Positions 1 through 64,000 of a stretch of 64,000 nt of DNA are shown here, piece by piece. The number at the start of each line of letters is the position of its first letter. Positions within the stretch are counted from its first letter, which is position 1. The notes under the pieces were generated by a model. It worked only from the letters and a program-made list of their open reading frames with translations, did not search any database and was not told where the DNA came from. This stretch comes from a virus. The DNA lies in the IMG/VR virus record IMGVR_UViG_3300031977_002889. One strand, 5' to 3'. The position numbers were made by a program, and so were the translations under genes.

Positions 1-23
1 CTGGACTAATGTAATCGTCAGTA

Positions 24-596
24 TTAATCATATCTATTTGCCGTTATAGTAATTTCTTCAATGCACATTTTTGATTCTGTAATGTATTTAATACATTCTG
101 CTACTTCTTCTACTGTTAATTTCTTTTCTTCTGGGTGTAATCTATCAACATAAGGAGTATGCATATGACCAACACTAATATATGTGCATAAAATTCCTGG
201 ACTTACATTTGTTCTATTGTGATTAATAGTTTGACAAATATTTTCTAATGCTACCTTTTCGGCTCTATAACTTACGTATTTAATCCACGGCTGTTCAGTA
301 TTAATGTGATCAGTAATACTTCCAATTCCAATTAAATGACCAGTTTTTCCAGCCTCAAGCCAAGAAACATATATTTTATGCATCATTCTTGCTTGCACAT
401 ATGCTAAATTACCAACTAAGGTGTGAGCATTTAATATAACGCCGTCATACTGATGAGTAAGTTCTACAAATTTATTTTGAATTTCCTCATCATTTATATC
501 CCATCCATTACTTCTACTATAAAAATCACTATCTAGAACTTTTGCTATTCCAGACGCTAATCCAGTTTCTGGATTACCTGTTGTTATAAACTGCAT
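24..596 (-). CDS. short-chain dehydrogenase/reductase (SDR)-like protein
   Basis: N-terminal TGxxxxGL Rossmann-like motif, LNA, IGS and YxxxK (YRAEK) catalytic motif. Confidence 0.7.
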   Translation of the reverse strand: MQFITTGNPETGLASGIAKVLDSDFYSRSNGWDINDEEIQNKFVELTHQYDGVILNAHTLVGNLAYVQARMMHKIYVSWLEAGKTGHLIGIGSITDHINTEQPWIKYVSYRAEKVALENICQTINHNRTNVSPGILCTYISVGHMHTPYVDRLHPEEKKLTVEEVAECIKYITESKMCIEEITITANRYD

Positions 597-1215
597 AAAC
601 TGCTTCCTTATTCGCTGTTATCATTTCACGGTATTTGCGAAACTCTTCATTTTCTTGGGGTGTTGTATCTACTACATCGTCAGCATCAATAAAAAGTATA
701 TTTACTCTTGGAGCGGCAGTGCCATTTGTAGTGCTATGCAACACATGAGTATTAATCCAATATGCTTTGCCTGGTTTCAGGCTAAAAACAATTTCATCTT
801 TTGGAAAAACAAAATAATCCAATGGTGGTATTGTGAAAACTGGTATTTGATATCTATCTTTAAAATTGTCACAGTGCGTAGGATAACAGTCACCTTCAGC
901 TAATAACATAATTCGAACAGCTGCTGGATTAGGATGAATTTTATTTACACATTCTTTTATATATGGAATTTCTAATTCTGGATTCCAATGCCATTTTGTG
1001 CCTTTGCGATTATCTTCTTCAACTATATCGCCGTTTGGATTATACCCAATACGGCCATGAGAAATCCAATCTTCGGGGTTTTTTGTATTATATTGTAACC
1101 ACCACCATTTCTGCCGGCCTCCTAAACTTGGATTGTCACGTATTACTTTAAGAACTTCTTGTTTAAGCAAATCTACATCAAAATTAAAATTATATTCTTT
1201 ATAGAGATGATCCAT
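574..1215 (-). CDS. 2OG-Fe(II) dioxygenase, aspartyl/asparaginyl beta-hydroxylase-like
   Basis: RIM...HCD...HSTTNG...R facial triad pattern. Confidence 0.7.
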   Translation of the reverse strand: MDHLYKEYNFNFDVDLLKQEVLKVIRDNPSLGGRQKWWWLQYNTKNPEDWISHGRIGYNPNGDIVEEDNRKGTKWHWNPELEIPYIKECVNKIHPNPAAVRIMLLAEGDCYPTHCDNFKDRYQIPVFTIPPLDYFVFPKDEIVFSLKPGKAYWINTHVLHSTTNGTAAPRVNILFIDADDVVDTTPQENEEFRKYREMITANKEAVYAVYNNR

Positions 1216-1900
1216 TGAATTCCTCTGGTTTCATAAATGGTTTTAAATATTTATTCTCTTTTCCATGGGCGTAATCTAAAGCTGGATGCCTGTGTGGCAT
1301 TACAGGATAATAATCAACTCGGCTGCTATGTGCCACGTGTGTCCATCCTCCTTCTCTTCCAATACAATATTTACTTGTTGAAATTAATTTACAATTTTCT
1401 TCAATACTCATATGGCTGCCTAATTCAATAGGATTATCAATATATTGAATTATTTCTTCACTTACATTTCTTGGTAAAGTATATGCATGTCCGTTATAAA
1501 TTTCTTCTGGTCCAGTGGTATAATAGCACACATGATCTTGAGGATTTCTTTTAAATCGCGTAGGATAATATTCATGTCTTAAAATACATGGAATAGTTTG
1601 AATCTCGTCTTCTGTATAATTTGGTGCTCTAAGATCTTTAAGATTCTCTTTCCAAGATTTCTGAGGATCTATTTCTAAATGTATTGTTGGTTTTTTATGA
1701 ACAATAAGCGGATACTGTGGTTCTTGAAAACATGTCAGTATTTCACACCATTTACTATAGTTCCTATCATTTAAACATAAATCTATATTTAATTCTTCTT
1801 TTTGATTTACTAATAGCCAACTTATATTTTGCCATAATCCACCGAGACCCATATAATCAAAATTAAAAAACATTACCCTTTGCATTTTTGAGCATACCAA
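1199..1900 (-). CDS. glycosyltransferase-like protein (GT-B, GT9-like C-terminal motif)
   Basis: GLGG near N-terminus and CIGREGGWTHVAH resembling the GT9 IGxDSGxxHLA motif; true start probably about 1873. Confidence 0.45.
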   Translation of the reverse strand: MVCSKMQRVMFFNFDYMGLGGLWQNISWLLVNQKEELNIDLCLNDRNYSKWCEILTCFQEPQYPLIVHKKPTIHLEIDPQKSWKENLKDLRAPNYTEDEIQTIPCILRHEYYPTRFKRNPQDHVCYYTTGPEEIYNGHAYTLPRNVSEEIIQYIDNPIELGSHMSIEENCKLISTSKYCIGREGGWTHVAHSSRVDYYPVMPHRHPALDYAHGKENKYLKPFMKPEEFNGSSL

Positions 1901-2346
1901 CTTAAAGGAAGATTTAGAAATTTATAATCTTGACCAGTTACTTTACCTCTACAACTCGATGCTCCACAATTACAATTTGGAATAGGATCTTTTTTAGTCA
2001 ACATGAATGTTCCATAATCTACTGTTAAATATTCATCAGCTTCGATATCTCTTAGAGCTCTAAATACTACTTGTCCATCTATATAAACATTGGGTTCACA
2101 ACTATGATTAATATAAGCTTGATATTCTGCACCTTCAGGCAAATCAATTACTAAATCTTTGTCAATCAGTAATCCTTTATACCACTTATGATTCGATAAA
2201 TGTCGTGCTAATCCACCCACAACAAATATTATTTCATCTTTTTTTATTTTAGCCGTAGCTTTTCGACAAAGGCCATGAACATTATGCTCTTTAACGACCG
2301 TATCTTTATTGATATGAAAAAAATTCATTAAACTTTGGATCCTCAA
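1873..2346 (-). CDS. SET-domain protein-lysine methyltransferase with post-SET zinc motif
   Basis: INHSCEPN, ALRDIEADEYLTVDYG and CNCGASSCRG motifs. Confidence 0.9.
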   Translation of the reverse strand: MRIQSLMNFFHINKDTVVKEHNVHGLCRKATAKIKKDEIIFVVGGLARHLSNHKWYKGLLIDKDLVIDLPEGAEYQAYINHSCEPNVYIDGQVVFRALRDIEADEYLTVDYGTFMLTKKDPIPNCNCGASSCRGKVTGQDYKFLNLPLSWYAQKCKG

Positions 2347-3064
2347 AATTTGCCATAACTAATGCGTGATATCTTGTTTTACCTTTTTTATTATTTACTG
2401 CATGATTGTGCTGTGTATTAATTATCCATGCCTCATTAAATTTATAATATTCAATGTGATGTTTATAATCCATATACACAATCATTGAGGTATCTTCGTT
2501 TGTGACTAGTGGTATATGCAAATAAGCATGCGTATATATTGGTTCATAGTAACAATGACTATGCCAATTTATTCTTTCGCTATCATCTACTTTACTAATT
2601 AATACTCTGTCGCACATTTCCCATGTTACAAACTTTTCGATTACAGATCTGATATATGGTAATTTTAAAGTGGTATCAACCATATGTTCTGGTGGTACTC
2701 GACCATCTTTAATTAAATGAGATTTTCCTAATATCTCCATAAAATCCCAAGTTTCACCAAATCCAAAATCTGGATCTTCACACCAGTTTCTTAGAAATTT
2801 AGACGTCCAATAACTACTTGTTCCTTGGCCTCGTGTACCCTTTACGTCGTTATTATATCCGTTCCATTGACCATCAATAGAATTTAATTCTGTTAATATT
2901 TTATCTTGATCTAAATTTAATTTATCGGCTAATTTATAGTGAGGAACATGCAATAGTTGTTTTGCTATAGGATGAATAGCTCTATCGCTTGCACACCGAG
3001 GGTTGCAAGTCGAATCAAATGCAGGAGCATTTTCTACATCTTCAAGTCTCCAATGTAGATCCAT
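2306..3064 (-). CDS. 2OG-Fe(II) dioxygenase, Asp/Asn beta-hydroxylase-like
   Basis: WHSH...LHIPLVTN...NTQHNHAVNN...RYH; HxH in place of HxD. Confidence 0.65.
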   Translation of the reverse strand: MDLHWRLEDVENAPAFDSTCNPRCASDRAIHPIAKQLLHVPHYKLADKLNLDQDKILTELNSIDGQWNGYNNDVKGTRGQGTSSYWTSKFLRNWCEDPDFGFGETWDFMEILGKSHLIKDGRVPPEHMVDTTLKLPYIRSVIEKFVTWEMCDRVLISKVDDSERINWHSHCYYEPIYTHAYLHIPLVTNEDTSMIVYMDYKHHIEYYKFNEAWIINTQHNHAVNNKKGKTRYHALVMANFEDPKFNEFFSYQ

Positions 3065-3371
3065 ATGATTTTACCTCTTTTATATCGCTTTGCCATAAAT
3101 CATCAATAATACGTTTAATATGAGATCTTAAATCATTTAAAGGAGCTATTAAATAATCTCCATCATGAAAATTATTTCTTTTTTTCTCTTCTAAATTCCA
3201 TAGTTGCTCATTGATAGATTTAAGTATATTAAAAAAATATTGTATATCCTTGTATTCTTCTAAATTATATTGCAAAATTTCTTTATGAACATTTAATCCA
3301 TGATCCATTTTAATTTGAAGTATAGTTGCTCTATCAACATATTCTCCAATACCAATTTCAACTTTAGGCAT
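3042..3371 (-). CDS. DUF6165-like protein
   Basis: IGIGEYVDRATILQIK...INEQLWNLEE...NDLRSHIKR...EVKSY pattern. Confidence 0.6.
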   Translation of the reverse strand: MPKVEIGIGEYVDRATILQIKMDHGLNVHKEILQYNLEEYKDIQYFFNILKSINEQLWNLEEKKRNNFHDGDYLIAPLNDLRSHIKRIIDDLWQSDIKEVKSYGSTLET

Positions 3372-3843
3372 CTACACAACCTACTAAATGAATACGTGTT
3401 TCCCAACTTGCATTTACTGCAGTATGTCTTTGAACAGTATCAACCCAATAAACTGATCCATCTCCTTTTAATCGATGCAGATTATCTTCTAATATAAAAA
3501 AACAATTGTCATTTGTAGCTAAAGGAATATGAATCCTAGGAGTAAAATCTCGATGATAAGAATAACATGTTTTAGAATCTTGCACCATTATACGAGTTCT
3601 AAACATATTAAATTTTTCCATAATAGAATTAGTATATGGTATATTAAATAAAGGAATACGAAAAGCTTTTTCTTGATCTCTCGGATGTATATTTTGATCG
3701 TGTGTAAATTCAGCAACTGCGCCTGTGCCGTAATACGGATCTTGATCTTTTGATATTCCTTGTAAACAAAGAGTTCCTTCAGGCAATGTTTTCAACTCTT
3801 CTTGTATTGTTTCTATGTTTACTTTATCTAAAAATTTTATCAT
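3364..3843 (-). CDS. 2OG-Fe(II) dioxygenase, Asp/Asn beta-hydroxylase-like
   Basis: YHRD...RIHIPLATN...HTAVN...RIHLV. Confidence 0.75.
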   Translation of the reverse strand: MIKFLDKVNIETIQEELKTLPEGTLCLQGISKDQDPYYGTGAVAEFTHDQNIHPRDQEKAFRIPLFNIPYTNSIMEKFNMFRTRIMVQDSKTCYSYHRDFTPRIHIPLATNDNCFFILEDNLHRLKGDGSVYWVDTVQRHTAVNASWETRIHLVGCVDA

Positions 3844-4312
3844 TGTTAATCCTTAATACATATTGCATTCCACCATAATGTAATTGTTCATAAGTAATAT
3901 TCCAATTGTATTTACTCATTTTTTGAAACGCTTTAAATAAATTAGGACTTTCTTCTCTCGACACCCATATATTTTTATAGCCCATATCTAAACATTTTTC
4001 GGCCGATAAATCTAATGTTGTTGTTCCGCGTTTTAAATCAGCTTTCCATCCACCAAAATCATAATTTCTATCTCTCGTATGTCGTGACATAATTCTTATT
4101 GAACCATTGTATTCTGGTATTTCAACTGCAGCGCTATAATATACCATATTATCATAATTATCCCAACCCATTCTTGCAAACTTAGTATATTCAAATAAAG
4201 GATTTTTTAAATAATTATCTTCGTGTTTGTGGCCACGATTTTTTTCAAATAACTCATTTATATATGGAATATATTTTTCTATCTTATCCAGTTTCCAAAT
4301 CATCTGTTCCAT
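3824..4312 (-). CDS. hypothetical protein, possible GNAT-like fold
   Basis: Tightly packed ORF; RIMSR...GYKNIWVSRE pattern loosely resembles GNAT motifs. Confidence 0.35.
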   Translation of the reverse strand: MEQMIWKLDKIEKYIPYINELFEKNRGHKHEDNYLKNPLFEYTKFARMGWDNYDNMVYYSAAVEIPEYNGSIRIMSRHTRDRNYDFGGWKADLKRGTTTLDLSAEKCLDMGYKNIWVSREESPNLFKAFQKMSKYNWNITYEQLHYGGMQYVLRINNDKIFR

Positions 4313-4895
4313 CTAAGCTAAACATTAATGCAATTCGTGGTTTATTAGACATATTCATTACAGCATGTGGATATCCGATATTAAGAAAATACGCTTGACC
4401 GTTTTCTAAATTATAAGCTTCTAATTCACCATCGCGTCGAAATACATTGACCACATTTCTATCGCCATAAATTGGACAAATGCAACGAACAGCATATGAT
4501 ACATCATAATCAACATGAAATGGAATCGCTTTACCGGGTGCTAGCTTAGTAATTCGTATACGACTTGCTGGTGCTTTTAATTGAGTTACAATTTCTTCAA
4601 AATAACTGTTAGTATAATCTTCTGTTGGAATATTATAAAGATGTTCTTCTTTACGACGCAATCTTTCTTTAATGCTTGCCGTGTGTGGTAAAATTTCACT
4701 TGGAGTTGTTAAATTGATTTGTTCGAAGTTATCATACACCTGACCTACTAGTTCCATATGATTATCACACAGCATAGGATTAGCTGTACGAACATCAGTA
4801 AATTTTGTTGCCAATTTATCTGTAGCTTTTTGTAATTTATCTAAATCAATATTTAGATTAAAATTTTTAACTGTCGGTAAATTTTGTTTTCTCAT
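4284..4895 (-). CDS. 2OG-Fe(II) dioxygenase, Asp/Asn beta-hydroxylase-like
   Basis: RIRITKLAPG...FHVD...HAVMN...RIALM. Confidence 0.8.
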   Translation of the reverse strand: MRKQNLPTVKNFNLNIDLDKLQKATDKLATKFTDVRTANPMLCDNHMELVGQVYDNFEQINLTTPSEILPHTASIKERLRRKEEHLYNIPTEDYTNSYFEEIVTQLKAPASRIRITKLAPGKAIPFHVDYDVSYAVRCICPIYGDRNVVNVFRRDGELEAYNLENGQAYFLNIGYPHAVMNMSNKPRIALMFSLDGTDDLETG

Positions 4896-5659
4896 AGTTT
4901 ATAAATTCCTGCTAGACAAATTCGCGCTTGTTTTCCTCTTTTAAACTTTTCATATTCATCATCTTCTGTTGTTGCTAACCAAACTGAATCACTTGGTTTA
5001 AAATCCATTTGTTTACAAATTTCTTTTTGCTGATCTTTTAATTTGTTCCAAATAAAATCAATATCAAAATTACTTATAATAGTTTCTGCTATATCATGTG
5101 CATAATAATTATAATATTTTGCTGAGTGTATTAAACTATCTAATTTTTTATCAGGCCTTTTGGTAAAATACCAACCAGTTCTTACGTTACGAATACCAAA
5201 TGGTTTCGATAAACTAAAGAAAATATGTTCAACATTTGAACCAATTTCTATTTTTTTTATCTTTGTACTTCCAACATATGCTAAATCTAAAGCTAAAGAA
5301 CCTGAATGTATTTTTGTAAAGTTTCCATCAATAGCACTAGGCCAACTTTGATATTTAATACACTCTTCGTACGGATTACCTTTTGGACTAATCCATTGAT
5401 AGTCGCCTTCATCCATATAGACAGATCTAGTTTCTTGGTGATACCACCAATCCAATCCTTGAGTAATTCCATTCATAGGATAAACATTGTAGTTAGTTAA
5501 ATCAATGATTGGTAATAACCATTCTTTAATATTAGTTTTATAAAGTTCTACGCTATCATAATCTGGATCAACAGTGTCAATAATTTGTTTAACTTCAGTT
5601 AATACTGGTGTTCTTATAGCTTTACTAAGATTTAATATGCTATCTTTTATGGTGGTCAT
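4892..5659 (-). CDS. PLP-dependent aminotransferase class I/II-like protein (compact)
   Basis: DLAY and SLSKPFGIRNVRTGW PLP-lysine motif; start refined to MTTIK. Confidence 0.7.
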   Translation of the reverse strand: MTTIKDSILNLSKAIRTPVLTEVKQIIDTVDPDYDSVELYKTNIKEWLLPIIDLTNYNVYPMNGITQGLDWWYHQETRSVYMDEGDYQWISPKGNPYEECIKYQSWPSAIDGNFTKIHSGSLALDLAYVGSTKIKKIEIGSNVEHIFFSLSKPFGIRNVRTGWYFTKRPDKKLDSLIHSAKYYNYYAHDIAETIISNFDIDFIWNKLKDQQKEICKQMDFKPSDSVWLATTEDDEYEKFKRGKQARICLAGIYKL

Positions 5660-6200
5660 AATGGTTTCCTTCAAACGGAGCAAATAAATTAATCCACCAT
5701 TTATTTACTGGTCCTTTTTTTGAATGTCCTAATAAATTTAGCATTCCATAAAACACATACGAATATATATATACTAACAAAAAATGGTAAAAAAAGCCAT
5801 AATATAATGCAATCATCCAAGTTACTGCCATTGTCATTAAACCATACTTATGAAAAAACATTATTCTTGGATTTTGATATAAATCTTTTACAAATTTTCG
5901 CGGGATATTTTTTATTCTCCAAGTTGAGAACAATATTTGATGCCATTTTTTATATAATGGACTATGAGGATCTTTAGGAGTATCTGAATATGCATGATGC
6001 ATTCTATGAATTCCAGACCAACTTAATGCGGACTGACCTCCACATAATACACCGCAATAAAGCATAATACATTGTCCTATAGGAGATACTTTTATTTCAC
6101 CATGTGAGAAACAACGATGATAGCCAAACGTAATACCTATAGAAGCTAAGATATAATATAAGATATAAGATTCAATGAATACCATAATACAATTCTCCAA
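5640..6200 (-). CDS. fatty acid (acyl-CoA/acyl-lipid delta-9-like) desaturase
   Basis: His boxes GYHRCFSH, HRMHH, NHYDHH; SDTPKDPHSP; hydrophobic helices. Confidence 0.9.
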   Translation of the reverse strand: MENCIMVFIESYILYYILASIGITFGYHRCFSHGEIKVSPIGQCIMLYCGVLCGGQSALSWSGIHRMHHAYSDTPKDPHSPLYKKWHQILFSTWRIKNIPRKFVKDLYQNPRIMFFHKYGLMTMAVTWMIALYYGFFYHFLLVYIYSYVFYGMLNLLGHSKKGPVNKWWINLFAPFEGNHYDHHKR

Positions 6201-6202
6201 AA

Positions 6203-6231
6203 TAAAAATAGAGGGCTAACCGTGGCCCTCT
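6203..6231 (-). terminator. intrinsic terminator after the porin-like gene
   Basis: Minus strand AGAGGGC-cacggtta-GCCCTCT followed by ATTTTTATTTT. Confidence 0.6.
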
Positions 6232-6274
6232 GCGTGCTTATTACGTAGCAACCCGATTCATAATATTATATATA

Positions 6275-6622
6275 TTAGAATTTAAAAGATGCACCTACTG
6301 TGAGGTTATCTTGATCGAAATCTTCATTAGTTTCGACTGTTACATATGCTTCAGCATTCTCTAAGAATGGATATCTCATAGACCATTCTAGATCCAACTT
6401 TTCGTCAGATAGATTTTGCATATCTAGTTCTGTTTCGACACCCCAGTTAATTCCCCAAAGGTTATAACCTACATATGGAGTAGCAGTAATTGCTTCTGCT
6501 TCTGTGTCGAAGTTGTATTCAGCTTCTAGCGTTGCGCCTGCTGAGAATCCACCGCCGAGTTCGGCGGCGTTGATAGTTGTTGCTGTCAATAGAGCAGCAG
6601 TTGTTAGTGCAATGAATTTCAA
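6275..6622 (-). CDS. small outer-membrane beta-barrel / porin-like protein
   Basis: Signal peptide, alternating beta-strand pattern, C-terminal ASFKF (terminal Phe). Confidence 0.65.
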   Translation of the reverse strand: MKFIALTTAALLTATTINAAELGGGFSAGATLEAEYNFDTEAEAITATPYVGYNLWGINWGVETELDMQNLSDEKLDLEWSMRYPFLENAEAYVTVETNEDFDQDNLTVGASFKF

Positions 6623-6634
6623 TATATCGTTCCT

Positions 6635-6865
6635 TTATTTACGATGCCAGATTTCGTATAGAACCCAAACTGCGATCAAACCAACTAGGCCTTGAGAACC
6701 AAGAGCAGCAATAATACCGCTTACGTTATCAATAACACTAGAAACGGGTAGGAAAGGAATGTTGCCTAGACCTAATACTTCTAAGACAATCATCAATGCT
6801 GCAAGACTAATACCGACTTCAGCAAGAGATCCTGCCCATGTTTTTACTTTGTTTAGAATTTCCAT
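6635..6865 (-). CDS. small two-helix membrane protein
   Basis: AAGGAG RBS; two hydrophobic segments. Confidence 0.6.
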   Translation of the reverse strand: MEILNKVKTWAGSLAEVGISLAALMIVLEVLGLGNIPFLPVSSVIDNVSGIIAALGSQGLVGLIAVWVLYEIWHRK

Positions 6866-6884
6866 TTAGAATTCTCCTTTGTTG

Positions 6885-7163
6885 AATAGTGTCACTTTTC
6901 TGTTGCTAGGTAAGTGACCAACCCCCTGTGTTATGCTGCTAAAGCGTAACCAGATGGTGCAAAGTTATCGTTTGCATTTGTGTTTCGTAGACTCAAATAC
7001 CAGTCGATCCTATTTCAGCCCCATCATAAACACACGACTTGTGACTTTCGGTCCTTGTCCTATGCACAGGAAAGCAGGTGCATCTACTCTCATGTGTTTA
7101 TGGTGGAGCTGCGCGGTACTGCCCCGCGGTCCTGAATACTCTCTAACATCTACTGTCGTTTAT
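6885..7163 (-). ncRNA. ssrA: circularly permuted (two-piece, alphaproteobacterial-type) tmRNA; tag ANDNFAPSGYALAA*
   Basis: Acceptor piece ends GGAC-CGCGG-GGCAGTA-CCGCG-CAGCTCCACCA at 7101; 78-nt intervening segment; coding piece starts GGGGCTGAAATAGGATCGAC at 7022 (G3.U pair); tag ORF 6975-6931; GCAACAGAA element downstream. Outer ends approximate. Confidence 0.95.
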
Positions 7164-7169
7164 TTATTA

Positions 7170-7199
7170 ATTCTACCACATCTGGGAGAAAATGTAAAC
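7170..7199 (-). promoter_or_regulatory. T4-like early (sigma70-type) promoter for the tmRNA
   Basis: GTTTACA-17-TAGAAT with extended TG. Confidence 0.75.
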
Positions 7200-7261
7200 C
7201 TTAAATATATGCTAAGTGACATTTGTGACATTTTTATCACTAAAGTTTAATACCATTATTT

Positions 7262-7269
7262 TATAAATA
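7262..7269 (+). promoter_or_regulatory. T4-like late promoter
   Basis: TATAAATA upstream of the plus-strand gene pair. Confidence 0.7.
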
Positions 7270-7321
7270 GCTACAAGAGCGGCAAATACATTGATCATGA
7301 GAGAACTAAAACGAGGACAAC

Positions 7322-7798
7322 ATGGTCGATCCAATTACGGCTGTCGGTTTGGCTACGACTGCATTTAACGGCATTAAGCAAGCCATATCGATGGGTAAAG
7401 ATATCCAGTCAATGGGTACACAATTAGGTCAATGGTCTAAGGCCATTTCTGATTTAAACTATTCGCATGAAAAAGCACAAAAACCACCTTGGTGGAAAAA
7501 ACTTGGTGGAGGCGTAGAAGCTAATGCCATGGAAGTGTGGATGCAAAAGAAAAAAGCTGATGAAATGAGAGAAGAATTAAGATCTCATATCAGTCTTTTT
7601 TATGGTCCATCTGCATGGGATGAAATAGTAAAAATTGAAGCACAAATGCGTAAAGAACAAAAAGAAGCAATTTACGCTAAAGAAGAAATGAAACAAAAAA
7701 TAATGGAATGGATAGTTGGTATTATTGCTACTCTAGTAGGAGGTGCAGTAGTTATATTTGTAATATGGTTAATAGGAAAAGGTCAAGGTCGTTGGTAA
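7322..7798 (+). CDS. hypothetical coiled-coil protein with C-terminal transmembrane helix
   Basis: GAGG RBS, late promoter, C-terminal hydrophobic helix. Confidence 0.7.
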   Translation: MVDPITAVGLATTAFNGIKQAISMGKDIQSMGTQLGQWSKAISDLNYSHEKAQKPPWWKKLGGGVEANAMEVWMQKKKADEMREELRSHISLFYGPSAWDEIVKIEAQMRKEQKEAIYAKEEMKQKIMEWIVGIIATLVGGAVVIFVIWLIGKGQGRW

Positions 7799-8011
7799 AT
7801 GTTAGCACATGTCTTTGTTCTTGTACTTATGATAGATGGTAAAATAGTAAGCCAAGACATGCACTTTTGGTCAATCGAAAGATGTAATTATTTTGCTGGG
7901 CAAATGGTGAAAAGATATGGTCGAGGTAAAATACCTGACGAACAATCACCATTTGCCTATTGCAAACCTAAATTAGTAGACACCAGCAAAATAAAACCAG
8001 AAGTTTATTAA
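7799..8011 (+). CDS. small hypothetical protein (hydrophobic N-terminus, two Cys)
   Basis: Abuts the previous gene (TAAATG). Confidence 0.6.
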   Translation: MLAHVFVLVLMIDGKIVSQDMHFWSIERCNYFAGQMVKRYGRGKIPDEQSPFAYCKPKLVDTSKIKPEVY

Positions 8012-8037
8012 TCATTTCAGAAGTTTATTAATCATTT
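7998..8037. repeat. perfect 20-bp tandem duplication at a convergent gene junction
   Basis: CAGAAGTTTATTAATCATTT x2. Confidence 0.9.
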
Positions 8038-8426
8038 AAATCATGATTATGAATTGCCATAATCGCATAATGAATTACTTTCTGTAAATCTTTACGGCCT
8101 TGTTCACGATCACCTTTCTTTCCATAGCGCTGAGCATACTTCAAGATATTTCCAATACAGAAACCTTCGGCATGGCCACTATCGAAAATAAATTCTGTAG
8201 CTTGAAATTTATTTTTAGCATAGTGCTGATTATATGTTGAATCGATATAATCTTGCATTTCATCTAAAAGGCCTTTTTCATTGAACTTATATTCAATAGT
8301 AGAAGGCCAACCAAATGTATAATCTTCAGTTTCTTTAGGATTAAATCCCAAAGTCATATTACTCATATTGCTTGTATCAATTGTGATGAATCCATCATCT
8401 TCAAGATCTTTTTTCTTCTGAGCCAT
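8028..8426 (-). CDS. DUF3310 family / putative nucleotide kinase
   Basis: HY...GFCIGNILKYAQRYGKK...DLQKVIHY. Confidence 0.75.
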   Translation of the reverse strand: MAQKKKDLEDDGFITIDTSNMSNMTLGFNPKETEDYTFGWPSTIEYKFNEKGLLDEMQDYIDSTYNQHYAKNKFQATEFIFDSGHAEGFCIGNILKYAQRYGKKGDREQGRKDLQKVIHYAIMAIHNHDLND

Positions 8427-8974
8427 TATTTTCTCCTATAAAAAATATGAGAACCAATTCTTGTCACACGATCAAGAGTAGGCGCCCAATAAGGTTTTAC
8501 ATATGTAGCATGATAGTGTGTTGAACCTTCAGTAATTCCACGATATGCTCCATGAACATAGAAATCACGAGCAAACTTACGTGAACGCTCCCATGCTTCT
8601 GAATTGTTTGGTGTGTCAGCTTTACCGTCACAATACCAACTAAATTGACAAGTGCGCTTTCCTACAACATATCCATCATGTACTACATCACAAATTGTAT
8701 CAGGATAATATCTACTTTCAACTCTATTTTGAACCACGTCTGAAACCGCCATAGCATCAGCCATACTTACAGCTCGTGTTTCAAAATAGATATTCAAAGC
8801 AAGACACTCAAGTTCTTTAGCTTCAAACTTTTCTTGTTCTAGTTTTTGAGCATATGCTGGAAAAGCATAAATGCTACCAATAACCATACTGCCTGTTAAT
8901 AATCCAGATAAGATTGACTTCCACATTATTTTTGCCTCATATAATATTGGTGTATCAACGTTTCGCCTGCACAT
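8426..8974 (-). CDS. SleB-like cell wall hydrolase (Hydrolase_2)
   Basis: CLALNIYFE, NRV, CQFSWYCDG, THYHATYVKPYW, IGSHIFY; true start probably MWKSIL. Confidence 0.9.
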   Translation of the reverse strand: MCRRNVDTPILYEAKIMWKSILSGLLTGSMVIGSIYAFPAYAQKLEQEKFEAKELECLALNIYFETRAVSMADAMAVSDVVQNRVESRYYPDTICDVVHDGYVVGKRTCQFSWYCDGKADTPNNSEAWERSRKFARDFYVHGAYRGITEGSTHYHATYVKPYWAPTLDRVTRIGSHIFYRRK

Positions 8975-9038
8975 ATGCGTTGATACAATTCACGTAGACT
9001 AATTTGGTGGTACTTTGCCACTTCTTTATATAATTGAT

Positions 9039-9308
9039 CTACCATTCTTTTCGGTCTTCTTCGTTATCCCAACCATAGCGATATGCTTCGATCTCACCTA
9101 CAGTCATGTTGTCTTTTTCAACTCGCTCACCTTTATGAGTGCCATATGGCCAGTAGTGAGGGTCGAAAGAACGGTGATAATAGCGGTCAGCAGAACCCCT
9201 ATCTTGAGGACTGCCATGTAAAGGAATACCATCAGTTACGATGATGTCAAAATCTGGATACTTTGTCATTAGTAAGTCTCCAATCCTGTGAAACCTTCTT
9301 GTGTCCAA
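9039..9308 (-). CDS. hypothetical early protein
   Basis: ORF in early operon; HGSPQDRGSADRYY. Confidence 0.6.
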   Translation of the reverse strand: MDTRRFHRIGDLLMTKYPDFDIIVTDGIPLHGSPQDRGSADRYYHRSFDPHYWPYGTHKGERVEKDNMTVGEIEAYRYGWDNEEDRKEW

Positions 9309-9487
9309 CCACGAGCTTCAGCGTGACCAAGAACAATATCTTGATAATTTGAAGCAGGCCACCAACCCTCTTTAAGGGCCCATTGTTTCATATCAAGTTG
9401 AACCATTATCGATTGTTCACCTTGAGCTGTATCAGCATTGATACGTCTAATTTCATCTCCAACAAAAGCGATTTCTGCTATAGACAT
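9269..9487 (-). CDS. hypothetical early protein
   Basis: GGAGG RBS, translationally coupled. Confidence 0.55.
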   Translation of the reverse strand: MSIAEIAFVGDEIRRINADTAQGEQSIMVQLDMKQWALKEGWWPASNYQDIVLGHAEARGWTQEGFTGLETY

Positions 9488-9813
9488 TATGCTACCTCCT
9501 TGAACCCAACCATACCAACTTCGTACTCAACACCATTTACTTCCATGCGGTCAAACATAGATGTGGAACGAAGACCTAAACCATCTTCACGCTCAACAAG
9601 AACGGTAACGTCATCGTTAGCATCTTCACCGATCTTCTTAGACCAGCTACCCATTAGATTGTTTGTCCAACGGAACGCATATTCCAAAACGTCAGTTACG
9701 TTGTGTCCATCTGAAAAGTTAACCTCAGCAACAGGTGTGAAACCTTCTACGGCGCCTGTGATTTCATTGTAAGTTATGTGCTTAACGATGATTTTCATAA
9801 CATTCTCCTTCAT
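9487..9813 (-). CDS. hypothetical early protein
   Basis: AAGGAG RBS before MKIIV; LRSTSMFD motif. Confidence 0.65.
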   Translation of the reverse strand: MKENVMKIIVKHITYNEITGAVEGFTPVAEVNFSDGHNVTDVLEYAFRWTNNLMGSWSKKIGEDANDDVTVLVEREDGLGLRSTSMFDRMEVNGVEYEVGMVGFKEVA

Positions 9814-9900
9814 TTGATATAACTATCCTACTATATTCTGAAGGCAATGTACATGCTTTTTTTAAAATTCTTTTTATTTAAAATCAATAACTTATGATTT
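9802..9900 (-). promoter_or_regulatory. early promoter cassette copy 1 (IHF-like site, TGTACA-17-TAGGAT, shared leader/RBS)
   Basis: AATCAATAACTTA at 9882-9894; -35 at 9848-9853; -10 at 9825-9830; leader identical to copy 2. Confidence 0.7.
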
Positions 9901-9903
9901 TTT

Positions 9904-10605
9904 TTATTTTTTAATGAATTTTCTTATGATTGGAAACACTTTTTCAATCTCTTTGGCACATTCAAGAGCAACTTCACGGTGTTCTTTTTGTGTACCATTT
10001 CCAGATCTTAGTTCGATGTAGTGCATCCATGAACGAATAGTACCATTCATATAAATTCGTGACATCATATTACCTTCAGGCAATACAGCTCGAGCTTGTT
10101 CTTTAGCAATACCATTTTCAATTGCCCACTGATATACTTCTTTAGCTTGATTTATAACCCCGTGTTGTCTACGACCCCACTCAGTAATGAGATCTTGTTT
10201 TTTCAAATCTAATTGAATAGCAGGATCATTTTCGATTTCAATAGAATTTTGACGATTAGTATGGTCTTGAAGGCGAGCTTCACGTTTTACCATATCTAAA
10301 TCTTTAGTTGGATCAGCATATCGTTGACTAAACTCTTGAAAGCTAAAACTTCTATGTCTTAAGATTTGTCTCGCGATGTCTCTTGTTGTTTCAATTTCGA
10401 GGCATGCTGAGACCATTTCGAATGGCGACCAGTGAGATTCTTTGGCAAGGTATGACAAGAGTCTCTCAGCTGTTTTCTTGTTGGATTGGTTGGATGGATT
10501 GGAGACACGGGCGCAATACGCGATGAGATCTTGGGCATCATCAATTCCTATAAAAGCATCTTTTGCGGGTTGTGAATAACTAATTAGTCTTACATTAGGT
10601 TTCAA
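9904..10605 (-). CDS. thyX: flavin-dependent thymidylate synthase
   Basis: HWSPFE, RQILRHRSFSFQEFSQRY, QKEHR motifs. Confidence 0.97.
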   Translation of the reverse strand: MKPNVRLISYSQPAKDAFIGIDDAQDLIAYCARVSNPSNQSNKKTAERLLSYLAKESHWSPFEMVSACLEIETTRDIARQILRHRSFSFQEFSQRYADPTKDLDMVKREARLQDHTNRQNSIEIENDPAIQLDLKKQDLITEWGRRQHGVINQAKEVYQWAIENGIAKEQARAVLPEGNMMSRIYMNGTIRSWMHYIELRSGNGTQKEHREVALECAKEIEKVFPIIRKFIKK

Positions 10606-11966
10606 AGTTTAAAATCCTCAAATTTCTTTCCAGCTGGAGTTTTATCAAATACTGGTGTATCATCGGTTAACGTTTGTTGGGAATCATCCACATCAAAAAG
10701 GCGCATACGACTTCTATCGACACCAACAACAAATCTTTTATAATGAGTAGGATCGTTGTACCGATTCTTAAGCTGTTTGACCATAATTTGACCTTGTCGT
10801 TCGAGCTCTTCTGTCGAGATGAGTGCAAACATGAGGTCTGCGGTAGCGGGTAATCCAAAAGATTCAGAGGTATCTTCAAGCCCAACATCCGAGTTAGAAT
10901 AACCACTGCGAGTCGTTTGCGTTGCAGAGAATATCGGTAGGTCGTATTCCACTGCAAGACCTCGTAATTCTTCAGCAATTGCTTTAATGTAGTTGTATGA
11001 ATTGATAGCACCACCCATTCCTTTCATACGGCTAGATGCGCAGATATTAAGATAATCAATAAAAATAATATCAGGTACAAATTGTTTTTTAAGTTTTAGT
11101 TCATTTAATAGTGCTCTAAAATGACCAGCATGAGCAGAACCAGTTGGATATTCTTTTACAATAAGCTTACCAGTTGTTTTACGAGCAAGATCAGCAACTT
11201 TAGTCGTAAACATATCTTTTGATAGATTGTCAAGTTGATCGATTGGAACATTTAATAAGTTAGCATCGATACGTTCAGCAATCCTTTCTTCTGCCATTTC
11301 CATAGTAATATAAAGAACATTATGACCTTCAGTCAATGCGCTAGCCGCAACATGGCACATGAATAATGATTTACCAACACCTGTGCCAGCAAGAGCAATA
11401 TTAAGAGTCTTGTTTGGTACACCGCCTTTGGTAATTTTGTTAAAATACTCAAGATCAAAAGGAATACGAGATTCTTCTGTATGATAGAAATCATAACGTT
11501 GATTCACATCTTCAATATAATCGTGACCAACTGAAGCATCAAATGTCACAGCAAGAGCATCTTGTAAAAGAGATGGCAAACTATTTTTTGTAAGCGTAGA
11601 ATGTTTACCATCAATAATAGTAATTGATTCCATTACAGCATTATAGATTGCTCGATCTTGACACCACTTTTCAGTATTATCAAGTAACCATTTATCATCT
11701 ACTTTATCACCAACAAATAATGTTTCAGCAATTTCACATGCTGCAGTATAAGCATCACCACTTAAAGTTGAATTATTTAACTCAACCATAAATGATTCTG
11801 CTGTAGGTAACTTATTATATTTTGCTACATATTTACCGGCTTCTTTAAAAAGAGTACGATAAGGTCCTTCGAAATATTCTGGTTTAATAAATGGCAAAAC
11901 ACGACGCATATAATCATCGTCTGTCAATAAGTTTCTTAAAATAGTTTGTTCTATTTTGTTATTCAA
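10602..11966 (-). CDS. gp41: replicative DNA helicase (T4 gp41-like)
   Basis: AGTGVGKS Walker A, ITMEMAEERIAERIDANL, IDY, ATQTTR, KNRY. Confidence 0.97.
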   Translation of the reverse strand: MNNKIEQTILRNLLTDDDYMRRVLPFIKPEYFEGPYRTLFKEAGKYVAKYNKLPTAESFMVELNNSTLSGDAYTAACEIAETLFVGDKVDDKWLLDNTEKWCQDRAIYNAVMESITIIDGKHSTLTKNSLPSLLQDALAVTFDASVGHDYIEDVNQRYDFYHTEESRIPFDLEYFNKITKGGVPNKTLNIALAGTGVGKSLFMCHVAASALTEGHNVLYITMEMAEERIAERIDANLLNVPIDQLDNLSKDMFTTKVADLARKTTGKLIVKEYPTGSAHAGHFRALLNELKLKKQFVPDIIFIDYLNICASSRMKGMGGAINSYNYIKAIAEELRGLAVEYDLPIFSATQTTRSGYSNSDVGLEDTSESFGLPATADLMFALISTEELERQGQIMVKQLKNRYNDPTHYKRFVVGVDRSRMRLFDVDDSQQTLTDDTPVFDKTPAGKKFEDFKL

Positions 11967-12306
11967 TATACCCTACCGTTTCTCTTACTATATCGTTATG
12001 ATTAAACTCAGCCCAATAGAGTTCGTAAGCAACACCAGACTCTAAACATTCAAACTGATGATAGAGGCCTGGTTTGACTTTATGATAATCACCTTCTTGA
12101 AGAACTGTAACATCAACTAAATCATAGTCGCGTTGCCAGGTACGAATAAGCATGCTACCTGATTCAACATAAAATCCATTCCATTTATAACGATGTAAGT
12201 GTTTAGAGCATACGCCACCTTCTTCCATTTCAATACGATGAAACTCTAAAGCACCATTTGCTTCAATCAATTCCGTCGTTCCCCAAACTTTACCTGCTTT
12301 CATCAT
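11959..12306 (-). CDS. cupin-fold protein (sugar isomerase-like)
   Basis: GKVWG, CSKHLH, HQF cupin motifs. Confidence 0.7.
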   Translation of the reverse strand: MMKAGKVWGTTELIEANGALEFHRIEMEEGGVCSKHLHRYKWNGFYVESGSMLIRTWQRDYDLVDVTVLQEGDYHKVKPGLYHQFECLESGVAYELYWAEFNHNDIVRETVGYIE

Positions 12307-12363
12307 TCATTCTCCATCAATGCTGCCCAATTGCAACCCTCGAGCAGTTCTACCATTGTTACC

Positions 12364-12672
12364 TTAGCCAAAACGATCCCTCATTAGTTTATCTCTTATT
12401 CTACGAGTATATATTGTTTCAGGTATTTGATCTATGATTTCAATTAGAAGTTTCAAATCTTCTCGGTCAAATCCTCCATACTCTGTATCTTTGTTTACAA
12501 TGTAGCCACGTCTGTTGAGTTCGTCGATGAAGTCTTGATCGTCCAAACTGTCGATGATATCACCTATATAAACATCTACATCTACCTCTACATTTACAGT
12601 TTTATAGCGCATTTTAGTGCTCCAATCCAAATTCGAAGTCCAGTCGGTAACCATCACTAGGTTTATAACCAA
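12364..12672 (-). CDS. hypothetical protein
   Basis: ORF in operon; true start probably MRYKTV. Confidence 0.5.
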   Translation of the reverse strand: MVINLVMVTDWTSNLDWSTKMRYKTVNVEVDVDVYIGDIIDSLDDQDFIDELNRRGYIVNKDTEYGGFDREDLKLLIEIIDQIPETIYTRRIRDKLMRDRFG

Positions 12673-12811
12673 AGTGCCTAAGTTCTTTGATTTCGTTCAT
12701 CATAGCATTGCCGCTATAGTTAGCATAAGGATACTTGCCTAACAATCGTTCACCCGTCTTACAACGTGCATCTTTCTTGAAGACAAACAGTGTGTAACCA
12801 TATTGTGTCAT
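12614..12811 (-). CDS. hypothetical protein
   Basis: Coupled ORF; DARCKTGERL. Confidence 0.55.
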   Translation of the reverse strand: MTQYGYTLFVFKKDARCKTGERLLGKYPYANYSGNAMMNEIKELRHFGYKPSDGYRLDFEFGLEH

Positions 12812-13155
12812 TATACATAGGCCTTACCTAGTAAATTTTCTGCTGACCAACGGGCTTCCCAATCTCCAATCCATTCAATTTTCTTTTCTCTTGACCAACC
12901 AGCCAGATAATCATTGTCTCTGTCAAATAGTTTTAATACTTCTTCTTCTGACATTAACTGTGTATCAACAATGTTTTCATTTAAACAAAGTTGGCTGAAC
13001 TCTTCAGCTTCATTGCAAGTCACAGAATCTTTAATAAAAGTTTCTGGATCACAGTCTTTGATGTCACTCGTAGGAATGACATATCTTGTTCTAAACTGTA
13101 GAACCGCGGTTAACACTACATAATCACTCATTTCGCTCATTCCATTTCCTCGCAT
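12811..13155 (-). CDS. hypothetical protein
   Basis: Coupled ORF; EEFSQ, DNDYL motifs. Confidence 0.55.
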   Translation of the reverse strand: MRGNGMSEMSDYVVLTAVLQFRTRYVIPTSDIKDCDPETFIKDSVTCNEAEEFSQLCLNENIVDTQLMSEEEVLKLFDRDNDYLAGWSREKKIEWIGDWEARWSAENLLGKAYV

Positions 13156-13798
13156 CTTCAGGTGTATTAATTTCTATTCCATTCCATTCTACCTCATTTA
13201 CACCAATTTGTACACCGTTTTTTATCCATCTTAATTGTTCTAATTGTTCAATTTGTTCTTCAGGATATTTTACATATGACCAATATTTAGCAAGTACTTC
13301 TCTTGTATATCCATACACACCTAAATGCCAATCACCATATCCTTTAAATCCTCTTCCAAACCATAAAGCTCTATTTTCAAATCGAATTAATTTTACCGTA
13401 TTAGGATCATTTTGTAATTCTTTAGGCATTTTAGTATAGACAGTAGATACATGATAAAACCCTAATAAATCTATACAACCTTCAATACAATCAGATGTTA
13501 CGTCAGGCATATCACCTTGAACATTAATAAACTGATCGTATCTTCTTAATAAAGGTATGGCTCCACTACATCTTTCAGTTCCATTTTTGTAATTAGCATT
13601 TTCAACTCTACAATTATTATCATTAAAACGTTCTGCTATACTCCAATCGTCTGTTAAAACATATGTATCAAGACCTGTTTTAGCACATACTTCATATACA
13701 CGCTTTATCATTGGAATACCACCCAAATTTACAAGTGGCTTTCCAGGAAATCGACTAGATTTAAATCTAGCTGGAATAAGAATAGCGGTCGATGTCAT
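13124..13798 (-). CDS. kdsB: 3-deoxy-manno-octulosonate cytidylyltransferase (CMP-Kdo synthetase)
   Basis: IPARFKSSRFPGKPL, GTER, NVQGD, HLGVY, EQLEQLR. Confidence 0.93.
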   Translation of the reverse strand: MTSTAILIPARFKSSRFPGKPLVNLGGIPMIKRVYEVCAKTGLDTYVLTDDWSIAERFNDNNCRVENANYKNGTERCSGAIPLLRRYDQFINVQGDMPDVTSDCIEGCIDLLGFYHVSTVYTKMPKELQNDPNTVKLIRFENRALWFGRGFKGYGDWHLGVYGYTREVLAKYWSYVKYPEEQIEQLEQLRWIKNGVQIGVNEVEWNGIEINTPEDARKWNERNE

Positions 13799-14525
13799 TT
13801 ACTACACTTTCAAAATCTTCTAGTCTTAGCATATTTGGTCCATCACTTGGTGCATTATCTGGATCTGCATGTACTTCTAAAAAGAAGTTGCTAATACCCA
13901 TAGCACTGGCAGCCCGAGCAAGACCTGGAACGTAATCACGATTACCGCCACTTGATTTCCCATTGCCTCCGGGTTTTTGGACAGAGTGCGTAACATCAAA
14001 AACAATAGGATTGTCATAGTTAGCAAGCATATACTGAAGGCCAGTATAGTCAACAACAAGATTATTATACCCAAAACTAGTACCTCTTTCTGTAATCCAA
14101 ACTTCTTTCGCGTTTTTAGTTTTACTTAATATGCCAGCAACATCCCAAGGTGCTAGGAATTGTCCCTTTTTAATATTAACTATGCAATTTGATTTACAAG
14201 CTTCTACAATTAAATCAGTTTGTCTACATAAGAATGCTGGTATTTGTAAAACATCAACTACACCTTTACATCTACTTATTTGTCCTACAGTGTGAACATC
14301 GGTTAATATTTTAAAACCAGCGTCTCTAATTTTTTGAAAGTCAGGCAGTGTGTCATCAATACCTACACCACGCTTACCAGACATGCTGGTGCGATTTGCT
14401 TTGTCAAAGCTTGCTTTAAATATATATTCAATTTCATATTTATCACAAACATCTTTACAATGATTAGCAATTTCTAAAGATTGCTCAAGAGACTCATGTT
14501 GACACGGTCCTGCTATTATCCGCAC
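13767..14525 (-). CDS. kdsA: Kdo-8-phosphate synthase
   Basis: IAGPC, KASFDKANRTS, QIPAFLCRQTDL, KKGQF, ERG, SDGPN. Confidence 0.96.
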   Translation of the reverse strand: MRIIAGPCQHESLEQSLEIANHCKDVCDKYEIEYIFKASFDKANRTSMSGKRGVGIDDTLPDFQKIRDAGFKILTDVHTVGQISRCKGVVDVLQIPAFLCRQTDLIVEACKSNCIVNIKKGQFLAPWDVAGILSKTKNAKEVWITERGTSFGYNNLVVDYTGLQYMLANYDNPIVFDVTHSVQKPGGNGKSSGGNRDYVPGLARAASAMGISNFFLEVHADPDNAPSDGPNMLRLEDFESVVNDIDRYSYSS

Positions 14526-14829
14526 GTTTTGCTTCCTCTCGTTCTATGGCAGCTTCAACCGCGTTAGTCATACATTCATATAAAATTTCACCTACAACTT
14601 CAGCGCAATCATCTTCTGTAAGACCATCAATTGGAGAAGACAAAATTTCAAAATTAAAATTTAATTCGTCTTTTTCAGCCACTTCGGCAATAGTACCAAA
14701 CCTAAAAACAGTTTCAGTATATTCACCTTCTAATATTCTAACATTCCACCAATTTTCATCATCTGATGGAATTAGTTCAAAGTCTTCATTCTGTTTCAAA
14801 TTCAAGTTCCACTTCTGTTTGATAACCAA
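14494..14829 (-). CDS. hypothetical, possible gp40-like head assembly chaperone
   Basis: Small acidic protein immediately downstream of uvsX, as gp40 is in T4. Confidence 0.4.
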   Translation of the reverse strand: MVIKQKWNLNLKQNEDFELIPSDDENWWNVRILEGEYTETVFRFGTIAEVAEKDELNFNFEILSSPIDGLTEDDCAEVVGEILYECMTNAVEAAIEREEAKRADNSRTVST

Positions 14830-15826
14830 TGGCGTATTGCCGTTTTAAAAATTCTTTGAAATCAGTATTAGTAAAGATTGGATCCCAAAATTCTTTCTCT
14901 AAAGTTTGATCATACCTAACCTTTGCGCCAATTTCACCTGTTTCCTGATTAACTTCAGAATACCACCCGTTGGAAGGTTTAGTAACGTAGCCACCAGCGA
15001 GAGCCACATCAAGAAGGCCGCTGTAATTGCGAACACCACCGTCCCAGGAAACAGTAATAGGAATCTTAGACTTTTCTTTAACATACCTGCTCTTTTCAAC
15101 GTTAATTACAAAATGATACCCTTGAATCTCTGTACCTTTTTTATCTTGTTGTCTACCAAGAATCCAAATATTATCAGCACTATAATATATGCCTGTACCT
15201 CCAGATACTACAGCTTTTGGAAATAATCCAATTTCCATATAAGTGTGATTTACTGCAATAAGAGGAATATCTTTCATATTTAGATATGGAGTACACATTC
15301 TAAACAGACCTTTAAGAGCTTTTGCTCTTGACATGTCTGCTACAGATTTTTCATTAATAGCATCTTCTAATTCTTTTTTCGATGCTAAATTACCAACTGA
15401 ATCAATCATAATAATAACTTTATCATTACGATCAAGACCTTCAAGTTGAGAAATAACATCAAACTTAAGTTCTTCTACGTTTGTAATTGGTGTATGAAGA
15501 ACTCGAGTAGTATCGATATCATATTGTTGAAAATAAGATTGAGGAGAACCAAACTCTGAGTCATAAAATAATAGAACAGCATCTTCGTATTTTTTCAAAT
15601 AAGCAGAAGCCATAATAAGACCAAAAGAAGTTTTAAAATGTTTTGATGGACCTGCAAGAACTGTAAGACCTGGAGCAATTCCTCCATCTACAGAACCAGA
15701 TAATGCCACATTAATCATTGGTACATCTGTTGGTACCATATCTTTTTCAGTAAAAAACTTACTTTCACTTAGAACATTAGTAAATTCTATTTTACTGTTC
15801 TTTTTCAATTTATCCATTATTGACAT
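14786..15826 (-). CDS. uvsX: RecA-like recombinase
   Basis: AGPSKHFKT, FYDSEFG, IDSVGNLASKKE, VSGGTGIYYSA. Confidence 0.96.
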   Translation of the reverse strand: MSIMDKLKKNSKIEFTNVLSESKFFTEKDMVPTDVPMINVALSGSVDGGIAPGLTVLAGPSKHFKTSFGLIMASAYLKKYEDAVLLFYDSEFGSPQSYFQQYDIDTTRVLHTPITNVEELKFDVISQLEGLDRNDKVIIMIDSVGNLASKKELEDAINEKSVADMSRAKALKGLFRMCTPYLNMKDIPLIAVNHTYMEIGLFPKAVVSGGTGIYYSADNIWILGRQQDKKGTEIQGYHFVINVEKSRYVKEKSKIPITVSWDGGVRNYSGLLDVALAGGYVTKPSNGWYSEVNQETGEIGAKVRYDQTLEKEFWDPIFTNTDFKEFLKRQYAIGYQTEVELEFETE

Positions 15827-15827
15827 A

Positions 15828-16583
15828 TTATACTGGAATCCCTTCGAATTGATTATTCATAATAAATTGCTTTACGTCTACTTTTGGTTTCCAACCAAAT
15901 TCTTCTTTCATATGAGTATTATCAGCAGTATTGTTTGGAGCTTCACAAGTAGCACCTTCTTTTATAGGTACGTTATATCCAGCCAATTCTGCCAAATCAG
16001 ATACAGTATTACCCACTCCAGTACCAATATCGTAAGCGCGCTGTTGTGGTTCATTGTCAGAATTGATAATAGCCAATATCGCTGAGACAACATCACTAAC
16101 GTGAATAAAGTCACGCACGTGATTAGTACTATACTCAAGATTGCTTGAAAGAAGCCTACCCATGAACATAGTATCGCGAGCACCATCACCATACACAGTT
16201 GTAAAGCGAAGCGCTGTTTGTCTAGCTCTTGCAGTTTCTTCGTTAACTTTCTTTGTTGTTCCATAAGGAGATAACCACCATCTGTGAATACAGGATGAGG
16301 AAGCATACAATAATGGTACATTATTCTTCCTACAAATTTGTTGTATTCGAGTTGTATTTTCTACATTGTTTTTCCAATATTCTTGTGGATAGTCAATGCT
16401 ACGTCTTACGTCGGCTTGTGCTGCTAAATGAATTACCCAACTTACACCAGAAGGTAATTCAAAGTGATCGATATGTCTTTCAATCTTTCGATCCCACTGA
16501 TCTACAACATGTCCAGCTGCAATCAGTTCCTTTACTAAATGGGATCCAATGAACCCATGTGATCCAGTTACTACAATTTTCAT
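15828..16583 (-). CDS. NAD-dependent nucleotide-sugar epimerase/dehydratase
   Basis: TGSHGFIG, HLAA, YASSS, YGTTK, RDFIHV. Confidence 0.9.
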   Translation of the reverse strand: MKIVVTGSHGFIGSHLVKELIAAGHVVDQWDRKIERHIDHFELPSGVSWVIHLAAQADVRRSIDYPQEYWKNNVENTTRIQQICRKNNVPLLYASSSCIHRWWLSPYGTTKKVNEETARARQTALRFTTVYGDGARDTMFMGRLLSSNLEYSTNHVRDFIHVSDVVSAILAIINSDNEPQQRAYDIGTGVGNTVSDLAELAGYNVPIKEGATCEAPNNTADNTHMKEEFGWKPKVDVKQFIMNNQFEGIPV

Positions 16584-16621
16584 TTAAGAATCCTCTAATA
16601 TTAATGAAGCTATTTATGCTA

Positions 16622-17659
16622 TTATACCATAAATTCATCTAATAGTACACTCTTTTCTGGTGGTCGACCTTGTCTTTGTGCCCATCCTGATACCCAACCA
16701 GAATTATTTTGAATATTAGCAGAGATATGGTCAAACGTATCGTCATTTCGTGGTACATAATTTTGACCAAATCGAACAAAGTCACATAAAACATCTTCAT
16801 TATCTCGTGGTGCCCCACCCATACGTTCACATAATATATCCATAAATTTATCAGTACTATATCCGCTTGACATCATTTTCATACACCTAACGGCATTATT
16901 ACCAAAATATCCATGAGACTGATCATCTACAAGATCTTTATGATAATCACCCAAATCATATGAAAAAGCAGCATAAACAAAGTTAAATTTTCTGTGTCCC
17001 TGTTCAGCATTATATGCATTTAAAAAATCTGTAACTTGTTTATGTGTTTTCTTTTGGCCACTATGTAACCAATCAATGAGTCTATCTAAAAGATGTGGTA
17101 ATTCTTCAGTAAGATAATCAATAACACTTACACCTTTACGAGGAGCTGGAGGTTGGTTTCCAATTGAAGTGAAAGTTGGAATCTTATTTGCTTTACGGTA
17201 TTTAAGATCAGCACTCATTTCTTCAATTGATTCTAAAACTCCCCATTTATGAACACAATTATTTCTATAACCATGATCTCTTGTAAATGATGCTCCAGAT
17301 CCTGTGGCTCTATGACACATATAAGCAAATAACCACGTTTTAAGATCCCATTTTTCAGTGATATAGCTATCAACCAAATCTACGTGTTTTTGACCTAAAG
17401 ATTTATTCTTTAATTGATGATGTCTTTTTGGTGTTTCACTACGATACCTTAAATCTTGTAAAACATTTGAAAAACCAGCAGCATCTCTTGTATAACAATC
17501 GTAAATATCAATCTCTTGCATAAGATCGTCATTTATTTCTTTATTTGCTATTTCACCTGTATAAGGAATTTTTCCCCAGTTACAATTAATTTGTAACCAC
17601 TTGGCTCTTGGATAATAATAATCTACTAAAATATCAATTGCTTTTTCATTAAGCCACAT
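16622..17659 (-). CDS. aGPT-PPlase superfamily protein (5-hm-pyrimidine DNA kinase helical domain / amino acid:DNA transferase-like), paralog 1
   Basis: DL...GNNAVRCM...DNEDVLCDFVRF resembling GPGAxxGL...ExxLCEFxKY; DNA-modification context. Confidence 0.65.
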   Translation of the reverse strand: MWLNEKAIDILVDYYYPRAKWLQINCNWGKIPYTGEIANKEINDDLMQEIDIYDCYTRDAAGFSNVLQDLRYRSETPKRHHQLKNKSLGQKHVDLVDSYITEKWDLKTWLFAYMCHRATGSGASFTRDHGYRNNCVHKWGVLESIEEMSADLKYRKANKIPTFTSIGNQPPAPRKGVSVIDYLTEELPHLLDRLIDWLHSGQKKTHKQVTDFLNAYNAEQGHRKFNFVYAAFSYDLGDYHKDLVDDQSHGYFGNNAVRCMKMMSSGYSTDKFMDILCERMGGAPRDNEDVLCDFVRFGQNYVPRNDDTFDHISANIQNNSGWVSGWAQRQGRPPEKSVLLDEFMV

Positions 17660-18533
17660 TCTTCGCCCACTCCCTATATGAATCTATAGTATCTGCTAAT
17701 TCTAAATTTTGTAAAATTGGTTCTTTTCCTACATTCCAAAAGAGAATGTCTTTATCAGTATTTTTAGGAATATACTTCCATACTTTGCCATCGTAAGTAT
17801 CTATAGTCGGAAAAGGTGGTAGGTTTTCTTTTTTCTCTGCTTGTAAAAATGCAAGAGGTTCAGATATAGGTTTGGCAATTCCAAGCTCTCCAGCTTTCAT
17901 ATTACGAGATACACAAACTGAATGAAACTTTGCATTTGGCCATGCAATTTGAAGGGCACGAGTAAGTACACCTGTTGATGTAGCAGTATAAACTTCTTCT
18001 GGTTCTCGTATCTTCGAAGCTGTCTTTACAATACCAGCTGTGACCATTTCATGTTTCAATCCAAGTGGTACAAAGAAAGCATTTTTTCTTTCAGAAGCCC
18101 ATTTCTTTGCAATGGCATTTAGATTTGGCATAGCAGCTATTCTATGAAATTGGAATTTAGCTCCTCGTTCAATACAACAGGCTTGATGATGACTAATCTT
18201 TTTTGATGAAGGCATAAAAAGCATGACATCTTTACCATGTCGTTTTGCTACGTCAAGTATACTAACACCAGCAAGACCAGTCCGAGGTTGAACATAGACG
18301 ATAGTATCGATTCGAGAATCGAGGCTACTAATAAGACAATCACCGCCACGAACTTTAGAACCCACAAGATAGTCGTCACGAACAACTCGTACACCATCGT
18401 GCATATTAACCACTGGTTCACCATAAGGATCTTCCCAATCTTTTGCTAAATCTAAATAATATTCTTTTGGATCTCCATAGAATGGGTTTATATCTTTATT
18501 AATTCCATCTATAACATGATTTTTAAACGCCAA
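17649..18533 (-). CDS. PLP-dependent fold-type II enzyme (as in hypermodification-locus decarboxylases)
   Basis: VVRDDYLVGSKVRG (PLP Lys), STGVL, YDGK, LFWNVG; TTG start with GGGGAG RBS. Confidence 0.75.
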   Translation of the reverse strand: MAFKNHVIDGINKDINPFYGDPKEYYLDLAKDWEDPYGEPVVNMHDGVRVVRDDYLVGSKVRGGDCLISSLDSRIDTIVYVQPRTGLAGVSILDVAKRHGKDVMLFMPSSKKISHHQACCIERGAKFQFHRIAAMPNLNAIAKKWASERKNAFFVPLGLKHEMVTAGIVKTASKIREPEEVYTATSTGVLTRALQIAWPNAKFHSVCVSRNMKAGELGIAKPISEPLAFLQAEKKENLPPFPTIDTYDGKVWKYIPKNTDKDILFWNVGKEPILQNLELADTIDSYREWAKNVA

Positions 18534-19479
18534 GAGGTGATACTCCCCAATCGTTTCTTCTATGAAAAGGAGGAGCAATATGTACACTTCCACCATGTTC
18601 CATATAAGTATTCGCATATTTTTCTGGATCCATAGTATACCAATGTTCAGGTGGCATTACTACTTTACCTTTTGATTCATTATGTAGTATTTCAATAAAA
18701 CGATTTGTTAAATCATATCGTTCTTTCCATGATCCAAAGAATGGTGTCTTTTTAAAATAACCAGTTTTAGGTAATTTACGACCTTCATATTCTACTGGAA
18801 CAGGTGCCGTAAACCAAACATCATCTCCAAGTTCATTACCTTGACGAACATATTCTTTTAAAGTTTCTTTTAAATCGAAATCAGAATGACGCAATATATG
18901 GTGCCTAATATCAATAGAACCGAGGCATATAGTAAGTCTATGTACGGATTCTTTGAAGTCTTCTCTGAGTCCTCTTCTAAGAGATCCATAAAGAGTTTTA
19001 CCATCAGTACGGTACACACGGTCACCAGCAGCGCTAAAAGCAATTGTATGAGAATCTCCATAGGTAATTCCATCTGATTTAATATTTCTTTGTGTTAAAA
19101 AAGGAATATATTTTATTCTTTCAGAAACCATATCACACCACTTTTCAGTGATGCCTTCATATGTAGTATTATTACCTATACGAACTTTTAACATAGCTCC
19201 ATAGTCTGGCATATCGCAATCAAGTGACGTGATATTGTTACACGCTAACAACGTGTTTATTTTATCAAATATTTCTTTTGTAGCTCCACCAAATAAATTA
19301 AGTGTCCCACCAAAATTCACGCCATGATCAACATAAACTTGATCGGCTTTTAGAATATTAGCAGAACACTTATGATCTATTGCGGCATTTAGTTGGTTTT
19401 GCCAAATTTGTGTCCATCCTAAAACATGTGACTTTTCAGTTTTAGGAATATTAGTGATAGGATTCGTTATGACTTTCAT
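18523..19479 (-). CDS. putative DNA-modification protein: T4 beta-glucosyltransferase-like N-terminus plus SGNH-like C-terminus
   Basis: GTLNLFGG resembles BGT SSINFFGG; YGDSH...GSIDIRHH...SVHI resembles SGNH blocks. Confidence 0.45.
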   Translation of the reverse strand: MKVITNPITNIPKTEKSHVLGWTQIWQNQLNAAIDHKCSANILKADQVYVDHGVNFGGTLNLFGGATKEIFDKINTLLACNNITSLDCDMPDYGAMLKVRIGNNTTYEGITEKWCDMVSERIKYIPFLTQRNIKSDGITYGDSHTIAFSAAGDRVYRTDGKTLYGSLRRGLREDFKESVHRLTICLGSIDIRHHILRHSDFDLKETLKEYVRQGNELGDDVWFTAPVPVEYEGRKLPKTGYFKKTPFFGSWKERYDLTNRFIEILHNESKGKVVMPPEHWYTMDPEKYANTYMEHGGSVHIAPPFHRRNDWGVSPLGV

Positions 19480-20446
19480 ATACTGACCTCAAGCTGAAAT
19501 CCTTTGGAAAGATCCATTCATATGGAATTCTTTTCGTAGGTGATTTTACTCCATGATTAATAGCAATATGCTTATAAAAGAAACATGTCTTATCTTCTAT
19601 GTTCAAGAGCTTTTGCTCTTTAATTGGATTCATAGGATGATTAGACAATATCTCCATTTGTTCTAGCCATATTCTACCATATTCGTTAGTAGAAGTAAAC
19701 AGTCCATTTTCATCTATTTCGTATTTTACTTTACTCATTAAATTTTTACCACCAAATATTTGGTGCATACCATCAAAGTGACCAGTACCTCCAAATAAAA
19801 CAGATTCTGGATCACATACATTAGGATATGCCATAGCAATATAACGAGCAAAGTTTTTACATGGATACATAGGATTTCTAAATCCTTGTTCCTTCGCAAA
19901 ATACTGTGCCATTTCTTTTGCAAGTTCCATCATAGTCCAAGGTCTATTTTTAGAACTTAAAATATGACCCATATCTTCAGCAGCTTGTTTTGGTCCAGTT
20001 AATAACCATTCACGAACGTTAGTGCCTTTAGGATAATAGATTTGAAATAAATCGTTTCGAGCATGTCTATGATGCTCAAATCGTTCTTTTAGTCCTTGTA
20101 CACCATGATTCATTAGAGTTGTAAGTGTTAACCAATGTTCATTAGTAAAACTAAAAACAAGAGTATACCACATACGATGAAAATCATCGGTTACATCTGA
20201 CATAATATCACAGAATGGATGTTCATGCCAGTGTAACCGATGTGAAAAGATTTGATAATCTTGTTTGAGTAGTGTATCTTGTCTTTGATCGAACTTACGA
20301 CAAAACTCAAAAAACTTTTCGAATCTTTGTTCTTGAGTCCAATCTTTCATCCAACTATCAACAGGTTTTCCTTTTTTATTAAGGTCTACTACTGTTGTAT
20401 TTTCATATAAGATATCATATTCATTAGGCGATAAGTTCATAATCAA
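19451..20446 (-). CDS. aGPT-PPlase superfamily protein, paralog 2
   Basis: FFEF...DTLL..YQIF; GTGHFDGMHQIFG...NIEDKTCFFYK. Confidence 0.6.
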   Translation of the reverse strand: MIMNLSPNEYDILYENTTVVDLNKKGKPVDSWMKDWTQEQRFEKFFEFCRKFDQRQDTLLKQDYQIFSHRLHWHEHPFCDIMSDVTDDFHRMWYTLVFSFTNEHWLTLTTLMNHGVQGLKERFEHHRHARNDLFQIYYPKGTNVREWLLTGPKQAAEDMGHILSSKNRPWTMMELAKEMAQYFAKEQGFRNPMYPCKNFARYIAMAYPNVCDPESVLFGGTGHFDGMHQIFGGKNLMSKVKYEIDENGLFTSTNEYGRIWLEQMEILSNHPMNPIKEQKLLNIEDKTCFFYKHIAINHGVKSPTKRIPYEWIFPKDFSLRSVYESHNESYH

Positions 20447-20457
20447 AGAGTTCTTTT

Positions 20458-20709
20458 TTAGTAACCACCATTATAAGTTTGTTCAGCTTGCAGATGAGCC
20501 ATATCAACTTCAAGTTTAGTAATTCGTTCTTTTAATTCAATTATTTCTTGTTTCTTTTCAAGTTCTTCTTGTGCTTTTAATTTAGCATCTTCTTCACGAC
20601 TTCGTCTCATCATATAATCGTAGTATGGTTCACGATAATACGTAGTATCCATGTATGTTTCATCATCTTCGTTATTCGTGACTTTTCTCAGTTTTTGCAA
20701 TAAGTTCAT
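20458..20709 (-). CDS. hypothetical coiled-coil protein
   Basis: GGAG RBS; coupled ORF. Confidence 0.5.
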   Translation of the reverse strand: MNLLQKLRKVTNNEDDETYMDTTYYREPYYDYMMRRSREEDAKLKAQEELEKKQEIIELKERITKLEVDMAHLQAEQTYNGGY

Positions 20710-21187
20710 ATTTAACTCCTGCTTCTTGAAATAATTGTTTTGTTAACGACCATGAGTCGCGCCACCGCTCATCTACATCAGCTCGCATCACGACTCTTTT
20801 TACTCCAACTTGAATTACACCTAAGGCACAATTCGAACAAGTTGGTAAACCAGTTACATATATGGTTGATCCATCTAATGAAACACCATTGAAACCAGCA
20901 TTATAGATGCAGTTCATTTCAGCATGAACCACCAATTTGTATTTTTTTTCTCTATCTGTATACCTCTCATTTGAATCTATAATATTACGCGGAAATCCAT
21001 TATAACCTTGAGCTAATACTTGGCCTTTATTACCAATAGCAACAGCTCCAATTTGCCGCGATGGATCTTTAGACCATGTAGCAATATGCTCAGCAAGATC
21101 TAAATATCGATAATCCCATTTACTTAACAAGGTGAAAATGCCTTTCATAAACATGTAGATTTTGAACTTGCCAAACAATATGACCAA
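20672..21187 (-). CDS. cd: dCMP deaminase
   Basis: WSKDPS, GYNGFPR, HAEMN, TCSNC zinc motif; true start probably about 21130. Confidence 0.93.
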   Translation of the reverse strand: MVILFGKFKIYMFMKGIFTLLSKWDYRYLDLAEHIATWSKDPSRQIGAVAIGNKGQVLAQGYNGFPRNIIDSNERYTDREKKYKLVVHAEMNCIYNAGFNGVSLDGSTIYVTGLPTCSNCALGVIQVGVKRVVMRADVDERWRDSWSLTKQLFQEAGVKYELIAKTEKSHE

Positions 21188-21815
21188 GCTCTATTTTATC
21201 TCCGCCATCATACATGTTTAATCCATTATAATCCATGATCAAACGATTCATCACTGCAAGTTGCCAAGCATAATCATTTTTATAACCATACACGACATCA
21301 TTACTCCGCATTTGAACTACAGAGTGTAAAAGATTATCTCGTATGTAATAAGAAACGGCATTGGTACAGATGAAATCGTTTTTACCATTTTCGTTATATT
21401 CCAACCAAATAGATGGACGATTATAGATCATAGTAGCTCTACGACCGTCAGGATTTAACATTAATTCATCGAGTACATTTCCGTACTGGTTATAATATAT
21501 ATCATCAAAAATCAGTTTTCCGTAATTAGAATTGATTTCTCCATGAGTATTTGCCGCATATTTCCAAGCAGCAGGAGCATCAGCGCCAGACTCTTTGTTA
21601 ATATCATAGATATTTGTTGATTGTGAATCATACCACGCAAGTTCTTTTGCGATATATTCATCGTTAGGCGTACCAAAAATAGATGGTTCATCTGCTATAA
21701 ACTGAGCACCAATTAATTCAATTGTTTTTTGACCAGTTTTATCAGTTGTGAATGCTTTATCGCTTAATTCGCCAATAAAATATTCACGGATATCATGTAC
21801 ACTATTTATTTTCAT
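21120..21815 (-). CDS. gp42: dCMP hydroxymethylase (T4 gp42-like thymidylate synthase superfamily)
   Basis: INSNYG, DFICTN, MRSNDVVYGYKNDYAWQ (Asp at the base-specificity position), LHVYERHF. Confidence 0.88.
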   Translation of the reverse strand: MKINSVHDIREYFIGELSDKAFTTDKTGQKTIELIGAQFIADEPSIFGTPNDEYIAKELAWYDSQSTNIYDINKESGADAPAAWKYAANTHGEINSNYGKLIFDDIYYNQYGNVLDELMLNPDGRRATMIYNRPSIWLEYNENGKNDFICTNAVSYYIRDNLLHSVVQMRSNDVVYGYKNDYAWQLAVMNRLIMDYNGLNMYDGGDKIELGHIVWQVQNLHVYERHFHLVK

Positions 21816-21821
21816 GGTTAT

Positions 21822-21851
21822 ATTCTATCACATATCTTTCTTAAAGTAAAC
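21822..21851 (-). promoter_or_regulatory. T4-like early promoter for the gp42/modification operon
   Basis: GTTTAC...TGATAGAAT a few nt upstream of the ATG (possibly leaderless). Confidence 0.7.
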
Positions 21852-22649
21852 AATATTTTGTTCTTTTTCTCGTTCATCTCGTTCATATTGTGCTCTATAC
21901 TTATTGTTTGCCTTAATAACTTCTTCAATGATTGAAAGAACTCCAAGACCTGCGGTTTCAACAATTGCTTTTGTATCTTTTGGAAAACACGCTCCACCAA
22001 AACCTCTTTTATTGTCAAATCCTGGAACTTTAGTATGACCATGACCAATTCGCTTATCAGATCCAACTGCATTGAATACTACAGAAGGATTGGCATCGTA
22101 TTGTGCACAAAGATCGTACATTTGATTGAAAAATGTTACTTTAGTTGCTAAGAAAGAATTAATAGTATATTTAACTAAAGAAGCTTCAATCATAGTCATA
22201 GTAAAAAACGATGCAGGATTACATAAACTATAACCTACATATAAATCTATAACATCATCTACAGCTTCAACTGGTCCACCTAAAATATGGAATTGTGGAT
22301 TAATAAATTGTTCTGCTGCTGATTTTTCAGTAAGAAATTCTGGATTATACACCACATCTGGATGCATCATCTCTTCGATAATATGTGGTGGAACAGTAGA
22401 TTTTAGAATAATTTTTGCTGGAAAATCATTTGAGAGTAATTCTTCCATGACTTCTCGAACGATACTAAAATCATCCATTGGTGTTGGAACACAAACGAAA
22501 ATATAATCTGTATCATCGTCAATGTCCATAATTTCAGTGCCAAGTTTTGGATCGATATGTTGTTGAATCACATGAGGATGATTAAATCCATACGCAACTG
22601 CACCACCAACAAAACCTAATCCAACGATAGCTATTTTTTGTTCGTGCAT
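21828..22649 (-). CDS. ugd: UDP-glucose/GDP-mannose 6-dehydrogenase family
   Basis: GLGFVG, CVPTP, KSTV, NPEFL, FGGACFPKD; lacks the C-terminal UDP-binding domain. Confidence 0.85.
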   Translation of the reverse strand: MHEQKIAIVGLGFVGGAVAYGFNHPHVIQQHIDPKLGTEIMDIDDDTDYIFVCVPTPMDDFSIVREVMEELLSNDFPAKIILKSTVPPHIIEEMMHPDVVYNPEFLTEKSAAEQFINPQFHILGGPVEAVDDVIDLYVGYSLCNPASFFTMTMIEASLVKYTINSFLATKVTFFNQMYDLCAQYDANPSVVFNAVGSDKRIGHGHTKVPGFDNKRGFGGACFPKDTKAIVETAGLGVLSIIEEVIKANNKYRAQYERDEREKEQNIVYFKKDM

Positions 22650-23065
22650 TCCGAAACTCTCATCCTTAAATCGCTTGTCGAAAAGCGATGATCTCTCTTG
22701 TTGAAGTAAAGTTGTATTCCCCTTTTCCTGCATTCGTCTTTTCCTGTGAATTCTTTATCCCGATATTCTTCACCGAGTATTCGAATATCAATAGGATACA
22801 TGTTGAGAATGTCGAGTAAATCATTTTCAGTCGTATATACGACTACTTCATCGACATATTTAATTGCTGCTAATTGTGCCTGCCTCTCAACAACAGTTTG
22901 TACAGGTGTATTTTTTAATCTACGATCAATTGAAGGATCCACCTGTAATCCAACAATAAGATAATCGCAAACCGATTTTGCTTCACGTAACATTGCGACG
23001 TGGCCAGCATGTAATAAATCAAATGTACTACAAGTAAAACCTATAGTGACTTTAGAGTATTCCAT
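22631..23065 (-). CDS. cytidylyltransferase (TagD/RfaE-like)
   Basis: FDLLHAGH, YVDEV, FSTSDLR. Confidence 0.88.
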   Translation of the reverse strand: MEYSKVTIGFTCSTFDLLHAGHVAMLREAKSVCDYLIVGLQVDPSIDRRLKNTPVQTVVERQAQLAAIKYVDEVVVYTTENDLLDILNMYPIDIRILGEEYRDKEFTGKDECRKRGIQLYFNKRDHRFSTSDLRMRVSECTNKK

Positions 23066-23772
23066 GTATGTTTCCAATCCATAACTGTAAATGATTTGCC
23101 GCATGGCATTTCATTCACTGCATCATAAATTTCAGCGTCATTACCACCAAATTGTGTTTTATCGCCAAAGAAATATATATTATCGTAATGTTCGAAGTCT
23201 TTTAGGATCTGAGCTTTGTTACAACCTAATGGTGTAATATCAATTCCAGTTTCACCAGCCACTTTAAATTCAATATCTTTAAAATGTTCTCTAAGCCTAT
23301 GCGCAATCTTATCTCTATCTTGATTTAATCTATCATATTCAACATACATCTTACGTTCACCAAGAGTACAATTACGACCGACTATACTAAAATTAAGCAA
23401 ACCTACTCGTTGTTCAATATGATTACCAGTTCGAAGTGGAAATTTATTTTCTCTTAATTCAAATTCCAAAATACGAATAAGGTGATCAGATGCTTTCCAA
23501 TCACTATCACTTATACAAATATTTTTTCTAAAAACTTGAGCACCAGAACATTGGTAAACACGTTTACACAATTCGTAAATATATTCACCAACTTGTTCAA
23601 CGGTTTTTGGTTTATCACTGCCAGTTACAAGATAGACTTCGTTCTTTTCGGCGAACTTAGAAAACCATACAGCGAATTTTTTATCCATACGTCCACGGCT
23701 TGGAGTTAACGTGCCGTCTACGTCAAAGATATATTTACTCTTCTGCTTGCGATTTACGTGTGGTATTGACAT
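23041..23772 (-). CDS. HAD IIB phosphomannomutase-like enzyme
   Basis: FDVDGTLT, VTGSD, NFSIVGR, FFGDK...GGND. Confidence 0.88.
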   Translation of the reverse strand: MSIPHVNRKQKSKYIFDVDGTLTPSRGRMDKKFAVWFSKFAEKNEVYLVTGSDKPKTVEQVGEYIYELCKRVYQCSGAQVFRKNICISDSDWKASDHLIRILEFELRENKFPLRTGNHIEQRVGLLNFSIVGRNCTLGERKMYVEYDRLNQDRDKIAHRLREHFKDIEFKVAGETGIDITPLGCNKAQILKDFEHYDNIYFFGDKTQFGGNDAEIYDAVNEMPCGKSFTVMDWKHTWNTLKSL

Positions 23773-24100
23773 TAATTGGCCTATTCAAAAAATCACGACC
23801 TGGTTCTTGACCATCCATACCACCTTGCATATAGGCTGCAAAGAAGGATGCATAGTTAATCATATCTATACACGAATCTTCGAGCGATTCAAAATTCGGT
23901 GCGTAATCGGGATCACTTTCCATTGCTTCAAGTACTGACTGCATACGTAAAATCTTGGCATGCATGATATCAAGAATGGTTGCGCAACCACGTGGATAAT
24001 ACATGGCTTGACGAATACGTGAATTTGGATTTTGGTAATCGTTACCTTTTTTATTCTGAATTTCAGCTGCTTTTTGCAGGATCTTTAAGCTTTCTTTCAT
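23735..24100 (-). CDS. nucleotide-modification-associated (Nmad1/DUF1599-like) helical protein
   Basis: KKGNDY...K..R...EDSCIDMINYASF. Confidence 0.65.
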   Translation of the reverse strand: MKESLKILQKAAEIQNKKGNDYQNPNSRIRQAMYYPRGCATILDIMHAKILRMQSVLEAMESDPDYAPNFESLEDSCIDMINYASFFAAYMQGGMDGQEPGRDFLNRPINVNTTRKSQAEE

Positions 24101-24369
24101 TAACAAACTTCCCAACCTAAGTTATCTGCAACCCAATCGTTGCCTTTATCTTTTGCAAGAGCACATACTATTTGTTCACGAGGCTCTGTATCCATATCAT
24201 TAATTGTATTAACGGCATTTTCTATATTGCCAAGAGAAATTTGAACGTCAACAAATTGAAACGCTTTTAGATCATCAAGATAAAGATCTTTCAAATCTTT
24301 GTCTTCAATTGAGTAGCTAAATGTTTGATCGATAAGAGTTTTAACGGCGTTCATAGTATTCTCCTTCAT
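24100..24369 (-). CDS. hypothetical early protein
   Basis: AAGGAG RBS before MNAVK; MDTEPRE motif. Confidence 0.6.
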   Translation of the reverse strand: MKENTMNAVKTLIDQTFSYSIEDKDLKDLYLDDLKAFQFVDVQISLGNIENAVNTINDMDTEPREQIVCALAKDKGNDWVADNLGWEVC

Positions 24370-24450
24370 TTGATATATCTATCCTACCATAACCAGAATA
24401 CATTGTACATGTTTTTGTTTCATTTAAAATCAATAACTTATCATTTTTTT
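24358..24450 (-). promoter_or_regulatory. early promoter cassette copy 2 (IHF-like site, TGTACA-17-TAGGAT, shared leader/RBS)
   Basis: AATCAATAACTTA at 24428-24440; -35 at 24404-24409; -10 at 24381-24386. Confidence 0.7.
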
Positions 24451-24939
24451 TGGTCTGTAATAATAACCATCATACTGGCTTTTTTGCATTTTAAGCAAAA
24501 CCGTATTAGCTTCTTCATAAGCAAAGAACGCATGTGGTACAACTTGACCAACTTCAAACTGCTCTTTAGTATCGATAGTAGTGTAAAATAAAAAATGAGT
24601 AAGTTCTCCTTGAGAAACTCGAGATTTCATCATATCTAATTTTTGCTCTGCAGTTTTACCATCACGTGACTTGCTTCGCGTTATATTATAGTTAATACTT
24701 TCTAGTCTTTTAGCATCAATAAAATGATCAAGAATTCTAAAATCATGTTTATAATTATTTGGCATTTTTACTAAAGGTTTGTCAGCACCATAAAGTAACC
24801 ACCATTCAAGTAAAAGATAATCACAATGCTTTCTATTTACAAATCCTCCTTCGTCATGTAGTTGATCAGCATAATTACAGAAGTCTTGAGTAACTACAAT
24901 GTCACGAGTTACTAAATTAGAAAGTTGATTAATCATCAT
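24430..24939 (-). CDS. hypothetical, possible PD-(D/E)xK nuclease
   Basis: E...HDFRILDHFIDAKR. Confidence 0.4.
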   Translation of the reverse strand: MMINQLSNLVTRDIVVTQDFCNYADQLHDEGGFVNRKHCDYLLLEWWLLYGADKPLVKMPNNYKHDFRILDHFIDAKRLESINYNITRSKSRDGKTAEQKLDMMKSRVSQGELTHFLFYTTIDTKEQFEVGQVVPHAFFAYEEANTVLLKMQKSQYDGYYYRPKKMISY

Positions 24940-25645
24940 TACCTCCAGAAAATGGCCATTTTGGCCTTTTCAGAACATGTTTATCAGACTGCCATAATCT
25001 TCGAAGAGCTGCTTTTTTTAAATCAGCAGATTCTATATGAGTTATAGGATTTGAAAAAGTCATTACTGATAATACAGAACCAGCTTTAAAATGATATTTA
25101 CCAGGAGAAAAAAATGCTATCGTATTTAATGGCATAGCTTTACATTCAACTAAACCCGGTGACACTTTATATGGTACATCATTCCAATAAAGCGGATCTA
25201 TAAATTGAACTAAAGTATTTTTTACATTGATATGACAATCAAATTCAAATTTTATTGCAACGTAATTTCCTGGCATTCCTTGAAGTTGACCAGATCCATG
25301 GTGAGTTATACTTTTTAAAACTGTATATCTGCTTTTTGTTTGGTATTTGTAATCTAGATTTTCATCTATCTCAAGTAAAATATCACATGGAAATTTAATA
25401 GCAACTGAATGTTTAAATAGTGTATTAAATCCTGGACAAGACTTCGAAGTTTTTACAGACTCAGGAATAAAGTGCATCAAATCATTCCAATATTTTCTTA
25501 TATAATCAGGAACAGATTTGGCCTCATTATGTGTAATAACGGGTTGAGTTGTAAACCATTTCGGTTTTTCTAAAGAAAGAAATTCTCCCTCTATACTATG
25601 ACCAACGTGAGTCATATCACCTATACAATATTCTAATTTAGACAT
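24929..25645 (-). CDS. hypothetical protein (KxCPG family, beta-rich)
   Basis: TSKSCPGF...FPCD...H..GQ...PG pattern. Confidence 0.5.
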   Translation of the reverse strand: MSKLEYCIGDMTHVGHSIEGEFLSLEKPKWFTTQPVITHNEAKSVPDYIRKYWNDLMHFIPESVKTSKSCPGFNTLFKHSVAIKFPCDILLEIDENLDYKYQTKSRYTVLKSITHHGSGQLQGMPGNYVAIKFEFDCHINVKNTLVQFIDPLYWNDVPYKVSPGLVECKAMPLNTIAFFSPGKYHFKAGSVLSVMTFSNPITHIESADLKKAALRRLWQSDKHVLKRPKWPFSGGNDD

Positions 25646-26564
25646 TTTTATACACATACTCCAAAGCTCTATCTGCTTCTTTTTCCATTGGTCGATTTTC
25701 ATACCAATTACCAGTTTCGATATCAAGTTCTCTACACATTGCAGTGATTTCTTGACATGTAATTGGATAATTATTCTTCACAGCATTACCAGCAATGGCA
25801 ACCATAATTTGGTACATCTTATGATACCAACCAGTATTATTAATTAAACGATATTCGGATTCCAAATTTTTAGGAAAGAATGGACAGTCACGATATGATG
25901 ACCAATTAAAATTAGTATTATCAAGTTTGGCTTTACGATGCTCTACAATTTGTGCTTGAATTTCTTCTGGTAATCTATCAAAGAAATTATTGCCGCTTTT
26001 AATTGGAGCTGGATGTTTAGCCATTAAAACATCAGGATCTATAGCCATACCAGTATGATCAAAAATAAAGTTGAAAGCAGACTTGTACGTGCCAGGGATA
26101 TAATACATTCGTGAATAATCTTTAGTCTGTTTATCTCCAATCGAACCGAGTTCGGTATTGAGGGCGTACCAGAAAGCTCGGATGTTATCTGCTTTAACTC
26201 TTTTCGTAAGTGGGAACACAAGCCTAAACTTAGGATAATCTTCTCGACTGCTAGCAGTACTATAGCAAATAAAGCTGAACTTATTATATAAGGCAACCAA
26301 CTCATTTTGTAGATCTCCTTCAAACTTGTGGTCATCAACATCAACAGCACACCAACCACCCCAATCAACTACATTGGCATTAGCTCGAGTTGTATTGGGG
26401 TGGTAAGTGGCAGGAGATATTAGTTGTGCTTCTTCTTTAGATTCACGAGGCACTTTAGCGAGATCGTATAACAAATGTTTGAACTGGTCAAAATTGTCCA
26501 AGTCCATACGACGATGTGTCTTATTGTCAAATACGCTTTTAAACAGCGTTAGAGAGATCTCCAT
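25638..26564 (-). CDS. non-DnaG (AEP/primpol-like) DNA primase
   Basis: AVDVDD, YSTASS, KFRLVFPL, D...SRMYYIP; helical C-terminal domain. Confidence 0.7.
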   Translation of the reverse strand: MEISLTLFKSVFDNKTHRRMDLDNFDQFKHLLYDLAKVPRESKEEAQLISPATYHPNTTRANANVVDWGGWCAVDVDDHKFEGDLQNELVALYNKFSFICYSTASSREDYPKFRLVFPLTKRVKADNIRAFWYALNTELGSIGDKQTKDYSRMYYIPGTYKSAFNFIFDHTGMAIDPDVLMAKHPAPIKSGNNFFDRLPEEIQAQIVEHRKAKLDNTNFNWSSYRDCPFFPKNLESEYRLINNTGWYHKMYQIMVAIAGNAVKNNYPITCQEITAMCRELDIETGNWYENRPMEKEADRALEYVYKNV

Positions 26565-26952
26565 GATTATCCTCGTGATTAGGACCTTTCCACCCACCGG
26601 GTTTCAATAGATCAGGTAAACCAAATCGATTTGGCCGACCAGGTTTTATACCAGCCTTTTTATCCATATTGGCACGATAAATTTCATCCCACGCTTTATG
26701 AGCATCTACTCCAAAAACGTCTAATGTACCAATAGCGAAAACACATAGATCAATTAAACCATCTACGATTTCTTCTTCATCGCCATTATTAATAGCTCCA
26801 AGAGTTTCGTGTAACTCTTCATTAATCATTAACATACGAAACATAAGATACTTACGCATAAGATCTTTGTTGTCTTTGTTATTTTCAAACCAATCATGTA
26901 CACCATATTTCTGGTGCATTTCATTGATATCTTTTACCCAATTTTCACTCAT
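26539..26952 (-). CDS. MazG-like all-alpha dNTP pyrophosphatase (dCTPase/dUTPase analogue)
   Basis: EELHE...EEIVDGLIDL, ANMDK, DLLKP..W. Confidence 0.8.
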   Translation of the reverse strand: MSENWVKDINEMHQKYGVHDWFENNKDNKDLMRKYLMFRMLMINEELHETLGAINNGDEEEIVDGLIDLCVFAIGTLDVFGVDAHKAWDEIYRANMDKKAGIKPGRPNRFGLPDLLKPGGWKGPNHEDNHGDLSNAV

Positions 26953-26953
26953 A

Positions 26954-27106
26954 TTAAAATACCTGTACTGCGAACGAGATGATCGAGAAAAAGAACAAAA
27001 TTGCGATGTAGATAGTAAGACCAAGAATGACTAATTTACCATTGTCTAAATCTGCGGCTGTACCTTCACCGTATTTGTCTTTAAATGCTTTCAATGTTTT
27101 GTTCAT
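26954..27106 (-). CDS. 50-aa membrane protein (not in ORF track)
   Basis: MNKTLKAFKDKYGEGTAADLDNGKLVILGLTIYIAILFFFSIISFAVQVF, directly after a promoter. Confidence 0.55.
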   Translation of the reverse strand: MNKTLKAFKDKYGEGTAADLDNGKLVILGLTIYIAILFFFSIISFAVQVF

Positions 27107-27112
27107 GATCCT

Positions 27113-27141
27113 ATTATACTCCATTTTTCATTGTTTGTACA
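27113..27141 (-). promoter_or_regulatory. early promoter
   Basis: TGTACA-17-TATAAT. Confidence 0.65.
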
Positions 27142-27145
27142 TACT

Positions 27146-29632
27146 TTACACAAAGAAATCTTCTAGTGTTGCTTTTTCTTCAGCTGACCACCCAACCGCA
27201 TTGAGAATAAAATTAAGTGGTTCGATGAAAGTTTTTTCAAATTGTAAATCGTAATCAACATATCGGTGTAGTTTAAATTCTTCGGGCAAAACATCTGGAT
27301 ATGCGATTACGTTTTCTTGAATTGGATTTGGAACTTTAAGATACGTGAATTTGAGGCGATCACCATTTACAACCGACTCATACTTTTTCGTAAGCTTATG
27401 TTGTTTTAAGTACTTATTGTATAAGATAGCGCCTCGAACATGAATCGGTGTACCTTTCTTATATGAACCACGTTCCATCCAATCTGTAATATTAGATATA
27501 GATCTTGGAAAACTTACTTGCTCTGGAGGTAGGTTGTTGAATTGTTGCCTAAAATCTGCGATATATTTTTGAGTTTCGGCTTCTGTACCAGACAAGATAA
27601 TTTTAAAAACTTCTTTAAATTTATCACGAACAACTTCAGGTGTAGAAGACTTAATAGCCTCAATACCCATAATCTTGAGTTTTGGTTCAGCGTATTGTAC
27701 GCCTTCGTTATTGTGGACGTTTAGGATATATCGTTTCTTTGCTGTCCAAATACCACGATCAGCAATAACTTCTCTACCCATTTCCATACGATTTTTATGG
27801 CCATTCATGTTTTTAAACAATTGTGCGTACGCTTTGGCCAATGCTGGCTCAAAGTGATCTTTACATATTTTATCTAAAAATTGAACTGGATTCTTAGGTT
27901 TTAATAACCCAACCAAAGGGCCAAAATTAACATACAAAGAATCAGTATCAATAGCAATAACATAGTCTGCATCGGTTTTTAATATTTGATTCATAGCCAT
28001 GTTCATAGCTTTTTCAGCCCATTGTATAGCAAGTTGACCAGATAGTGTTACACCCTCGGCAAGTCGCAAATCAAAATATTTGAAGTATTGATTACCCAAT
28101 GCGCCATACAAAGAGTTCATCAAAATCTTAATCGCCATTTGCTGGTTACCAAGAGTATTTATGTCATTTTGTAAACTTTCGTCTTTTGTTTTTTGATATT
28201 GTTGTTCAATAGCAAGCATCATATTTTTGATAGATCGACGTTCGTCATAGTAATCTTCAATAATACTTGGAATTACACCATCAATATCTTTACGATATGT
28301 AGAACCATTAGCTGCTACTGCGTAATTACTTTCAGTTGGAAGTCCACCATTCAAATAATGGTCAACACTATTAATTTGATTTTGACTAATCAAAGTTTCA
28401 GGTGACATATTATTTTGAACAATAATATTAGGATATAGTGAATTTAAATCGAATGATACAACCCAATCATGAGCACCAACCATAGGATCTTTCACATAAC
28501 CACCAGCGAACTTTGATTTATGTGCTTCAGGTGGAAAAGCAGGAGGTACAATTTTTTGTGAGTTAAGTTTACGATAGATGATTGATTCCCATATCGCTGT
28601 AGTACCAAATGTGTCTTGATAATTAACACCACCTTTATATGCGATAGTCATAGCCAAAGTAATAAGACCAAGTTTATCTTCAAGACGATCAACAAGTTGT
28701 ACGTCTTTCATGTTATAATCGATATATTTTTGGAAATCATCTTTATAAAGATTGCGAAGAGAACCAGATTCTTCGAACGAAAGTTTTTTCTCGCCAAGAA
28801 CTACATAAGCAATATGGTCAAGTTTGTATGATTCTTGTGGACCATACGTATAACCAAATTTTTGAAATAACTCGAGATAATCGAGAGTTTGAATACCTTT
28901 AATATCGTACACATCTTCTTCTTTACCACGACGAGTAATTTTACGATAGTCTACCATACCCCATGGAGAGAATCGTTTGATGTCATTAAGACCAAGAATT
29001 TTGGCACAACGATTAATAAGATATGGAATATCAAAGAATCGAGTATTCCAACCCGTGATAACATCAGGTGTACGAGCAGGATCTGACCACCAATTTAGAA
29101 ATTGAAGAAAAAGATCTTCTTCATCATGACATTTAGTATACAAAACAGGTTGGATAAGAGCTTTTTCAGTGTCAAAGTCACCATAACCCCAAACCCAATA
29201 CACATCAGATTTACTTGATTTTACAGTAATGGCTAAGACACGTTGATTGGCCTCGGATGGGTGTGGAAACCCATCATCGTATTCAGTTTCGATATCGATT
29301 GTGGCCACATTGATAAGCTCACGTTTAAATTCGATTTGTTTTGGAAACTTAGAAGTAATATATTGATGAATATAATTTGGATTACCAAACACAGATCTAT
29401 TAGCCACATCTTTATTTGATTCGAGCCAAACTTTGGCATCTCTCATAGAATCAAAAGAAAGCCTACCAACTTTTTGACCGTATAATGATCGCCAACCTGT
29501 ATCTTTTTCAGACATAACAAAAAACTCTGGCGAAAACTTATCCTTGCGATAAACATTTTTGCCAGAGTTATCATAGCCACGGTACAACATAGAGTTACCG
29601 TAGCGAACTACAGAAGTGTAAAAGTTAAACAT
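27146..29632 (-). CDS. gp43: family B DNA polymerase
   Basis: DIET exonuclease, SFDLNSLYP, KILMNSLYG, DTDS, KKRY. Confidence 0.98.
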   Translation of the reverse strand: MFNFYTSVVRYGNSMLYRGYDNSGKNVYRKDKFSPEFFVMSEKDTGWRSLYGQKVGRLSFDSMRDAKVWLESNKDVANRSVFGNPNYIHQYITSKFPKQIEFKRELINVATIDIETEYDDGFPHPSEANQRVLAITVKSSKSDVYWVWGYGDFDTEKALIQPVLYTKCHDEEDLFLQFLNWWSDPARTPDVITGWNTRFFDIPYLINRCAKILGLNDIKRFSPWGMVDYRKITRRGKEEDVYDIKGIQTLDYLELFQKFGYTYGPQESYKLDHIAYVVLGEKKLSFEESGSLRNLYKDDFQKYIDYNMKDVQLVDRLEDKLGLITLAMTIAYKGGVNYQDTFGTTAIWESIIYRKLNSQKIVPPAFPPEAHKSKFAGGYVKDPMVGAHDWVVSFDLNSLYPNIIVQNNMSPETLISQNQINSVDHYLNGGLPTESNYAVAANGSTYRKDIDGVIPSIIEDYYDERRSIKNMMLAIEQQYQKTKDESLQNDINTLGNQQMAIKILMNSLYGALGNQYFKYFDLRLAEGVTLSGQLAIQWAEKAMNMAMNQILKTDADYVIAIDTDSLYVNFGPLVGLLKPKNPVQFLDKICKDHFEPALAKAYAQLFKNMNGHKNRMEMGREVIADRGIWTAKKRYILNVHNNEGVQYAEPKLKIMGIEAIKSSTPEVVRDKFKEVFKIILSGTEAETQKYIADFRQQFNNLPPEQVSFPRSISNITDWMERGSYKKGTPIHVRGAILYNKYLKQHKLTKKYESVVNGDRLKFTYLKVPNPIQENVIAYPDVLPEEFKLHRYVDYDLQFEKTFIEPLNFILNAVGWSAEEKATLEDFFV

Positions 29633-29638
29633 AATATA

Positions 29639-29668
29639 ATTCTACCACAGAGTGTAAGAAAAGTAAAC
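29639..29668 (-). promoter_or_regulatory. early promoter for gp43
   Basis: GTTTAC...TGTGGTAGAAT immediately upstream of the ATG. Confidence 0.7.
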
Positions 29669-29670
29669 CG

Positions 29671-30021
29671 TTAAAGTGATTGTTTTTCTATAATTTCTGT
29701 CCAAACAGTAATACCATTACTTACCATACATCCTTCACCGCGATTTTGAGTAGCACGTACATATACAAATGTTTTATCTGAATATCTAAACCAAAGAGAA
29801 TCATAAATCCCTTGAGTTATGGTTTCTCCCATAAATACCATATCATGATTACTTGAGTTAAGATAATCAATAAGATCTTGTAAATCTCCGCACATCGCAT
29901 TAATAAGCTTAGGTGAGATTTCACCCGGTCCATACGTCCTATCTTGTGCATAAACTGGGTAACAAAAACTTAATAAGAGTGTCGTAAATAAAACTTTACA
30001 TAAGTTCGAAATGTGGTCCAT
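29671..30021 (-). CDS. hypothetical secreted/periplasmic protein
   Basis: Signal-peptide-like segment, two later Cys; follows the endolysin. Confidence 0.5.
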   Translation of the reverse strand: MDHISNLCKVLFTTLLLSFCYPVYAQDRTYGPGEISPKLINAMCGDLQDLIDYLNSSNHDMVFMGETITQGIYDSLWFRYSDKTFVYVRATQNRGEGCMVSNGITVWTEIIEKQSL

Positions 30022-30463
30022 CGATAAAAGGCCTCCGACCCTCGCTTCGACGAAGATCTATGTATGCGTTCATAGCATCTTCGGCCGATCCAGGGTAGTC
30101 CCTAATATCTCCTTCGGACCAAGCGGCTCCCCACTTGATCGCTACTCCAAGCTCTTCAGCGGCTTGTTTGAAAGCGTCACAAATATCGTCGTATACATTA
30201 AGTTCCCAAACTACATCCGATCCATCGTATGCTACTACATCCACGGCGTGTGAATAACCGGAATCTTGAATAAGATGTTTTGATTTCATTGTTTGAGAAC
30301 GCCCCGAAGCAACAAGCTTCTCTTGTTCTTCAATCGTCCGTACTCCATATGTTACACCAAAATCTACTTTTGTGTATTCAATTGCACGTTCTACAACGGC
30401 AACCATATCTGGATGTACGCCTTCTAGTTTTCCACGGCTTCGTGACGATAAACTAAATCCCAT
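29996..30463 (-). CDS. endolysin, M15 L-Ala-D-Glu peptidase family
   Basis: GVHPD, GVRT, SKHL, HAVD, WG..W, DGPHFEL. Confidence 0.9.
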   Translation of the reverse strand: MGFSLSSRSRGKLEGVHPDMVAVVERAIEYTKVDFGVTYGVRTIEEQEKLVASGRSQTMKSKHLIQDSGYSHAVDVVAYDGSDVVWELNVYDDICDAFKQAAEELGVAIKWGAAWSEGDIRDYPGSAEDAMNAYIDLRRSEGRRPFIDGPHFELM

Positions 30464-30495
30464 AGTAATTTCCTTTGATTGTTGCTATTAATGTA

Positions 30496-30503
30496 TATTT
30501 ATA
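30496..30503 (-). promoter_or_regulatory. late promoter for the endolysin
   Basis: TATAAATA. Confidence 0.7.
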
Positions 30504-30510
30504 TCAGATG

Positions 30511-30534
30511 AAAAAAGGGGCAATATTGCCCCTT
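30511..30534 (-). terminator. intrinsic terminator
   Basis: AAGGGGCAATATTGCCCCTTTTTT. Confidence 0.75.
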
Positions 30535-30537
30535 CCA

Positions 30538-30774
30538 TCATTTTTCTTTTGTTGTTACAAATTCATAAAGTTTGTCAGCTTGTGCTTTAATTTCGTCAGG
30601 TGTAATTGCCTTTGGAATATAATTTTTATAAGCTTCTAATGCTTGTTCAGCATTGTCTTTATACATGTCCATTGCTTTATAAGCAACTTCCATTTGAATA
30701 TCGTATTGTTTGTCAAGCATTTCTTTTGCCATATTCAATACATCATAACGAATTTGATAAGGGTTATTTGCCAT
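30538..30774 (-). CDS. hypothetical protein
   Basis: GGAGG RBS; NPYQIRYDVL...A.KLYEFV. Confidence 0.7.
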   Translation of the reverse strand: MANNPYQIRYDVLNMAKEMLDKQYDIQMEVAYKAMDMYKDNAEQALEAYKNYIPKAITPDEIKAQADKLYEFVTTKEK

Positions 30775-30809
30775 TTTGGCCTCCTGTGTGTTGTGTGTAG
30801 GAGAGGAGC

Positions 30810-30995
30810 TTAACGCTCCCCTCTAAGTGATTTTACTTGCATCATACAATGTTTTGCTTCTTCGTGCAAACCCATATTAGCAAGGTGTGCTGCGGCTCTG
30901 CTATATCCTGCTATTTCACAGAAATTATTAAAGCCTGACCAAAAACCTTGAAGAGGTGCGAATGTGTATTTCATTACTGTATCCATTACACCCAC
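30810..30995 (-). CDS. small hypothetical protein (possibly DUF1127-related)
   Basis: Coupled to the DUF1127 gene; GYSRAAAHL. Confidence 0.5.
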   Translation of the reverse strand: MGVMDTVMKYTFAPLQGFWSGFNNFCEIAGYSRAAAHLANMGLHEEAKHCMMQVKSLRGER

Positions 30996-31237
30996 CCCGT
31001 TAGGTTTTGATTTATTGATCTTTTCATATCAGTATCACCTTTAGCGATAGAACGAATATCGCCTCTGGCAATTCCAATGTCATTCAATTCTTTATCAGTC
31101 AACTGTGACAATTCTTTCACAGTTTGATTGAATTCTCTGTTGCGCTTTACATATGCGTTCCAAGATCGAAGAAAATCGAAAAGACCTTCAAGCGGTTTCG
31201 TTAAGAAGCTGCTTACTTCCAGTACTAGTTGAGTCAT
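30986..31237 (-). CDS. DUF1127 (YjiS-like) small protein
   Basis: ELSQLTDKELNDIGIARGDI signature. Confidence 0.85.
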   Translation of the reverse strand: MTQLVLEVSSFLTKPLEGLFDFLRSWNAYVKRNREFNQTVKELSQLTDKELNDIGIARGDIRSIAKGDTDMKRSINQNLTGWV

Positions 31238-31661
31238 TTGTTAATACCCCGTTAATTGAAATTTTACGGGGACGCTTCTCTTCAGGAAGAATTCGCTCCA
31301 AGTGAATTGTAAGCAATCCATCTTCCAGATCAGCTCCGGTGACTTCTACAAATTCAGAGAGCCTAAATGACCTCTCGAATTTACGACCGCTAATGCCCTT
31401 GTGGACATAAAGTTCTTGATTCCGACGTTTTTCTCTATCACCTCTAACAGTAAGAATACCATCATGCATAGTAATATCAATGTCTGATTCTTTAAATCCG
31501 ACAACAGCAAGTTCAATGAGATACTCGTCTTCAGTATTTTTTACTACGTTATGAGGTGGATATTTCCCGTGCCGATGATCAAATGTCATTTGCTCGAGTT
31601 CGTTAAAGATGTGGTCGAAACCCACGAATGCTCCACGAGGGAAGCTAAAGTTAGTAGTCAT
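31188..31661 (-). CDS. small heat shock protein Hsp20 (IbpA-like)
   Basis: VGFD, YPPHNVV, HKGISGRKFERSFRL, GLLTIHL; AGGAGG RBS. Confidence 0.93.
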   Translation of the reverse strand: MTTNFSFPRGAFVGFDHIFNELEQMTFDHRHGKYPPHNVVKNTEDEYLIELAVVGFKESDIDITMHDGILTVRGDREKRRNQELYVHKGISGRKFERSFRLSEFVEVTGADLEDGLLTIHLERILPEEKRPRKISINGVLTNDSTSTGSKQLLNETA

Positions 31662-31712
31662 ATTTGACCTCCTATTAAGTAAGGTTGTAGATGGACCCAT
31701 TATTGGCATCCA
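31662..31712 (-). promoter_or_regulatory. ROSE-like RNA thermometer candidate
   Basis: 5' hairpin then CCUUACU-UAAU-AGGAGG sequestering the SD of hsp20. Confidence 0.5.
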
Positions 31713-31757
31713 TACATTATATATAATTATTAATTTTTAAAAGTACATAGGCTGGAA

Positions 31758-32171
31758 TTAATTTTTATTGCCAATGTTATATTTAGGACATAAATTCCAG
31801 TTATCTTTATCTTTATACGAAATAATTTTAATTTGACGAAGCGGTGCCAATTCTTGTAGATTATTTTGAGATTCAATTGTAATGAGACCCCAATCACTCA
31901 TAAGCTGAGCAATTGTATTCCTACGTGCAATGTCATTTTCTTCTAAATTGGATTTTTTTCCGTCAAGTAAAAATAATTCTTTGAAATGTACAATAAAATA
32001 TCGACCTTGTTTATGTAGAATATGACAAGATTGATATAATTTATTATCTTTACGTGAGGCTACACCGATGCGAGTTAGTGTTTCTCTTACTTTAAGAAAA
32101 TCATCTGGCTCGTTGAGTGTGACTTCTAACATAGAAGCAGGTGTCCACTCGACTATATTATTTTCTTCCAC
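31758..32171 (-). CDS. regA: translational repressor RegA
   Basis: DDFLKVRETLTRIG, CHILHKQGRYFIVHFKEL. Confidence 0.96.
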   Translation of the reverse strand: MEENNIVEWTPASMLEVTLNEPDDFLKVRETLTRIGVASRKDNKLYQSCHILHKQGRYFIVHFKELFLLDGKKSNLEENDIARRNTIAQLMSDWGLITIESQNNLQELAPLRQIKIISYKDKDNWNLCPKYNIGNKN

Positions 32172-32547
32172 CTTTATAAACCTTCTTTTTCAATATATTT
32201 AGTTGTTCTTTTGTAAGAAGGGACAAGGCTTGTTTAGCTTTTTCATCATTATATCCATAATATTCCTTGACTACTTCCACATCACTTACGATCTCGGGTT
32301 TATTCCATTTTGAGAATCGTTTCTTTTTTCTAACTATATTTATAAGAAAATCGTTTTGTAACTTATTGTCAAGGTGGTGGTTTCGATTCATCTCATTTGC
32401 TATTAATACAGTATCAGCAAAATAAGAGAGTCCACGATTAACCATAAAAGAATTATATTGATTTTCACTTATGTCATCAACTATGATATTATTTTTACCA
32501 TAGTTAATTTCTTGTAAAAAATCGAAAGGACTACGAGAATTCGACAT
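32158..32547 (-). CDS. gp62: clamp loader small subunit
   Basis: YNSFMVNRGLS, KKRFSKW, KEYYGY; synteny. Confidence 0.92.
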   Translation of the reverse strand: MSNSRSPFDFLQEINYGKNNIIVDDISENQYNSFMVNRGLSYFADTVLIANEMNRNHHLDNKLQNDFLINIVRKKKRFSKWNKPEIVSDVEVVKEYYGYNDEKAKQALSLLTKEQLNILKKKVYKGGRK

Positions 32548-33454
32548 TAGCCATAATCTCTGTTAAACATGCAACAATATTCAATTCATGATCAGCAACG
32601 AAAGCATTCTTATATTGATAATCTGCCAATATGAGAACGAGTTGAGGAATTGATTGTGGATTTAGTTGATCATACATACGATCATAAATGCCTCTAAATA
32701 TAGCAGACGAATCTGTGTCTACATTATTGGCTACCCACTGTCTCATCTTTTTGAAATCTTTAGTCTTAAGATATTTAAATAAATCATCAAAAGAATGACT
32801 AGAAGCAGTTGTCGTAATAGATCCTACGACACTATATTTTTGTAGTTCGTTTAAGATACGTCTCCAATCTGGAGCAAACTTCATGATAAGATCTACGACT
32901 GCTTGTTGTTCATAACTTACACCTTCACGTTCTAAAATAACTTTAGCCCGTTTCATAAACTCAGCACATAAAGGCTGTAAGTCTTTTTTACTTGTATTAA
33001 ATTCAAATACAGCGCATCTTGAATGCAATGGTTCAATAATACGATTTTTAAAATTACAAGTAAGAATAAATCTACAATTACTACTAAACTCTTCAATAAA
33101 TCCACGAAGAGCTGGTTGAGTAGATTGCGCATTAAGATAATCAGCTTCATCAAGAATAATAACTTTGTATCCACCTTGTAAAGAAACAGTACTCGCAAAT
33201 TGTTGTAGAGTAGTTCTCAGTGTATCAATATTACCAGATTTTGAAGCGTTGATTAGAATATAATCTAATTCAAGTTGATTACACATGGCCATTGCTGCTG
33301 TGGTTTTACCAAGACCAGCAGTGCCTGTAAATAACATATTTGGCAATTCGCCATTATCAACTATTGCTTGTAGTTGATTTTTAAGAGTCTGTGGCAAAAT
33401 TGTTTCTGCCACAGACTGAGGACGGTATTTTTCAACCCACAAAAATTCATTCAT
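32531..33454 (-). CDS. gp44: clamp loader AAA+ subunit
   Basis: LWVEKYRP, GLGKTT, DEAD, SRC. Confidence 0.96.
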   Translation of the reverse strand: MNEFLWVEKYRPQSVAETILPQTLKNQLQAIVDNGELPNMLFTGTAGLGKTTAAMAMCNQLELDYILINASKSGNIDTLRTTLQQFASTVSLQGGYKVIILDEADYLNAQSTQPALRGFIEEFSSNCRFILTCNFKNRIIEPLHSRCAVFEFNTSKKDLQPLCAEFMKRAKVILEREGVSYEQQAVVDLIMKFAPDWRRILNELQKYSVVGSITTTASSHSFDDLFKYLKTKDFKKMRQWVANNVDTDSSAIFRGIYDRMYDQLNPQSIPQLVLILADYQYKNAFVADHELNIVACLTEIMANVEFS

Positions 33455-33474
33455 TTACATTCTCCATTACAAAA

Positions 33475-33503
33475 ATTATATCACAGTTAGTCAAGAATGT
33501 AAA
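33475..33503 (-). promoter_or_regulatory. early promoter for gp44
   Basis: TTTACA-17-TATAAT with TG. Confidence 0.7.
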
Positions 33504-33722
33504 TTATTTTTCTTCATCTCCAGTTTCCATTGCTTCTTCTTGCTCAATTTGCTCAGAAGTCTGAATAATGAAAATACATTGATCACGAAGTTGACCAATA
33601 GTGGAGAGTTCTTCTCCTTTAAAAGCGCCACGTTGTGTCATAGCGTCGATGACTGCCACCGTACTACGGCTCGCTTTGTTTGCATTGTCGCGCAGCTGTG
33701 CGTAAAGTTCTTTAGAACCCAT
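33504..33722 (-). CDS. hypothetical protein between gp45 and gp44
   Basis: GGAG RBS; IDAMTQRGAFKGEEL. Confidence 0.65.
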   Translation of the reverse strand: MGSKELYAQLRDNANKASRSTVAVIDAMTQRGAFKGEELSTIGQLRDQCIFIIQTSEQIEQEEAMETGDEEK

Positions 33723-33723
33723 A

Positions 33724-34401
33724 TTATACTCCATATGTTGAGGATTTTTCGAGTGCAATCCAATATTGAACGTTCATTTCTTTATGTTTAAACTCAGAAA
33801 TAAGTTTAGATGAGATACCTACCGTATAATCACCAGGTAGGATTTTTAGATTATTAATGCTTACAATAAAATTAAATGTAGCATCAGGTGGAAACTCGCC
33901 ATCTACATCGATCGAAAAAGCATTTGATGTTGAGTTTTTGCTATCAACTACTGATAAGCTTAGTACACCATTATTATTTGTAATGGATACTTCACCATGT
34001 CCAAGAGTTGAAGCTGCGCGCTTTAGTTTATTAAGTGTTTCATTAGTTAACTCAAACGTCACATCAGTGGCAGGCATTGTTACATCCTTGCCTGGGGCAG
34101 TCAATGTTTCTTCAGCTGAATAGAAATATTTGACTTTAGATCTACCAGTGGAATCTGCCACGATTACATAATCATCCTCAAATTTAAGTTGAGGAGTATC
34201 TACGAGACCGAGAACACCAATAAATTCATTGAGATCATAGACACCAAAATCTTTTGGAAAGTCTTCATTTACAGAAGCACGAGCAAATACATTACGTGCC
34301 TCACTAATTGTTTTGATTGTTCTGCCTTGTCGAATAATGATATTAGGATTAATACCAGAAAAATTCTTTAGTACACTTAGAGTATTTTCATTCAATTCCA
34401 T
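33724..34401 (-). CDS. gp45: sliding clamp
   Basis: LKNFSGIN, FGVYDLNEF, YWIALE; synteny. Confidence 0.95.
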   Translation of the reverse strand: MELNENTLSVLKNFSGINPNIIIRQGRTIKTISEARNVFARASVNEDFPKDFGVYDLNEFIGVLGLVDTPQLKFEDDYVIVADSTGRSKVKYFYSAEETLTAPGKDVTMPATDVTFELTNETLNKLKRAASTLGHGEVSITNNNGVLSLSVVDSKNSTSNAFSIDVDGEFPPDATFNFIVSINNLKILPGDYTVGISSKLISEFKHKEMNVQYWIALEKSSTYGV

Positions 34402-34427
34402 TATATAACTCCATTAGAATATAGATT

Positions 34428-34457
34428 ATTATACCACATTTTTACCATTTTGTAAAC
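34428..34457 (-). promoter_or_regulatory. early promoter for gp45
   Basis: GTTTACA-17-TATAAT with TGTGG. Confidence 0.75.
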
Positions 34458-34459
34458 CA

Positions 34460-36178
34460 TCATGCTGCCATCTTACTAAAATTCTTTTCCTTTTTAAACT
34501 CAATTTTAGATTCAAATTTGCCATCAAGTATATCACCTTTATGAGATATAACAAATACGTTAGTATCGTCAGAAAGCGTATGTAATATTTTCAACAAGTT
34601 TTCTACTCCATCATGATCAAGACTAGAATCAAACGTTTCATCTAGTATCAATAAATTAGTAGCCACAGAATTTTTCATCTTTGCTATATGTCTCCATGTA
34701 AATAGCAATGAAAGATCGATTCTTTGTTTTTCACCTTCACTAAACGAATCATATGTAAATTCATCTCTATGACGAGATCGAATAGTTTCTTTAAATTCTT
34801 CGTCTAAATCAAAGTGAACAAAGAAATCGAGAACCTGTAGGTACTGATTAACGAGTTTATTTATAACTGGTAAATACTGTTTAATAATTTTAGTTTTAAT
34901 TCCAGTATCTTTGAGCATTTCACTCATGACCATATTATAATTTAATCTATCTTTATAAGATAATTTTTTATCAAGTAAATTATCTTTAAGATCTTTTAAA
35001 TTTTCGAGATCTGTTTTTGATTTAGCTACATCACCATCATTGCTGCGTATTTGTGATATGGAAGAGGTGAGACCTTTAATCTGTCCTTGCAACCGTACGA
35101 TTTCTCTATTGTTGCCAGATATAAGTGAGGTTTTTTCTCTGATCGCATTAGCTGCGGAGTTAAGCCGTTCAATAGTTGATTCCACAATAGACGACTCGCT
35201 AGAGACATCGTCCAACGCTTTTTGTATCTCTGATGCTTTAGTTTTGGCGGTGGAGAGTTTCTCAGATCGCAAATCCTCGTCAATATCTTGGGAACATGTT
35301 GGGCATGTATCATTTTGTTCATAAAATTTCGAGTCTTTGACGAGCGCTGAAATTTTTTGATTGAATTCAGCTTTATACTGTAAGAGAGCTTGTTTTTTAT
35401 CGTGATTTTTCTTGAGGCCTTCCTCCAGCCCAATCGATAATTTTTCGATTTCTTCGGACGTATTGACATTTTCCAACTGTAGGTTTTCGATGGAATCTTC
35501 TGCGAGAAAGATTTGTGTTTCTTTTTCTTCAATCTGATCATTGCTTAAAGCTTCTACTTCTTTAATATATTTACGTTGAAGATCAATCTTTTCTTTTGTA
35601 ATTTCTAAATCATAATCTGTAGATTTAAGATCTTCTTTTAACTTACTAGTTTTTTCTTTTAGAAGTGTATTCATTTTTGAAAACACATTTATGTCCAAAA
35701 GATCCTCGATAACATCTCTTCGGTGCCAACCTGCAAGCTGCATGAAAGGAATGAAAGATGAGGAGCCAAGTACTACCACCTGATGAAAACTCTTATGATT
35801 GAGTTTCAAGATGTTTTGTTCGAGGATCTTTTGGTACTCTTTGGCGTGTGATGATTGATTAATCATTTTATCATTACGCCAAATTTCAAATACGTTTGGT
35901 TTAATACCACGTACAATTTTATAATAAGTAGAACCAATACTAAATTCTACTTCAACAATGCACGATTTTTGATTAATAGAATTTACAAGTTGAGGTTTAT
36001 TAATATTACGATGTGGTTTTCCAAACAAGCCAAAAGAGATGGCATCTAATATTGTAGATTTTCCAGCTCCATTTTGACCAACAACTAATGTTGATTTGGT
36101 ATTATTCAAATCGATTTCTGTAAAAGAATTTCCAGTAGATAAGAAATTTTTCCAACGTACTTTCTTAAATAAAATCAT
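34460..36178 (-). CDS. gp46: Rad50/SbcC-like recombination ATPase
   Basis: NGAGKST, CPTC hook, FSEGE, LDETFD, ISH. Confidence 0.96.
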   Translation of the reverse strand: MILFKKVRWKNFLSTGNSFTEIDLNNTKSTLVVGQNGAGKSTILDAISFGLFGKPHRNINKPQLVNSINQKSCIVEVEFSIGSTYYKIVRGIKPNVFEIWRNDKMINQSSHAKEYQKILEQNILKLNHKSFHQVVVLGSSSFIPFMQLAGWHRRDVIEDLLDINVFSKMNTLLKEKTSKLKEDLKSTDYDLEITKEKIDLQRKYIKEVEALSNDQIEEKETQIFLAEDSIENLQLENVNTSEEIEKLSIGLEEGLKKNHDKKQALLQYKAEFNQKISALVKDSKFYEQNDTCPTCSQDIDEDLRSEKLSTAKTKASEIQKALDDVSSESSIVESTIERLNSAANAIREKTSLISGNNREIVRLQGQIKGLTSSISQIRSNDGDVAKSKTDLENLKDLKDNLLDKKLSYKDRLNYNMVMSEMLKDTGIKTKIIKQYLPVINKLVNQYLQVLDFFVHFDLDEEFKETIRSRHRDEFTYDSFSEGEKQRIDLSLLFTWRHIAKMKNSVATNLLILDETFDSSLDHDGVENLLKILHTLSDDTNVFVISHKGDILDGKFESKIEFKKEKNFSKMAA

Positions 36179-37236
36179 GCTATTTCTAGTGCCTGTGCTT
36201 CTGTCATTAGTTCGCGCATTTGGACTTTGATTTTGTCTTTATCCAATTCAGTATCAACACCATCAATATAGTCATCTACTAATTCTGCAGTATCATCAAC
36301 ACGCAAACCTTCATCATCTACATTATCACCAACAAACTCACTGAAATTTTCAGAGATTTTTAATTCGTGAATATTCCTATTCTGTATTCTATCAACAAAT
36401 CGATCAAAAGTAAACCCATCATTTTTATTAATCACAGTGATTTTTACAAACTTTTCATCAAGATAAGATACATCAAAATCTTCATAGTTTTGTTTTTCAT
36501 CATCATAATAGATACGTTCAAATAAAGTATAAGGATTATGTATACGTGTTATCTCACGAGTTTCAGTATCAATAATATGGAAATATTTTTTATCACCAGC
36601 ATCTGACCAGAAAAATTCCATTTGTGATCCTAAATACCAAATATTATCTCGCTTAGAACCTACATGAAAGTGACCAGTTAAAACTTGTTCAAATTTACTA
36701 AATAGACTTGCATCCATACCATGTGTATTTTTTACACCCCTCATCATTTCAAATCCATTAAGTTCTAAATGACCTCCAAGCCAATCAGCTTCACAATTAG
36801 CCACAAACTTCATAGATTTTTCATAATTATCTTGACAAATCCAAGGAAGTAAAGCAAGTTTAAGAGATCCATATTCCATCACAGTAGGTTCCATAATAAT
36901 ATGGATTTCATTCATATAATGGCCAAGGCATTCTTTTAATGCATTTAACTCGTTTGTATTTTTATAAAACGTATCATGATTGCCAGGAATAATATCCATT
37001 GACATGCCACGTTTTCTCAATTCATCTAAGAAGTGTTTACGATTGTGATTGAGAGCTTTGAAATTAACAAACTTGCGATGATCATAGTAATCACCCAAGT
37101 GAACGATTTGCTTAATATTATGTTTATCACATTCTGGAAAGAAAATATTTTCATAAAAGTCTTGAGCATTTTTTAAAAATATTTCTGATGAATTACGAAT
37201 TCCAGCATGAGTATCATTTAATACTGCTATCTTCAT
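36175..37236 (-). CDS. gp47: Mre11/SbcD-like nuclease
   Basis: DTH, GDYYD, GNHD, GHFH. Confidence 0.95.
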   Translation of the reverse strand: MKIAVLNDTHAGIRNSSEIFLKNAQDFYENIFFPECDKHNIKQIVHLGDYYDHRKFVNFKALNHNRKHFLDELRKRGMSMDIIPGNHDTFYKNTNELNALKECLGHYMNEIHIIMEPTVMEYGSLKLALLPWICQDNYEKSMKFVANCEADWLGGHLELNGFEMMRGVKNTHGMDASLFSKFEQVLTGHFHVGSKRDNIWYLGSQMEFFWSDAGDKKYFHIIDTETREITRIHNPYTLFERIYYDDEKQNYEDFDVSYLDEKFVKITVINKNDGFTFDRFVDRIQNRNIHELKISENFSEFVGDNVDDEGLRVDDTAELVDDYIDGVDTELDKDKIKVQMRELMTEAQALEIA

Positions 37237-37807
37237 CTACAATATTCCAATAACTTAACCAACCAGTGGTTATATATTTATGTTCATTCGGAGCAGTAAT
37301 ACCTCTATGAGTATGTGTCCAATCTGCTGGCCAAATAACTGTTAATCCTCTTTCAGGTTTGATTTTTAGATTTTGATATAGCCATGATGTTTCTCCACCA
37401 TTTTCTACATCATTAAGATATGTCATAAAAGCTAAGAGTCTTGTATTTGCTATTCCTACTCCAGCTCTTTCAGAATGCCACGCGTGATATCCTTGTTTAG
37501 GAGCATAGTGTTGAATATTAATATATTCTTGTATACCAAATTGATTTTGTTCTTTTAAAACTTCAAATTCATTTACATATTCAGTTACTAATGGATTTAG
37601 TATTTCGTAATAATATTCTTCACCTAACTCTTGTGGCATTTCAACATCTGTACTATCTTTCCATTCTTTATTAACAGAACCTCCAGCTCTACCTTCAAAA
37701 GTATTATCACTAGTATTAATAAAATCAATACATTTATCTAATATTTCATGATCTAAATAATAACCTCGTATAAACGGATTTTGAGTATTTATTAAATGTT
37801 TTTTCAT
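37214..37807 (-). CDS. 2OG-Fe(II) oxygenase (prolyl 4-hydroxylase-like)
   Basis: WHSE, YLNDV..GGET, THTHRG, KYITTGW. Confidence 0.85.
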   Translation of the reverse strand: MKKHLINTQNPFIRGYYLDHEILDKCIDFINTSDNTFEGRAGGSVNKEWKDSTDVEMPQELGEEYYYEILNPLVTEYVNEFEVLKEQNQFGIQEYINIQHYAPKQGYHAWHSERAGVGIANTRLLAFMTYLNDVENGGETSWLYQNLKIKPERGLTVIWPADWTHTHRGITAPNEHKYITTGWLSYWNIVDEDSSIK

Positions 37808-38394
37808 TACATAAAATCACTTAAATCCGAGTCTGCCGATTTTGTTTGACGTTTAATCTTTTTCTTCTCTTCTTTGACAAAGTCTTTAACTTCTGCATCA
37901 GCCGCTCGAACTTTATCGATACGGTCACGCAACGTATCCACAAATGCTCCAGCCACATGCGCTGCTATATCCTCACCACCAACATCAATAAAATTCTCAA
38001 CCCCTGAACGAGTAAGATATTTAATTTTGATGTCTTGTTGTTTCTTTTCTTTTGCGATTCTTCGTAAAAAGGCATACCATGAGATTTGCGTAAAATAAGC
38101 AAAAGCATTTGGTTTACCTGTACGTGTGGCAGCTTCAATATCATAGTTATTGATAGCTTTCAAACAATTTTCTACAGCATCCATTACCATTTCTTCACGA
38201 TAAGTATAACGAATAAAATTTGATTTGTGAGACAAACCTTCAGCGATTCTTAGAAAACACTGAGCAATATAATCTGGTACAAGTGGAATTTTGTCTTGTT
38301 TCTTTTTAGCTTCATTAACTACTGTTACATAGTCTACCACAGCCTGAGAAAAATCAGCATTATTTACATAGTGTATGCTTTTTCTTTTTGCCAT
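37807..38394 (-). CDS. gp55: late-transcription sigma factor
   Basis: HYVNN, FIRYTYREEMVMDAVENC, NAFAYFTQI. Confidence 0.95.
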   Translation of the reverse strand: MAKRKSIHYVNNADFSQAVVDYVTVVNEAKKKQDKIPLVPDYIAQCFLRIAEGLSHKSNFIRYTYREEMVMDAVENCLKAINNYDIEAATRTGKPNAFAYFTQISWYAFLRRIAKEKKQQDIKIKYLTRSGVENFIDVGGEDIAAHVAGAFVDTLRDRIDKVRAADAEVKDFVKEEKKKIKRQTKSADSDLSDFM

Positions 38395-38417
38395 AATATA
38401 ACTCCATTAATAATAAT

Positions 38418-38446
38418 ATTCTATCAAAAAAATAAAGAAATGTACA
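38418..38446 (-). promoter_or_regulatory. early promoter for gp55
   Basis: TGTACA-17-TAGAAT with TG. Confidence 0.65.
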
Positions 38447-38481
38447 TATAATTTTTTTAGTTTAAGAGGAAAAAATAGGGG

Positions 38482-38511
38482 GTTTACAAGTGATAAAAAC
38501 TATGGTAGAAT
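38482..38511 (+). promoter_or_regulatory. orphan plus-strand early-type promoter
   Basis: GTTTACA-17-TAGAAT with TG; followed by a G-rich run; faces the uvsW operon. Confidence 0.6.
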
Positions 38512-38545
38512 TAACTGTAGTTAGGAGGGAGGAGAGGATACCCTT

Positions 38546-39007
38546 CTAATGGAGCGTCGTTTTACCAGTTGGAAATTTAATCACATTATTATCAGAATCT
38601 GGACTATTCATACTGTCTAAAAAATTATCGAAATCTTCATCTGTAATATCATCCATATCCATACCCATTTTTTCAGCGAGTTGATCGAATGAAAAATCTT
38701 GTCTATTTTTTTCGTGTTTCATACCTAATACACTTCGTGCATAGTGCGATAGCATACTGGCACTTGGATTTGATTCAGCAATTACTTGATTTGAATTTAA
38801 AATATGTAATTCACTTGGATCATCAACAAAAGAAAACCATGGACGAAAAGCATAAAATCTTACACCTCGTTGAAAATCTTCGACCACCATAATTTTCATA
38901 CAAGATCTTACAACAAGACCAGCATCTCCTGATTCTGCAGAAACTACTTCACAAATTACTTCGTCATCATTGGTCATTTTAAATTGTTTGATTGTTGGTT
39001 CGTTCAT
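38546..39007 (-). CDS. conserved hypothetical protein downstream of uvsW (Sm-like)
   Basis: FKMTNDDEVICEV...RPW; C-terminal NVIKFP..LH; synteny. Confidence 0.7.
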   Translation of the reverse strand: MNEPTIKQFKMTNDDEVICEVVSAESGDAGLVVRSCMKIMVVEDFQRGVRFYAFRPWFSFVDDPSELHILNSNQVIAESNPSASMLSHYARSVLGMKHEKNRQDFSFDQLAEKMGMDMDDITDEDFDNFLDSMNSPDSDNNVIKFPTGKTTLH

Positions 39008-40482
39008 AAATCCACCGTATGAGTTTTATATTTAAATTTTTCTTTTTGGTAAATCTTAAGACGTTCTTCACCATGTGAATAAGCAAAATTCTTACCTGTA
39101 ATATTATCTATAATATCATACAATTTAGTTATTGATCCGTCTTCGCTTTGTCTGAGTCCTCTACCGATAGATTGTAAAACACGTATCTGGGATTTTGACG
39201 GACTAGCAAATACGATATTATGCAAATTCCGAATATTAATACCAGTACTAAAGGTACCAAGACTTGCAACAATAATAGCGCCATGTTGTTTCTCCACTAT
39301 TTTACGAATTGCTTCTCTATCTTCGGTGTGTGTCTGTCCAGATACAAAAAATATTTTTCTGTCTTCAGCTGCTTTATCTTTAATTAAATTGAAGAGTGGT
39401 TTTCCATGATTTTCCACAAGGTTGTATAAGACGAGAGTATTGCCCACAGAAGCCAAAGCCAAGTTACGAATAAAACGATTACGTAAATCATGCTTGACAA
39501 TCCAATCGATTTCTTCTTGATAAGTCCTTTTACCAAAATCAGAAGTGTCTTTATATTTGATTTCCAACCTGTCAATGTTGAGGTCTGCGAGGGTTTTTTC
39601 GTCTTGGAGGTTTCTTGTGGTAGTGACGCGGTGTATCTTACCAAAAAGTCCCTGAAGGACGAGCTCGTGGGTTTGTGTTCCATCTAATGTTCCTGTTGTA
39701 CCATATCTGAATCCAGCTTCTGTGGCTTTATTCATAATATTCATCAATGATTTAGATTTAAAACCATGACATTCATCACCAATTACCATTCCAAATTGAT
39801 CGAACCATGCTTTTGGCAATTTATAAATTGATTGCCATGTAGATATACAAATCGCAGCATCAAATTTTTTGTCCTTACCACTATATATACGATGTACACC
39901 TTTAGGTCCCTGACCATACTCAATAAGATCATTATGCATTTGCTCAACTAAAGAAGTAGTAGGTACAATAATTAAAACTCTTCCAGCTTTTGGATATGCC
40001 ACTCCATCAGATAACATCTGCAACCAAAACTTAGCGAGTAAATATATAATTAATGATTTACCAGAACCAGTTGGTGATACAAGTATATTTCTTTTATGAT
40101 GTAAGGCATGACATAAAGCATCGAATTGATAATCTCGTATTTTAAATGGTAGACCTAAACCTTCAATCCATTCCATAATAAGCTTAGGATTAATATGTAC
40201 TGTATCGATAGGACCACCGTATCGGGTGGTTTCGGTACCAAGCATATATGCTCGCTGTTTACAAAATTCTTGTAAGTGAAAAAATAAACCAGCAGGCAAT
40301 TCTCCGCTATTAGAATCAAATAGACGAATCTTACCATCCCACATTCTATTTTTAAATGCTGGCATAAATTTATAACCAGGCACATAGAATGAGAAATATT
40401 CTCTCAATTCAGCTGCTATACCACTATTACATTCTACATGTAAATTAGCGTGAGTTAATTTCCTGACTCGAATTGTTTCCAT
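39004..40482 (-). CDS. uvsW: SF2 helicase UvsW
   Basis: PTGSGKS, DECH, STGINI, QSIGRGLR. Confidence 0.96.
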   Translation of the reverse strand: METIRVRKLTHANLHVECNSGIAAELREYFSFYVPGYKFMPAFKNRMWDGKIRLFDSNSGELPAGLFFHLQEFCKQRAYMLGTETTRYGGPIDTVHINPKLIMEWIEGLGLPFKIRDYQFDALCHALHHKRNILVSPTGSGKSLIIYLLAKFWLQMLSDGVAYPKAGRVLIIVPTTSLVEQMHNDLIEYGQGPKGVHRIYSGKDKKFDAAICISTWQSIYKLPKAWFDQFGMVIGDECHGFKSKSLMNIMNKATEAGFRYGTTGTLDGTQTHELVLQGLFGKIHRVTTTRNLQDEKTLADLNIDRLEIKYKDTSDFGKRTYQEEIDWIVKHDLRNRFIRNLALASVGNTLVLYNLVENHGKPLFNLIKDKAAEDRKIFFVSGQTHTEDREAIRKIVEKQHGAIIVASLGTFSTGINIRNLHNIVFASPSKSQIRVLQSIGRGLRQSEDGSITKLYDIIDNITGKNFAYSHGEERLKIYQKEKFKYKTHTVDL

Positions 40483-40898
40483 TTAATCATATTACTTATA
40501 GTCTGATGACGCCAATTGAGATTATTTATGATCTCCTGCAATGTCTCAACCATTGTCTTATAGTATTGAATTTTCTCTTCTGATTTTTGTATTTCAGGAT
40601 CTGCATCATAATAGTATTCCATTTCACCCTTTAAGATTTTCATACCATCAAAAGGATCTAATGCCCATCCAGTTTCTTTTATTTCTTCTTCTGTCATCTT
40701 ACCATTATAATATAACCACTTTTGTTTTAGCAAAGTTTTTTGTTTAAACTCTGCACGCTTTAACATTAGTTTTGCTGTGGAAAGATATTCGAGATATTTA
40801 CCATGAAGTATTGGTGTATCTCTTGAGGTTTCATCTAAATGATATTCATCAATAGCATTTTCACTTCGCCATTCAGCGAGAATTTTTTCTAAATCCAT
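40455..40898 (-). CDS. uvsY: recombination mediator UvsY
   Basis: LHGKYL, YYNGK, W.QF; synteny. Confidence 0.9.
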   Translation of the reverse strand: MDLEKILAEWRSENAIDEYHLDETSRDTPILHGKYLEYLSTAKLMLKRAEFKQKTLLKQKWLYYNGKMTEEEIKETGWALDPFDGMKILKGEMEYYYDADPEIQKSEEKIQYYKTMVETLQEIINNLNWRHQTISNMIKWKQFESGN

Positions 40899-40906
40899 AA
40901 TATACC

Positions 40907-41407
40907 TTATAATAATTCAAAATAACTAAATCTAAATGATGCTCCAAAAGTAACGAATTCAGTACCACTTGCAGTAGATTGGAATTGCACATCTGTTAAT
41001 GCAACTGGCATACAATCTATATATCTGATTTGTTTTGTCACGTTATTATGACTTGATAATATTGATAATACAATATCTGATACTGTTGGTGGTCTTATTC
41101 CCGCATCTTCTAATCTTGAATTTTCATTATTATCAAGATTAGTTCTCATCCAATTATACATTTCATTGTACGCATCCATATTTTCATCTACAATAATATT
41201 TGCAAGTAATTCATTAAACGTAAGTTTATCACCTACAAATGGAATTGATTGTAGTTTTCGAAACGGTACTTCAACTGCATTCATTATCATACCAGGATGA
41301 GTAAAATCCTGACAGAAAAACTCCAAATTTGGGAAGTTTTTTCTATCAATCGTTATCTTAAACGACGTGGGCTGTAAGTAGTTAATATTTGATGTTAGTT
41401 CTGCCAT
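40907..41407 (-). CDS. gp3: tail tube terminator / completion protein
   Basis: Tube-like fold motifs; position after gp23. Confidence 0.8.
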   Translation of the reverse strand: MAELTSNINYLQPTSFKITIDRKNFPNLEFFCQDFTHPGMIMNAVEVPFRKLQSIPFVGDKLTFNELLANIIVDENMDAYNEMYNWMRTNLDNNENSRLEDAGIRPPTVSDIVLSILSSHNNVTKQIRYIDCMPVALTDVQFQSTASGTEFVTFGASFRFSYFELL

Positions 41408-41412
41408 GATTC

Positions 41413-41420
41413 TATTTATA
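41413..41420 (-). promoter_or_regulatory. late promoter
   Basis: TATAAATA. Confidence 0.75.
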
Positions 41421-41431
41421 ACAGTTTACAT

Positions 41432-41457
41432 AAAAAAAGAGGCGCCGAAGCGCCTCT
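41432..41457 (-). terminator. intrinsic terminator after gp23 with cUUCGg loop
   Basis: AGAGGCGC-TTCG-GCGCCTCT-TTTTTT. Confidence 0.9.
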
Positions 41458-41479
41458 GAGTTGAGATAGAACTTTTTTA

Positions 41480-42814
41480 TCAAGAACCTAGAATGTCGTC
41501 CACTCTGAAGATTCTGTAGTATTGGTTGGTTTTTGCTGTTGCAAGACCATCGCGGTTAGACATATTTCCAACATCTACGAATGGGTTTGATACCATGCCG
41601 TAGCGTGTTTTGAAGCCAATTTTTGGCTGGAATGTGTCTTCTCCAACTGCACGTACCATAGTTAGTGGTACATATGGGCAGTAGAATACACCAGCGTCAT
41701 ATGGGTTAGTGCCTTTGTAACCAACAGTTACATAGTCATTAGTTGCATATGGGTCGATGTATACGCGAGTACGACCGTTTAGTACACCAGCAAATGTGTT
41801 GCCTGTGTCGTCAACGTTCAAGTTAGTGCTTAGAGCTGGTGTGTAGTCCAACATACCTGCTGCGCTCAAAGAAGAAGCAACGTCGCTTGAGCAGATGATA
41901 AAGTTACCTTTACCTCTACGTGTTTCTTTTGCGATTACGTTTGATTCACGCTCGATCTGCATGATCAAGCCTTTGAACTTCTCTACTGACCAACGACCAT
42001 CAGCATCTGTTTGTACGTTGAAGATACCATTGATAGCTGTGTTGGATGTTAGAGCACCAAGCTTCGCTTGTGAGTTGATTGTACGAATTACTTCGCGGTT
42101 GATTTCAGCCATGATCTCAGTTGACAAGATATTCGCCAACTCAGTTTCAGCATCAAGACCATGAATTGCTTTCAAGTCTTGTGCTAGTTCTAAGCTGTAT
42201 TCCGCTTTCAACGCACGTGACTTCGCAGTCACAGTTGCTTTTTCAATGGTGAAACCCATTTCGTTGAACGCAGAACCACCTGTAGAACCAAGTGCTTCAG
42301 CATCTGCCAATGGCATTGCTGAACCTGCAAGAGCAGTAGTAACAGAGTCAGCAATTGTGCTGTCGCCGTCACCATCAGTTGAAGTACCAAGACCTGAACC
42401 GTCTGCTGGCTGTGTGAAGTTTGAGTCACCTGAGTAACCTGTGTTTGCTTCGTTGAACAATGCTTCATCATCTACAGACTGACCATTAGCAGCAGTTTTG
42501 TAACGTGAACGCATTGCAAAGATAAGACCTGTTGGTCCTGTCATTGGCTGAACACCACATACGTCATATGCCATTAAGTTTGGCATTGCGCGACGTACAA
42601 GTGCGATTAGGATTGGGTTCCAATTAGCAGCTGCACCAGTGTTGTTTGTTGGAGCTGCTTCATTGATCATGCCCTCTTCCATAAGAGCTTTTTCTTGGTT
42701 CTCAAGAATTGCTGCTGTTACAGCTCTTCTGTGAGCGTCTTTAATTGAGCCTGCAGATTCTTCATTAAGAACTGGGCTCCACTTTTCGACGAGTTTGTCG
42801 TATGCTACTTGCAT
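41480..42814 (-). CDS. gp23: major capsid protein
   Basis: VQPMTGPTGLIFAMR, ELAQDLKAIHGLDAE, FQPKIGFKTRYG. Confidence 0.98.
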   Translation of the reverse strand: MQVAYDKLVEKWSPVLNEESAGSIKDAHRRAVTAAILENQEKALMEEGMINEAAPTNNTGAAANWNPILIALVRRAMPNLMAYDVCGVQPMTGPTGLIFAMRSRYKTAANGQSVDDEALFNEANTGYSGDSNFTQPADGSGLGTSTDGDGDSTIADSVTTALAGSAMPLADAEALGSTGGSAFNEMGFTIEKATVTAKSRALKAEYSLELAQDLKAIHGLDAETELANILSTEIMAEINREVIRTINSQAKLGALTSNTAINGIFNVQTDADGRWSVEKFKGLIMQIERESNVIAKETRRGKGNFIICSSDVASSLSAAGMLDYTPALSTNLNVDDTGNTFAGVLNGRTRVYIDPYATNDYVTVGYKGTNPYDAGVFYCPYVPLTMVRAVGEDTFQPKIGFKTRYGMVSNPFVDVGNMSNRDGLATAKTNQYYRIFRVDDILGS

Positions 42815-42821
42815 AATTGGA

Positions 42822-43910
42822 TTACTCCCTATTTGTTTGTCTTAGTGCAGTTAGATATTTTGCCATTGAATCTGTTGCAGTGATTTCTGCTCCGTCATCA
42901 ACATCAGTTGGATCTAGATCTGCGGACTCGGTTACTGATTTTTTAAAATATGATTCTTTAACGGTAGCAACTTTTTTCGTAAAAGTTTCTTCGTCTTCAA
43001 AATCAATATCTTCTACTAGACCTTTTAGTTTTTCAACTTGAGTTTCGGCTAGATCTTTAGAAGCTTCACGAATAACTTTTTCGCGCTTTAGTGTTTCTAA
43101 TTCTTCAGCCATTTCGATTTGCTTACCAGTAGAGCTGTTAAGTTTCTCTTCAAGTTCTTCAACTGTTTCGGCTAGTTCGTCAACTAGGTCGACTTTAGAC
43201 TCTGGTACTTCGATGTAAGATTCAGTGAATAGATCTTTCAAGCTATTCATGAATTTTTCTGCGATCTCTGTACGTAGGCCTGATTGGATTGCAACTTTGT
43301 TGTCTTCCATCCAGCCTTCTACAACATAGTTCAAATAGTTATCTACTTGATCTACAAGACCTGCTTTAGTAGATTCAATCTCTTCAGCAAGCTCTTCGTT
43401 GTACTTTTCTTCAAGGCGATCGATTTCTTCTGCTAGCTTCGATTTGATAGCTGCTTCGAAAATAACACCTGCTTTATCCTTGAACTCTTCGCTTAGAGTT
43501 GCTTCATCAGCAATCAATGCATTGAGATCATCAGAAAAATCTGCTTGGTAGTCGATGTCAGCTACTGGCATTTCTACCACTTCGCCTTCTTCTACACCTT
43601 CAGCAAACATTTTTCCATATAGTTCTGACATTTCAGCTTTAGTCATTTTTGACATATGCTGGAAAGCAGCATTAATCATGCCAGCTTTCGTGCCAGGAAC
43701 TGGAGTTGCAGGAGCTTTTTGCATGGCGTCTTTGCCACCTTTATCACCTTTACGTGCCTTAGCATTAGGTCCTTTGTCACCTGCAGCGTCTACAGATGCA
43801 ACGGACTGAGCCTCAGCATTTTTCGGATCATGAGTTGTTCCTTCCACGACTTCGTTCTCTTCGTCATGGAGTTCTACATCCTGATCTTCTATTTGATTTT
43901 CATCAGTCAT
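42822..43910 (-). CDS. gp22: prohead core scaffold protein
   Basis: Acidic coiled coil, IFEAA, YLNYVVEGW; synteny. Confidence 0.92.
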   Translation of the reverse strand: MTDENQIEDQDVELHDEENEVVEGTTHDPKNAEAQSVASVDAAGDKGPNAKARKGDKGGKDAMQKAPATPVPGTKAGMINAAFQHMSKMTKAEMSELYGKMFAEGVEEGEVVEMPVADIDYQADFSDDLNALIADEATLSEEFKDKAGVIFEAAIKSKLAEEIDRLEEKYNEELAEEIESTKAGLVDQVDNYLNYVVEGWMEDNKVAIQSGLRTEIAEKFMNSLKDLFTESYIEVPESKVDLVDELAETVEELEEKLNSSTGKQIEMAEELETLKREKVIREASKDLAETQVEKLKGLVEDIDFEDEETFTKKVATVKESYFKKSVTESADLDPTDVDDGAEITATDSMAKYLTALRQTNRE

Positions 43911-43922
43911 AGATGACTCCTT

Positions 43923-44582
43923 TTAAAATTTAGATTTGAGTAACGAGAGGAAATTCTTAAACTCACGAACCTGTGTCTCATAGAGATCAGTACGTGGAGC
44001 CTTTTTAATTTCAGTCTCCATTTCTTCAATTGCTCTTCGCTCAATAATGCCGTTGTTCCATACCCACTCAACACCTTCCATTACCCCATTTACGAAAGCG
44101 CTAGGTGCGGAGGGATCCTGAACAATATCTACTGCATTGAGTAGAAAGTCGTCTTTAACGACCATTGCGTCATTAGTTCGCTGTAAGCTTCCCATACCAC
44201 GAGTCGAAACGCCCAGTTGAACACCACCTTCGAGTAGACCTTGTACAATCTTACCCATAGGAGTTTCCAATACTGTGGCTTTTCCCACAACATTGTTACC
44301 TGACCAATCCAGGCTTTCAATCTTGTGTGAAACCTTATCCAGATTAACAGTTGGTCCTTCAGGATGATTTAATTCTCCAACCGCACGTCCTTTTTGTACT
44401 TGCTCAACATTGTATTTGTTAACAGCATTTTCCATTACAGTACGTGGGTAAATCCGACCATTTCTGTTCTTCTGTTCAGCGGACATAAACACACCTTCAA
44501 TAGAATACTTTTTAGACCCGTCTTTACGAGCCTCAGTAAGTACTTCTAGATGGTCTTCTGTATATTCCGCTATTAATCTCAT
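43923..44582 (-). CDS. gp21: prohead protease
   Basis: NRNGRIY, GELNHP, GVSTRGMGS, DPSAP. Confidence 0.96.
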   Translation of the reverse strand: MRLIAEYTEDHLEVLTEARKDGSKKYSIEGVFMSAEQKNRNGRIYPRTVMENAVNKYNVEQVQKGRAVGELNHPEGPTVNLDKVSHKIESLDWSGNNVVGKATVLETPMGKIVQGLLEGGVQLGVSTRGMGSLQRTNDAMVVKDDFLLNAVDIVQDPSAPSAFVNGVMEGVEWVWNNGIIERRAIEEMETEIKKAPRTDLYETQVREFKNFLSLLKSKF

Positions 44583-44779
44583 TTCATATCCCTATATTGT
44601 TTAATAAATGTTTCTCCGGCCTTAAATGCTTCTCGCTCTGTACGATATGCATCAAGTGGATCTCCATCTACATAAGCAACATATTTTCCTTTTTCGTTTG
44701 TTACTACTACTTTAATCCCATTAAAGGACCTTGTTTTACCTTTAACTTTTTGTTTCCGTAGAGAGTTAAACCGTTTCAT
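44579..44779 (-). CDS. small prohead core protein (gp68-like position)
   Basis: Synteny before gp21; late promoter upstream. Confidence 0.55.
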   Translation of the reverse strand: MKRFNSLRKQKVKGKTRSFNGIKVVVTNEKGKYVAYVDGDPLDAYRTEREAFKAGETFIKQYRDMK

Positions 44780-44795
44780 TGTTTCTTCTTACTAT

Positions 44796-44803
44796 TATTT
44801 ATA
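44796..44803 (-). promoter_or_regulatory. late promoter
   Basis: TATAAATA. Confidence 0.7.
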
Positions 44804-44867
44804 ATAATTTAAATTTTCACTGTCTAAACTTATGAGAACACGATACGTAGTTTCACGTACATCTCCG

Positions 44868-45188
44868 CTATGTGTCGTCGTCCTCGTCGTCCTCGTCTCC
44901 CATTTCGAGTTCAGCATCATTATCGGGCTCTTGTAAGTCTTCGGTCTCACTTTCTTCATCGGATTGTGCGATATTATCTTCTTCTCCGACATCATCATCC
45001 TCGAGATCGAGTTCAAGCTGTTCTTCTTCAGCTCCGTTATAGATTTGATCAGCGAGTTTAATTTTTTCTTGATCTAATGCATCATTTACTCGCTGTGTCA
45101 TAATTTCACCAAAAATTTCATTGGCTTTATTATAATCTTTATTCAATGCATGTTGGATCATATCAGTTGTCATTGTCATTGTCTTCAC
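44868..45188 (-). CDS. acidic prohead core protein (gp67-like)
   Basis: Follows the portal gene; highly acidic tail. Confidence 0.65.
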   Translation of the reverse strand: MKTMTMTTDMIQHALNKDYNKANEIFGEIMTQRVNDALDQEKIKLADQIYNGAEEEQLELDLEDDDVGEEDNIAQSDEESETEDLQEPDNDAELEMGDEDDEDDDT

Positions 45189-46683
45189 TTTCTTTTGGTT
45201 CTATTTCACCAGATTGAGTTTCACTTTTTATTTCATTTTTCATTCTCTTAATTTCTTCGTCATCTAATAAGAGGACATGTTTAAATACAAATTCCTTTGA
45301 AAAGAATTCTCCAACATATTGTTGCATTTGATCAAGAGTTTGAATTTTTTCTCTAAGTAGTTCTGCGTCTTTTAATTCTGTGAAATGGTTATCACGTACG
45401 TAATCAACTACTATGTCATTTTTAATTTTATCCCAATCTTCTTCAGTAATAACACCTTTTAGAATCAATTGAGTTTTAAGAATACCATAAAATAAATGAG
45501 CAAATCTACGGCGTAATCTATCAATAAACTTTTGGAATTTCAATTCATCTCTTGAAATCTCAGTAGATCGCCCTAAACTAAATTGTGCTTCTTGTTCCAA
45601 ACGATTAATTGGAACATTAAGAGATCTGTACATTCTTTTTTGGAAATATATAATGTCATCAATTTGTCCAAGATTTTCACCGCCAGGAAGTGTAGAAATT
45701 TCAGTACCTCTTCCACCTTCTCTACGTGGCAACCAAAAATCTTCGAGCAATGATTGATGTTTACGATCATCTCGTATTTCGCCAGTTTTAGCATCGTATA
45801 CTAGCTTATTACGATACTTAGCCATAATGTCTTTCATATATTGTTCGGATTTACCACGTGGTAAGTTACCAACATCAATATAGAAAATACGTCTTTCAGG
45901 TGCTCGAGCTAGTCTATAGATGACTAGTGAGTCTTCCATCATACGCAATTGATTAATAGGCTTAATTGCTTTATGAAGATAAGATACAACCTTTTTACGT
46001 GATTCATCAAGTAAACCTGATGTCACATAACTCACTGCATCTAAACTTAATTTCACACCAGCTGTTTGTTGTCCTGGTTTTTCTTGGTAGATATAATATT
46101 CATCAACCTTCTCAACTAAGTTTGCTCCAGTTTTAGGATCTTTTTTCTTCTTAATTTGTTTTACTTTACGAATCTTAGCTGAATCAATTGGTCTAATTTC
46201 TTGAATACCAGCTTTTAGTTGAGATTCATTAACGACTAAGTGATGATAGATTCTGCCATCGACATACCATCTTTTGAAAATATCGTGACCGTTTTCTTGA
46301 AAGTTTAACATAGCAACAATATTATCAAACTCTTCTTTAATAGTTTTCTTAATATTATCTGGTTGCTCTAAGTTATCCAGATTAATATCAATAGGTTGTT
46401 CCATTGCACCCCCAGCAATAGATTCTCCTACGATATCTTCAATCGCGGCATCAACTTCTGGATGCATAGAACATCCACGATATTTCATAATAAGTTGATG
46501 GTTATCTTTTGAGTCATCACCATCAATATTAAGATATTGACCGTAATGTGTACCTGATGCTGTAACATATCCAGCACCATCATCATCTACTGGTGGCACA
46601 ATAGACGGAAGCTTCTTCGGATCAGCCGACTTTCTTTTTATTTCAAAACCAAATAGTGTAACACTTCTATCGTTTTCTGCCAT
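45163..46683 (-). CDS. gp20: portal vertex protein
   Basis: WYVDGR, YRLARAPERRIFYIDVGN, EDFWLPRREG. Confidence 0.98.
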   Translation of the reverse strand: MAENDRSVTLFGFEIKRKSADPKKLPSIVPPVDDDGAGYVTASGTHYGQYLNIDGDDSKDNHQLIMKYRGCSMHPEVDAAIEDIVGESIAGGAMEQPIDINLDNLEQPDNIKKTIKEEFDNIVAMLNFQENGHDIFKRWYVDGRIYHHLVVNESQLKAGIQEIRPIDSAKIRKVKQIKKKKDPKTGANLVEKVDEYYIYQEKPGQQTAGVKLSLDAVSYVTSGLLDESRKKVVSYLHKAIKPINQLRMMEDSLVIYRLARAPERRIFYIDVGNLPRGKSEQYMKDIMAKYRNKLVYDAKTGEIRDDRKHQSLLEDFWLPRREGGRGTEISTLPGGENLGQIDDIIYFQKRMYRSLNVPINRLEQEAQFSLGRSTEISRDELKFQKFIDRLRRRFAHLFYGILKTQLILKGVITEEDWDKIKNDIVVDYVRDNHFTELKDAELLREKIQTLDQMQQYVGEFFSKEFVFKHVLLLDDEEIKRMKNEIKSETQSGEIEPKESEDNDNDN

Positions 46684-46702
46684 TTAAAAATTCCCTAGTA
46701 TA

Positions 46703-46730
46703 AATCAGGGCTGGTGTACCAGCCCTGATT
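46703..46730 (-). terminator. perfect hairpin after gp19 (terminator or processing site)
   Basis: AATCAGGGCTGGT-ac-ACCAGCCCTGATT. Confidence 0.65.
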
Positions 46731-46741
46731 ACTGTATTTAT

Positions 46742-47269
46742 TTAAGTAGTTGTTGCGGCTTCAAAGTACTGATACGCGAAAGTTGTTGTAAATCTTTCGA
46801 TATCATCGTTTGTTCCGTAGTTTAGATCGATTGGAGACAAATCAGTAGGGAATGCACCTCTAAAGATGTATTCTTTAATTGATAATCCTTCACGATCTAG
46901 TTGTTCTACTTTCAGATCTGCTTCGTAAAGAATAGGAGTTGAAAGACCAGTATTTGCTGAGTGAGCATTCATACCATTCATCCATCTTTCCATTGAATCA
47001 CGAATTGCGAAATCTGTATCGTTAATAATTGTCACAGTCCATTCTGCGAATGTGCGATCACCAGCCATTTTAAGTTGGCGTCCACGAAATGGAACCACAA
47101 TAGTACCAAGTGTTGAACCCGGTAATTGCGCTGCTTCGATTAAAAACGAAGTAAGTTCAGCATCCCCACCAGCATAGGCAGGAAAGTTGATTGTTGCTTT
47201 AAAGAGATTAGGACGTGCGCCTCCACCTCTTAATTTTGATTTGAAATCATCTACACCTAAAACTGCCAT
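46742..47269 (-). CDS. gp19: tail tube protein
   Basis: GGARPNLF, AGDRTF..WTVT..ND. Confidence 0.96.
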   Translation of the reverse strand: MAVLGVDDFKSKLRGGGARPNLFKATINFPAYAGGDAELTSFLIEAAQLPGSTLGTIVVPFRGRQLKMAGDRTFAEWTVTIINDTDFAIRDSMERWMNGMNAHSANTGLSTPILYEADLKVEQLDREGLSIKEYIFRGAFPTDLSPIDLNYGTNDDIERFTTTFAYQYFEAATTT

Positions 47270-47280
47270 TTTCTATCTCC

Positions 47281-49230
47281 TTACACTGTGCCTACGACTT
47301 CTTCGAAGTCAACACCAGTTCTCACAGCTACGAAGTTTAGAGTGACATAGTTGATAGAACGTGCTGGCTTGATGAAGATGTTTGCAATGAATTCATTACG
47401 ATCGATTACTGCAGCTGTGTTGTTGGTTTCGTCAGCAACTACACGGAAATCAGTAATACCTCTTCGGCCTTTTACTTCTCTCAACACTGGTTCGATGATG
47501 TTCACAAATTCTGCTCTTGTAAATTCGTCGTTGAATTCAAACAGAACTTGCTCAGCCGCTCTTGCAATTGCTCTTTCAAGAACAAGGAAGAGTCTGCGAA
47601 CGTTGATTCTATCGAACGCTGATGCTCTTGTGAGCATTGTCTTATCACCAAATAGCAGTGTTCCTTGGCCAGGAATATTTGCGATTGGGTTAACACTTGC
47701 TTTATAAAGAGTATCACGTTGACCTTTTGTTGGCGAATAAGAAATTGAAGTAATTCCTAGGTATCCACCTCTGCGTGAACCAGCAGGTGAGAACCATGGA
47801 GCTCTTTCAATATCTGTTTTTGCCATAAGACCAGCAGTTGAAGATGCCGCTGGAATATGAATATATTGATCATTAAACTTATCATAGACTTTAAGATAGT
47901 TATTATCCATTACGTGATAAGAAGATCTTTTGCTTAGCGCGTTTGCTGCAGCAACTGTATCTGTTACGATATTTGCTGTGTTTGTGATATTCACAACTTT
48001 ATCTCTTGGAGGAGAAGAAGTTACTACACAATCTTTACGAGCTTCAGCAGTAGCTACAAGGTCATTTACTGTGGTAGTCCAAGCATCGCCTGACAAACCA
48101 GGTGCAATTAAGAAATCAACTTCGACTTGATCTTTATCTTCAAAGAAATCATGTCCAGTTGAATATTCTGCGGCACCTAAAGCTGCTGAATTTGTCCCAT
48201 TGCTGAAAGTATGGGAAATAATGCCTGTTACAGCACTTGCAAAATCAGTGTTATCAGTATCTTGAATTACTTCACCAGCACCAGATGTTTTTTGATCTGA
48301 ATCCCATTGAGCCATATGAACATAAGATGATCTTTGATTAATCACATCTAAAGCGTAATTATTCGTACCATCTGCATTTGTAGCTCCTTTTACCTTTGAA
48401 AGGAAAGGATATGTTTCTAATACTGCTCCTTTTGTACCAGTAATTGTTCCTTTATCATCAACAACTACAACATGAATTTCATCATTCGCTGCTGTTCCAG
48501 GATTTCCTTCAACATATGATGATGTTGCTGGAGCGCCATCAAAATTGTCTTCATAATCCCAACCATCAAAATCTGCTCCTCTTGCACAAATAGAAACTGC
48601 TAAGCTATTTCCAAGTGCTCCTGGATATCTTGCGGCAAATGTAATGTTACCACCGATTCCAGCATCAGAATCAAGAAGTAAGTTGCCTGCACCATCACTG
48701 TCTGTACCTAATGCTTGAGTTTGAGTGATGTCACCAAGATTTGCGGCTTGTTCTTCCCAGTTATCAAAGTTTTTGATTAGAACTGTTTGATTTTGGTGAT
48801 TTGTTGATGCTTCTGCAATTCTCAAAGTATTTTGAGAATCTGAAGAATATTTTGTATTCGTTAATGTTAATGTGGTTCCACCTGTATTCAGGTCACCATC
48901 AATTACTTCTCCACCAGTTGTGAGGCTAGCCTTTGTGGTAGAGAATGCGTTAGTTGCGGCTGATGTTACAGCCCTTACCACTTGCATATTACTTGAATAT
49001 CTCAAGAAATAAGCTGCAGAGTGATAGTCGATGGTATTTGTCTCGTCAGGAGTTGCAAAGGTAGCTGCTAATTCTGTTTCATTAGCAATCTTTGTTCTCT
49101 TCTCGACAGGTCCCCATCTAAAATTTCCTACAATCGCGCCAGTAGTTGACTGTACGTTTGGAACGCCACCAGTCAGATCTATTTCTTTGACGACAACCGC
49201 TGGAGATTCGGAAGGTGCGCCTAATGCCAT
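47281..49230 (-). CDS. gp18: tail sheath protein
   Basis: SPAVVVKEID, PWFSPAG, FDRINVRRLF, FEFND. Confidence 0.97.
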   Translation of the reverse strand: MALGAPSESPAVVVKEIDLTGGVPNVQSTTGAIVGNFRWGPVEKRTKIANETELAATFATPDETNTIDYHSAAYFLRYSSNMQVVRAVTSAATNAFSTTKASLTTGGEVIDGDLNTGGTTLTLTNTKYSSDSQNTLRIAEASTNHQNQTVLIKNFDNWEEQAANLGDITQTQALGTDSDGAGNLLLDSDAGIGGNITFAARYPGALGNSLAVSICARGADFDGWDYEDNFDGAPATSSYVEGNPGTAANDEIHVVVVDDKGTITGTKGAVLETYPFLSKVKGATNADGTNNYALDVINQRSSYVHMAQWDSDQKTSGAGEVIQDTDNTDFASAVTGIISHTFSNGTNSAALGAAEYSTGHDFFEDKDQVEVDFLIAPGLSGDAWTTTVNDLVATAEARKDCVVTSSPPRDKVVNITNTANIVTDTVAAANALSKRSSYHVMDNNYLKVYDKFNDQYIHIPAASSTAGLMAKTDIERAPWFSPAGSRRGGYLGITSISYSPTKGQRDTLYKASVNPIANIPGQGTLLFGDKTMLTRASAFDRINVRRLFLVLERAIARAAEQVLFEFNDEFTRAEFVNIIEPVLREVKGRRGITDFRVVADETNNTAAVIDRNEFIANIFIKPARSINYVTLNFVAVRTGVDFEEVVGTV

Positions 49231-49291
49231 ATCTGTTCCTCTTCGGTTACTAATTATATGTTCTCATAATACGGTTATCTTCAATTACTAT

Positions 49292-49299
49292 TATTTATA
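49292..49299 (-). promoter_or_regulatory. late promoter
   Basis: TATAAATA. Confidence 0.7.
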
Positions 49300-49302
49300 T
49301 GT

Positions 49303-50901
49303 TTATAGATTTGGGTCATATTCAACGGCCCATTCGTTATCATTTTGATCTAGTGAGTTAGCGTATTGAGATCCATCATCATGGAATCCAAAAGGAACAA
49401 CATCGTCTTCTATTTCTTTCATTCTATTTTCAAATAATAATTGCTTTAAATTAATATCTGTCATATCAGCAAAATAAGTACCTGTTACAAAATATCCAAA
49501 TAAAACTAAGTTCATCATTAAGTCGTCGTGATTACCTTCGGATGCTTCGTACGATTGACCTTTAGCTTCAAATGTAGATATTTCAAGTATTGTATTTTCA
49601 TCTACGATTTGAACTTTTTGATTTTCTAATAAATCTTTTATTGCTGAACAACCAAGTCTTTTTGTTTTACGATTTATCTCTATTCCAAGAGCATTAGCTT
49701 TTACAGAAGATTCTACGTGCATATTTTCATATTCTAAATCATGATAAAGACCATTACAAACGACACCACCTTGGTCATTTGCTTCAATTACAACATATGC
49801 TTTGTTGTAGGAATTCGCATACTTATATATAATATTAGGGAAGAGTATTGGCGAGATAGTGTTATTGCGATACACAGCCACCTGTTTAAAAGGTCGAGCG
49901 CTAATATCGAGTAAATTAAAAGTAGAGTAGTCCTGTCCTCTTCCCTTCGAAACATCTACTGTCATTACATATTCGTGTTTCTTTATTGGTTCTTCATATA
50001 TAAGTAGATTCCCACCTTCCATAACTTTCTTTGGATTTTTAGCTCTAAGACTCATTAGTGTTTCGGCGTTAATAAGCGTATCACCCGTTCCAAAAAACGT
50101 ATTACCAAATTCCTGATCGAATTGGAGTTGAGATGTATTCGCAATCGTTTCTTGTTTCCATTTTTCGTCTCTTCCTGGGACGTCCCACCAATCCACTCTG
50201 AACGGAGAGAATTGATTAACGCCTTGTGTCGCTCCTTCCCATATTTTATAGAATGTATTGCCAATGCCATTCGCAGTTGACGTAACGATGATTTTTGTGT
50301 CTTTTCCTGAACTGACAACCGGGTAGGTGGACGTGTAGAATTCATTGGCTTTCTCCACAAATGCAAATTCATCTAAGTAGAGAAGGTTCACAGATAAACC
50401 CCGAATAGAAGATCCAGAAGTTGCTGCAGCTAAAATTCTTGAGTTGTTACTAAATTCAACACTTCCTTTATTCAATGCTTTAGTTCCAGGTTGTAAAAAG
50501 AATGGAATATTTTCAAGCATTAATGTAACTCTTGCTAACATTTCTCGAGCAGTTGCTCCTTTGTTAGCAAGAATCGCAACAGTTTTTTCTGAATTAAAAA
50601 GTGCAAACCATAAAAGATAAGCACAAGCTGATATAGATTTTCCTGACTGTCTACATGCTAAAACAATGTTGAATCTATTTTTACTAAAAGAATCAAACAT
50701 TTTCTTTTGATATGGGTATAAATCAAAAGGAACTAATCCTTTATCAAGAGAAATAACTTTACAATATCGCTGGGCAAAATACACAGGGTCTTTCATACAC
50801 CTTGAATACTCTTTTACCTCTTCTGCGGTCCATGATTGAACAACGCCATCGCGTTTTACGTTGTTATTACCTAGGTAACTCTGTATTTGGTTCAGCATCA
50901 A
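49303..50901 (-). CDS. gp17: terminase large subunit
   Basis: RQSGKS, LDEFAF, STANG, HDDL. Confidence 0.97.
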   Translation of the reverse strand: MMLNQIQSYLGNNNVKRDGVVQSWTAEEVKEYSRCMKDPVYFAQRYCKVISLDKGLVPFDLYPYQKKMFDSFSKNRFNIVLACRQSGKSISACAYLLWFALFNSEKTVAILANKGATAREMLARVTLMLENIPFFLQPGTKALNKGSVEFSNNSRILAAATSGSSIRGLSVNLLYLDEFAFVEKANEFYTSTYPVVSSGKDTKIIVTSTANGIGNTFYKIWEGATQGVNQFSPFRVDWWDVPGRDEKWKQETIANTSQLQFDQEFGNTFFGTGDTLINAETLMSLRAKNPKKVMEGGNLLIYEEPIKKHEYVMTVDVSKGRGQDYSTFNLLDISARPFKQVAVYRNNTISPILFPNIIYKYANSYNKAYVVIEANDQGGVVCNGLYHDLEYENMHVESSVKANALGIEINRKTKRLGCSAIKDLLENQKVQIVDENTILEISTFEAKGQSYEASEGNHDDLMMNLVLFGYFVTGTYFADMTDINLKQLLFENRMKEIEDDVVPFGFHDDGSQYANSLDQNDNEWAVEYDPNL

Positions 50902-51214
50902 TTATTTTCTCTTCATCTTGTAATAACCTCTGTAAATCAGCAGTAGATCCAAGGAAAACATTATTATTTGTTATCTGTTTTACTTCCTCTTTATCTTCTT
51001 TACTAATATCTTTATTTTTTATATTTAAATCCATTAACTTATCGTTAACGTCTGCAAGGTTTTTTACCATATTAGATAAAACTTCAAATGCTCGAGGATG
51101 CTCTGATTCGCGAGCAACTTCAATCATGAGATCAAGAGATTGTTTTCCTTTTTCTAAAAGTTCATAATAAGTGTCTCTTGAATAATCATAATCATTTCTA
51201 ACTTTTTCATTCAT
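50867..51214 (-). CDS. gp16: terminase small subunit
   Basis: DYDYSR, SEHPRAFEV, GSTADLQ. Confidence 0.92.
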   Translation of the reverse strand: MNEKVRNDYDYSRDTYYELLEKGKQSLDLMIEVARESEHPRAFEVLSNMVKNLADVNDKLMDLNIKNKDISKEDKEEVKQITNNNVFLGSTADLQRLLQDEEKIIDAEPNTELPR

Positions 51215-51623
51215 CTAATTTTACCAACTCTCTATTTTTGAGATGTTCGGCCTCCACCATATGTTTTGCTTGACCATAATAATACACAGCATGATGTTTC
51301 TCAATGAGGTAATCGTTTAAAGATTGATCTGCAAAACTACTTGTTCTCCAAATTTCTCCAAGTATTCGACCGAATTTACCTTTAGCATCATACTCTTTTG
51401 TTTTAAGGATTAACCATTCGTCATCAGTAAATCTTTCAACATAATGTTTTGCAGCTAATCCATACTTTTTTTCTACTTTATCACTTGTTCTTGATTCAGG
51501 AGTATCAATTCCAGACAATCTTACTCTTTCATCTTTTAGCCATACACCAAAACCTAAATCAATATCAACGTCGATTGTATCACCATCGACTACTTTTCTT
51601 AGCTTACATCTATATTCATACAT
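51207..51623 (-). CDS. staphylococcal nuclease (thermonuclease)-like protein
   Basis: VVDGDT, RLSGIDTPE, GKFGRILG. Confidence 0.9.
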   Translation of the reverse strand: MYEYRCKLRKVVDGDTIDVDIDLGFGVWLKDERVRLSGIDTPESRTSDKVEKKYGLAAKHYVERFTDDEWLILKTKEYDAKGKFGRILGEIWRTSSFADQSLNDYLIEKHHAVYYYGQAKHMVEAEHLKNRELVKLDE

Positions 51624-52411
51624 TATGGAGCACTATCCAAATAAGTTGTTGTAAATCCAAAATCACTATCTGCTAATCCAATTGCTGAGAGAGGATCTGG
51701 GTTAATTCTTAAAGTTTCTATATATTGATCACTATCTTGTAAACCTGTTTCCATATTAAAGAGTTGAGCATCTGCTTGACGTATAACACTTTTAGTTGCA
51801 ATAGGTCCATAGAAATTTACTTTCATTTCAAAATCTAAAGTATATATGATTGTACGACGAGCTTCTTGTGGTCCTTCAAAATCATCAGTAAATGATACAC
51901 CTTGAATGATAATTGGAACATCTTCTTTAAATGTGGGATATTCTGTTTTAAAAGGAAATATCGAAAGAGTATATTGTGGATTAAATGTAGGAAGAATTTG
52001 TTCTACAATTTGTAAAGCGTCATCTTGTGTCTTAGAATAGATATTTAGTTGAAAATTAATACTATATGGGACTGGATTATTAAATTTTTGTCTATTTAAA
52101 CTAGAAGATCCTGTTGTATTAAAATTACCAACTTTTGCAAGTTGTCTTGTATTATCATATGCAAATGAAATAATTTCGAAAGACATGCGAGGTAATTTAA
52201 TTGCTATTGTATTAGCTTTTTGTAAATCAGGTACTTCACGAATTCTTTCTAAATATTTATTTTTAGGTGCATAAGATAATGGTACTTTTATTTGGCTTGT
52301 GGATCCACCATCAGTTTGATTTCTACGTACAACATAAAGGTTATTAAACAATGTTCCAAACACTGCAACCGATTTACGTATTCTTTCATGATAGAAATGA
52401 GAACCAAACAT
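51623..52411 (-). CDS. gp15: tail sheath stabilizer / terminator
   Basis: FGTLFN, LPRMSFE, QIVEQILPTFNP. Confidence 0.93.
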   Translation of the reverse strand: MFGSHFYHERIRKSVAVFGTLFNNLYVVRRNQTDGGSTSQIKVPLSYAPKNKYLERIREVPDLQKANTIAIKLPRMSFEIISFAYDNTRQLAKVGNFNTTGSSSLNRQKFNNPVPYSINFQLNIYSKTQDDALQIVEQILPTFNPQYTLSIFPFKTEYPTFKEDVPIIIQGVSFTDDFEGPQEARRTIIYTLDFEMKVNFYGPIATKSVIRQADAQLFNMETGLQDSDQYIETLRINPDPLSAIGLADSDFGFTTTYLDSAP

Positions 52412-52704
52412 TATTTCATTAACCTTTTCATTGCTGCTAGTGCCTTTTTACCGTCAGGGTGGTTTGGATTAATACTTACTGGTTCGCCATTCACAAGTTC
52501 AGATACATTAACCGATTTACGTAAAGCTGCAATTGCTTTGTGTAAAGGATCTCTTGAATCATATCTTGTTTCAAATCCCGGCTTACCACGAACCTCGACC
52601 CATTTAGAATCACCTTTGTTCCACATTTTAAGCACATCTTGTGACTTACCACGGATAAGCTTTAACTTAATACCTTCCGAAATATATGTTTTAAAACCAA
52701 TCAC
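52411..52704 (-). CDS. hypothetical protein (possible head-internal protein)
   Basis: N-terminal FKTYISE resembles the T4-like capsid-targeting sequence. Confidence 0.5.
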   Translation of the reverse strand: MIGFKTYISEGIKLKLIRGKSQDVLKMWNKGDSKWVEVRGKPGFETRYDSRDPLHKAIAALRKSVNVSELVNGEPVSINPNHPDGKKALAAMKRLMK

Positions 52705-52706
52705 AG

Positions 52707-52997
52707 TTAACCTTTATAAATTTTCTGTAGATGCGTTTCGAATTGTTCCACTTTCGTTAATCTATCAGGCCAAAGAATATACTCTTTCTCTGGATTCTTT
52801 TTTAGATTGTTCAAAAGAGGAACAATAGCATTATATAATCTATCTAATTTATCTTGATAGCCAGCAGAAGCAAGTTTAGCATCTTCAGCTACTTGTTGTG
52901 TTTTTTGTACAGCTTGTAATTCTTCTTCATCAACAGCTGTAAATCCAAAATCAAAAATATCATCCGTCATTAGGATCTCCAAATGGGTTGTCTTCAC
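52707..52997 (-). CDS. conserved hypothetical protein
   Basis: FDFGFTAVDE, PLLNNL..NPEKEYILWP. Confidence 0.65.
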   Translation of the reverse strand: MKTTHLEILMTDDIFDFGFTAVDEEELQAVQKTQQVAEDAKLASAGYQDKLDRLYNAIVPLLNNLKKNPEKEYILWPDRLTKVEQFETHLQKIYKG

Positions 52998-53844
52998 TAA
53001 AATCTAAGAAATCACCAGCAAAGTCTTCGAAGTTATTATTTTGTTCATTAGCAGATTGTTTTATATCTTCAGTTACACTATTTACAGTATGAGTTGTATT
53101 TGGTTCAACGAGACGTGTTATAGTTCCAGGTACCCATTCATGGAAATTGCCATCATCGGCACCCGTATGAACAATATGAAGTTGTAATGTACTTGATTGC
53201 CATAGAGATACTTCACCTCGTATTGTAGTCGTAGCAAGTTGTTGTTCTATATTATCGCCTACAACAAATGTAGCTGATGCTTCTGACGCTGCTAAAGTTA
53301 AAATATATGTAAACGCAACAATTTTTTCACCTTCATCAATTTCTGTAAGACCCGTATCATAATCTTCATCACTATATTCTGCAAGCTGAACTCTTAATTT
53401 AAATACTGGTAAATTACTTAATTGATAAAAAGGTTGTTCATGTTCAACATGTGTAATTTGAAATAACTTATGACTTAAAGGTAAATAAATCATATCACCT
53501 TCAAGCGGTCTTACTGAAGATACAGTTTCATCTAAACGTTGCACCTGTTGTATCCATCTTCGCCGTGATACAATTAACGTAGCTTCGTCTCTTATTTCAA
53601 CGCCAAATCGTGTAAAAAGATCACCTTCTCCATCAAATCCTTCAGTGTTCTCAATATACATTTCAATTTTATGTGCAGAACCAAAACGAGCTGGTACTTC
53701 ATCACCAAGTATTTTATCTTCTCCAATTAAAGTCCGAGGCAAATAGTAGACATCTTGACCATACATTTTTAATGACTCTATGATAATATCTTCATAGAGA
53801 TTTTGTTCTGATCTTACTGTATCGGAGAAATAAAAATTGCGCAT
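52960..53844 (-). CDS. gp14: neck protein
   Basis: YGQDVYYLPR, EHEQPFYQL, DFSEDNPFG. Confidence 0.92.
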   Translation of the reverse strand: MRNFYFSDTVRSEQNLYEDIIIESLKMYGQDVYYLPRTLIGEDKILGDEVPARFGSAHKIEMYIENTEGFDGEGDLFTRFGVEIRDEATLIVSRRRWIQQVQRLDETVSSVRPLEGDMIYLPLSHKLFQITHVEHEQPFYQLSNLPVFKLRVQLAEYSDEDYDTGLTEIDEGEKIVAFTYILTLAASEASATFVVGDNIEQQLATTTIRGEVSLWQSSTLQLHIVHTGADDGNFHEWVPGTITRLVEPNTTHTVNSVTEDIKQSANEQNNNFEDFAGDFLDFSEDNPFGDPNDG

Positions 53845-53845
53845 A

Positions 53846-54601
53846 TTAACCTACAAAGAAATCAGCTGGCATTTCATGCTCTAACCTAATTCTTTCCCTT
53901 AATGATTCTATTTCTTGTCTAGCATCATCAAATAATTGTCTACCATTAATAGTCACTCCACCTGGTAATTGCATACCTTCAAATTTAATAAGATTCATAC
54001 CCCATTGTTCTTTAATTAAAGCAGTAGTATAATCTTTAAGCCACATATCATTATATACGGAAGTATATGTATTTGGATCTACAATTTGATATGATTCTGC
54101 AATAAGATAATCATCCTCTTTAATATCATTATCTTGAAAATCTCCATGAATATAAAGTCGCCCTTGTCTACGCGAAAAAGTTGTCTGAGGTGTACCATTC
54201 AATGTCATATCTAAAACAGAAAGATATTGCTGTAATTGTTCATAATAAGCAAGATCACCCGCAAAGTTTTGCATATCAGCAATATCATTTAACATCATCT
54301 GATATTTAATATCAAAGAAATTATGCGAATAGCTAAATGAACTTGCTAATGGAAATAATCGTGATACAAATATAATGTCTGATGAAATTGGAATATACTC
54401 ATTCACAATGTCAGCAGCAGTTACTTGATGTTTAAAATATGTTTTTACAGTTGCGTCAGAATGAAACTCTTGATAATATTGTAAAGCTTCGTCTACGCGA
54501 TCTTCTACCTGATCATCATCGACGTTGATCTCAAGCACAGGATCACCTAACCGTCTTTTACAATATTCTATGAGTTCTTCTCTTGTAGATGGTGTAGCCA
54601 T
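53846..54601 (-). CDS. gp13: neck protein
   Basis: LGDPVLEINV, QWGMNL.KF, LPGGVTING. Confidence 0.94.
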   Translation of the reverse strand: MATPSTREELIEYCKRRLGDPVLEINVDDDQVEDRVDEALQYYQEFHSDATVKTYFKHQVTAADIVNEYIPISSDIIFVSRLFPLASSFSYSHNFFDIKYQMMLNDIADMQNFAGDLAYYEQLQQYLSVLDMTLNGTPQTTFSRRQGRLYIHGDFQDNDIKEDDYLIAESYQIVDPNTYTSVYNDMWLKDYTTALIKEQWGMNLIKFEGMQLPGGVTINGRQLFDDARQEIESLRERIRLEHEMPADFFVG

Positions 54602-54628
54602 AGAGATCTCCGTTTAAATTATCTATGA

Positions 54629-57600
54629 CTATTTATATAAATTTTTTCTTATAAAATGATAATCCGCATCTGGTCCATAATCAACTATTTGTTCTACAAA
54701 TCTAAATCCAATTTCATCGAGATAATTAAAAGTTTCTTCTTTGAGAGGAGCTCCTTCATTGTATTCTTTCGATTGAGCTTCAATAATAAGATGTGTTACG
54801 CTTTTTAAAGTTTTATGTGCACCCTTTAAAATTTCTTTTTCTGCTCCTTGTACATCGATTTTAATCATATCCGGAAAAGGAAAATCATTTAATTCTACTA
54901 ATTCATCTAAACTAATAGTTCCCATCTCTCTATGATCATTATATAGTTCTTTATTATTTTTTTCAATATACATACTTCCTCCAGCAGGATGACTAACATT
55001 TGTATAAAAAGTTTTTATATTTTTGTCATCACTTAGCAAAGCAATTGCATATTCAGTTCCATGATATTCATATACATCTTTATATTCTTCAAGAGCATCA
55101 AAGGCAATAAATCGACAACCAGGCCAAATTGGTCGCGCAACACTAGTCCAATGTAAACAACTTGCTCCGATATCATAAATTATTCGAGGTTCAAAATTCC
55201 ATCTATTTTTTAAATCATTTAAATAAATTTTATGATATGGAGGCAATAAGTCTTGTTTTGACATTTCAATCAAATCATAATTAATTTCTCTTGCGTCAGG
55301 ACTTTCTTCATCAGCTTTATAATTGATTTGAGGTTTAAACTCATAATTTCCTTTATGTCCACAAATTAATGTAGTATCAACCCATACTTCAAATCCATGT
55401 TCTTTTGCTCTATCACAAAAATAAACATCTTCAGAGTAAGTAAACTTATGATCTAATGCAGATTTATATTTAAAATGTGGATAAGGTATTTCATTAAATA
55501 CCTTACCTTTAATCAGAACACAACCGAATCCACAACCCTTTACTTGCATTAATCCATGTTTTAATTGATCACTCGGTATATTTCCATTTTCGTCATACAA
55601 TTCTAAGATTTGTTCATCGTGTTTTCTTTGCATATAAACAGCAGAAATAATATCTTTGTCAGCTTCATATAATTTAATAAGAGCATCTTGCGGTAAAATC
55701 ATATCACTATCTACGCAAAAGACGTAATCATAATTTTTTCCCCACTCTGCAATTAGATTACGTATTTGATCAATTTGATAGCCATAGAAAAATTCAAAAT
55801 GAGTCATAATCCTACTTGGTAGATCTAAATTATAAATCGATTTAAATGTTTCTGGTTCAATACCTTTATTAGTAGGAACTGCAATTAAAATCTTTTTCAT
55901 TTCTTTTTCTTCTCTATTTTGATATGATGTATAAGCATTTTCATTTTGATCCACTGGATTTACTTTAAAGTCATTAAGCGGATTTACATCATTATAAAAA
56001 CACATTATTTCTTTTACAGCTTTTATTTTTTCAGGAGATACTTTTTCTATTAATTCATAAAATAATGGATTATCTGCTCCGCTTTTCATATATCCATGAC
56101 CAGACTCTCCAGGTTTTTGAAAGACTATATTCTTTAATTCTTTATAATGTTTTCCTAAAACCGTTCTCAGATGTGTATAAGGAATTTTCCAATTAAATAA
56201 ATGCCTTCGATATGATTTTTCTTCTTTTACTTTTTGTGGATAATCTTGAGCAATTAATGGAATATTATCAACCATACTCCACATTGATCCATATGTAAAT
56301 TCGATTCCTTCATGATATAATTGATTATAATATTTAAAAATAGTAGGATTATGTACTAAAAAATCATCTCCATCTAAAAGCATGACAATATCATCATCTT
56401 TAATTTGATCTTTTACTGAAAGCTGATTAAATACACATCCTTCTCTTTCATTATTTCGAGTAATTTTTCTTTTTATATTTTCAGGAGTACCAACTATATT
56501 TGTAGAATTATCATCAATGAGAAGATGCACATAATTATCATAATCTTGTTGATCAATAGATAAACAATGATCGTAGATATAATCATCAGCATTTCTAAAT
56601 GGTGAGACTACTACAATTCTTTTTTCAGAATAAGTTGTTCTATATTCTGTTCTTTCAACACCATTTTCAAATCTTCTTCCATAGATTCTTTTCACTTTAT
56701 CATTTATAACTGAAACTTTTCTATAATCATCTACTGGTAAATATTTTTTTAATTTTCTATAGAGATGTTGTTTCCATTGTAAAGCGACTGTATCCCATCC
56801 ATATATGTCATCAATTACATCACAATAATTTTGTTTTTGTTGTAACAAATAATCATTGTGATATGCTTGTATTGTCATATCAATAAATGATTTAGCTTGT
56901 TCTTGTCTATTAATTTTTGGAAACAAGCCATTTGGGCAATTAGCATAATTTTGTTTATAGCATGCCAGATCGAGTGCTGTTTCTTCGAGAGCACCAAATC
57001 GAGAAGTAATAAGAGGAGTTTTATATAATAAAGATTCTAATGCTGAAATGCCAAATGTTTCTGGAAATTCAGTTGGATACAACATAAATCCAGCATTAGC
57101 TAATATTTTTGCTATTTCTTTTTGAGGTATAACTCCAGTAAAAGTTACATCTAATTCTTTTGGGTATGTTTCTACATATCTACGATGATCTTTTTCTTGT
57201 GCATCAGGCTCAGCGCCTTCTCTAAATCTATAGAATCCACCAATAACAGTAAGATGTGCATTAGGTATTTGACGTTTTACTTCTGGCCAAATATCTTGTA
57301 ATAAAGGATTTAATCCTTTTGTTACTGAAGCATTATAAACAAAATGGTTTTTATCTTTTTTACTTAAATCAATTTCATCAATATATTTTACTGCACCATT
57401 TCGTGTTTGAAACACTTTATGTTTCATAACTTCAAAATTTCTTTTTCCACCATGATCACAATTTAAAACATATGTACTATGAAAATCTGATAAAGTAAAT
57501 AACTCATCAATTATACCTTGATTGAGCATATTTTCAATATGTTCATCACCTTCACAAAAAGTATCATGCATCCAAATAATTTTGTATTTAGATTTTTTTA

Positions 57601-57964
57601 TTAAAGGTTGATATTGATTATTAGGAAAAAAAGGATGTACAGATCGAGAAGAAATTACAATATCAAAACAATTACACTCTTCGCCACAATCTTCATCTTC
57701 ATACTGAGAATGATCAATATATTCAGGAATCGAAGAGGTATCAATTCCATGTGTTTCATATTTAAGACCATTTAAATAAAATCCAGGTTCAGCTTCAGAA
57801 TCTATACAATTATTGAATACTGTAACATCAAATCCTACACCAGATAGTTGTTCAGCCATTAATATCACAGCAGATTCAGATCCGCCTAAACCGCGTTTTT
57901 TTAATGTAGATCCATCATAAGTTAAACCTAAAAGGTCTATAATAGCAATTTTCAATTTTGTCAT
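54629..57964 (-). CDS. multidomain glycosyltransferase: GT4-like + GT2 + GT-A + FkbM methyltransferase
   Basis: GGSE...ETFGISALE; DDNS/LDGDD; VDSD...GFGC...SED; DIGA...KIDVQGAE. Confidence 0.88.
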   Translation of the reverse strand: MTKLKIAIIDLLGLTYDGSTLKKRGLGGSESAVILMAEQLSGVGFDVTVFNNCIDSEAEPGFYLNGLKYETHGIDTSSIPEYIDHSQYEDEDCGEECNCFDIVISSRSVHPFFPNNQYQPLIKKSKYKIIWMHDTFCEGDEHIENMLNQGIIDELFTLSDFHSTYVLNCDHGGKRNFEVMKHKVFQTRNGAVKYIDEIDLSKKDKNHFVYNASVTKGLNPLLQDIWPEVKRQIPNAHLTVIGGFYRFREGAEPDAQEKDHRRYVETYPKELDVTFTGVIPQKEIAKILANAGFMLYPTEFPETFGISALESLLYKTPLITSRFGALEETALDLACYKQNYANCPNGLFPKINRQEQAKSFIDMTIQAYHNDYLLQQKQNYCDVIDDIYGWDTVALQWKQHLYRKLKKYLPVDDYRKVSVINDKVKRIYGRRFENGVERTEYRTTYSEKRIVVVSPFRNADDYIYDHCLSIDQQDYDNYVHLLIDDNSTNIVGTPENIKRKITRNNEREGCVFNQLSVKDQIKDDDIVMLLDGDDFLVHNPTIFKYYNQLYHEGIEFTYGSMWSMVDNIPLIAQDYPQKVKEEKSYRRHLFNWKIPYTHLRTVLGKHYKELKNIVFQKPGESGHGYMKSGADNPLFYELIEKVSPEKIKAVKEIMCFYNDVNPLNDFKVNPVDQNENAYTSYQNREEKEMKKILIAVPTNKGIEPETFKSIYNLDLPSRIMTHFEFFYGYQIDQIRNLIAEWGKNYDYVFCVDSDMILPQDALIKLYEADKDIISAVYMQRKHDEQILELYDENGNIPSDQLKHGLMQVKGCGFGCVLIKGKVFNEIPYPHFKYKSALDHKFTYSEDVYFCDRAKEHGFEVWVDTTLICGHKGNYEFKPQINYKADEESPDAREINYDLIEMSKQDLLPPYHKIYLNDLKNRWNFEPRIIYDIGASCLHWTSVARPIWPGCRFIAFDALEEYKDVYEYHGTEYAIALLSDDKNIKTFYTNVSHPAGGSMYIEKNNKELYNDHREMGTISLDELVELNDFPFPDMIKIDVQGAEKEILKGAHKTLKSVTHLIIEAQSKEYNEGAPLKEETFNYLDEIGFRFVEQIVDYGPDADYHFIRKNLYK
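54630..54637 (-). promoter_or_regulatory. late promoter
   Basis: TATAAATA before gp13. Confidence 0.65.
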
Positions 57965-57982
57965 AACAAATCTATATATAAA

Positions 57983-58138
57983 TTATTTGGGGGCTTCAGG
58001 TCTTATATTGCATTCGTTTTCGACGCATTCATCACACATACATTCATGATTACTTCTACATACTGGGCATATATCAGTATCACCATGACATGGATGATTG
58101 CATTCTCTACAAATATGTGTATCTTCTTCGTGTGCCAC
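57983..58138 (-). CDS. 51-aa Cys/His-rich metallothionein-like protein (not in ORF track)
   Basis: AGGAGA RBS, GTG start; MAHEEDTHICRECNHPCHGDTDICPVCRSNHECMCDECVENECNIRPEAPK. Confidence 0.65.
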   Translation of the reverse strand: MAHEEDTHICRECNHPCHGDTDICPVCRSNHECMCDECVENECNIRPEAPK

Positions 58139-58147
58139 TATTTTCTC

Positions 58148-59104
58148 CTATACATCTTGGGTATTTGTTGAAGGAAAGGCTCTACCACCTCCCCATATAA
58201 TTCTTACTGCACCGCCTTGACCAATAGAAGTACCACCATTTCCAAATCTTCCATAACTACCTCCACCATATGTACCACCAGTTACAGTATATGAACCAGA
58301 TCCACCATTTGTTCCACCAGAGCCTCCGCCTCCGCCTCCGCCCCAATCTCCATTTGTACTCGCACCAGCAGCACCACTTGCACCTTCGCCGTAAATACCA
58401 ACTCCACCACCTCCACCTGCTGTAAGGTTGCCATAGCCACCGCCACCGCCACCTCCACCAGATCCTGCTGTAGCTGGAGGAGTAGTATAAGAAGCTCCTT
58501 GACCACCATCGCCTGAATAGCCTCCAGCTCCACCTCCTCCTGATTCTAAACCACTAGCTCCAGTACCTCCTGCACCACCGTTACCTCCACCATCACCAAC
58601 GTAATTACCACCAGTATTTGATACACTAGTTCCACCACCACCTTTAACAGTAGCTGCGCTTATAAAATAACTATCACCTGCAGTTGTTCCAGCACTACCC
58701 CAACCAGATTGAGTTGTTCCAGCTCCAACGACTACAGTATATGACGATCCTGGTGACACAGGAATATTATTTTTCCAACCAAGGCCACCTCCGCCTCCTC
58801 CACGAAATCCTGATCCTGCACCAGCTGCACCTCCGCCTACGCATACAACACAAACTGAAGTTACACCAGCTGGAGCTGTCCAACTATATGTTCCAGGAGT
58901 TGTATATTCAGCTTGGCCTGCAATAGTGGTTCCATATTTTCCATCATCAGCACCTTCATACTCAGCAATATGATCTATATAATGAATACCTTGTGCGTTA
59001 CGCCTGGACATCTGGTCATATCGAGTAAAAGAAGTCCCAAGTCCTCCATGATCTAGTGATTTACCAGTTCCTAAATATCTTCCCCATTTTGAGTTTTTAC
59101 TCAT
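58148..59104 (-). CDS. glycine-rich (polyglycine II) adhesin-like virion protein
   Basis: YSWTAPAGVTSVCVVCVGGG, many GGGGG runs, GAVRIIW. Confidence 0.75.
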   Translation of the reverse strand: MSKNSKWGRYLGTGKSLDHGGLGTSFTRYDQMSRRNAQGIHYIDHIAEYEGADDGKYGTTIAGQAEYTTPGTYSWTAPAGVTSVCVVCVGGGAAGAGSGFRGGGGGGLGWKNNIPVSPGSSYTVVVGAGTTQSGWGSAGTTAGDSYFISAATVKGGGGTSVSNTGGNYVGDGGGNGGAGGTGASGLESGGGGAGGYSGDGGQGASYTTPPATAGSGGGGGGGGYGNLTAGGGGGVGIYGEGASGAAGASTNGDWGGGGGGGSGGTNGGSGSYTVTGGTYGGGSYGRFGNGGTSIGQGGAVRIIWGGGRAFPSTNTQDV

Positions 59105-59124
59105 ATATTATTTTCTCCTAATAA

Positions 59125-60315
59125 TTAAGCTGCTGGAAAAGCCACTAAGCCTTGCCCACCAATTCCAACAGATCCTGGTTTATTAGCAGTAAGTCTATTT
59201 GTGTTATAACTATAAGTAGTATTTTTGGTAGCTGAAGGATTTATATAGGATCCACCTCCTCCGCCATTTCCTCCGCATCCGTTTGCATAACCGGCTGACA
59301 TTCCTCCAGTGTAGCCTCCGCCACCACCGCCATAACCACAATTATAACCACCTCCGCCGCCGCCTCCCCAGCCGCCGCGTGTTCCAGTATTATTTTGGTT
59401 TAATCCACCTGTTCCACCTTGTTGCCATCCTCCACCAGCAGTACCTCCAGTACGAACAGAACTACCTCCTCCATTACTAAAGAAACCTCCACCATGCCAT
59501 CCAGCAAAACGGTGAAGAACACTACCTCCAGCTTGTGTATAATTAGATCCAGTATTCAAAGCTACACCTTGTCCAACATTTGTTGCTAAATTCTCTGCAT
59601 AACTTGCTGCGCCACCTGCACCAGTAACAGCTCCTCCTCCAATATGACCTCTTTCTCCATCATTAGCTTTTGCATAGTCTGGAACATCACCGTTGACGCT
59701 GTTATAGCCTCGATTATCTCCTCCTCCACCACCACCTACACAAATAGGTATTGCACTTGCTGGGCTATCTGTGGTATTTGTAGTATAAGCAATGACTGAC
59801 ATACCACCTCCACCAGCACCTTCGTTGTCTCCTGTTGGTTCACCAACTTGTCCAGCAGTTAACCAAATTCTCCATCCCGCGTTTAATGTCATTGATCCAG
59901 CCATTTGATAGCCTTCACCCCATGAGTTATTACTAGCATAAGTACCGGCAGTTAAATCACAACCATCAGCACCTCTAGCCCAAAAGTCATAAATAGCAGT
60001 ATTTACAAGATCGATGTAATAATAACCATTATATGTTGCATTAATACTACCATAATTCAAAATAGTTGTTCCAGAAACATTAGTAATTGTAGTATCATTA
60101 CTCCAAGTCCCACCTGCACTGCCGGCAATAATTGATACATTTAATGCACTAACATCAATCCATCCAGCTCCAGCATTAAAACCTTCTCTATTCGTGGGGG
60201 AACCACTAAAACCATCACAAACCCCTTGAAGATCCCAAACCCCAACATGGTTTGTAGGATCATAATAAGCCCAAGTTTTTCCTAGTACCCCACCGTTTTG
60301 AGACTTTCTTCCCAT
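59125..60315 (-). CDS. glycine-rich adhesin-like virion protein
   Basis: GA.G, GQ.G, GGGGG runs, GGGGSY. Confidence 0.72.
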   Translation of the reverse strand: MGRKSQNGGVLGKTWAYYDPTNHVGVWDLQGVCDGFSGSPTNREGFNAGAGWIDVSALNVSIIAGSAGGTWSNDTTITNVSGTTILNYGSINATYNGYYYIDLVNTAIYDFWARGADGCDLTAGTYASNNSWGEGYQMAGSMTLNAGWRIWLTAGQVGEPTGDNEGAGGGGMSVIAYTTNTTDSPASAIPICVGGGGGGDNRGYNSVNGDVPDYAKANDGERGHIGGGAVTGAGGAASYAENLATNVGQGVALNTGSNYTQAGGSVLHRFAGWHGGGFFSNGGGSSVRTGGTAGGGWQQGGTGGLNQNNTGTRGGWGGGGGGGYNCGYGGGGGGYTGGMSAGYANGCGGNGGGGGSYINPSATKNTTYSYNTNRLTANKPGSVGIGGQGLVAFPAA

Positions 60316-60323
60316 TTTAACAC

Positions 60324-60686
60324 CTAGTCGATAATTGCTTCATATGAAATTACAATTTCTGCATCACTTGCTGTAGTAGCTGAAGCCCTAATTGAATCAC
60401 CTTCTTCTAAATATACCGCTTGATCTTTTGATAATACAATTAAGGTTGTTTTAGCAATTAAATCTATATCATATGCTAAATATCTATTAGTTCCACCATC
60501 ATTAAATGCTACACGCACAGTTGTATCATTCGTTCCATCAACATTAGAAATCATAATTGTATTTACTTTATAAACATAATTAGAACTTGCTGCATTAGTT
60601 AAAAACGAATTAAGACTGGTTGTAACGGCACCAGTAACAGTTCTACCATATATTTGTGCAACATTCACTATATTCGGTGCTGCCAT
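60324..60686 (-). CDS. small beta-sandwich tail-fibre-associated protein
   Basis: APNIVNV...YLEEGDSI...ISYE. Confidence 0.7.
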   Translation of the reverse strand: MAAPNIVNVAQIYGRTVTGAVTTSLNSFLTNAASSNYVYKVNTIMISNVDGTNDTTVRVAFNDGGTNRYLAYDIDLIAKTTLIVLSKDQAVYLEEGDSIRASATTASDAEIVISYEAIID

Positions 60687-60711
60687 TTTTTCCTCCTAAA
60701 ATATTATCTAT

Positions 60712-61086
60712 CTATTGTCTCAAAGTTTGATAGCTAAAAACTACTTCTGCATTACTGCCTTGTTCCATAATAACTCTAATTTCATCGCCATATTGAAAAT
60801 AAAGACCAATATTTTCATGAATAACAATTAAAGCTGTTGTCCATGGAACCCAGACTTTATACATTATATAGCGTGCAGTTCCCCCATTTGGTCTAAATTG
60901 TACACTCATTTCATTATCAGTGCTATTAGCACTTTGATTTGAAATAGTTAAATTTTTCAATATCCAAGTTTCATTTCCAGATAAAACATTATGTGTAATT
61001 CCAGCGGTACCACCTGTTGATGAAATGGTATTAGTAACCATTTGTAATCGAACAGTTGAAAGTGATTCTAAGTTTGCTTCTGCCAT
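60712..61086 (-). CDS. small beta-sandwich tail-fibre-associated protein (paralog of the previous gene)
   Basis: LYFQYGDEI...FSY aligns with the previous gene. Confidence 0.65.
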   Translation of the reverse strand: MAEANLESLSTVRLQMVTNTISSTGGTAGITHNVLSGNETWILKNLTISNQSANSTDNEMSVQFRPNGGTARYIMYKVWVPWTTALIVIHENIGLYFQYGDEIRVIMEQGSNAEVVFSYQTLRQ

Positions 61087-61089
61087 AAT

Positions 61090-62643
61090 TTATCCAAATA
61101 TCATTGCCATTGCAATTGCAACACCAGTGCCCCCACCTGCTAAACCTTGAGATCCAGTATAACCGAGATCACCTTTAGCTCCTTGAGAACCAGTATAACC
61201 TTGTGATCCAGTGTAACCAATCGCACCTCGAGATCCTGTAAATCCTGTAGCTCCTCGAGAACCAGTATAACCAATGACACCTTGAGATCCAGTATAACCG
61301 AGATCACCTTTAGCTCCTTGAGAACCAGTATAACCTTGAGAACCAGTATAACCTTGAGCTCCTCGAGAACCAGTATAACCTTGAGCTCCTTGAGAACCAG
61401 TATAACCTTGAGCTCCTCGTGATCCCGTATAACCAATGACACCTTGAGATCCAGTATAACCTTGAGATCCAGTGTAACCTTGATCTCCACGAGATCCTAC
61501 AAATCCAGTTGAACCTCGAGATCCAGTATAACCTATACCTTGTGAACCTGTATAGCCAACGAATTGACCAACGTTAGTCCAAGCAGAACCATCCCAAATA
61601 TACAAATTAGAATCGGCTTGTACAACATAACCATCACCAGCGGTATTACCACTTGCTGGCAAGTTTCCAACTGTTGCAACAGTACCTTGGATATTCAATG
61701 AAGTACCATCAGCTCCTCGAGATCCAGTGTAACCAATTACACCTCGAGATCCTGTAAATCCTGTAGCTCCTCGAGATCCAGTGTAACCAATCACACCTCG
61801 AGAACCAGTATAGCCAATTACACCTCGAGATCCAGTATAACCGAGATCACCTTTAGCTCCTTGAGAACCAGTATAACCTTGTGATCCCGTATAACCGATA
61901 ACACCCTGTGAACCGGTGTAACCAATCACACCTTGAGATCCAGTATAACCTTGAGCTCCACGAGATCCCGTATAACCAATGGCCCCTCGAGAACCAGTAT
62001 AACCGATAGCACCTTGAGCAGCTGGCACAAAAGTAATTAAAATTTGATCATTATCACTTAATGTTATAGAACCACCAGCAGAAGATATAGTTGCTGTAAC
62101 AACACCACTTGCTAAAGAAAATACTGATTCAACCCTAAATACTTGGGTTGTTCCATCAGAAACATCGGCTGGTCTTATTTGCAAATAACCAATAAAATTA
62201 TTTACAGCATCACCAAAGTTATCTAGTGTAGTAAAATAATCTGTGAGATTATTTGCATTTGCATCAGTAACATTAATACCAATTTGAGTAGCAGAACCAA
62301 TAGCAGCGTTATTAAATCTTATTTCACCTGTAAGTGCTCCACCCACAGTAGTGCCAGTATCATAAGCATATAAAATACCTTGAGATTGTGAAGAACCACC
62401 GTAACCAACAGATCCAGTAAAACCAACTGATCCAGTAAAACCTTGAGATCCAACAAAACCAAGGGATCCTCTTGATCCTGTAAATCCAGCACCTTTAGAT
62501 CCAGTAAAACCTTGCGAACCAGTATATCCTAAATTTGGTTCAACAGTCCAAGAAGTAGAATTACTATCATATAGATAGTCAATACCATTTGCTGAATAAG
62601 TATCGTTGTGCGATGGATTTATTGGAAAGTTAAGTATAGCCAT
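61090..62643 (-). CDS. collagen-like tail fibre with GYTGS(Q/R)G repeats
   Basis: Long Gly-X-Y runs; C-terminal AIAMAMIFG. Confidence 0.85.
   Translation of the reverse strand: MAILNFPINPSHNDTYSANGIDYLYDSNSTSWTVEPNLGYTGSQGFTGSKGAGFTGSRGSLGFVGSQGFTGSVGFTGSVGYGGSSQSQGILYAYDTGTTVGGALTGEIRFNNAAIGSATQIGINVTDANANNLTDYFTTLDNFGDAVNNFIGYLQIRPADVSDGTTQVFRVESVFSLASGVVTATISSAGGSITLSDNDQILITFVPAAQGAIGYTGSRGAIGYTGSRGAQGYTGSQGVIGYTGSQGVIGYTGSQGYTGSQGAKGDLGYTGSRGVIGYTGSRGVIGYTGSRGATGFTGSRGVIGYTGSRGADGTSLNIQGTVATVGNLPASGNTAGDGYVVQADSNLYIWDGSAWTNVGQFVGYTGSQGIGYTGSRGSTGFVGSRGDQGYTGSQGYTGSQGVIGYTGSRGAQGYTGSQGAQGYTGSRGAQGYTGSQGYTGSQGAKGDLGYTGSQGVIGYTGSRGATGFTGSRGAIGYTGSQGYTGSQGAKGDLGYTGSQGLAGGGTGVAIAMAMIFG
61145..62010. 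repeat. 18/27-bp coding tandem repeats (GYTGSxG units), two blocks
   Basis: Repeated GA(A/T)CCAGTATAACC cores at about 61145-61560 and 61713-62010. Confidence 0.9.
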
Positions 62644-62646
62644 ATC

Positions 62647-64000
62647 TTATGCACTCTTCGCTAAAATGTTTCTTTCGGGGTCAAATTCAACAAATACTCC
62701 TGACACAGCTTTATCCCACGTAGCTTCAGAAAATCCTGTAATTAGGAATGAAGTTCCGTTATTATCTATGCTGTATGAGAAATCAGCAGATCCTGAACCA
62801 ATTTGATATTTACTCCATCCTGCATAATTACCAAAACCATCGCTATCAAAATCAAATATAGCGAGACCCATATCTTTCAATCCATATGTAATTGAATTAT
62901 CAGCAAATGTTCCAGCAGTATTACAAACAACAGCGATCCTTCCATCTGATAAAAGTGTACTTGGTTTTCCGTTTTGATCAATTTCTTCTGAAGTTTCTGA
63001 ACCGACTTGGAATCCTTGACTCCAACTATCAGTATCGTAATTAAATGTAATTACGCCAATATCTTCAGATCCAAACGTTGGTGAACCATTTACAGAACCA
63101 AATGATGTATAAACTAATGCCAATGTGTTAGGAATTTTTGGATGTAAATCATGAACATTCATTGCTTTATCATTAAAACCAGATCCTTGGTTATAATATT
63201 CAGCAACCCAAGCATTTGGATCAAAAATACCAAGGAATAAATCATAACCACCAAATAATGGAGTATCTGAGTCAGGTGAACCAATATCAGTACCTAATTG
63301 TCCAGTTGTTCTACCGCAGAATGCGATATGACCATTTTTAGAACCACCAGTACCAGCTGCAGTCTGAATATAGAATGGATGACCTGGAGCTTGAATGTTA
63401 AATCTTACAGTATCACCAGTGTCGATTGTAATTGTAGGATTATCTGCTGTTGAATTAATTGTACCATTTCTATCTGATCCACTAAATCTAAATGCAAGAG
63501 ATGCATTATTCGTTACAGTGATATTGAATGTTTGTGGTGAAGCATGTACATCAGTTACAATAAGTTGACCTTGCATCGCAGTATGAAGTCCACACTGGTA
63601 GTAATAAGTACCAGCAGTTGATGGTGTCCATTCTACTGTTCCATCTTGACGACCTTGGCCAGCAGCTTCAGGATTAGTGACAAGAAGAGCTGTACCAGTT
63701 AATTCGGTAATCGCATAGATCTCTTCATCTTGTGCTGTACCATTTTGCCAGAACCTAAATTGTTCAGAGGCAATATCCCATTGGAATAATGTATAGTCAT
63801 AAACACCAGATTGACCATCATTAGTTCTTGCAATATTACCAGACACTTGACCACCAAGATAATAGTATTCTTGATCTCTTGATTTAATTACGTCATAAGC
63901 AAATACGTTTCCATCATCGGCAGTAGCATCACCCACTGTAGATACTTGGTGTATTTCAAAGAAATCATCTGGAACCCTATGTACAATTTTCCCCGCTTGT
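62647..64000 (-). CDS. large virion protein (5'-truncated by the window): beta-propeller repeats with inserted cupredoxin-like domain
   Basis: Frame appears open to the window edge; SBBP-like repeats; YYYQCGLHTAM and GHPFYI motifs. Confidence 0.7.
   Translation of the reverse strand, partial: QAGKIVHRVPDDFFEIHQVSTVGDATADDGNVFAYDVIKSRDQEYYYLGGQVSGNIARTNDGQSGVYDYTLFQWDIASEQFRFWQNGTAQDEEIYAITELTGTALLVTNPEAAGQGRQDGTVEWTPSTAGTYYYQCGLHTAMQGQLIVTDVHASPQTFNITVTNNASLAFRFSGSDRNGTINSTADNPTITIDTGDTVRFNIQAPGHPFYIQTAAGTGGSKNGHIAFCGRTTGQLGTDIGSPDSDTPLFGGYDLFLGIFDPNAWVAEYYNQGSGFNDKAMNVHDLHPKIPNTLALVYTSFGSVNGSPTFGSEDIGVITFNYDTDSWSQGFQVGSETSEEIDQNGKPSTLLSDGRIAVVCNTAGTFADNSITYGLKDMGLAIFDFDSDGFGNYAGWSKYQIGSGSADFSYSIDNNGTSFLITGFSEATWDKAVSGVFVEFDPERNILAKSA

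What the first reader, a model, noticed from the sequence alone, without database searches (positions are those of the whole stretch)
16622..21815. Candidate new DNA hypermodification system: amino-acid-type machinery coupled to a cytosine hydroxymethylase
Seen: one operon behind an early promoter encoding a gp42-like enzyme, dCMP deaminase, aGPT-PPlase-like protein 2, a BGT-N/SGNH-like protein, a PLP enzyme and aGPT-PPlase-like protein 1. Nearby are an Nmad1-like gene and a MazG-like dNTPase, and a separate thyX makes ordinary dTMP. Known: in phages ViI, M6 and PhiW-14, aGPT-PPlase-superfamily kinases and amino acid:DNA transferases (plus PLP decarboxylases in ViI and M6) act on 5-hmdU made by a dUMP hydroxymethylase. 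T4-type 5-hmC is instead glycosylated. Inference: here 5-hmC is activated and substituted with an amino acid- or amine-derived group, possibly then acylated, giving an undescribed modified cytosine for restriction/CRISPR evasion. The family calls are by motif only.
Basis: partly seen in the sequence, partly recalled or inferred. Interest (0 to 1): 0.92.

Follow-up and report, generated by a model that had tools for sequence, protein, structure and literature searches.

The report
Amino-acid decoration kit for phage cytosine
An uncultured marine T4-like phage carries, where T4 keeps its DNA-glucosylating gene, a widespread gene set that most likely attaches an amino-acid-derived group to hydroxymethylcytosine in its DNA, a base for which I found no chemical report.

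Summary
The operon is real and conserved. Gene 21120-21815 is a T4 gp42 homologue with the dCMP-hydroxymethylase residues; all 99 distinct thymidylate-synthase homologues in the module-bearing loci share the dCMP signature. The 345- and 329-aa proteins miss the Pfam aGPT-PPlase models, but their predicted folds best match the amino acid:DNA transferase PaMx11 gp46 (Z 8.9, 9.2). Both keep its Glu-x-x-x-Cys motif and are paralogues, not clades 1 and 2. The PLP protein is a remote relative of the M6 decarboxylase gp52. The core (gp42, BGT-N/SGNH protein, PLP, 345-aa transferase) fills T4's beta-gt slot. The SGNH protein is fused to the transferase in seven protein clusters. Best reading: hmC in new DNA is primed by the SGNH protein, substituted with an amino acid, then decarboxylated (about 0.55; hmC hypermodification of some kind about 0.85). 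A sister cassette swaps PLP for inositol genes; cultured Aeromonas phage 44RR has the fusion and is testable. No chemistry is shown. This scan reported the same module earlier on other genomes.

The parts
21822..21850 (-). T4-early-type promoter motif directly before the gp42-like gene
   Evidence: motif 8 times in window vs 0.24 expected; function not tested
21120..21815 (-). dCMP hydroxymethylase (T4 gp42 homologue), 231 aa; core
   Evidence: 1b49, E 5e-69; D147, C150, D173, D181 = hmdCMP-synthase signature
20672..21148 (-). dCMP deaminase (start at 21148 or 21130); usual neighbour in T4-like members, absent near several small-phage members
   Evidence: PF00383 E 4e-17; phrog_174
20458..20709 (-). 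83-aa ORF, unknown, not conserved in the module
19451..20440 (-). 329-aa HhH/ADDT-fold protein, second (accessory) transferase paralogue; E282-D283-x-x-C286
19671..19699 (-). second copy of the early-promoter motif, inside the 329-aa gene, upstream of the SGNH gene
   Evidence: function not tested
18523..19479 (-). 318-aa protein: BGT-N-like domain plus SGNH-like domain (G141-D-S-H144, G187-x-I-D190, H300); core; proposed priming enzyme
17649..18533 (-). PLP enzyme, 294 aa, Lys60; remote relative of M6 gp52 decarboxylase; core
   Evidence: (phrog_7093 E 9e-36)
16622..17659 (-). 345-aa HhH/ADDT-fold protein, core transferase; E288-D289-x-x-C292; clamp-binding-like C-terminal motif
23735..24100 (-). 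Nmad1/DUF1599-like gene, frequent upstream neighbour
   Evidence: E 0.025, below cut-off
26539..26949 (-). PRA-PH/MazG-like dNTP pyrophosphatase, candidate dCTPase
   Evidence: E 8e-10; PRA-PH co-occurs with hmC synthases in PMC8670742; substrate not tested
9904..10605 (-). ThyX, separate route to ordinary dTMP

Best explanation
A post-replicative hypermodification pathway for 5-hydroxymethylcytosine. (1) The gp42 homologue makes hm-dCMP, which enters DNA through the phage polymerase; the MazG-like enzyme probably removes dCTP; the deaminase feeds dUMP to ThyX for ordinary T (enzyme identity shown by homology and signature residues; pool logic inferred from T4). (2) The 318-aa protein binds hmC in DNA with its BGT-like N-domain and primes the 5-CH2OH with its Ser-His SGNH domain, most simply by O-acylation, giving a leaving group in place of the phosphate that a P-loop kinase supplies in the thymidine pathways (inferred; weakest step). 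(3) The 345-aa HhH protein, riding the sliding clamp, flips the base, adds Cys292 to C6, expels the leaving group and lets an amino acid side chain add to the exocyclic methylene (fold and motif shown; chemistry by analogy with PaMx11 gp46). (4) The PLP enzyme decarboxylates the adduct to a cationic aminoalkyl group, for example the cytosine analogue of ViI's 2-aminoethoxymethyl base if the donor is serine (family kinship shown; donor unknown). The 329-aa paralogue is an optional second transferase for another donor or sequence context. Purpose: shielding DNA from host nucleases (inferred).
For: gp42 homologue E 5e-69 with D147/C150/D173/D181; 99 of 99 distinct TS homologues in module loci carry Asp at the 169 and 177 positions, including ones only 23-39% identical to the window's, while M6's dUMP enzyme lacks that Asp (114). 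Module occupies T4's beta-gt position between genes 42 and uvsX. AF2 models (pLDDT 93, 89) best match 8z2m PaMx11 gp46 (Z 8.9, rmsd 3.9, 202 aligned; Z 9.2, rmsd 4.1, 225 aligned), followed by HhH glycosylases; BFVD and Atlas neighbours are ADDT/HMUDK_hel proteins. E288 and C292 are kept in 72 and 71 of 73 distant homologues, with the spacing of gp46 E243/C247. PLP profile matches M6 gp52 (E 4e-7 at Z=1000) with the Lys aligned. All 7 long homologues of the 345-aa protein are SGNH-HhH fusions; four fusion loci have a PALP gene directly downstream and three of these a dCMP-type TS. 5-hmU kinase PF18748 not found in 9 related genomes, found in the M6 control. Clamp-like tail in 38/105 HhH345 and 23/107 SGNH termini vs 1/97 PLP, 0/56 gp42. 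Complete genome G001 keeps an ordinary TS besides the dCMP-type one. Inositol sister cassette keeps the SGNH gene but swaps transferase type and PLP, with no overlap among the loci.
Against: No chemical or biochemical data. No sequence-level link from either HhH protein to PF18723, PF18724, M6 gp51/gp55 or ViI gp247; Z about 9 is modest for a helical fold, and glycosylases follow within 1-2 Z. The SGNH fold was not modelled, PDB profile search gave nothing, and the BGT-N match is weak (hhalign probability 5%; Pfam E 0.002 in 2 of 50 members). The PLP profile barely touches ViI gp226 (E 0.8). No phage dNMP kinase was found in the marine relatives, so the hm-dCMP to hm-dCTP step is unexplained. 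The whole genome of this phage is not held, so a kinase outside the window is not excluded for it.
Confidence: 0.55

Rival explanations
1. Same hmC target and transferase, but no priming step: Cys292 addition lets hmC lose water directly, or the PLP enzyme first makes a free amine donor, and the SGNH protein acts last as an N- or O-acyltransferase or as an editing esterase.
For: PaMx11 ends its pathway with an acetyltransferase. SGNH enzymes are typical acyltransferases and esterases (own knowledge). From memory, not checked here: C5-methyltransferases can couple thiols to hmC in DNA without a phosphate leaving group.
Against: The SGNH gene is the one constant part, also in the inositol cassette that has no amine, and it is fused N-terminally to two different HhH transferase types, the place a kinase holds in SP10's kinase-HhH protein. 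An O-acyl step on inositol is still possible, so this is not excluded.
Confidence: 0.22
2. The real substrate is hmU: the adjacent deaminase converts hm-dCMP or hm-dCTP to the uracil form, and the module is a kinase-free variant of the thymidine pathways.
For: The deaminase is next to gp42 in most T4-like loci. Phage deaminases linked to dCMP-type synthases can deaminate 5hm-dCTP (10.1101/2024.12.05.627091). All characterised ADDTs act on uracil, and gp46 binds O4 through a metal.
Against: ThyX or an ordinary TS is kept, which argues for normal dTTP; the same paper reads such deaminases as serving genomes with modified C; the deaminase is missing from the fetched ranges around three fusion loci; 44RR has the full T4 set for hmC DNA (42, 56, alc, denB; PMC2993671) with the SGNH-HhH fusion; the module sits in the beta-gt slot; the residue after the catalytic-site Glu is Asp here against Thr/His in M6 gp51/gp55.
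Confidence: 0.1
3. The substituent is a sugar or amino sugar made by the flanking genes (PMM, cytidylyltransferase, UDP-sugar dehydrogenase, epimerase, kdsA/B), with the PLP enzyme shaping the donor.
For: Sugar-nucleotide genes flank the operon here; T4-like phages RB69 and DLP3 encode their own NDP-sugar kits for DNA (PMC13326640); the sister cassette points to a polyol donor.
Against: These genes are missing or relocated in many loci with an intact core and absent beside the small-phage fusions; no complete GT-B glycosyltransferase in the operon; the PLP protein is of the M6 gp52 type, not a sugar aminotransferase.
Confidence: 0.08
4. The HhH proteins are glycosylases or base-exchange enzymes (repair, or attack on unmodified host DNA), and DNA carries plain hmC.
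For: AGOG, OGG and queuine-salvage folds score within 1-2 Z of the ADDT.
Against: Invariant Glu-x-x-x-Cys as in ADDTs, obligatory-looking linkage to PLP (195 of 224 loci) and SGNH (200 of 224) genes, and fusions have no use in repair.
Confidence: 0.05

Closest known systems
Thymidine hypermodification of ViI (5-NeOmdU) and M6 (5-NedU): dUMP hydroxymethylase, P-loop 5-HMUDK, AADT/aGPT-Pplase2, PLP decarboxylase (PMC8989533)
   Same: HhH-fold transferase with Glu-x-x-x-Cys, often as a paralogous pair; PLP enzyme related to M6 gp52; TS-family hydroxymethylase upstream
   Different: Hydroxymethylase has the dCMP signature; no 5-HMUDK found; a BGT-N/SGNH protein is the constant partner; ThyX present; transferases not detectable by PF18723/PF18724
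PaMx11 gp46 (PUGT, PDB 8z2m; PMC11472151)
   Same: Best structural match for both HhH proteins; motif spacing of E243/C247
   Different: 8-9% identity; Thr244 (metal ligand next to uracil O4) corresponds to an Asp; no phosphomethyl-dU substrate expected
T4 glucosyl-hmC pathway (gp42, gp56, beta-glucosyltransferase)
   Same: gp42 orthologue about 50% identical; same genomic slot between 42 and uvsX; weak likeness of the 318-aa N-domain to BGT's acceptor domain
   Different: No UDP-glucose-binding domain or alpha/beta-gt; no gp1-type kinase found in marine relatives
5-carbamoyloxymethylcytosine (hmC carbamoyltransferase, PMC8670742)
   Same: Non-sugar group on the hmC hydroxyl; same neighbours (TS, PRA-PH, dCMP deaminase)
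   Different: No carbamoyltransferase; different enzymes altogether
Arabinosyl-5-hydroxycytosine of RB69/DLP3 (PMC13326640)
   Same: gp42-like enzyme in the same region
   Different: Those enzymes have D169N; this one keeps Asp (D173), so it predicts hmC, not 5-hydroxyC
Aeromonas phage 44RR2.8t ORF233c (NP_932588, uncharacterised)
   Same: N-terminal 334 aa match the 318-aa family (E 3e-80), fused to an HhH domain; genome has a dCMP-type gp42 and no glucosyltransferases
   Different: Its HhH domain is of the HMUDK_hel-like type found with inositol genes; neighbour is a sodium:solute symporter, no PLP gene beside it

Membership tests
T4 gp42 dCMP hydroxymethylase (21120-21815) | Full-length homology and catalytic Cys | tested here: met
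   E 5e-69; C150
T4 gp42 dCMP hydroxymethylase (21120-21815) | N177D (dCMP), L143D/E (hydroxymethyl), D169 kept (not 5-hydroxy) | tested here: met
   D181, D147, D173; rules from PMC13326640
T4 gp42 dCMP hydroxymethylase (21120-21815) | Makes hm-dCMP | not testable with these tools
   needs in vivo or in vitro assay
aGPT-Pplase2/ADDT (PF18724) and aGPT-Pplase1/HMUDK_hel (PF18723) | Match to the Pfam model | tested here: not met
   no hit for either protein or 194 homologues; no profile match to M6 gp51, gp55, ViI gp247
aGPT-Pplase superfamily (HhH glycosylase-like DNA transferases) | HhH-glycosylase two-bundle fold nearest to an ADDT | tested here: met
   8z2m top hit for both models, Z 8.9 and 9.2; BFVD/Atlas neighbours ADDT and HMUDK_hel; modest scores
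aGPT-Pplase superfamily (HhH glycosylase-like DNA transferases) | C-terminal Glu-x-x-x-Cys catalytic motif | tested here: met
   E288/C292 and E282/C286 invariant; same spacing in M6 gp51 and gp55 and gp46; equivalence by motif, not by residue-level superposition; my pattern did not find it in ViI gp247 (127)
Thymidine hypermodification system (ViI/M6/PhiW-14) | dUMP hydroxymethylase | tested here: not met
   99 of 99 linked TS homologues have the dCMP Asp (111)
Thymidine hypermodification system (ViI/M6/PhiW-14) | P-loop 5-hmU DNA kinase | tested here: not met
   PF18748 absent in 9 related genomes (3 complete), present in M6 control; M6 gp54 and ViI gp243 find nothing in the loci; this phage's own full genome not held
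PLP decarboxylases M6 gp52 / ViI gp226 | Homology and Schiff-base Lys | tested here: met
   phrog_7093 E 9e-36 (5); profile vs gp52 E 4e-7, Lys60 aligned with K36 (77, 17); ViI gp226 only E 0.8 (127)
PLP decarboxylases M6 gp52 / ViI gp226 | Decarboxylates an amino acid bound to DNA | not testable with these tools
   needs assay
SGNH hydrolase/acyltransferase (318-aa protein, C-half) | Block I G-D-S and block V His | tested here: met
   G141 D142 S143 and H300 invariant in 50 sequences; Lipase_GDSL weak in 6 of 50, best E 0.004 (90)
SGNH hydrolase/acyltransferase (318-aa protein, C-half) | Block III Asn (GxND) and block V Asp (DxxH) | tested here: not met
   Ile189 in place of Asn; no Asp three residues before H300 (84); so SGNH-like, non-canonical
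SGNH hydrolase/acyltransferase (318-aa protein, C-half) | SGNH fold | not tested
T4 beta-glucosyltransferase N-domain (318-aa protein, N-half) | Significant profile match to PF09198/T4 BGT | tested here: inconclusive
   2 of 50 members, best E 0.002 (90); fusion P0347 E 0.08 (102); hhalign 45 columns, probability 5% (89)
T4 glucosyl-hmC system | Complete alpha- or beta-glucosyltransferase | tested here: not met
   none in the operon; slot filled by this module (4, 5, 49, 75)

The most novel reading that the evidence does not exclude
The BGT-N/SGNH protein is a new kind of DNA-base activator that replaces the kinase of the thymidine pathways and primes hmC for interchangeable Cys-dependent HhH transferases, giving a whole unrecognised family of cytosine hypermodifications: an amino-acid-derived amine where a PLP gene is present (this phage, hundreds of aquatic phages), an inositol ether where inositol genes or a symporter are present (including cultured Aeromonas phages 44RR, 31, 25).
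Probability: 0.4. Interest if true: 0.88.

Novelty: new variant of a known kind. Interest (0 to 1): 0.74.

Why it matters
All amino-acid-derived pyrimidine hypermodifications that I found described sit on uracil/thymine and need a DNA kinase; hmC is known to receive sugars or a carbamoyl group. It would also answer the question left open in PMC2993671 of what 44RR-type phages put on hmC without glucosyltransferases, and could supply enzymes for selective labelling of 5hmC. It is directly testable with four small genes on T4gt DNA.

Tried and rejected
tblastn of both HhH proteins against 50,697 GenBank phages: no match, so no cultured carrier of this exact transferase type. Pfam scans of the proteins and 194 homologues: no aGPT family. 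hhalign of the 345-aa family against M6 gp51, gp55 and the 44RR C-domain: nothing; first A1-vs-A2 comparison too weak, a deeper profile then linked the paralogues. Profile searches of PDB sequences for the HhH and SGNH families and phmmer for the PLP protein: no significant hit. 5-hydroxycytosine route rejected (D173 kept). Search for longer SGNH forms gave one protein with a low-complexity extension on a 3-kb contig, not informative. Iyer et al. 2013 could not be read, so an earlier computational mention of this clade is not excluded. Palindrome counts (139) had no control and are not used. Generic sigma-70 scan was not above chance; only the specific motif was.

Full report
Observation. The stretch 16622-21815 holds seven minus-strand ORFs, overlapping or nearly abutting, in a T4-like phage of about 34% GC with gp43, gp44/62/45, gp46/47, uvsX, gp41 and capsid genes. 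In reading order: gp42-like (231 aa), dCMP deaminase, an 83-aa orphan, a 329-aa protein, a 318-aa protein, a PLP enzyme (294 aa from a TTG behind a GGAG) and a 345-aa protein. A T4-early-type promoter motif ends 7 nt before the first ATG and occurs 8 times in the window against 0.24 by chance. ThyX, a PRA-PH/MazG-like gene and a weak Nmad1 match are nearby.

The hydroxymethylase. The 231-aa protein matches T4 gp42 structures at E 5e-69. By the residue rules in PMC13326640, D181 predicts dCMP, D147 a hydroxymethyl product, and D173 excludes the 5-hydroxy enzymes. All 71 close homologues in fetched loci have the same four residues; over all loci, 99 of 99 distinct TS homologues have Asp at both the 169 and 177 positions, including ones only 23-39% identical from small phages and from 183-256 kb genomes. 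M6's dUMP enzyme lacks this Asp. The link to a dCMP-type enzyme therefore holds across distant TS lineages.

The two unknown proteins. Neither hits Pfam or PHROGs, nor any GenBank phage, but each has a large metagenomic family (181 and 462 homologues). AF2 models (pLDDT 92.8 and 89.2) both find PaMx11 gp46, the solved amino acid:DNA transferase, as the best of 48,161 chains (Z 8.9 and 9.2), followed almost only by HhH glycosylases; BFVD and the Atlas give ADDT and HMUDK_hel neighbours. The scores are modest, but the ranking is coherent. In gp46, E243 and T244 bind a metal at the base and C247 attacks C6 (PMC11472151). Here E288-D289-x-x-C292 and E282-D283-x-x-C286 are invariant. A deep profile links the two proteins to each other (E 8e-6 at Z=1000) and aligns these motifs: they are paralogues of a separate group, not clades 1 and 2. 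The Asp where uracil-acting enzymes have Thr or His may be a cytosine determinant (inference).

The PLP protein matches phrog_7093 (E 9e-36), and its family profile matches the M6 decarboxylase gp52 with the Schiff-base Lys aligned; ViI gp226 is barely reached.

The 318-aa protein has invariant G-D-S-H, G-x-I-D and a distal His. It lacks the canonical Asn and Asp, and I could not fold it, so 'SGNH-like' remains a motif-level call.

Conservation and anatomy. In more than 100 IMG/VR loci the set gp42, deaminase, SGNH, PLP, 345-aa recurs in shuffled order between polymerase/primase and uvsX, which is where T4 has beta-gt. Of 224 loci with the 345-aa type, 195 have the PLP gene and 200 the SGNH gene (loci are redundant and often truncated). 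The 329-aa gene and the sugar genes are optional. An exhaustive profile search found seven long homologues, all SGNH-HhH fusions; in small phages such fusions are followed by a PALP gene and a dCMP-type TS, three of them without a deaminase in the fetched range. Aeromonas 44RR ORF233c is the same kind of fusion with another HhH type; 44RR has genes 42, 56, alc and denB but no glucosyltransferase (PMC2993671), and its gp42 is hm-dCMP-type. A sister cassette keeps gp42 and the SGNH gene but replaces the 345-aa and PLP genes by a 44RR-type HhH protein and inositol-synthesis genes. So the SGNH protein is the constant part, and transferase plus tailoring gene vary together. A clamp-binding-like tail, like that of the window's polymerase, ends the 345-aa protein and many homologues (lead taken from earlier scan notes and checked here), which fits action on new DNA.

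The missing kinase. In the thymidine pathways a P-loop kinase, not the aGPT-PPlase, makes the leaving group (PMC8989533). PF18748 was not found in nine related genomes, three of them complete, and was found in M6; M6 gp54 and ViI gp243 find nothing in the loci. This phage's own genome is not held beyond the window.

Mechanism. Most likely: hm-dCMP synthesis and incorporation; priming of the hmC hydroxyl by the SGNH protein; Cys-dependent substitution with an amino acid by the 345-aa protein; PLP decarboxylation to an aminoalkyl group. I put hmC hypermodification of some kind at about 0.85, an amino-acid-derived group at about 0.65, and the full order with SGNH priming at about 0.55 for a role at or before transfer and less for acylation specifically. 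Rivals: SGNH acting last or as editor (0.22); hmU made by the deaminase, which is chemically possible but opposed by ThyX or an ordinary TS, 44RR's hmC gene set and deaminase-free loci (0.10); a sugar donor (0.08); plain glycosylases (0.05). An open gap is the lack of a phage dNMP kinase in the marine relatives.

Comparison and novelty. It works like the ViI/M6 pathway but fails two of its defining features (dUMP enzyme, kinase), and it shares only gp42 and the genomic slot with T4. Literature searches found no description of the module or of an amino-acid-derived cytosine, with the caveat that Iyer et al. 2013 and most subscription papers could not be read. I class it as a new variant of a known kind. 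This scan has reported the same module on other genomes; those notes are not independent evidence, and the claims above were tested here. Interest 0.74: widespread, mechanistically surprising and cheap to test, but without any chemical proof.

Noticed in passing
L194:3183-8234, also L179, L188, L192, L195-L199: Sister cassette: dCMP-type gp42, deaminase, myo-inositol-1-phosphate synthase (PF01658 E 3e-8), HAD-like gene, HMUDK_hel-type HhH protein (PF18723 E 3e-9), the same SGNH gene and often a C5-methylase-like gene; never together with the PLP or 345-aa genes in the loci held (119, 122, 127). Earlier scan reports describe it.
   Followed up: partly
L001:4402-8382 (Aeromonas phage 44RR2.8t): SGNH-HhH fusion next to a sodium:solute symporter (PF00474 E 6e-53) that might import the donor.
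   Followed up: partly
L102:9396-9998: A class II aldolase-family gene (PF00596 E 4e-25) is inserted between the PLP and 345-aa genes in one close relative.
   Followed up: no
genomes G001, G003, G004, G011: No T4 gp1-type dNMP kinase (PF21448) or thymidylate kinase found although a dCMP hydroxymethylase is present; 44RR has gp1 and the small phage L272 has a thymidylate-kinase-like gene (122, 133, 136). How hm-dCMP is phosphorylated is unexplained.
   Followed up: partly
window 21828-23772 and 15828-16583: PMM-like, cytidylyltransferase, short UDP-sugar dehydrogenase and epimerase genes flank the operon; presence and position vary among relatives.
   Followed up: partly
window 13124-14525: kdsA and kdsB homologues between uvsX and the helicase.
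   Followed up: no
window 25638-26597: 319-aa primase-polymerase-like ORF without Pfam hit near the DNA polymerase, conserved in relatives; no gp61 seen in the window.
   Followed up: no
window 24-6200: Run of about 11 minus-strand genes, several 2OG-Fe(II) oxygenase-like, a SET-like and a desaturase-like ORF (by eye), at about 30% GC.
   Followed up: no
L026, L031, L035, L044, L045, L053: The 329-aa paralogue stands alone there; in two of the longer contigs the SGNH and PLP genes lie elsewhere in the genome (99, 111), so the module can be dispersed.
   Followed up: partly
L093:8892-11008 (complete 183-kb genome G003): SGNH gene directly followed by the 329-aa type only, with no PLP or 345-aa gene in the 21-kb locus; the genome's only TS homologue is dCMP-type.
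   Followed up: partly
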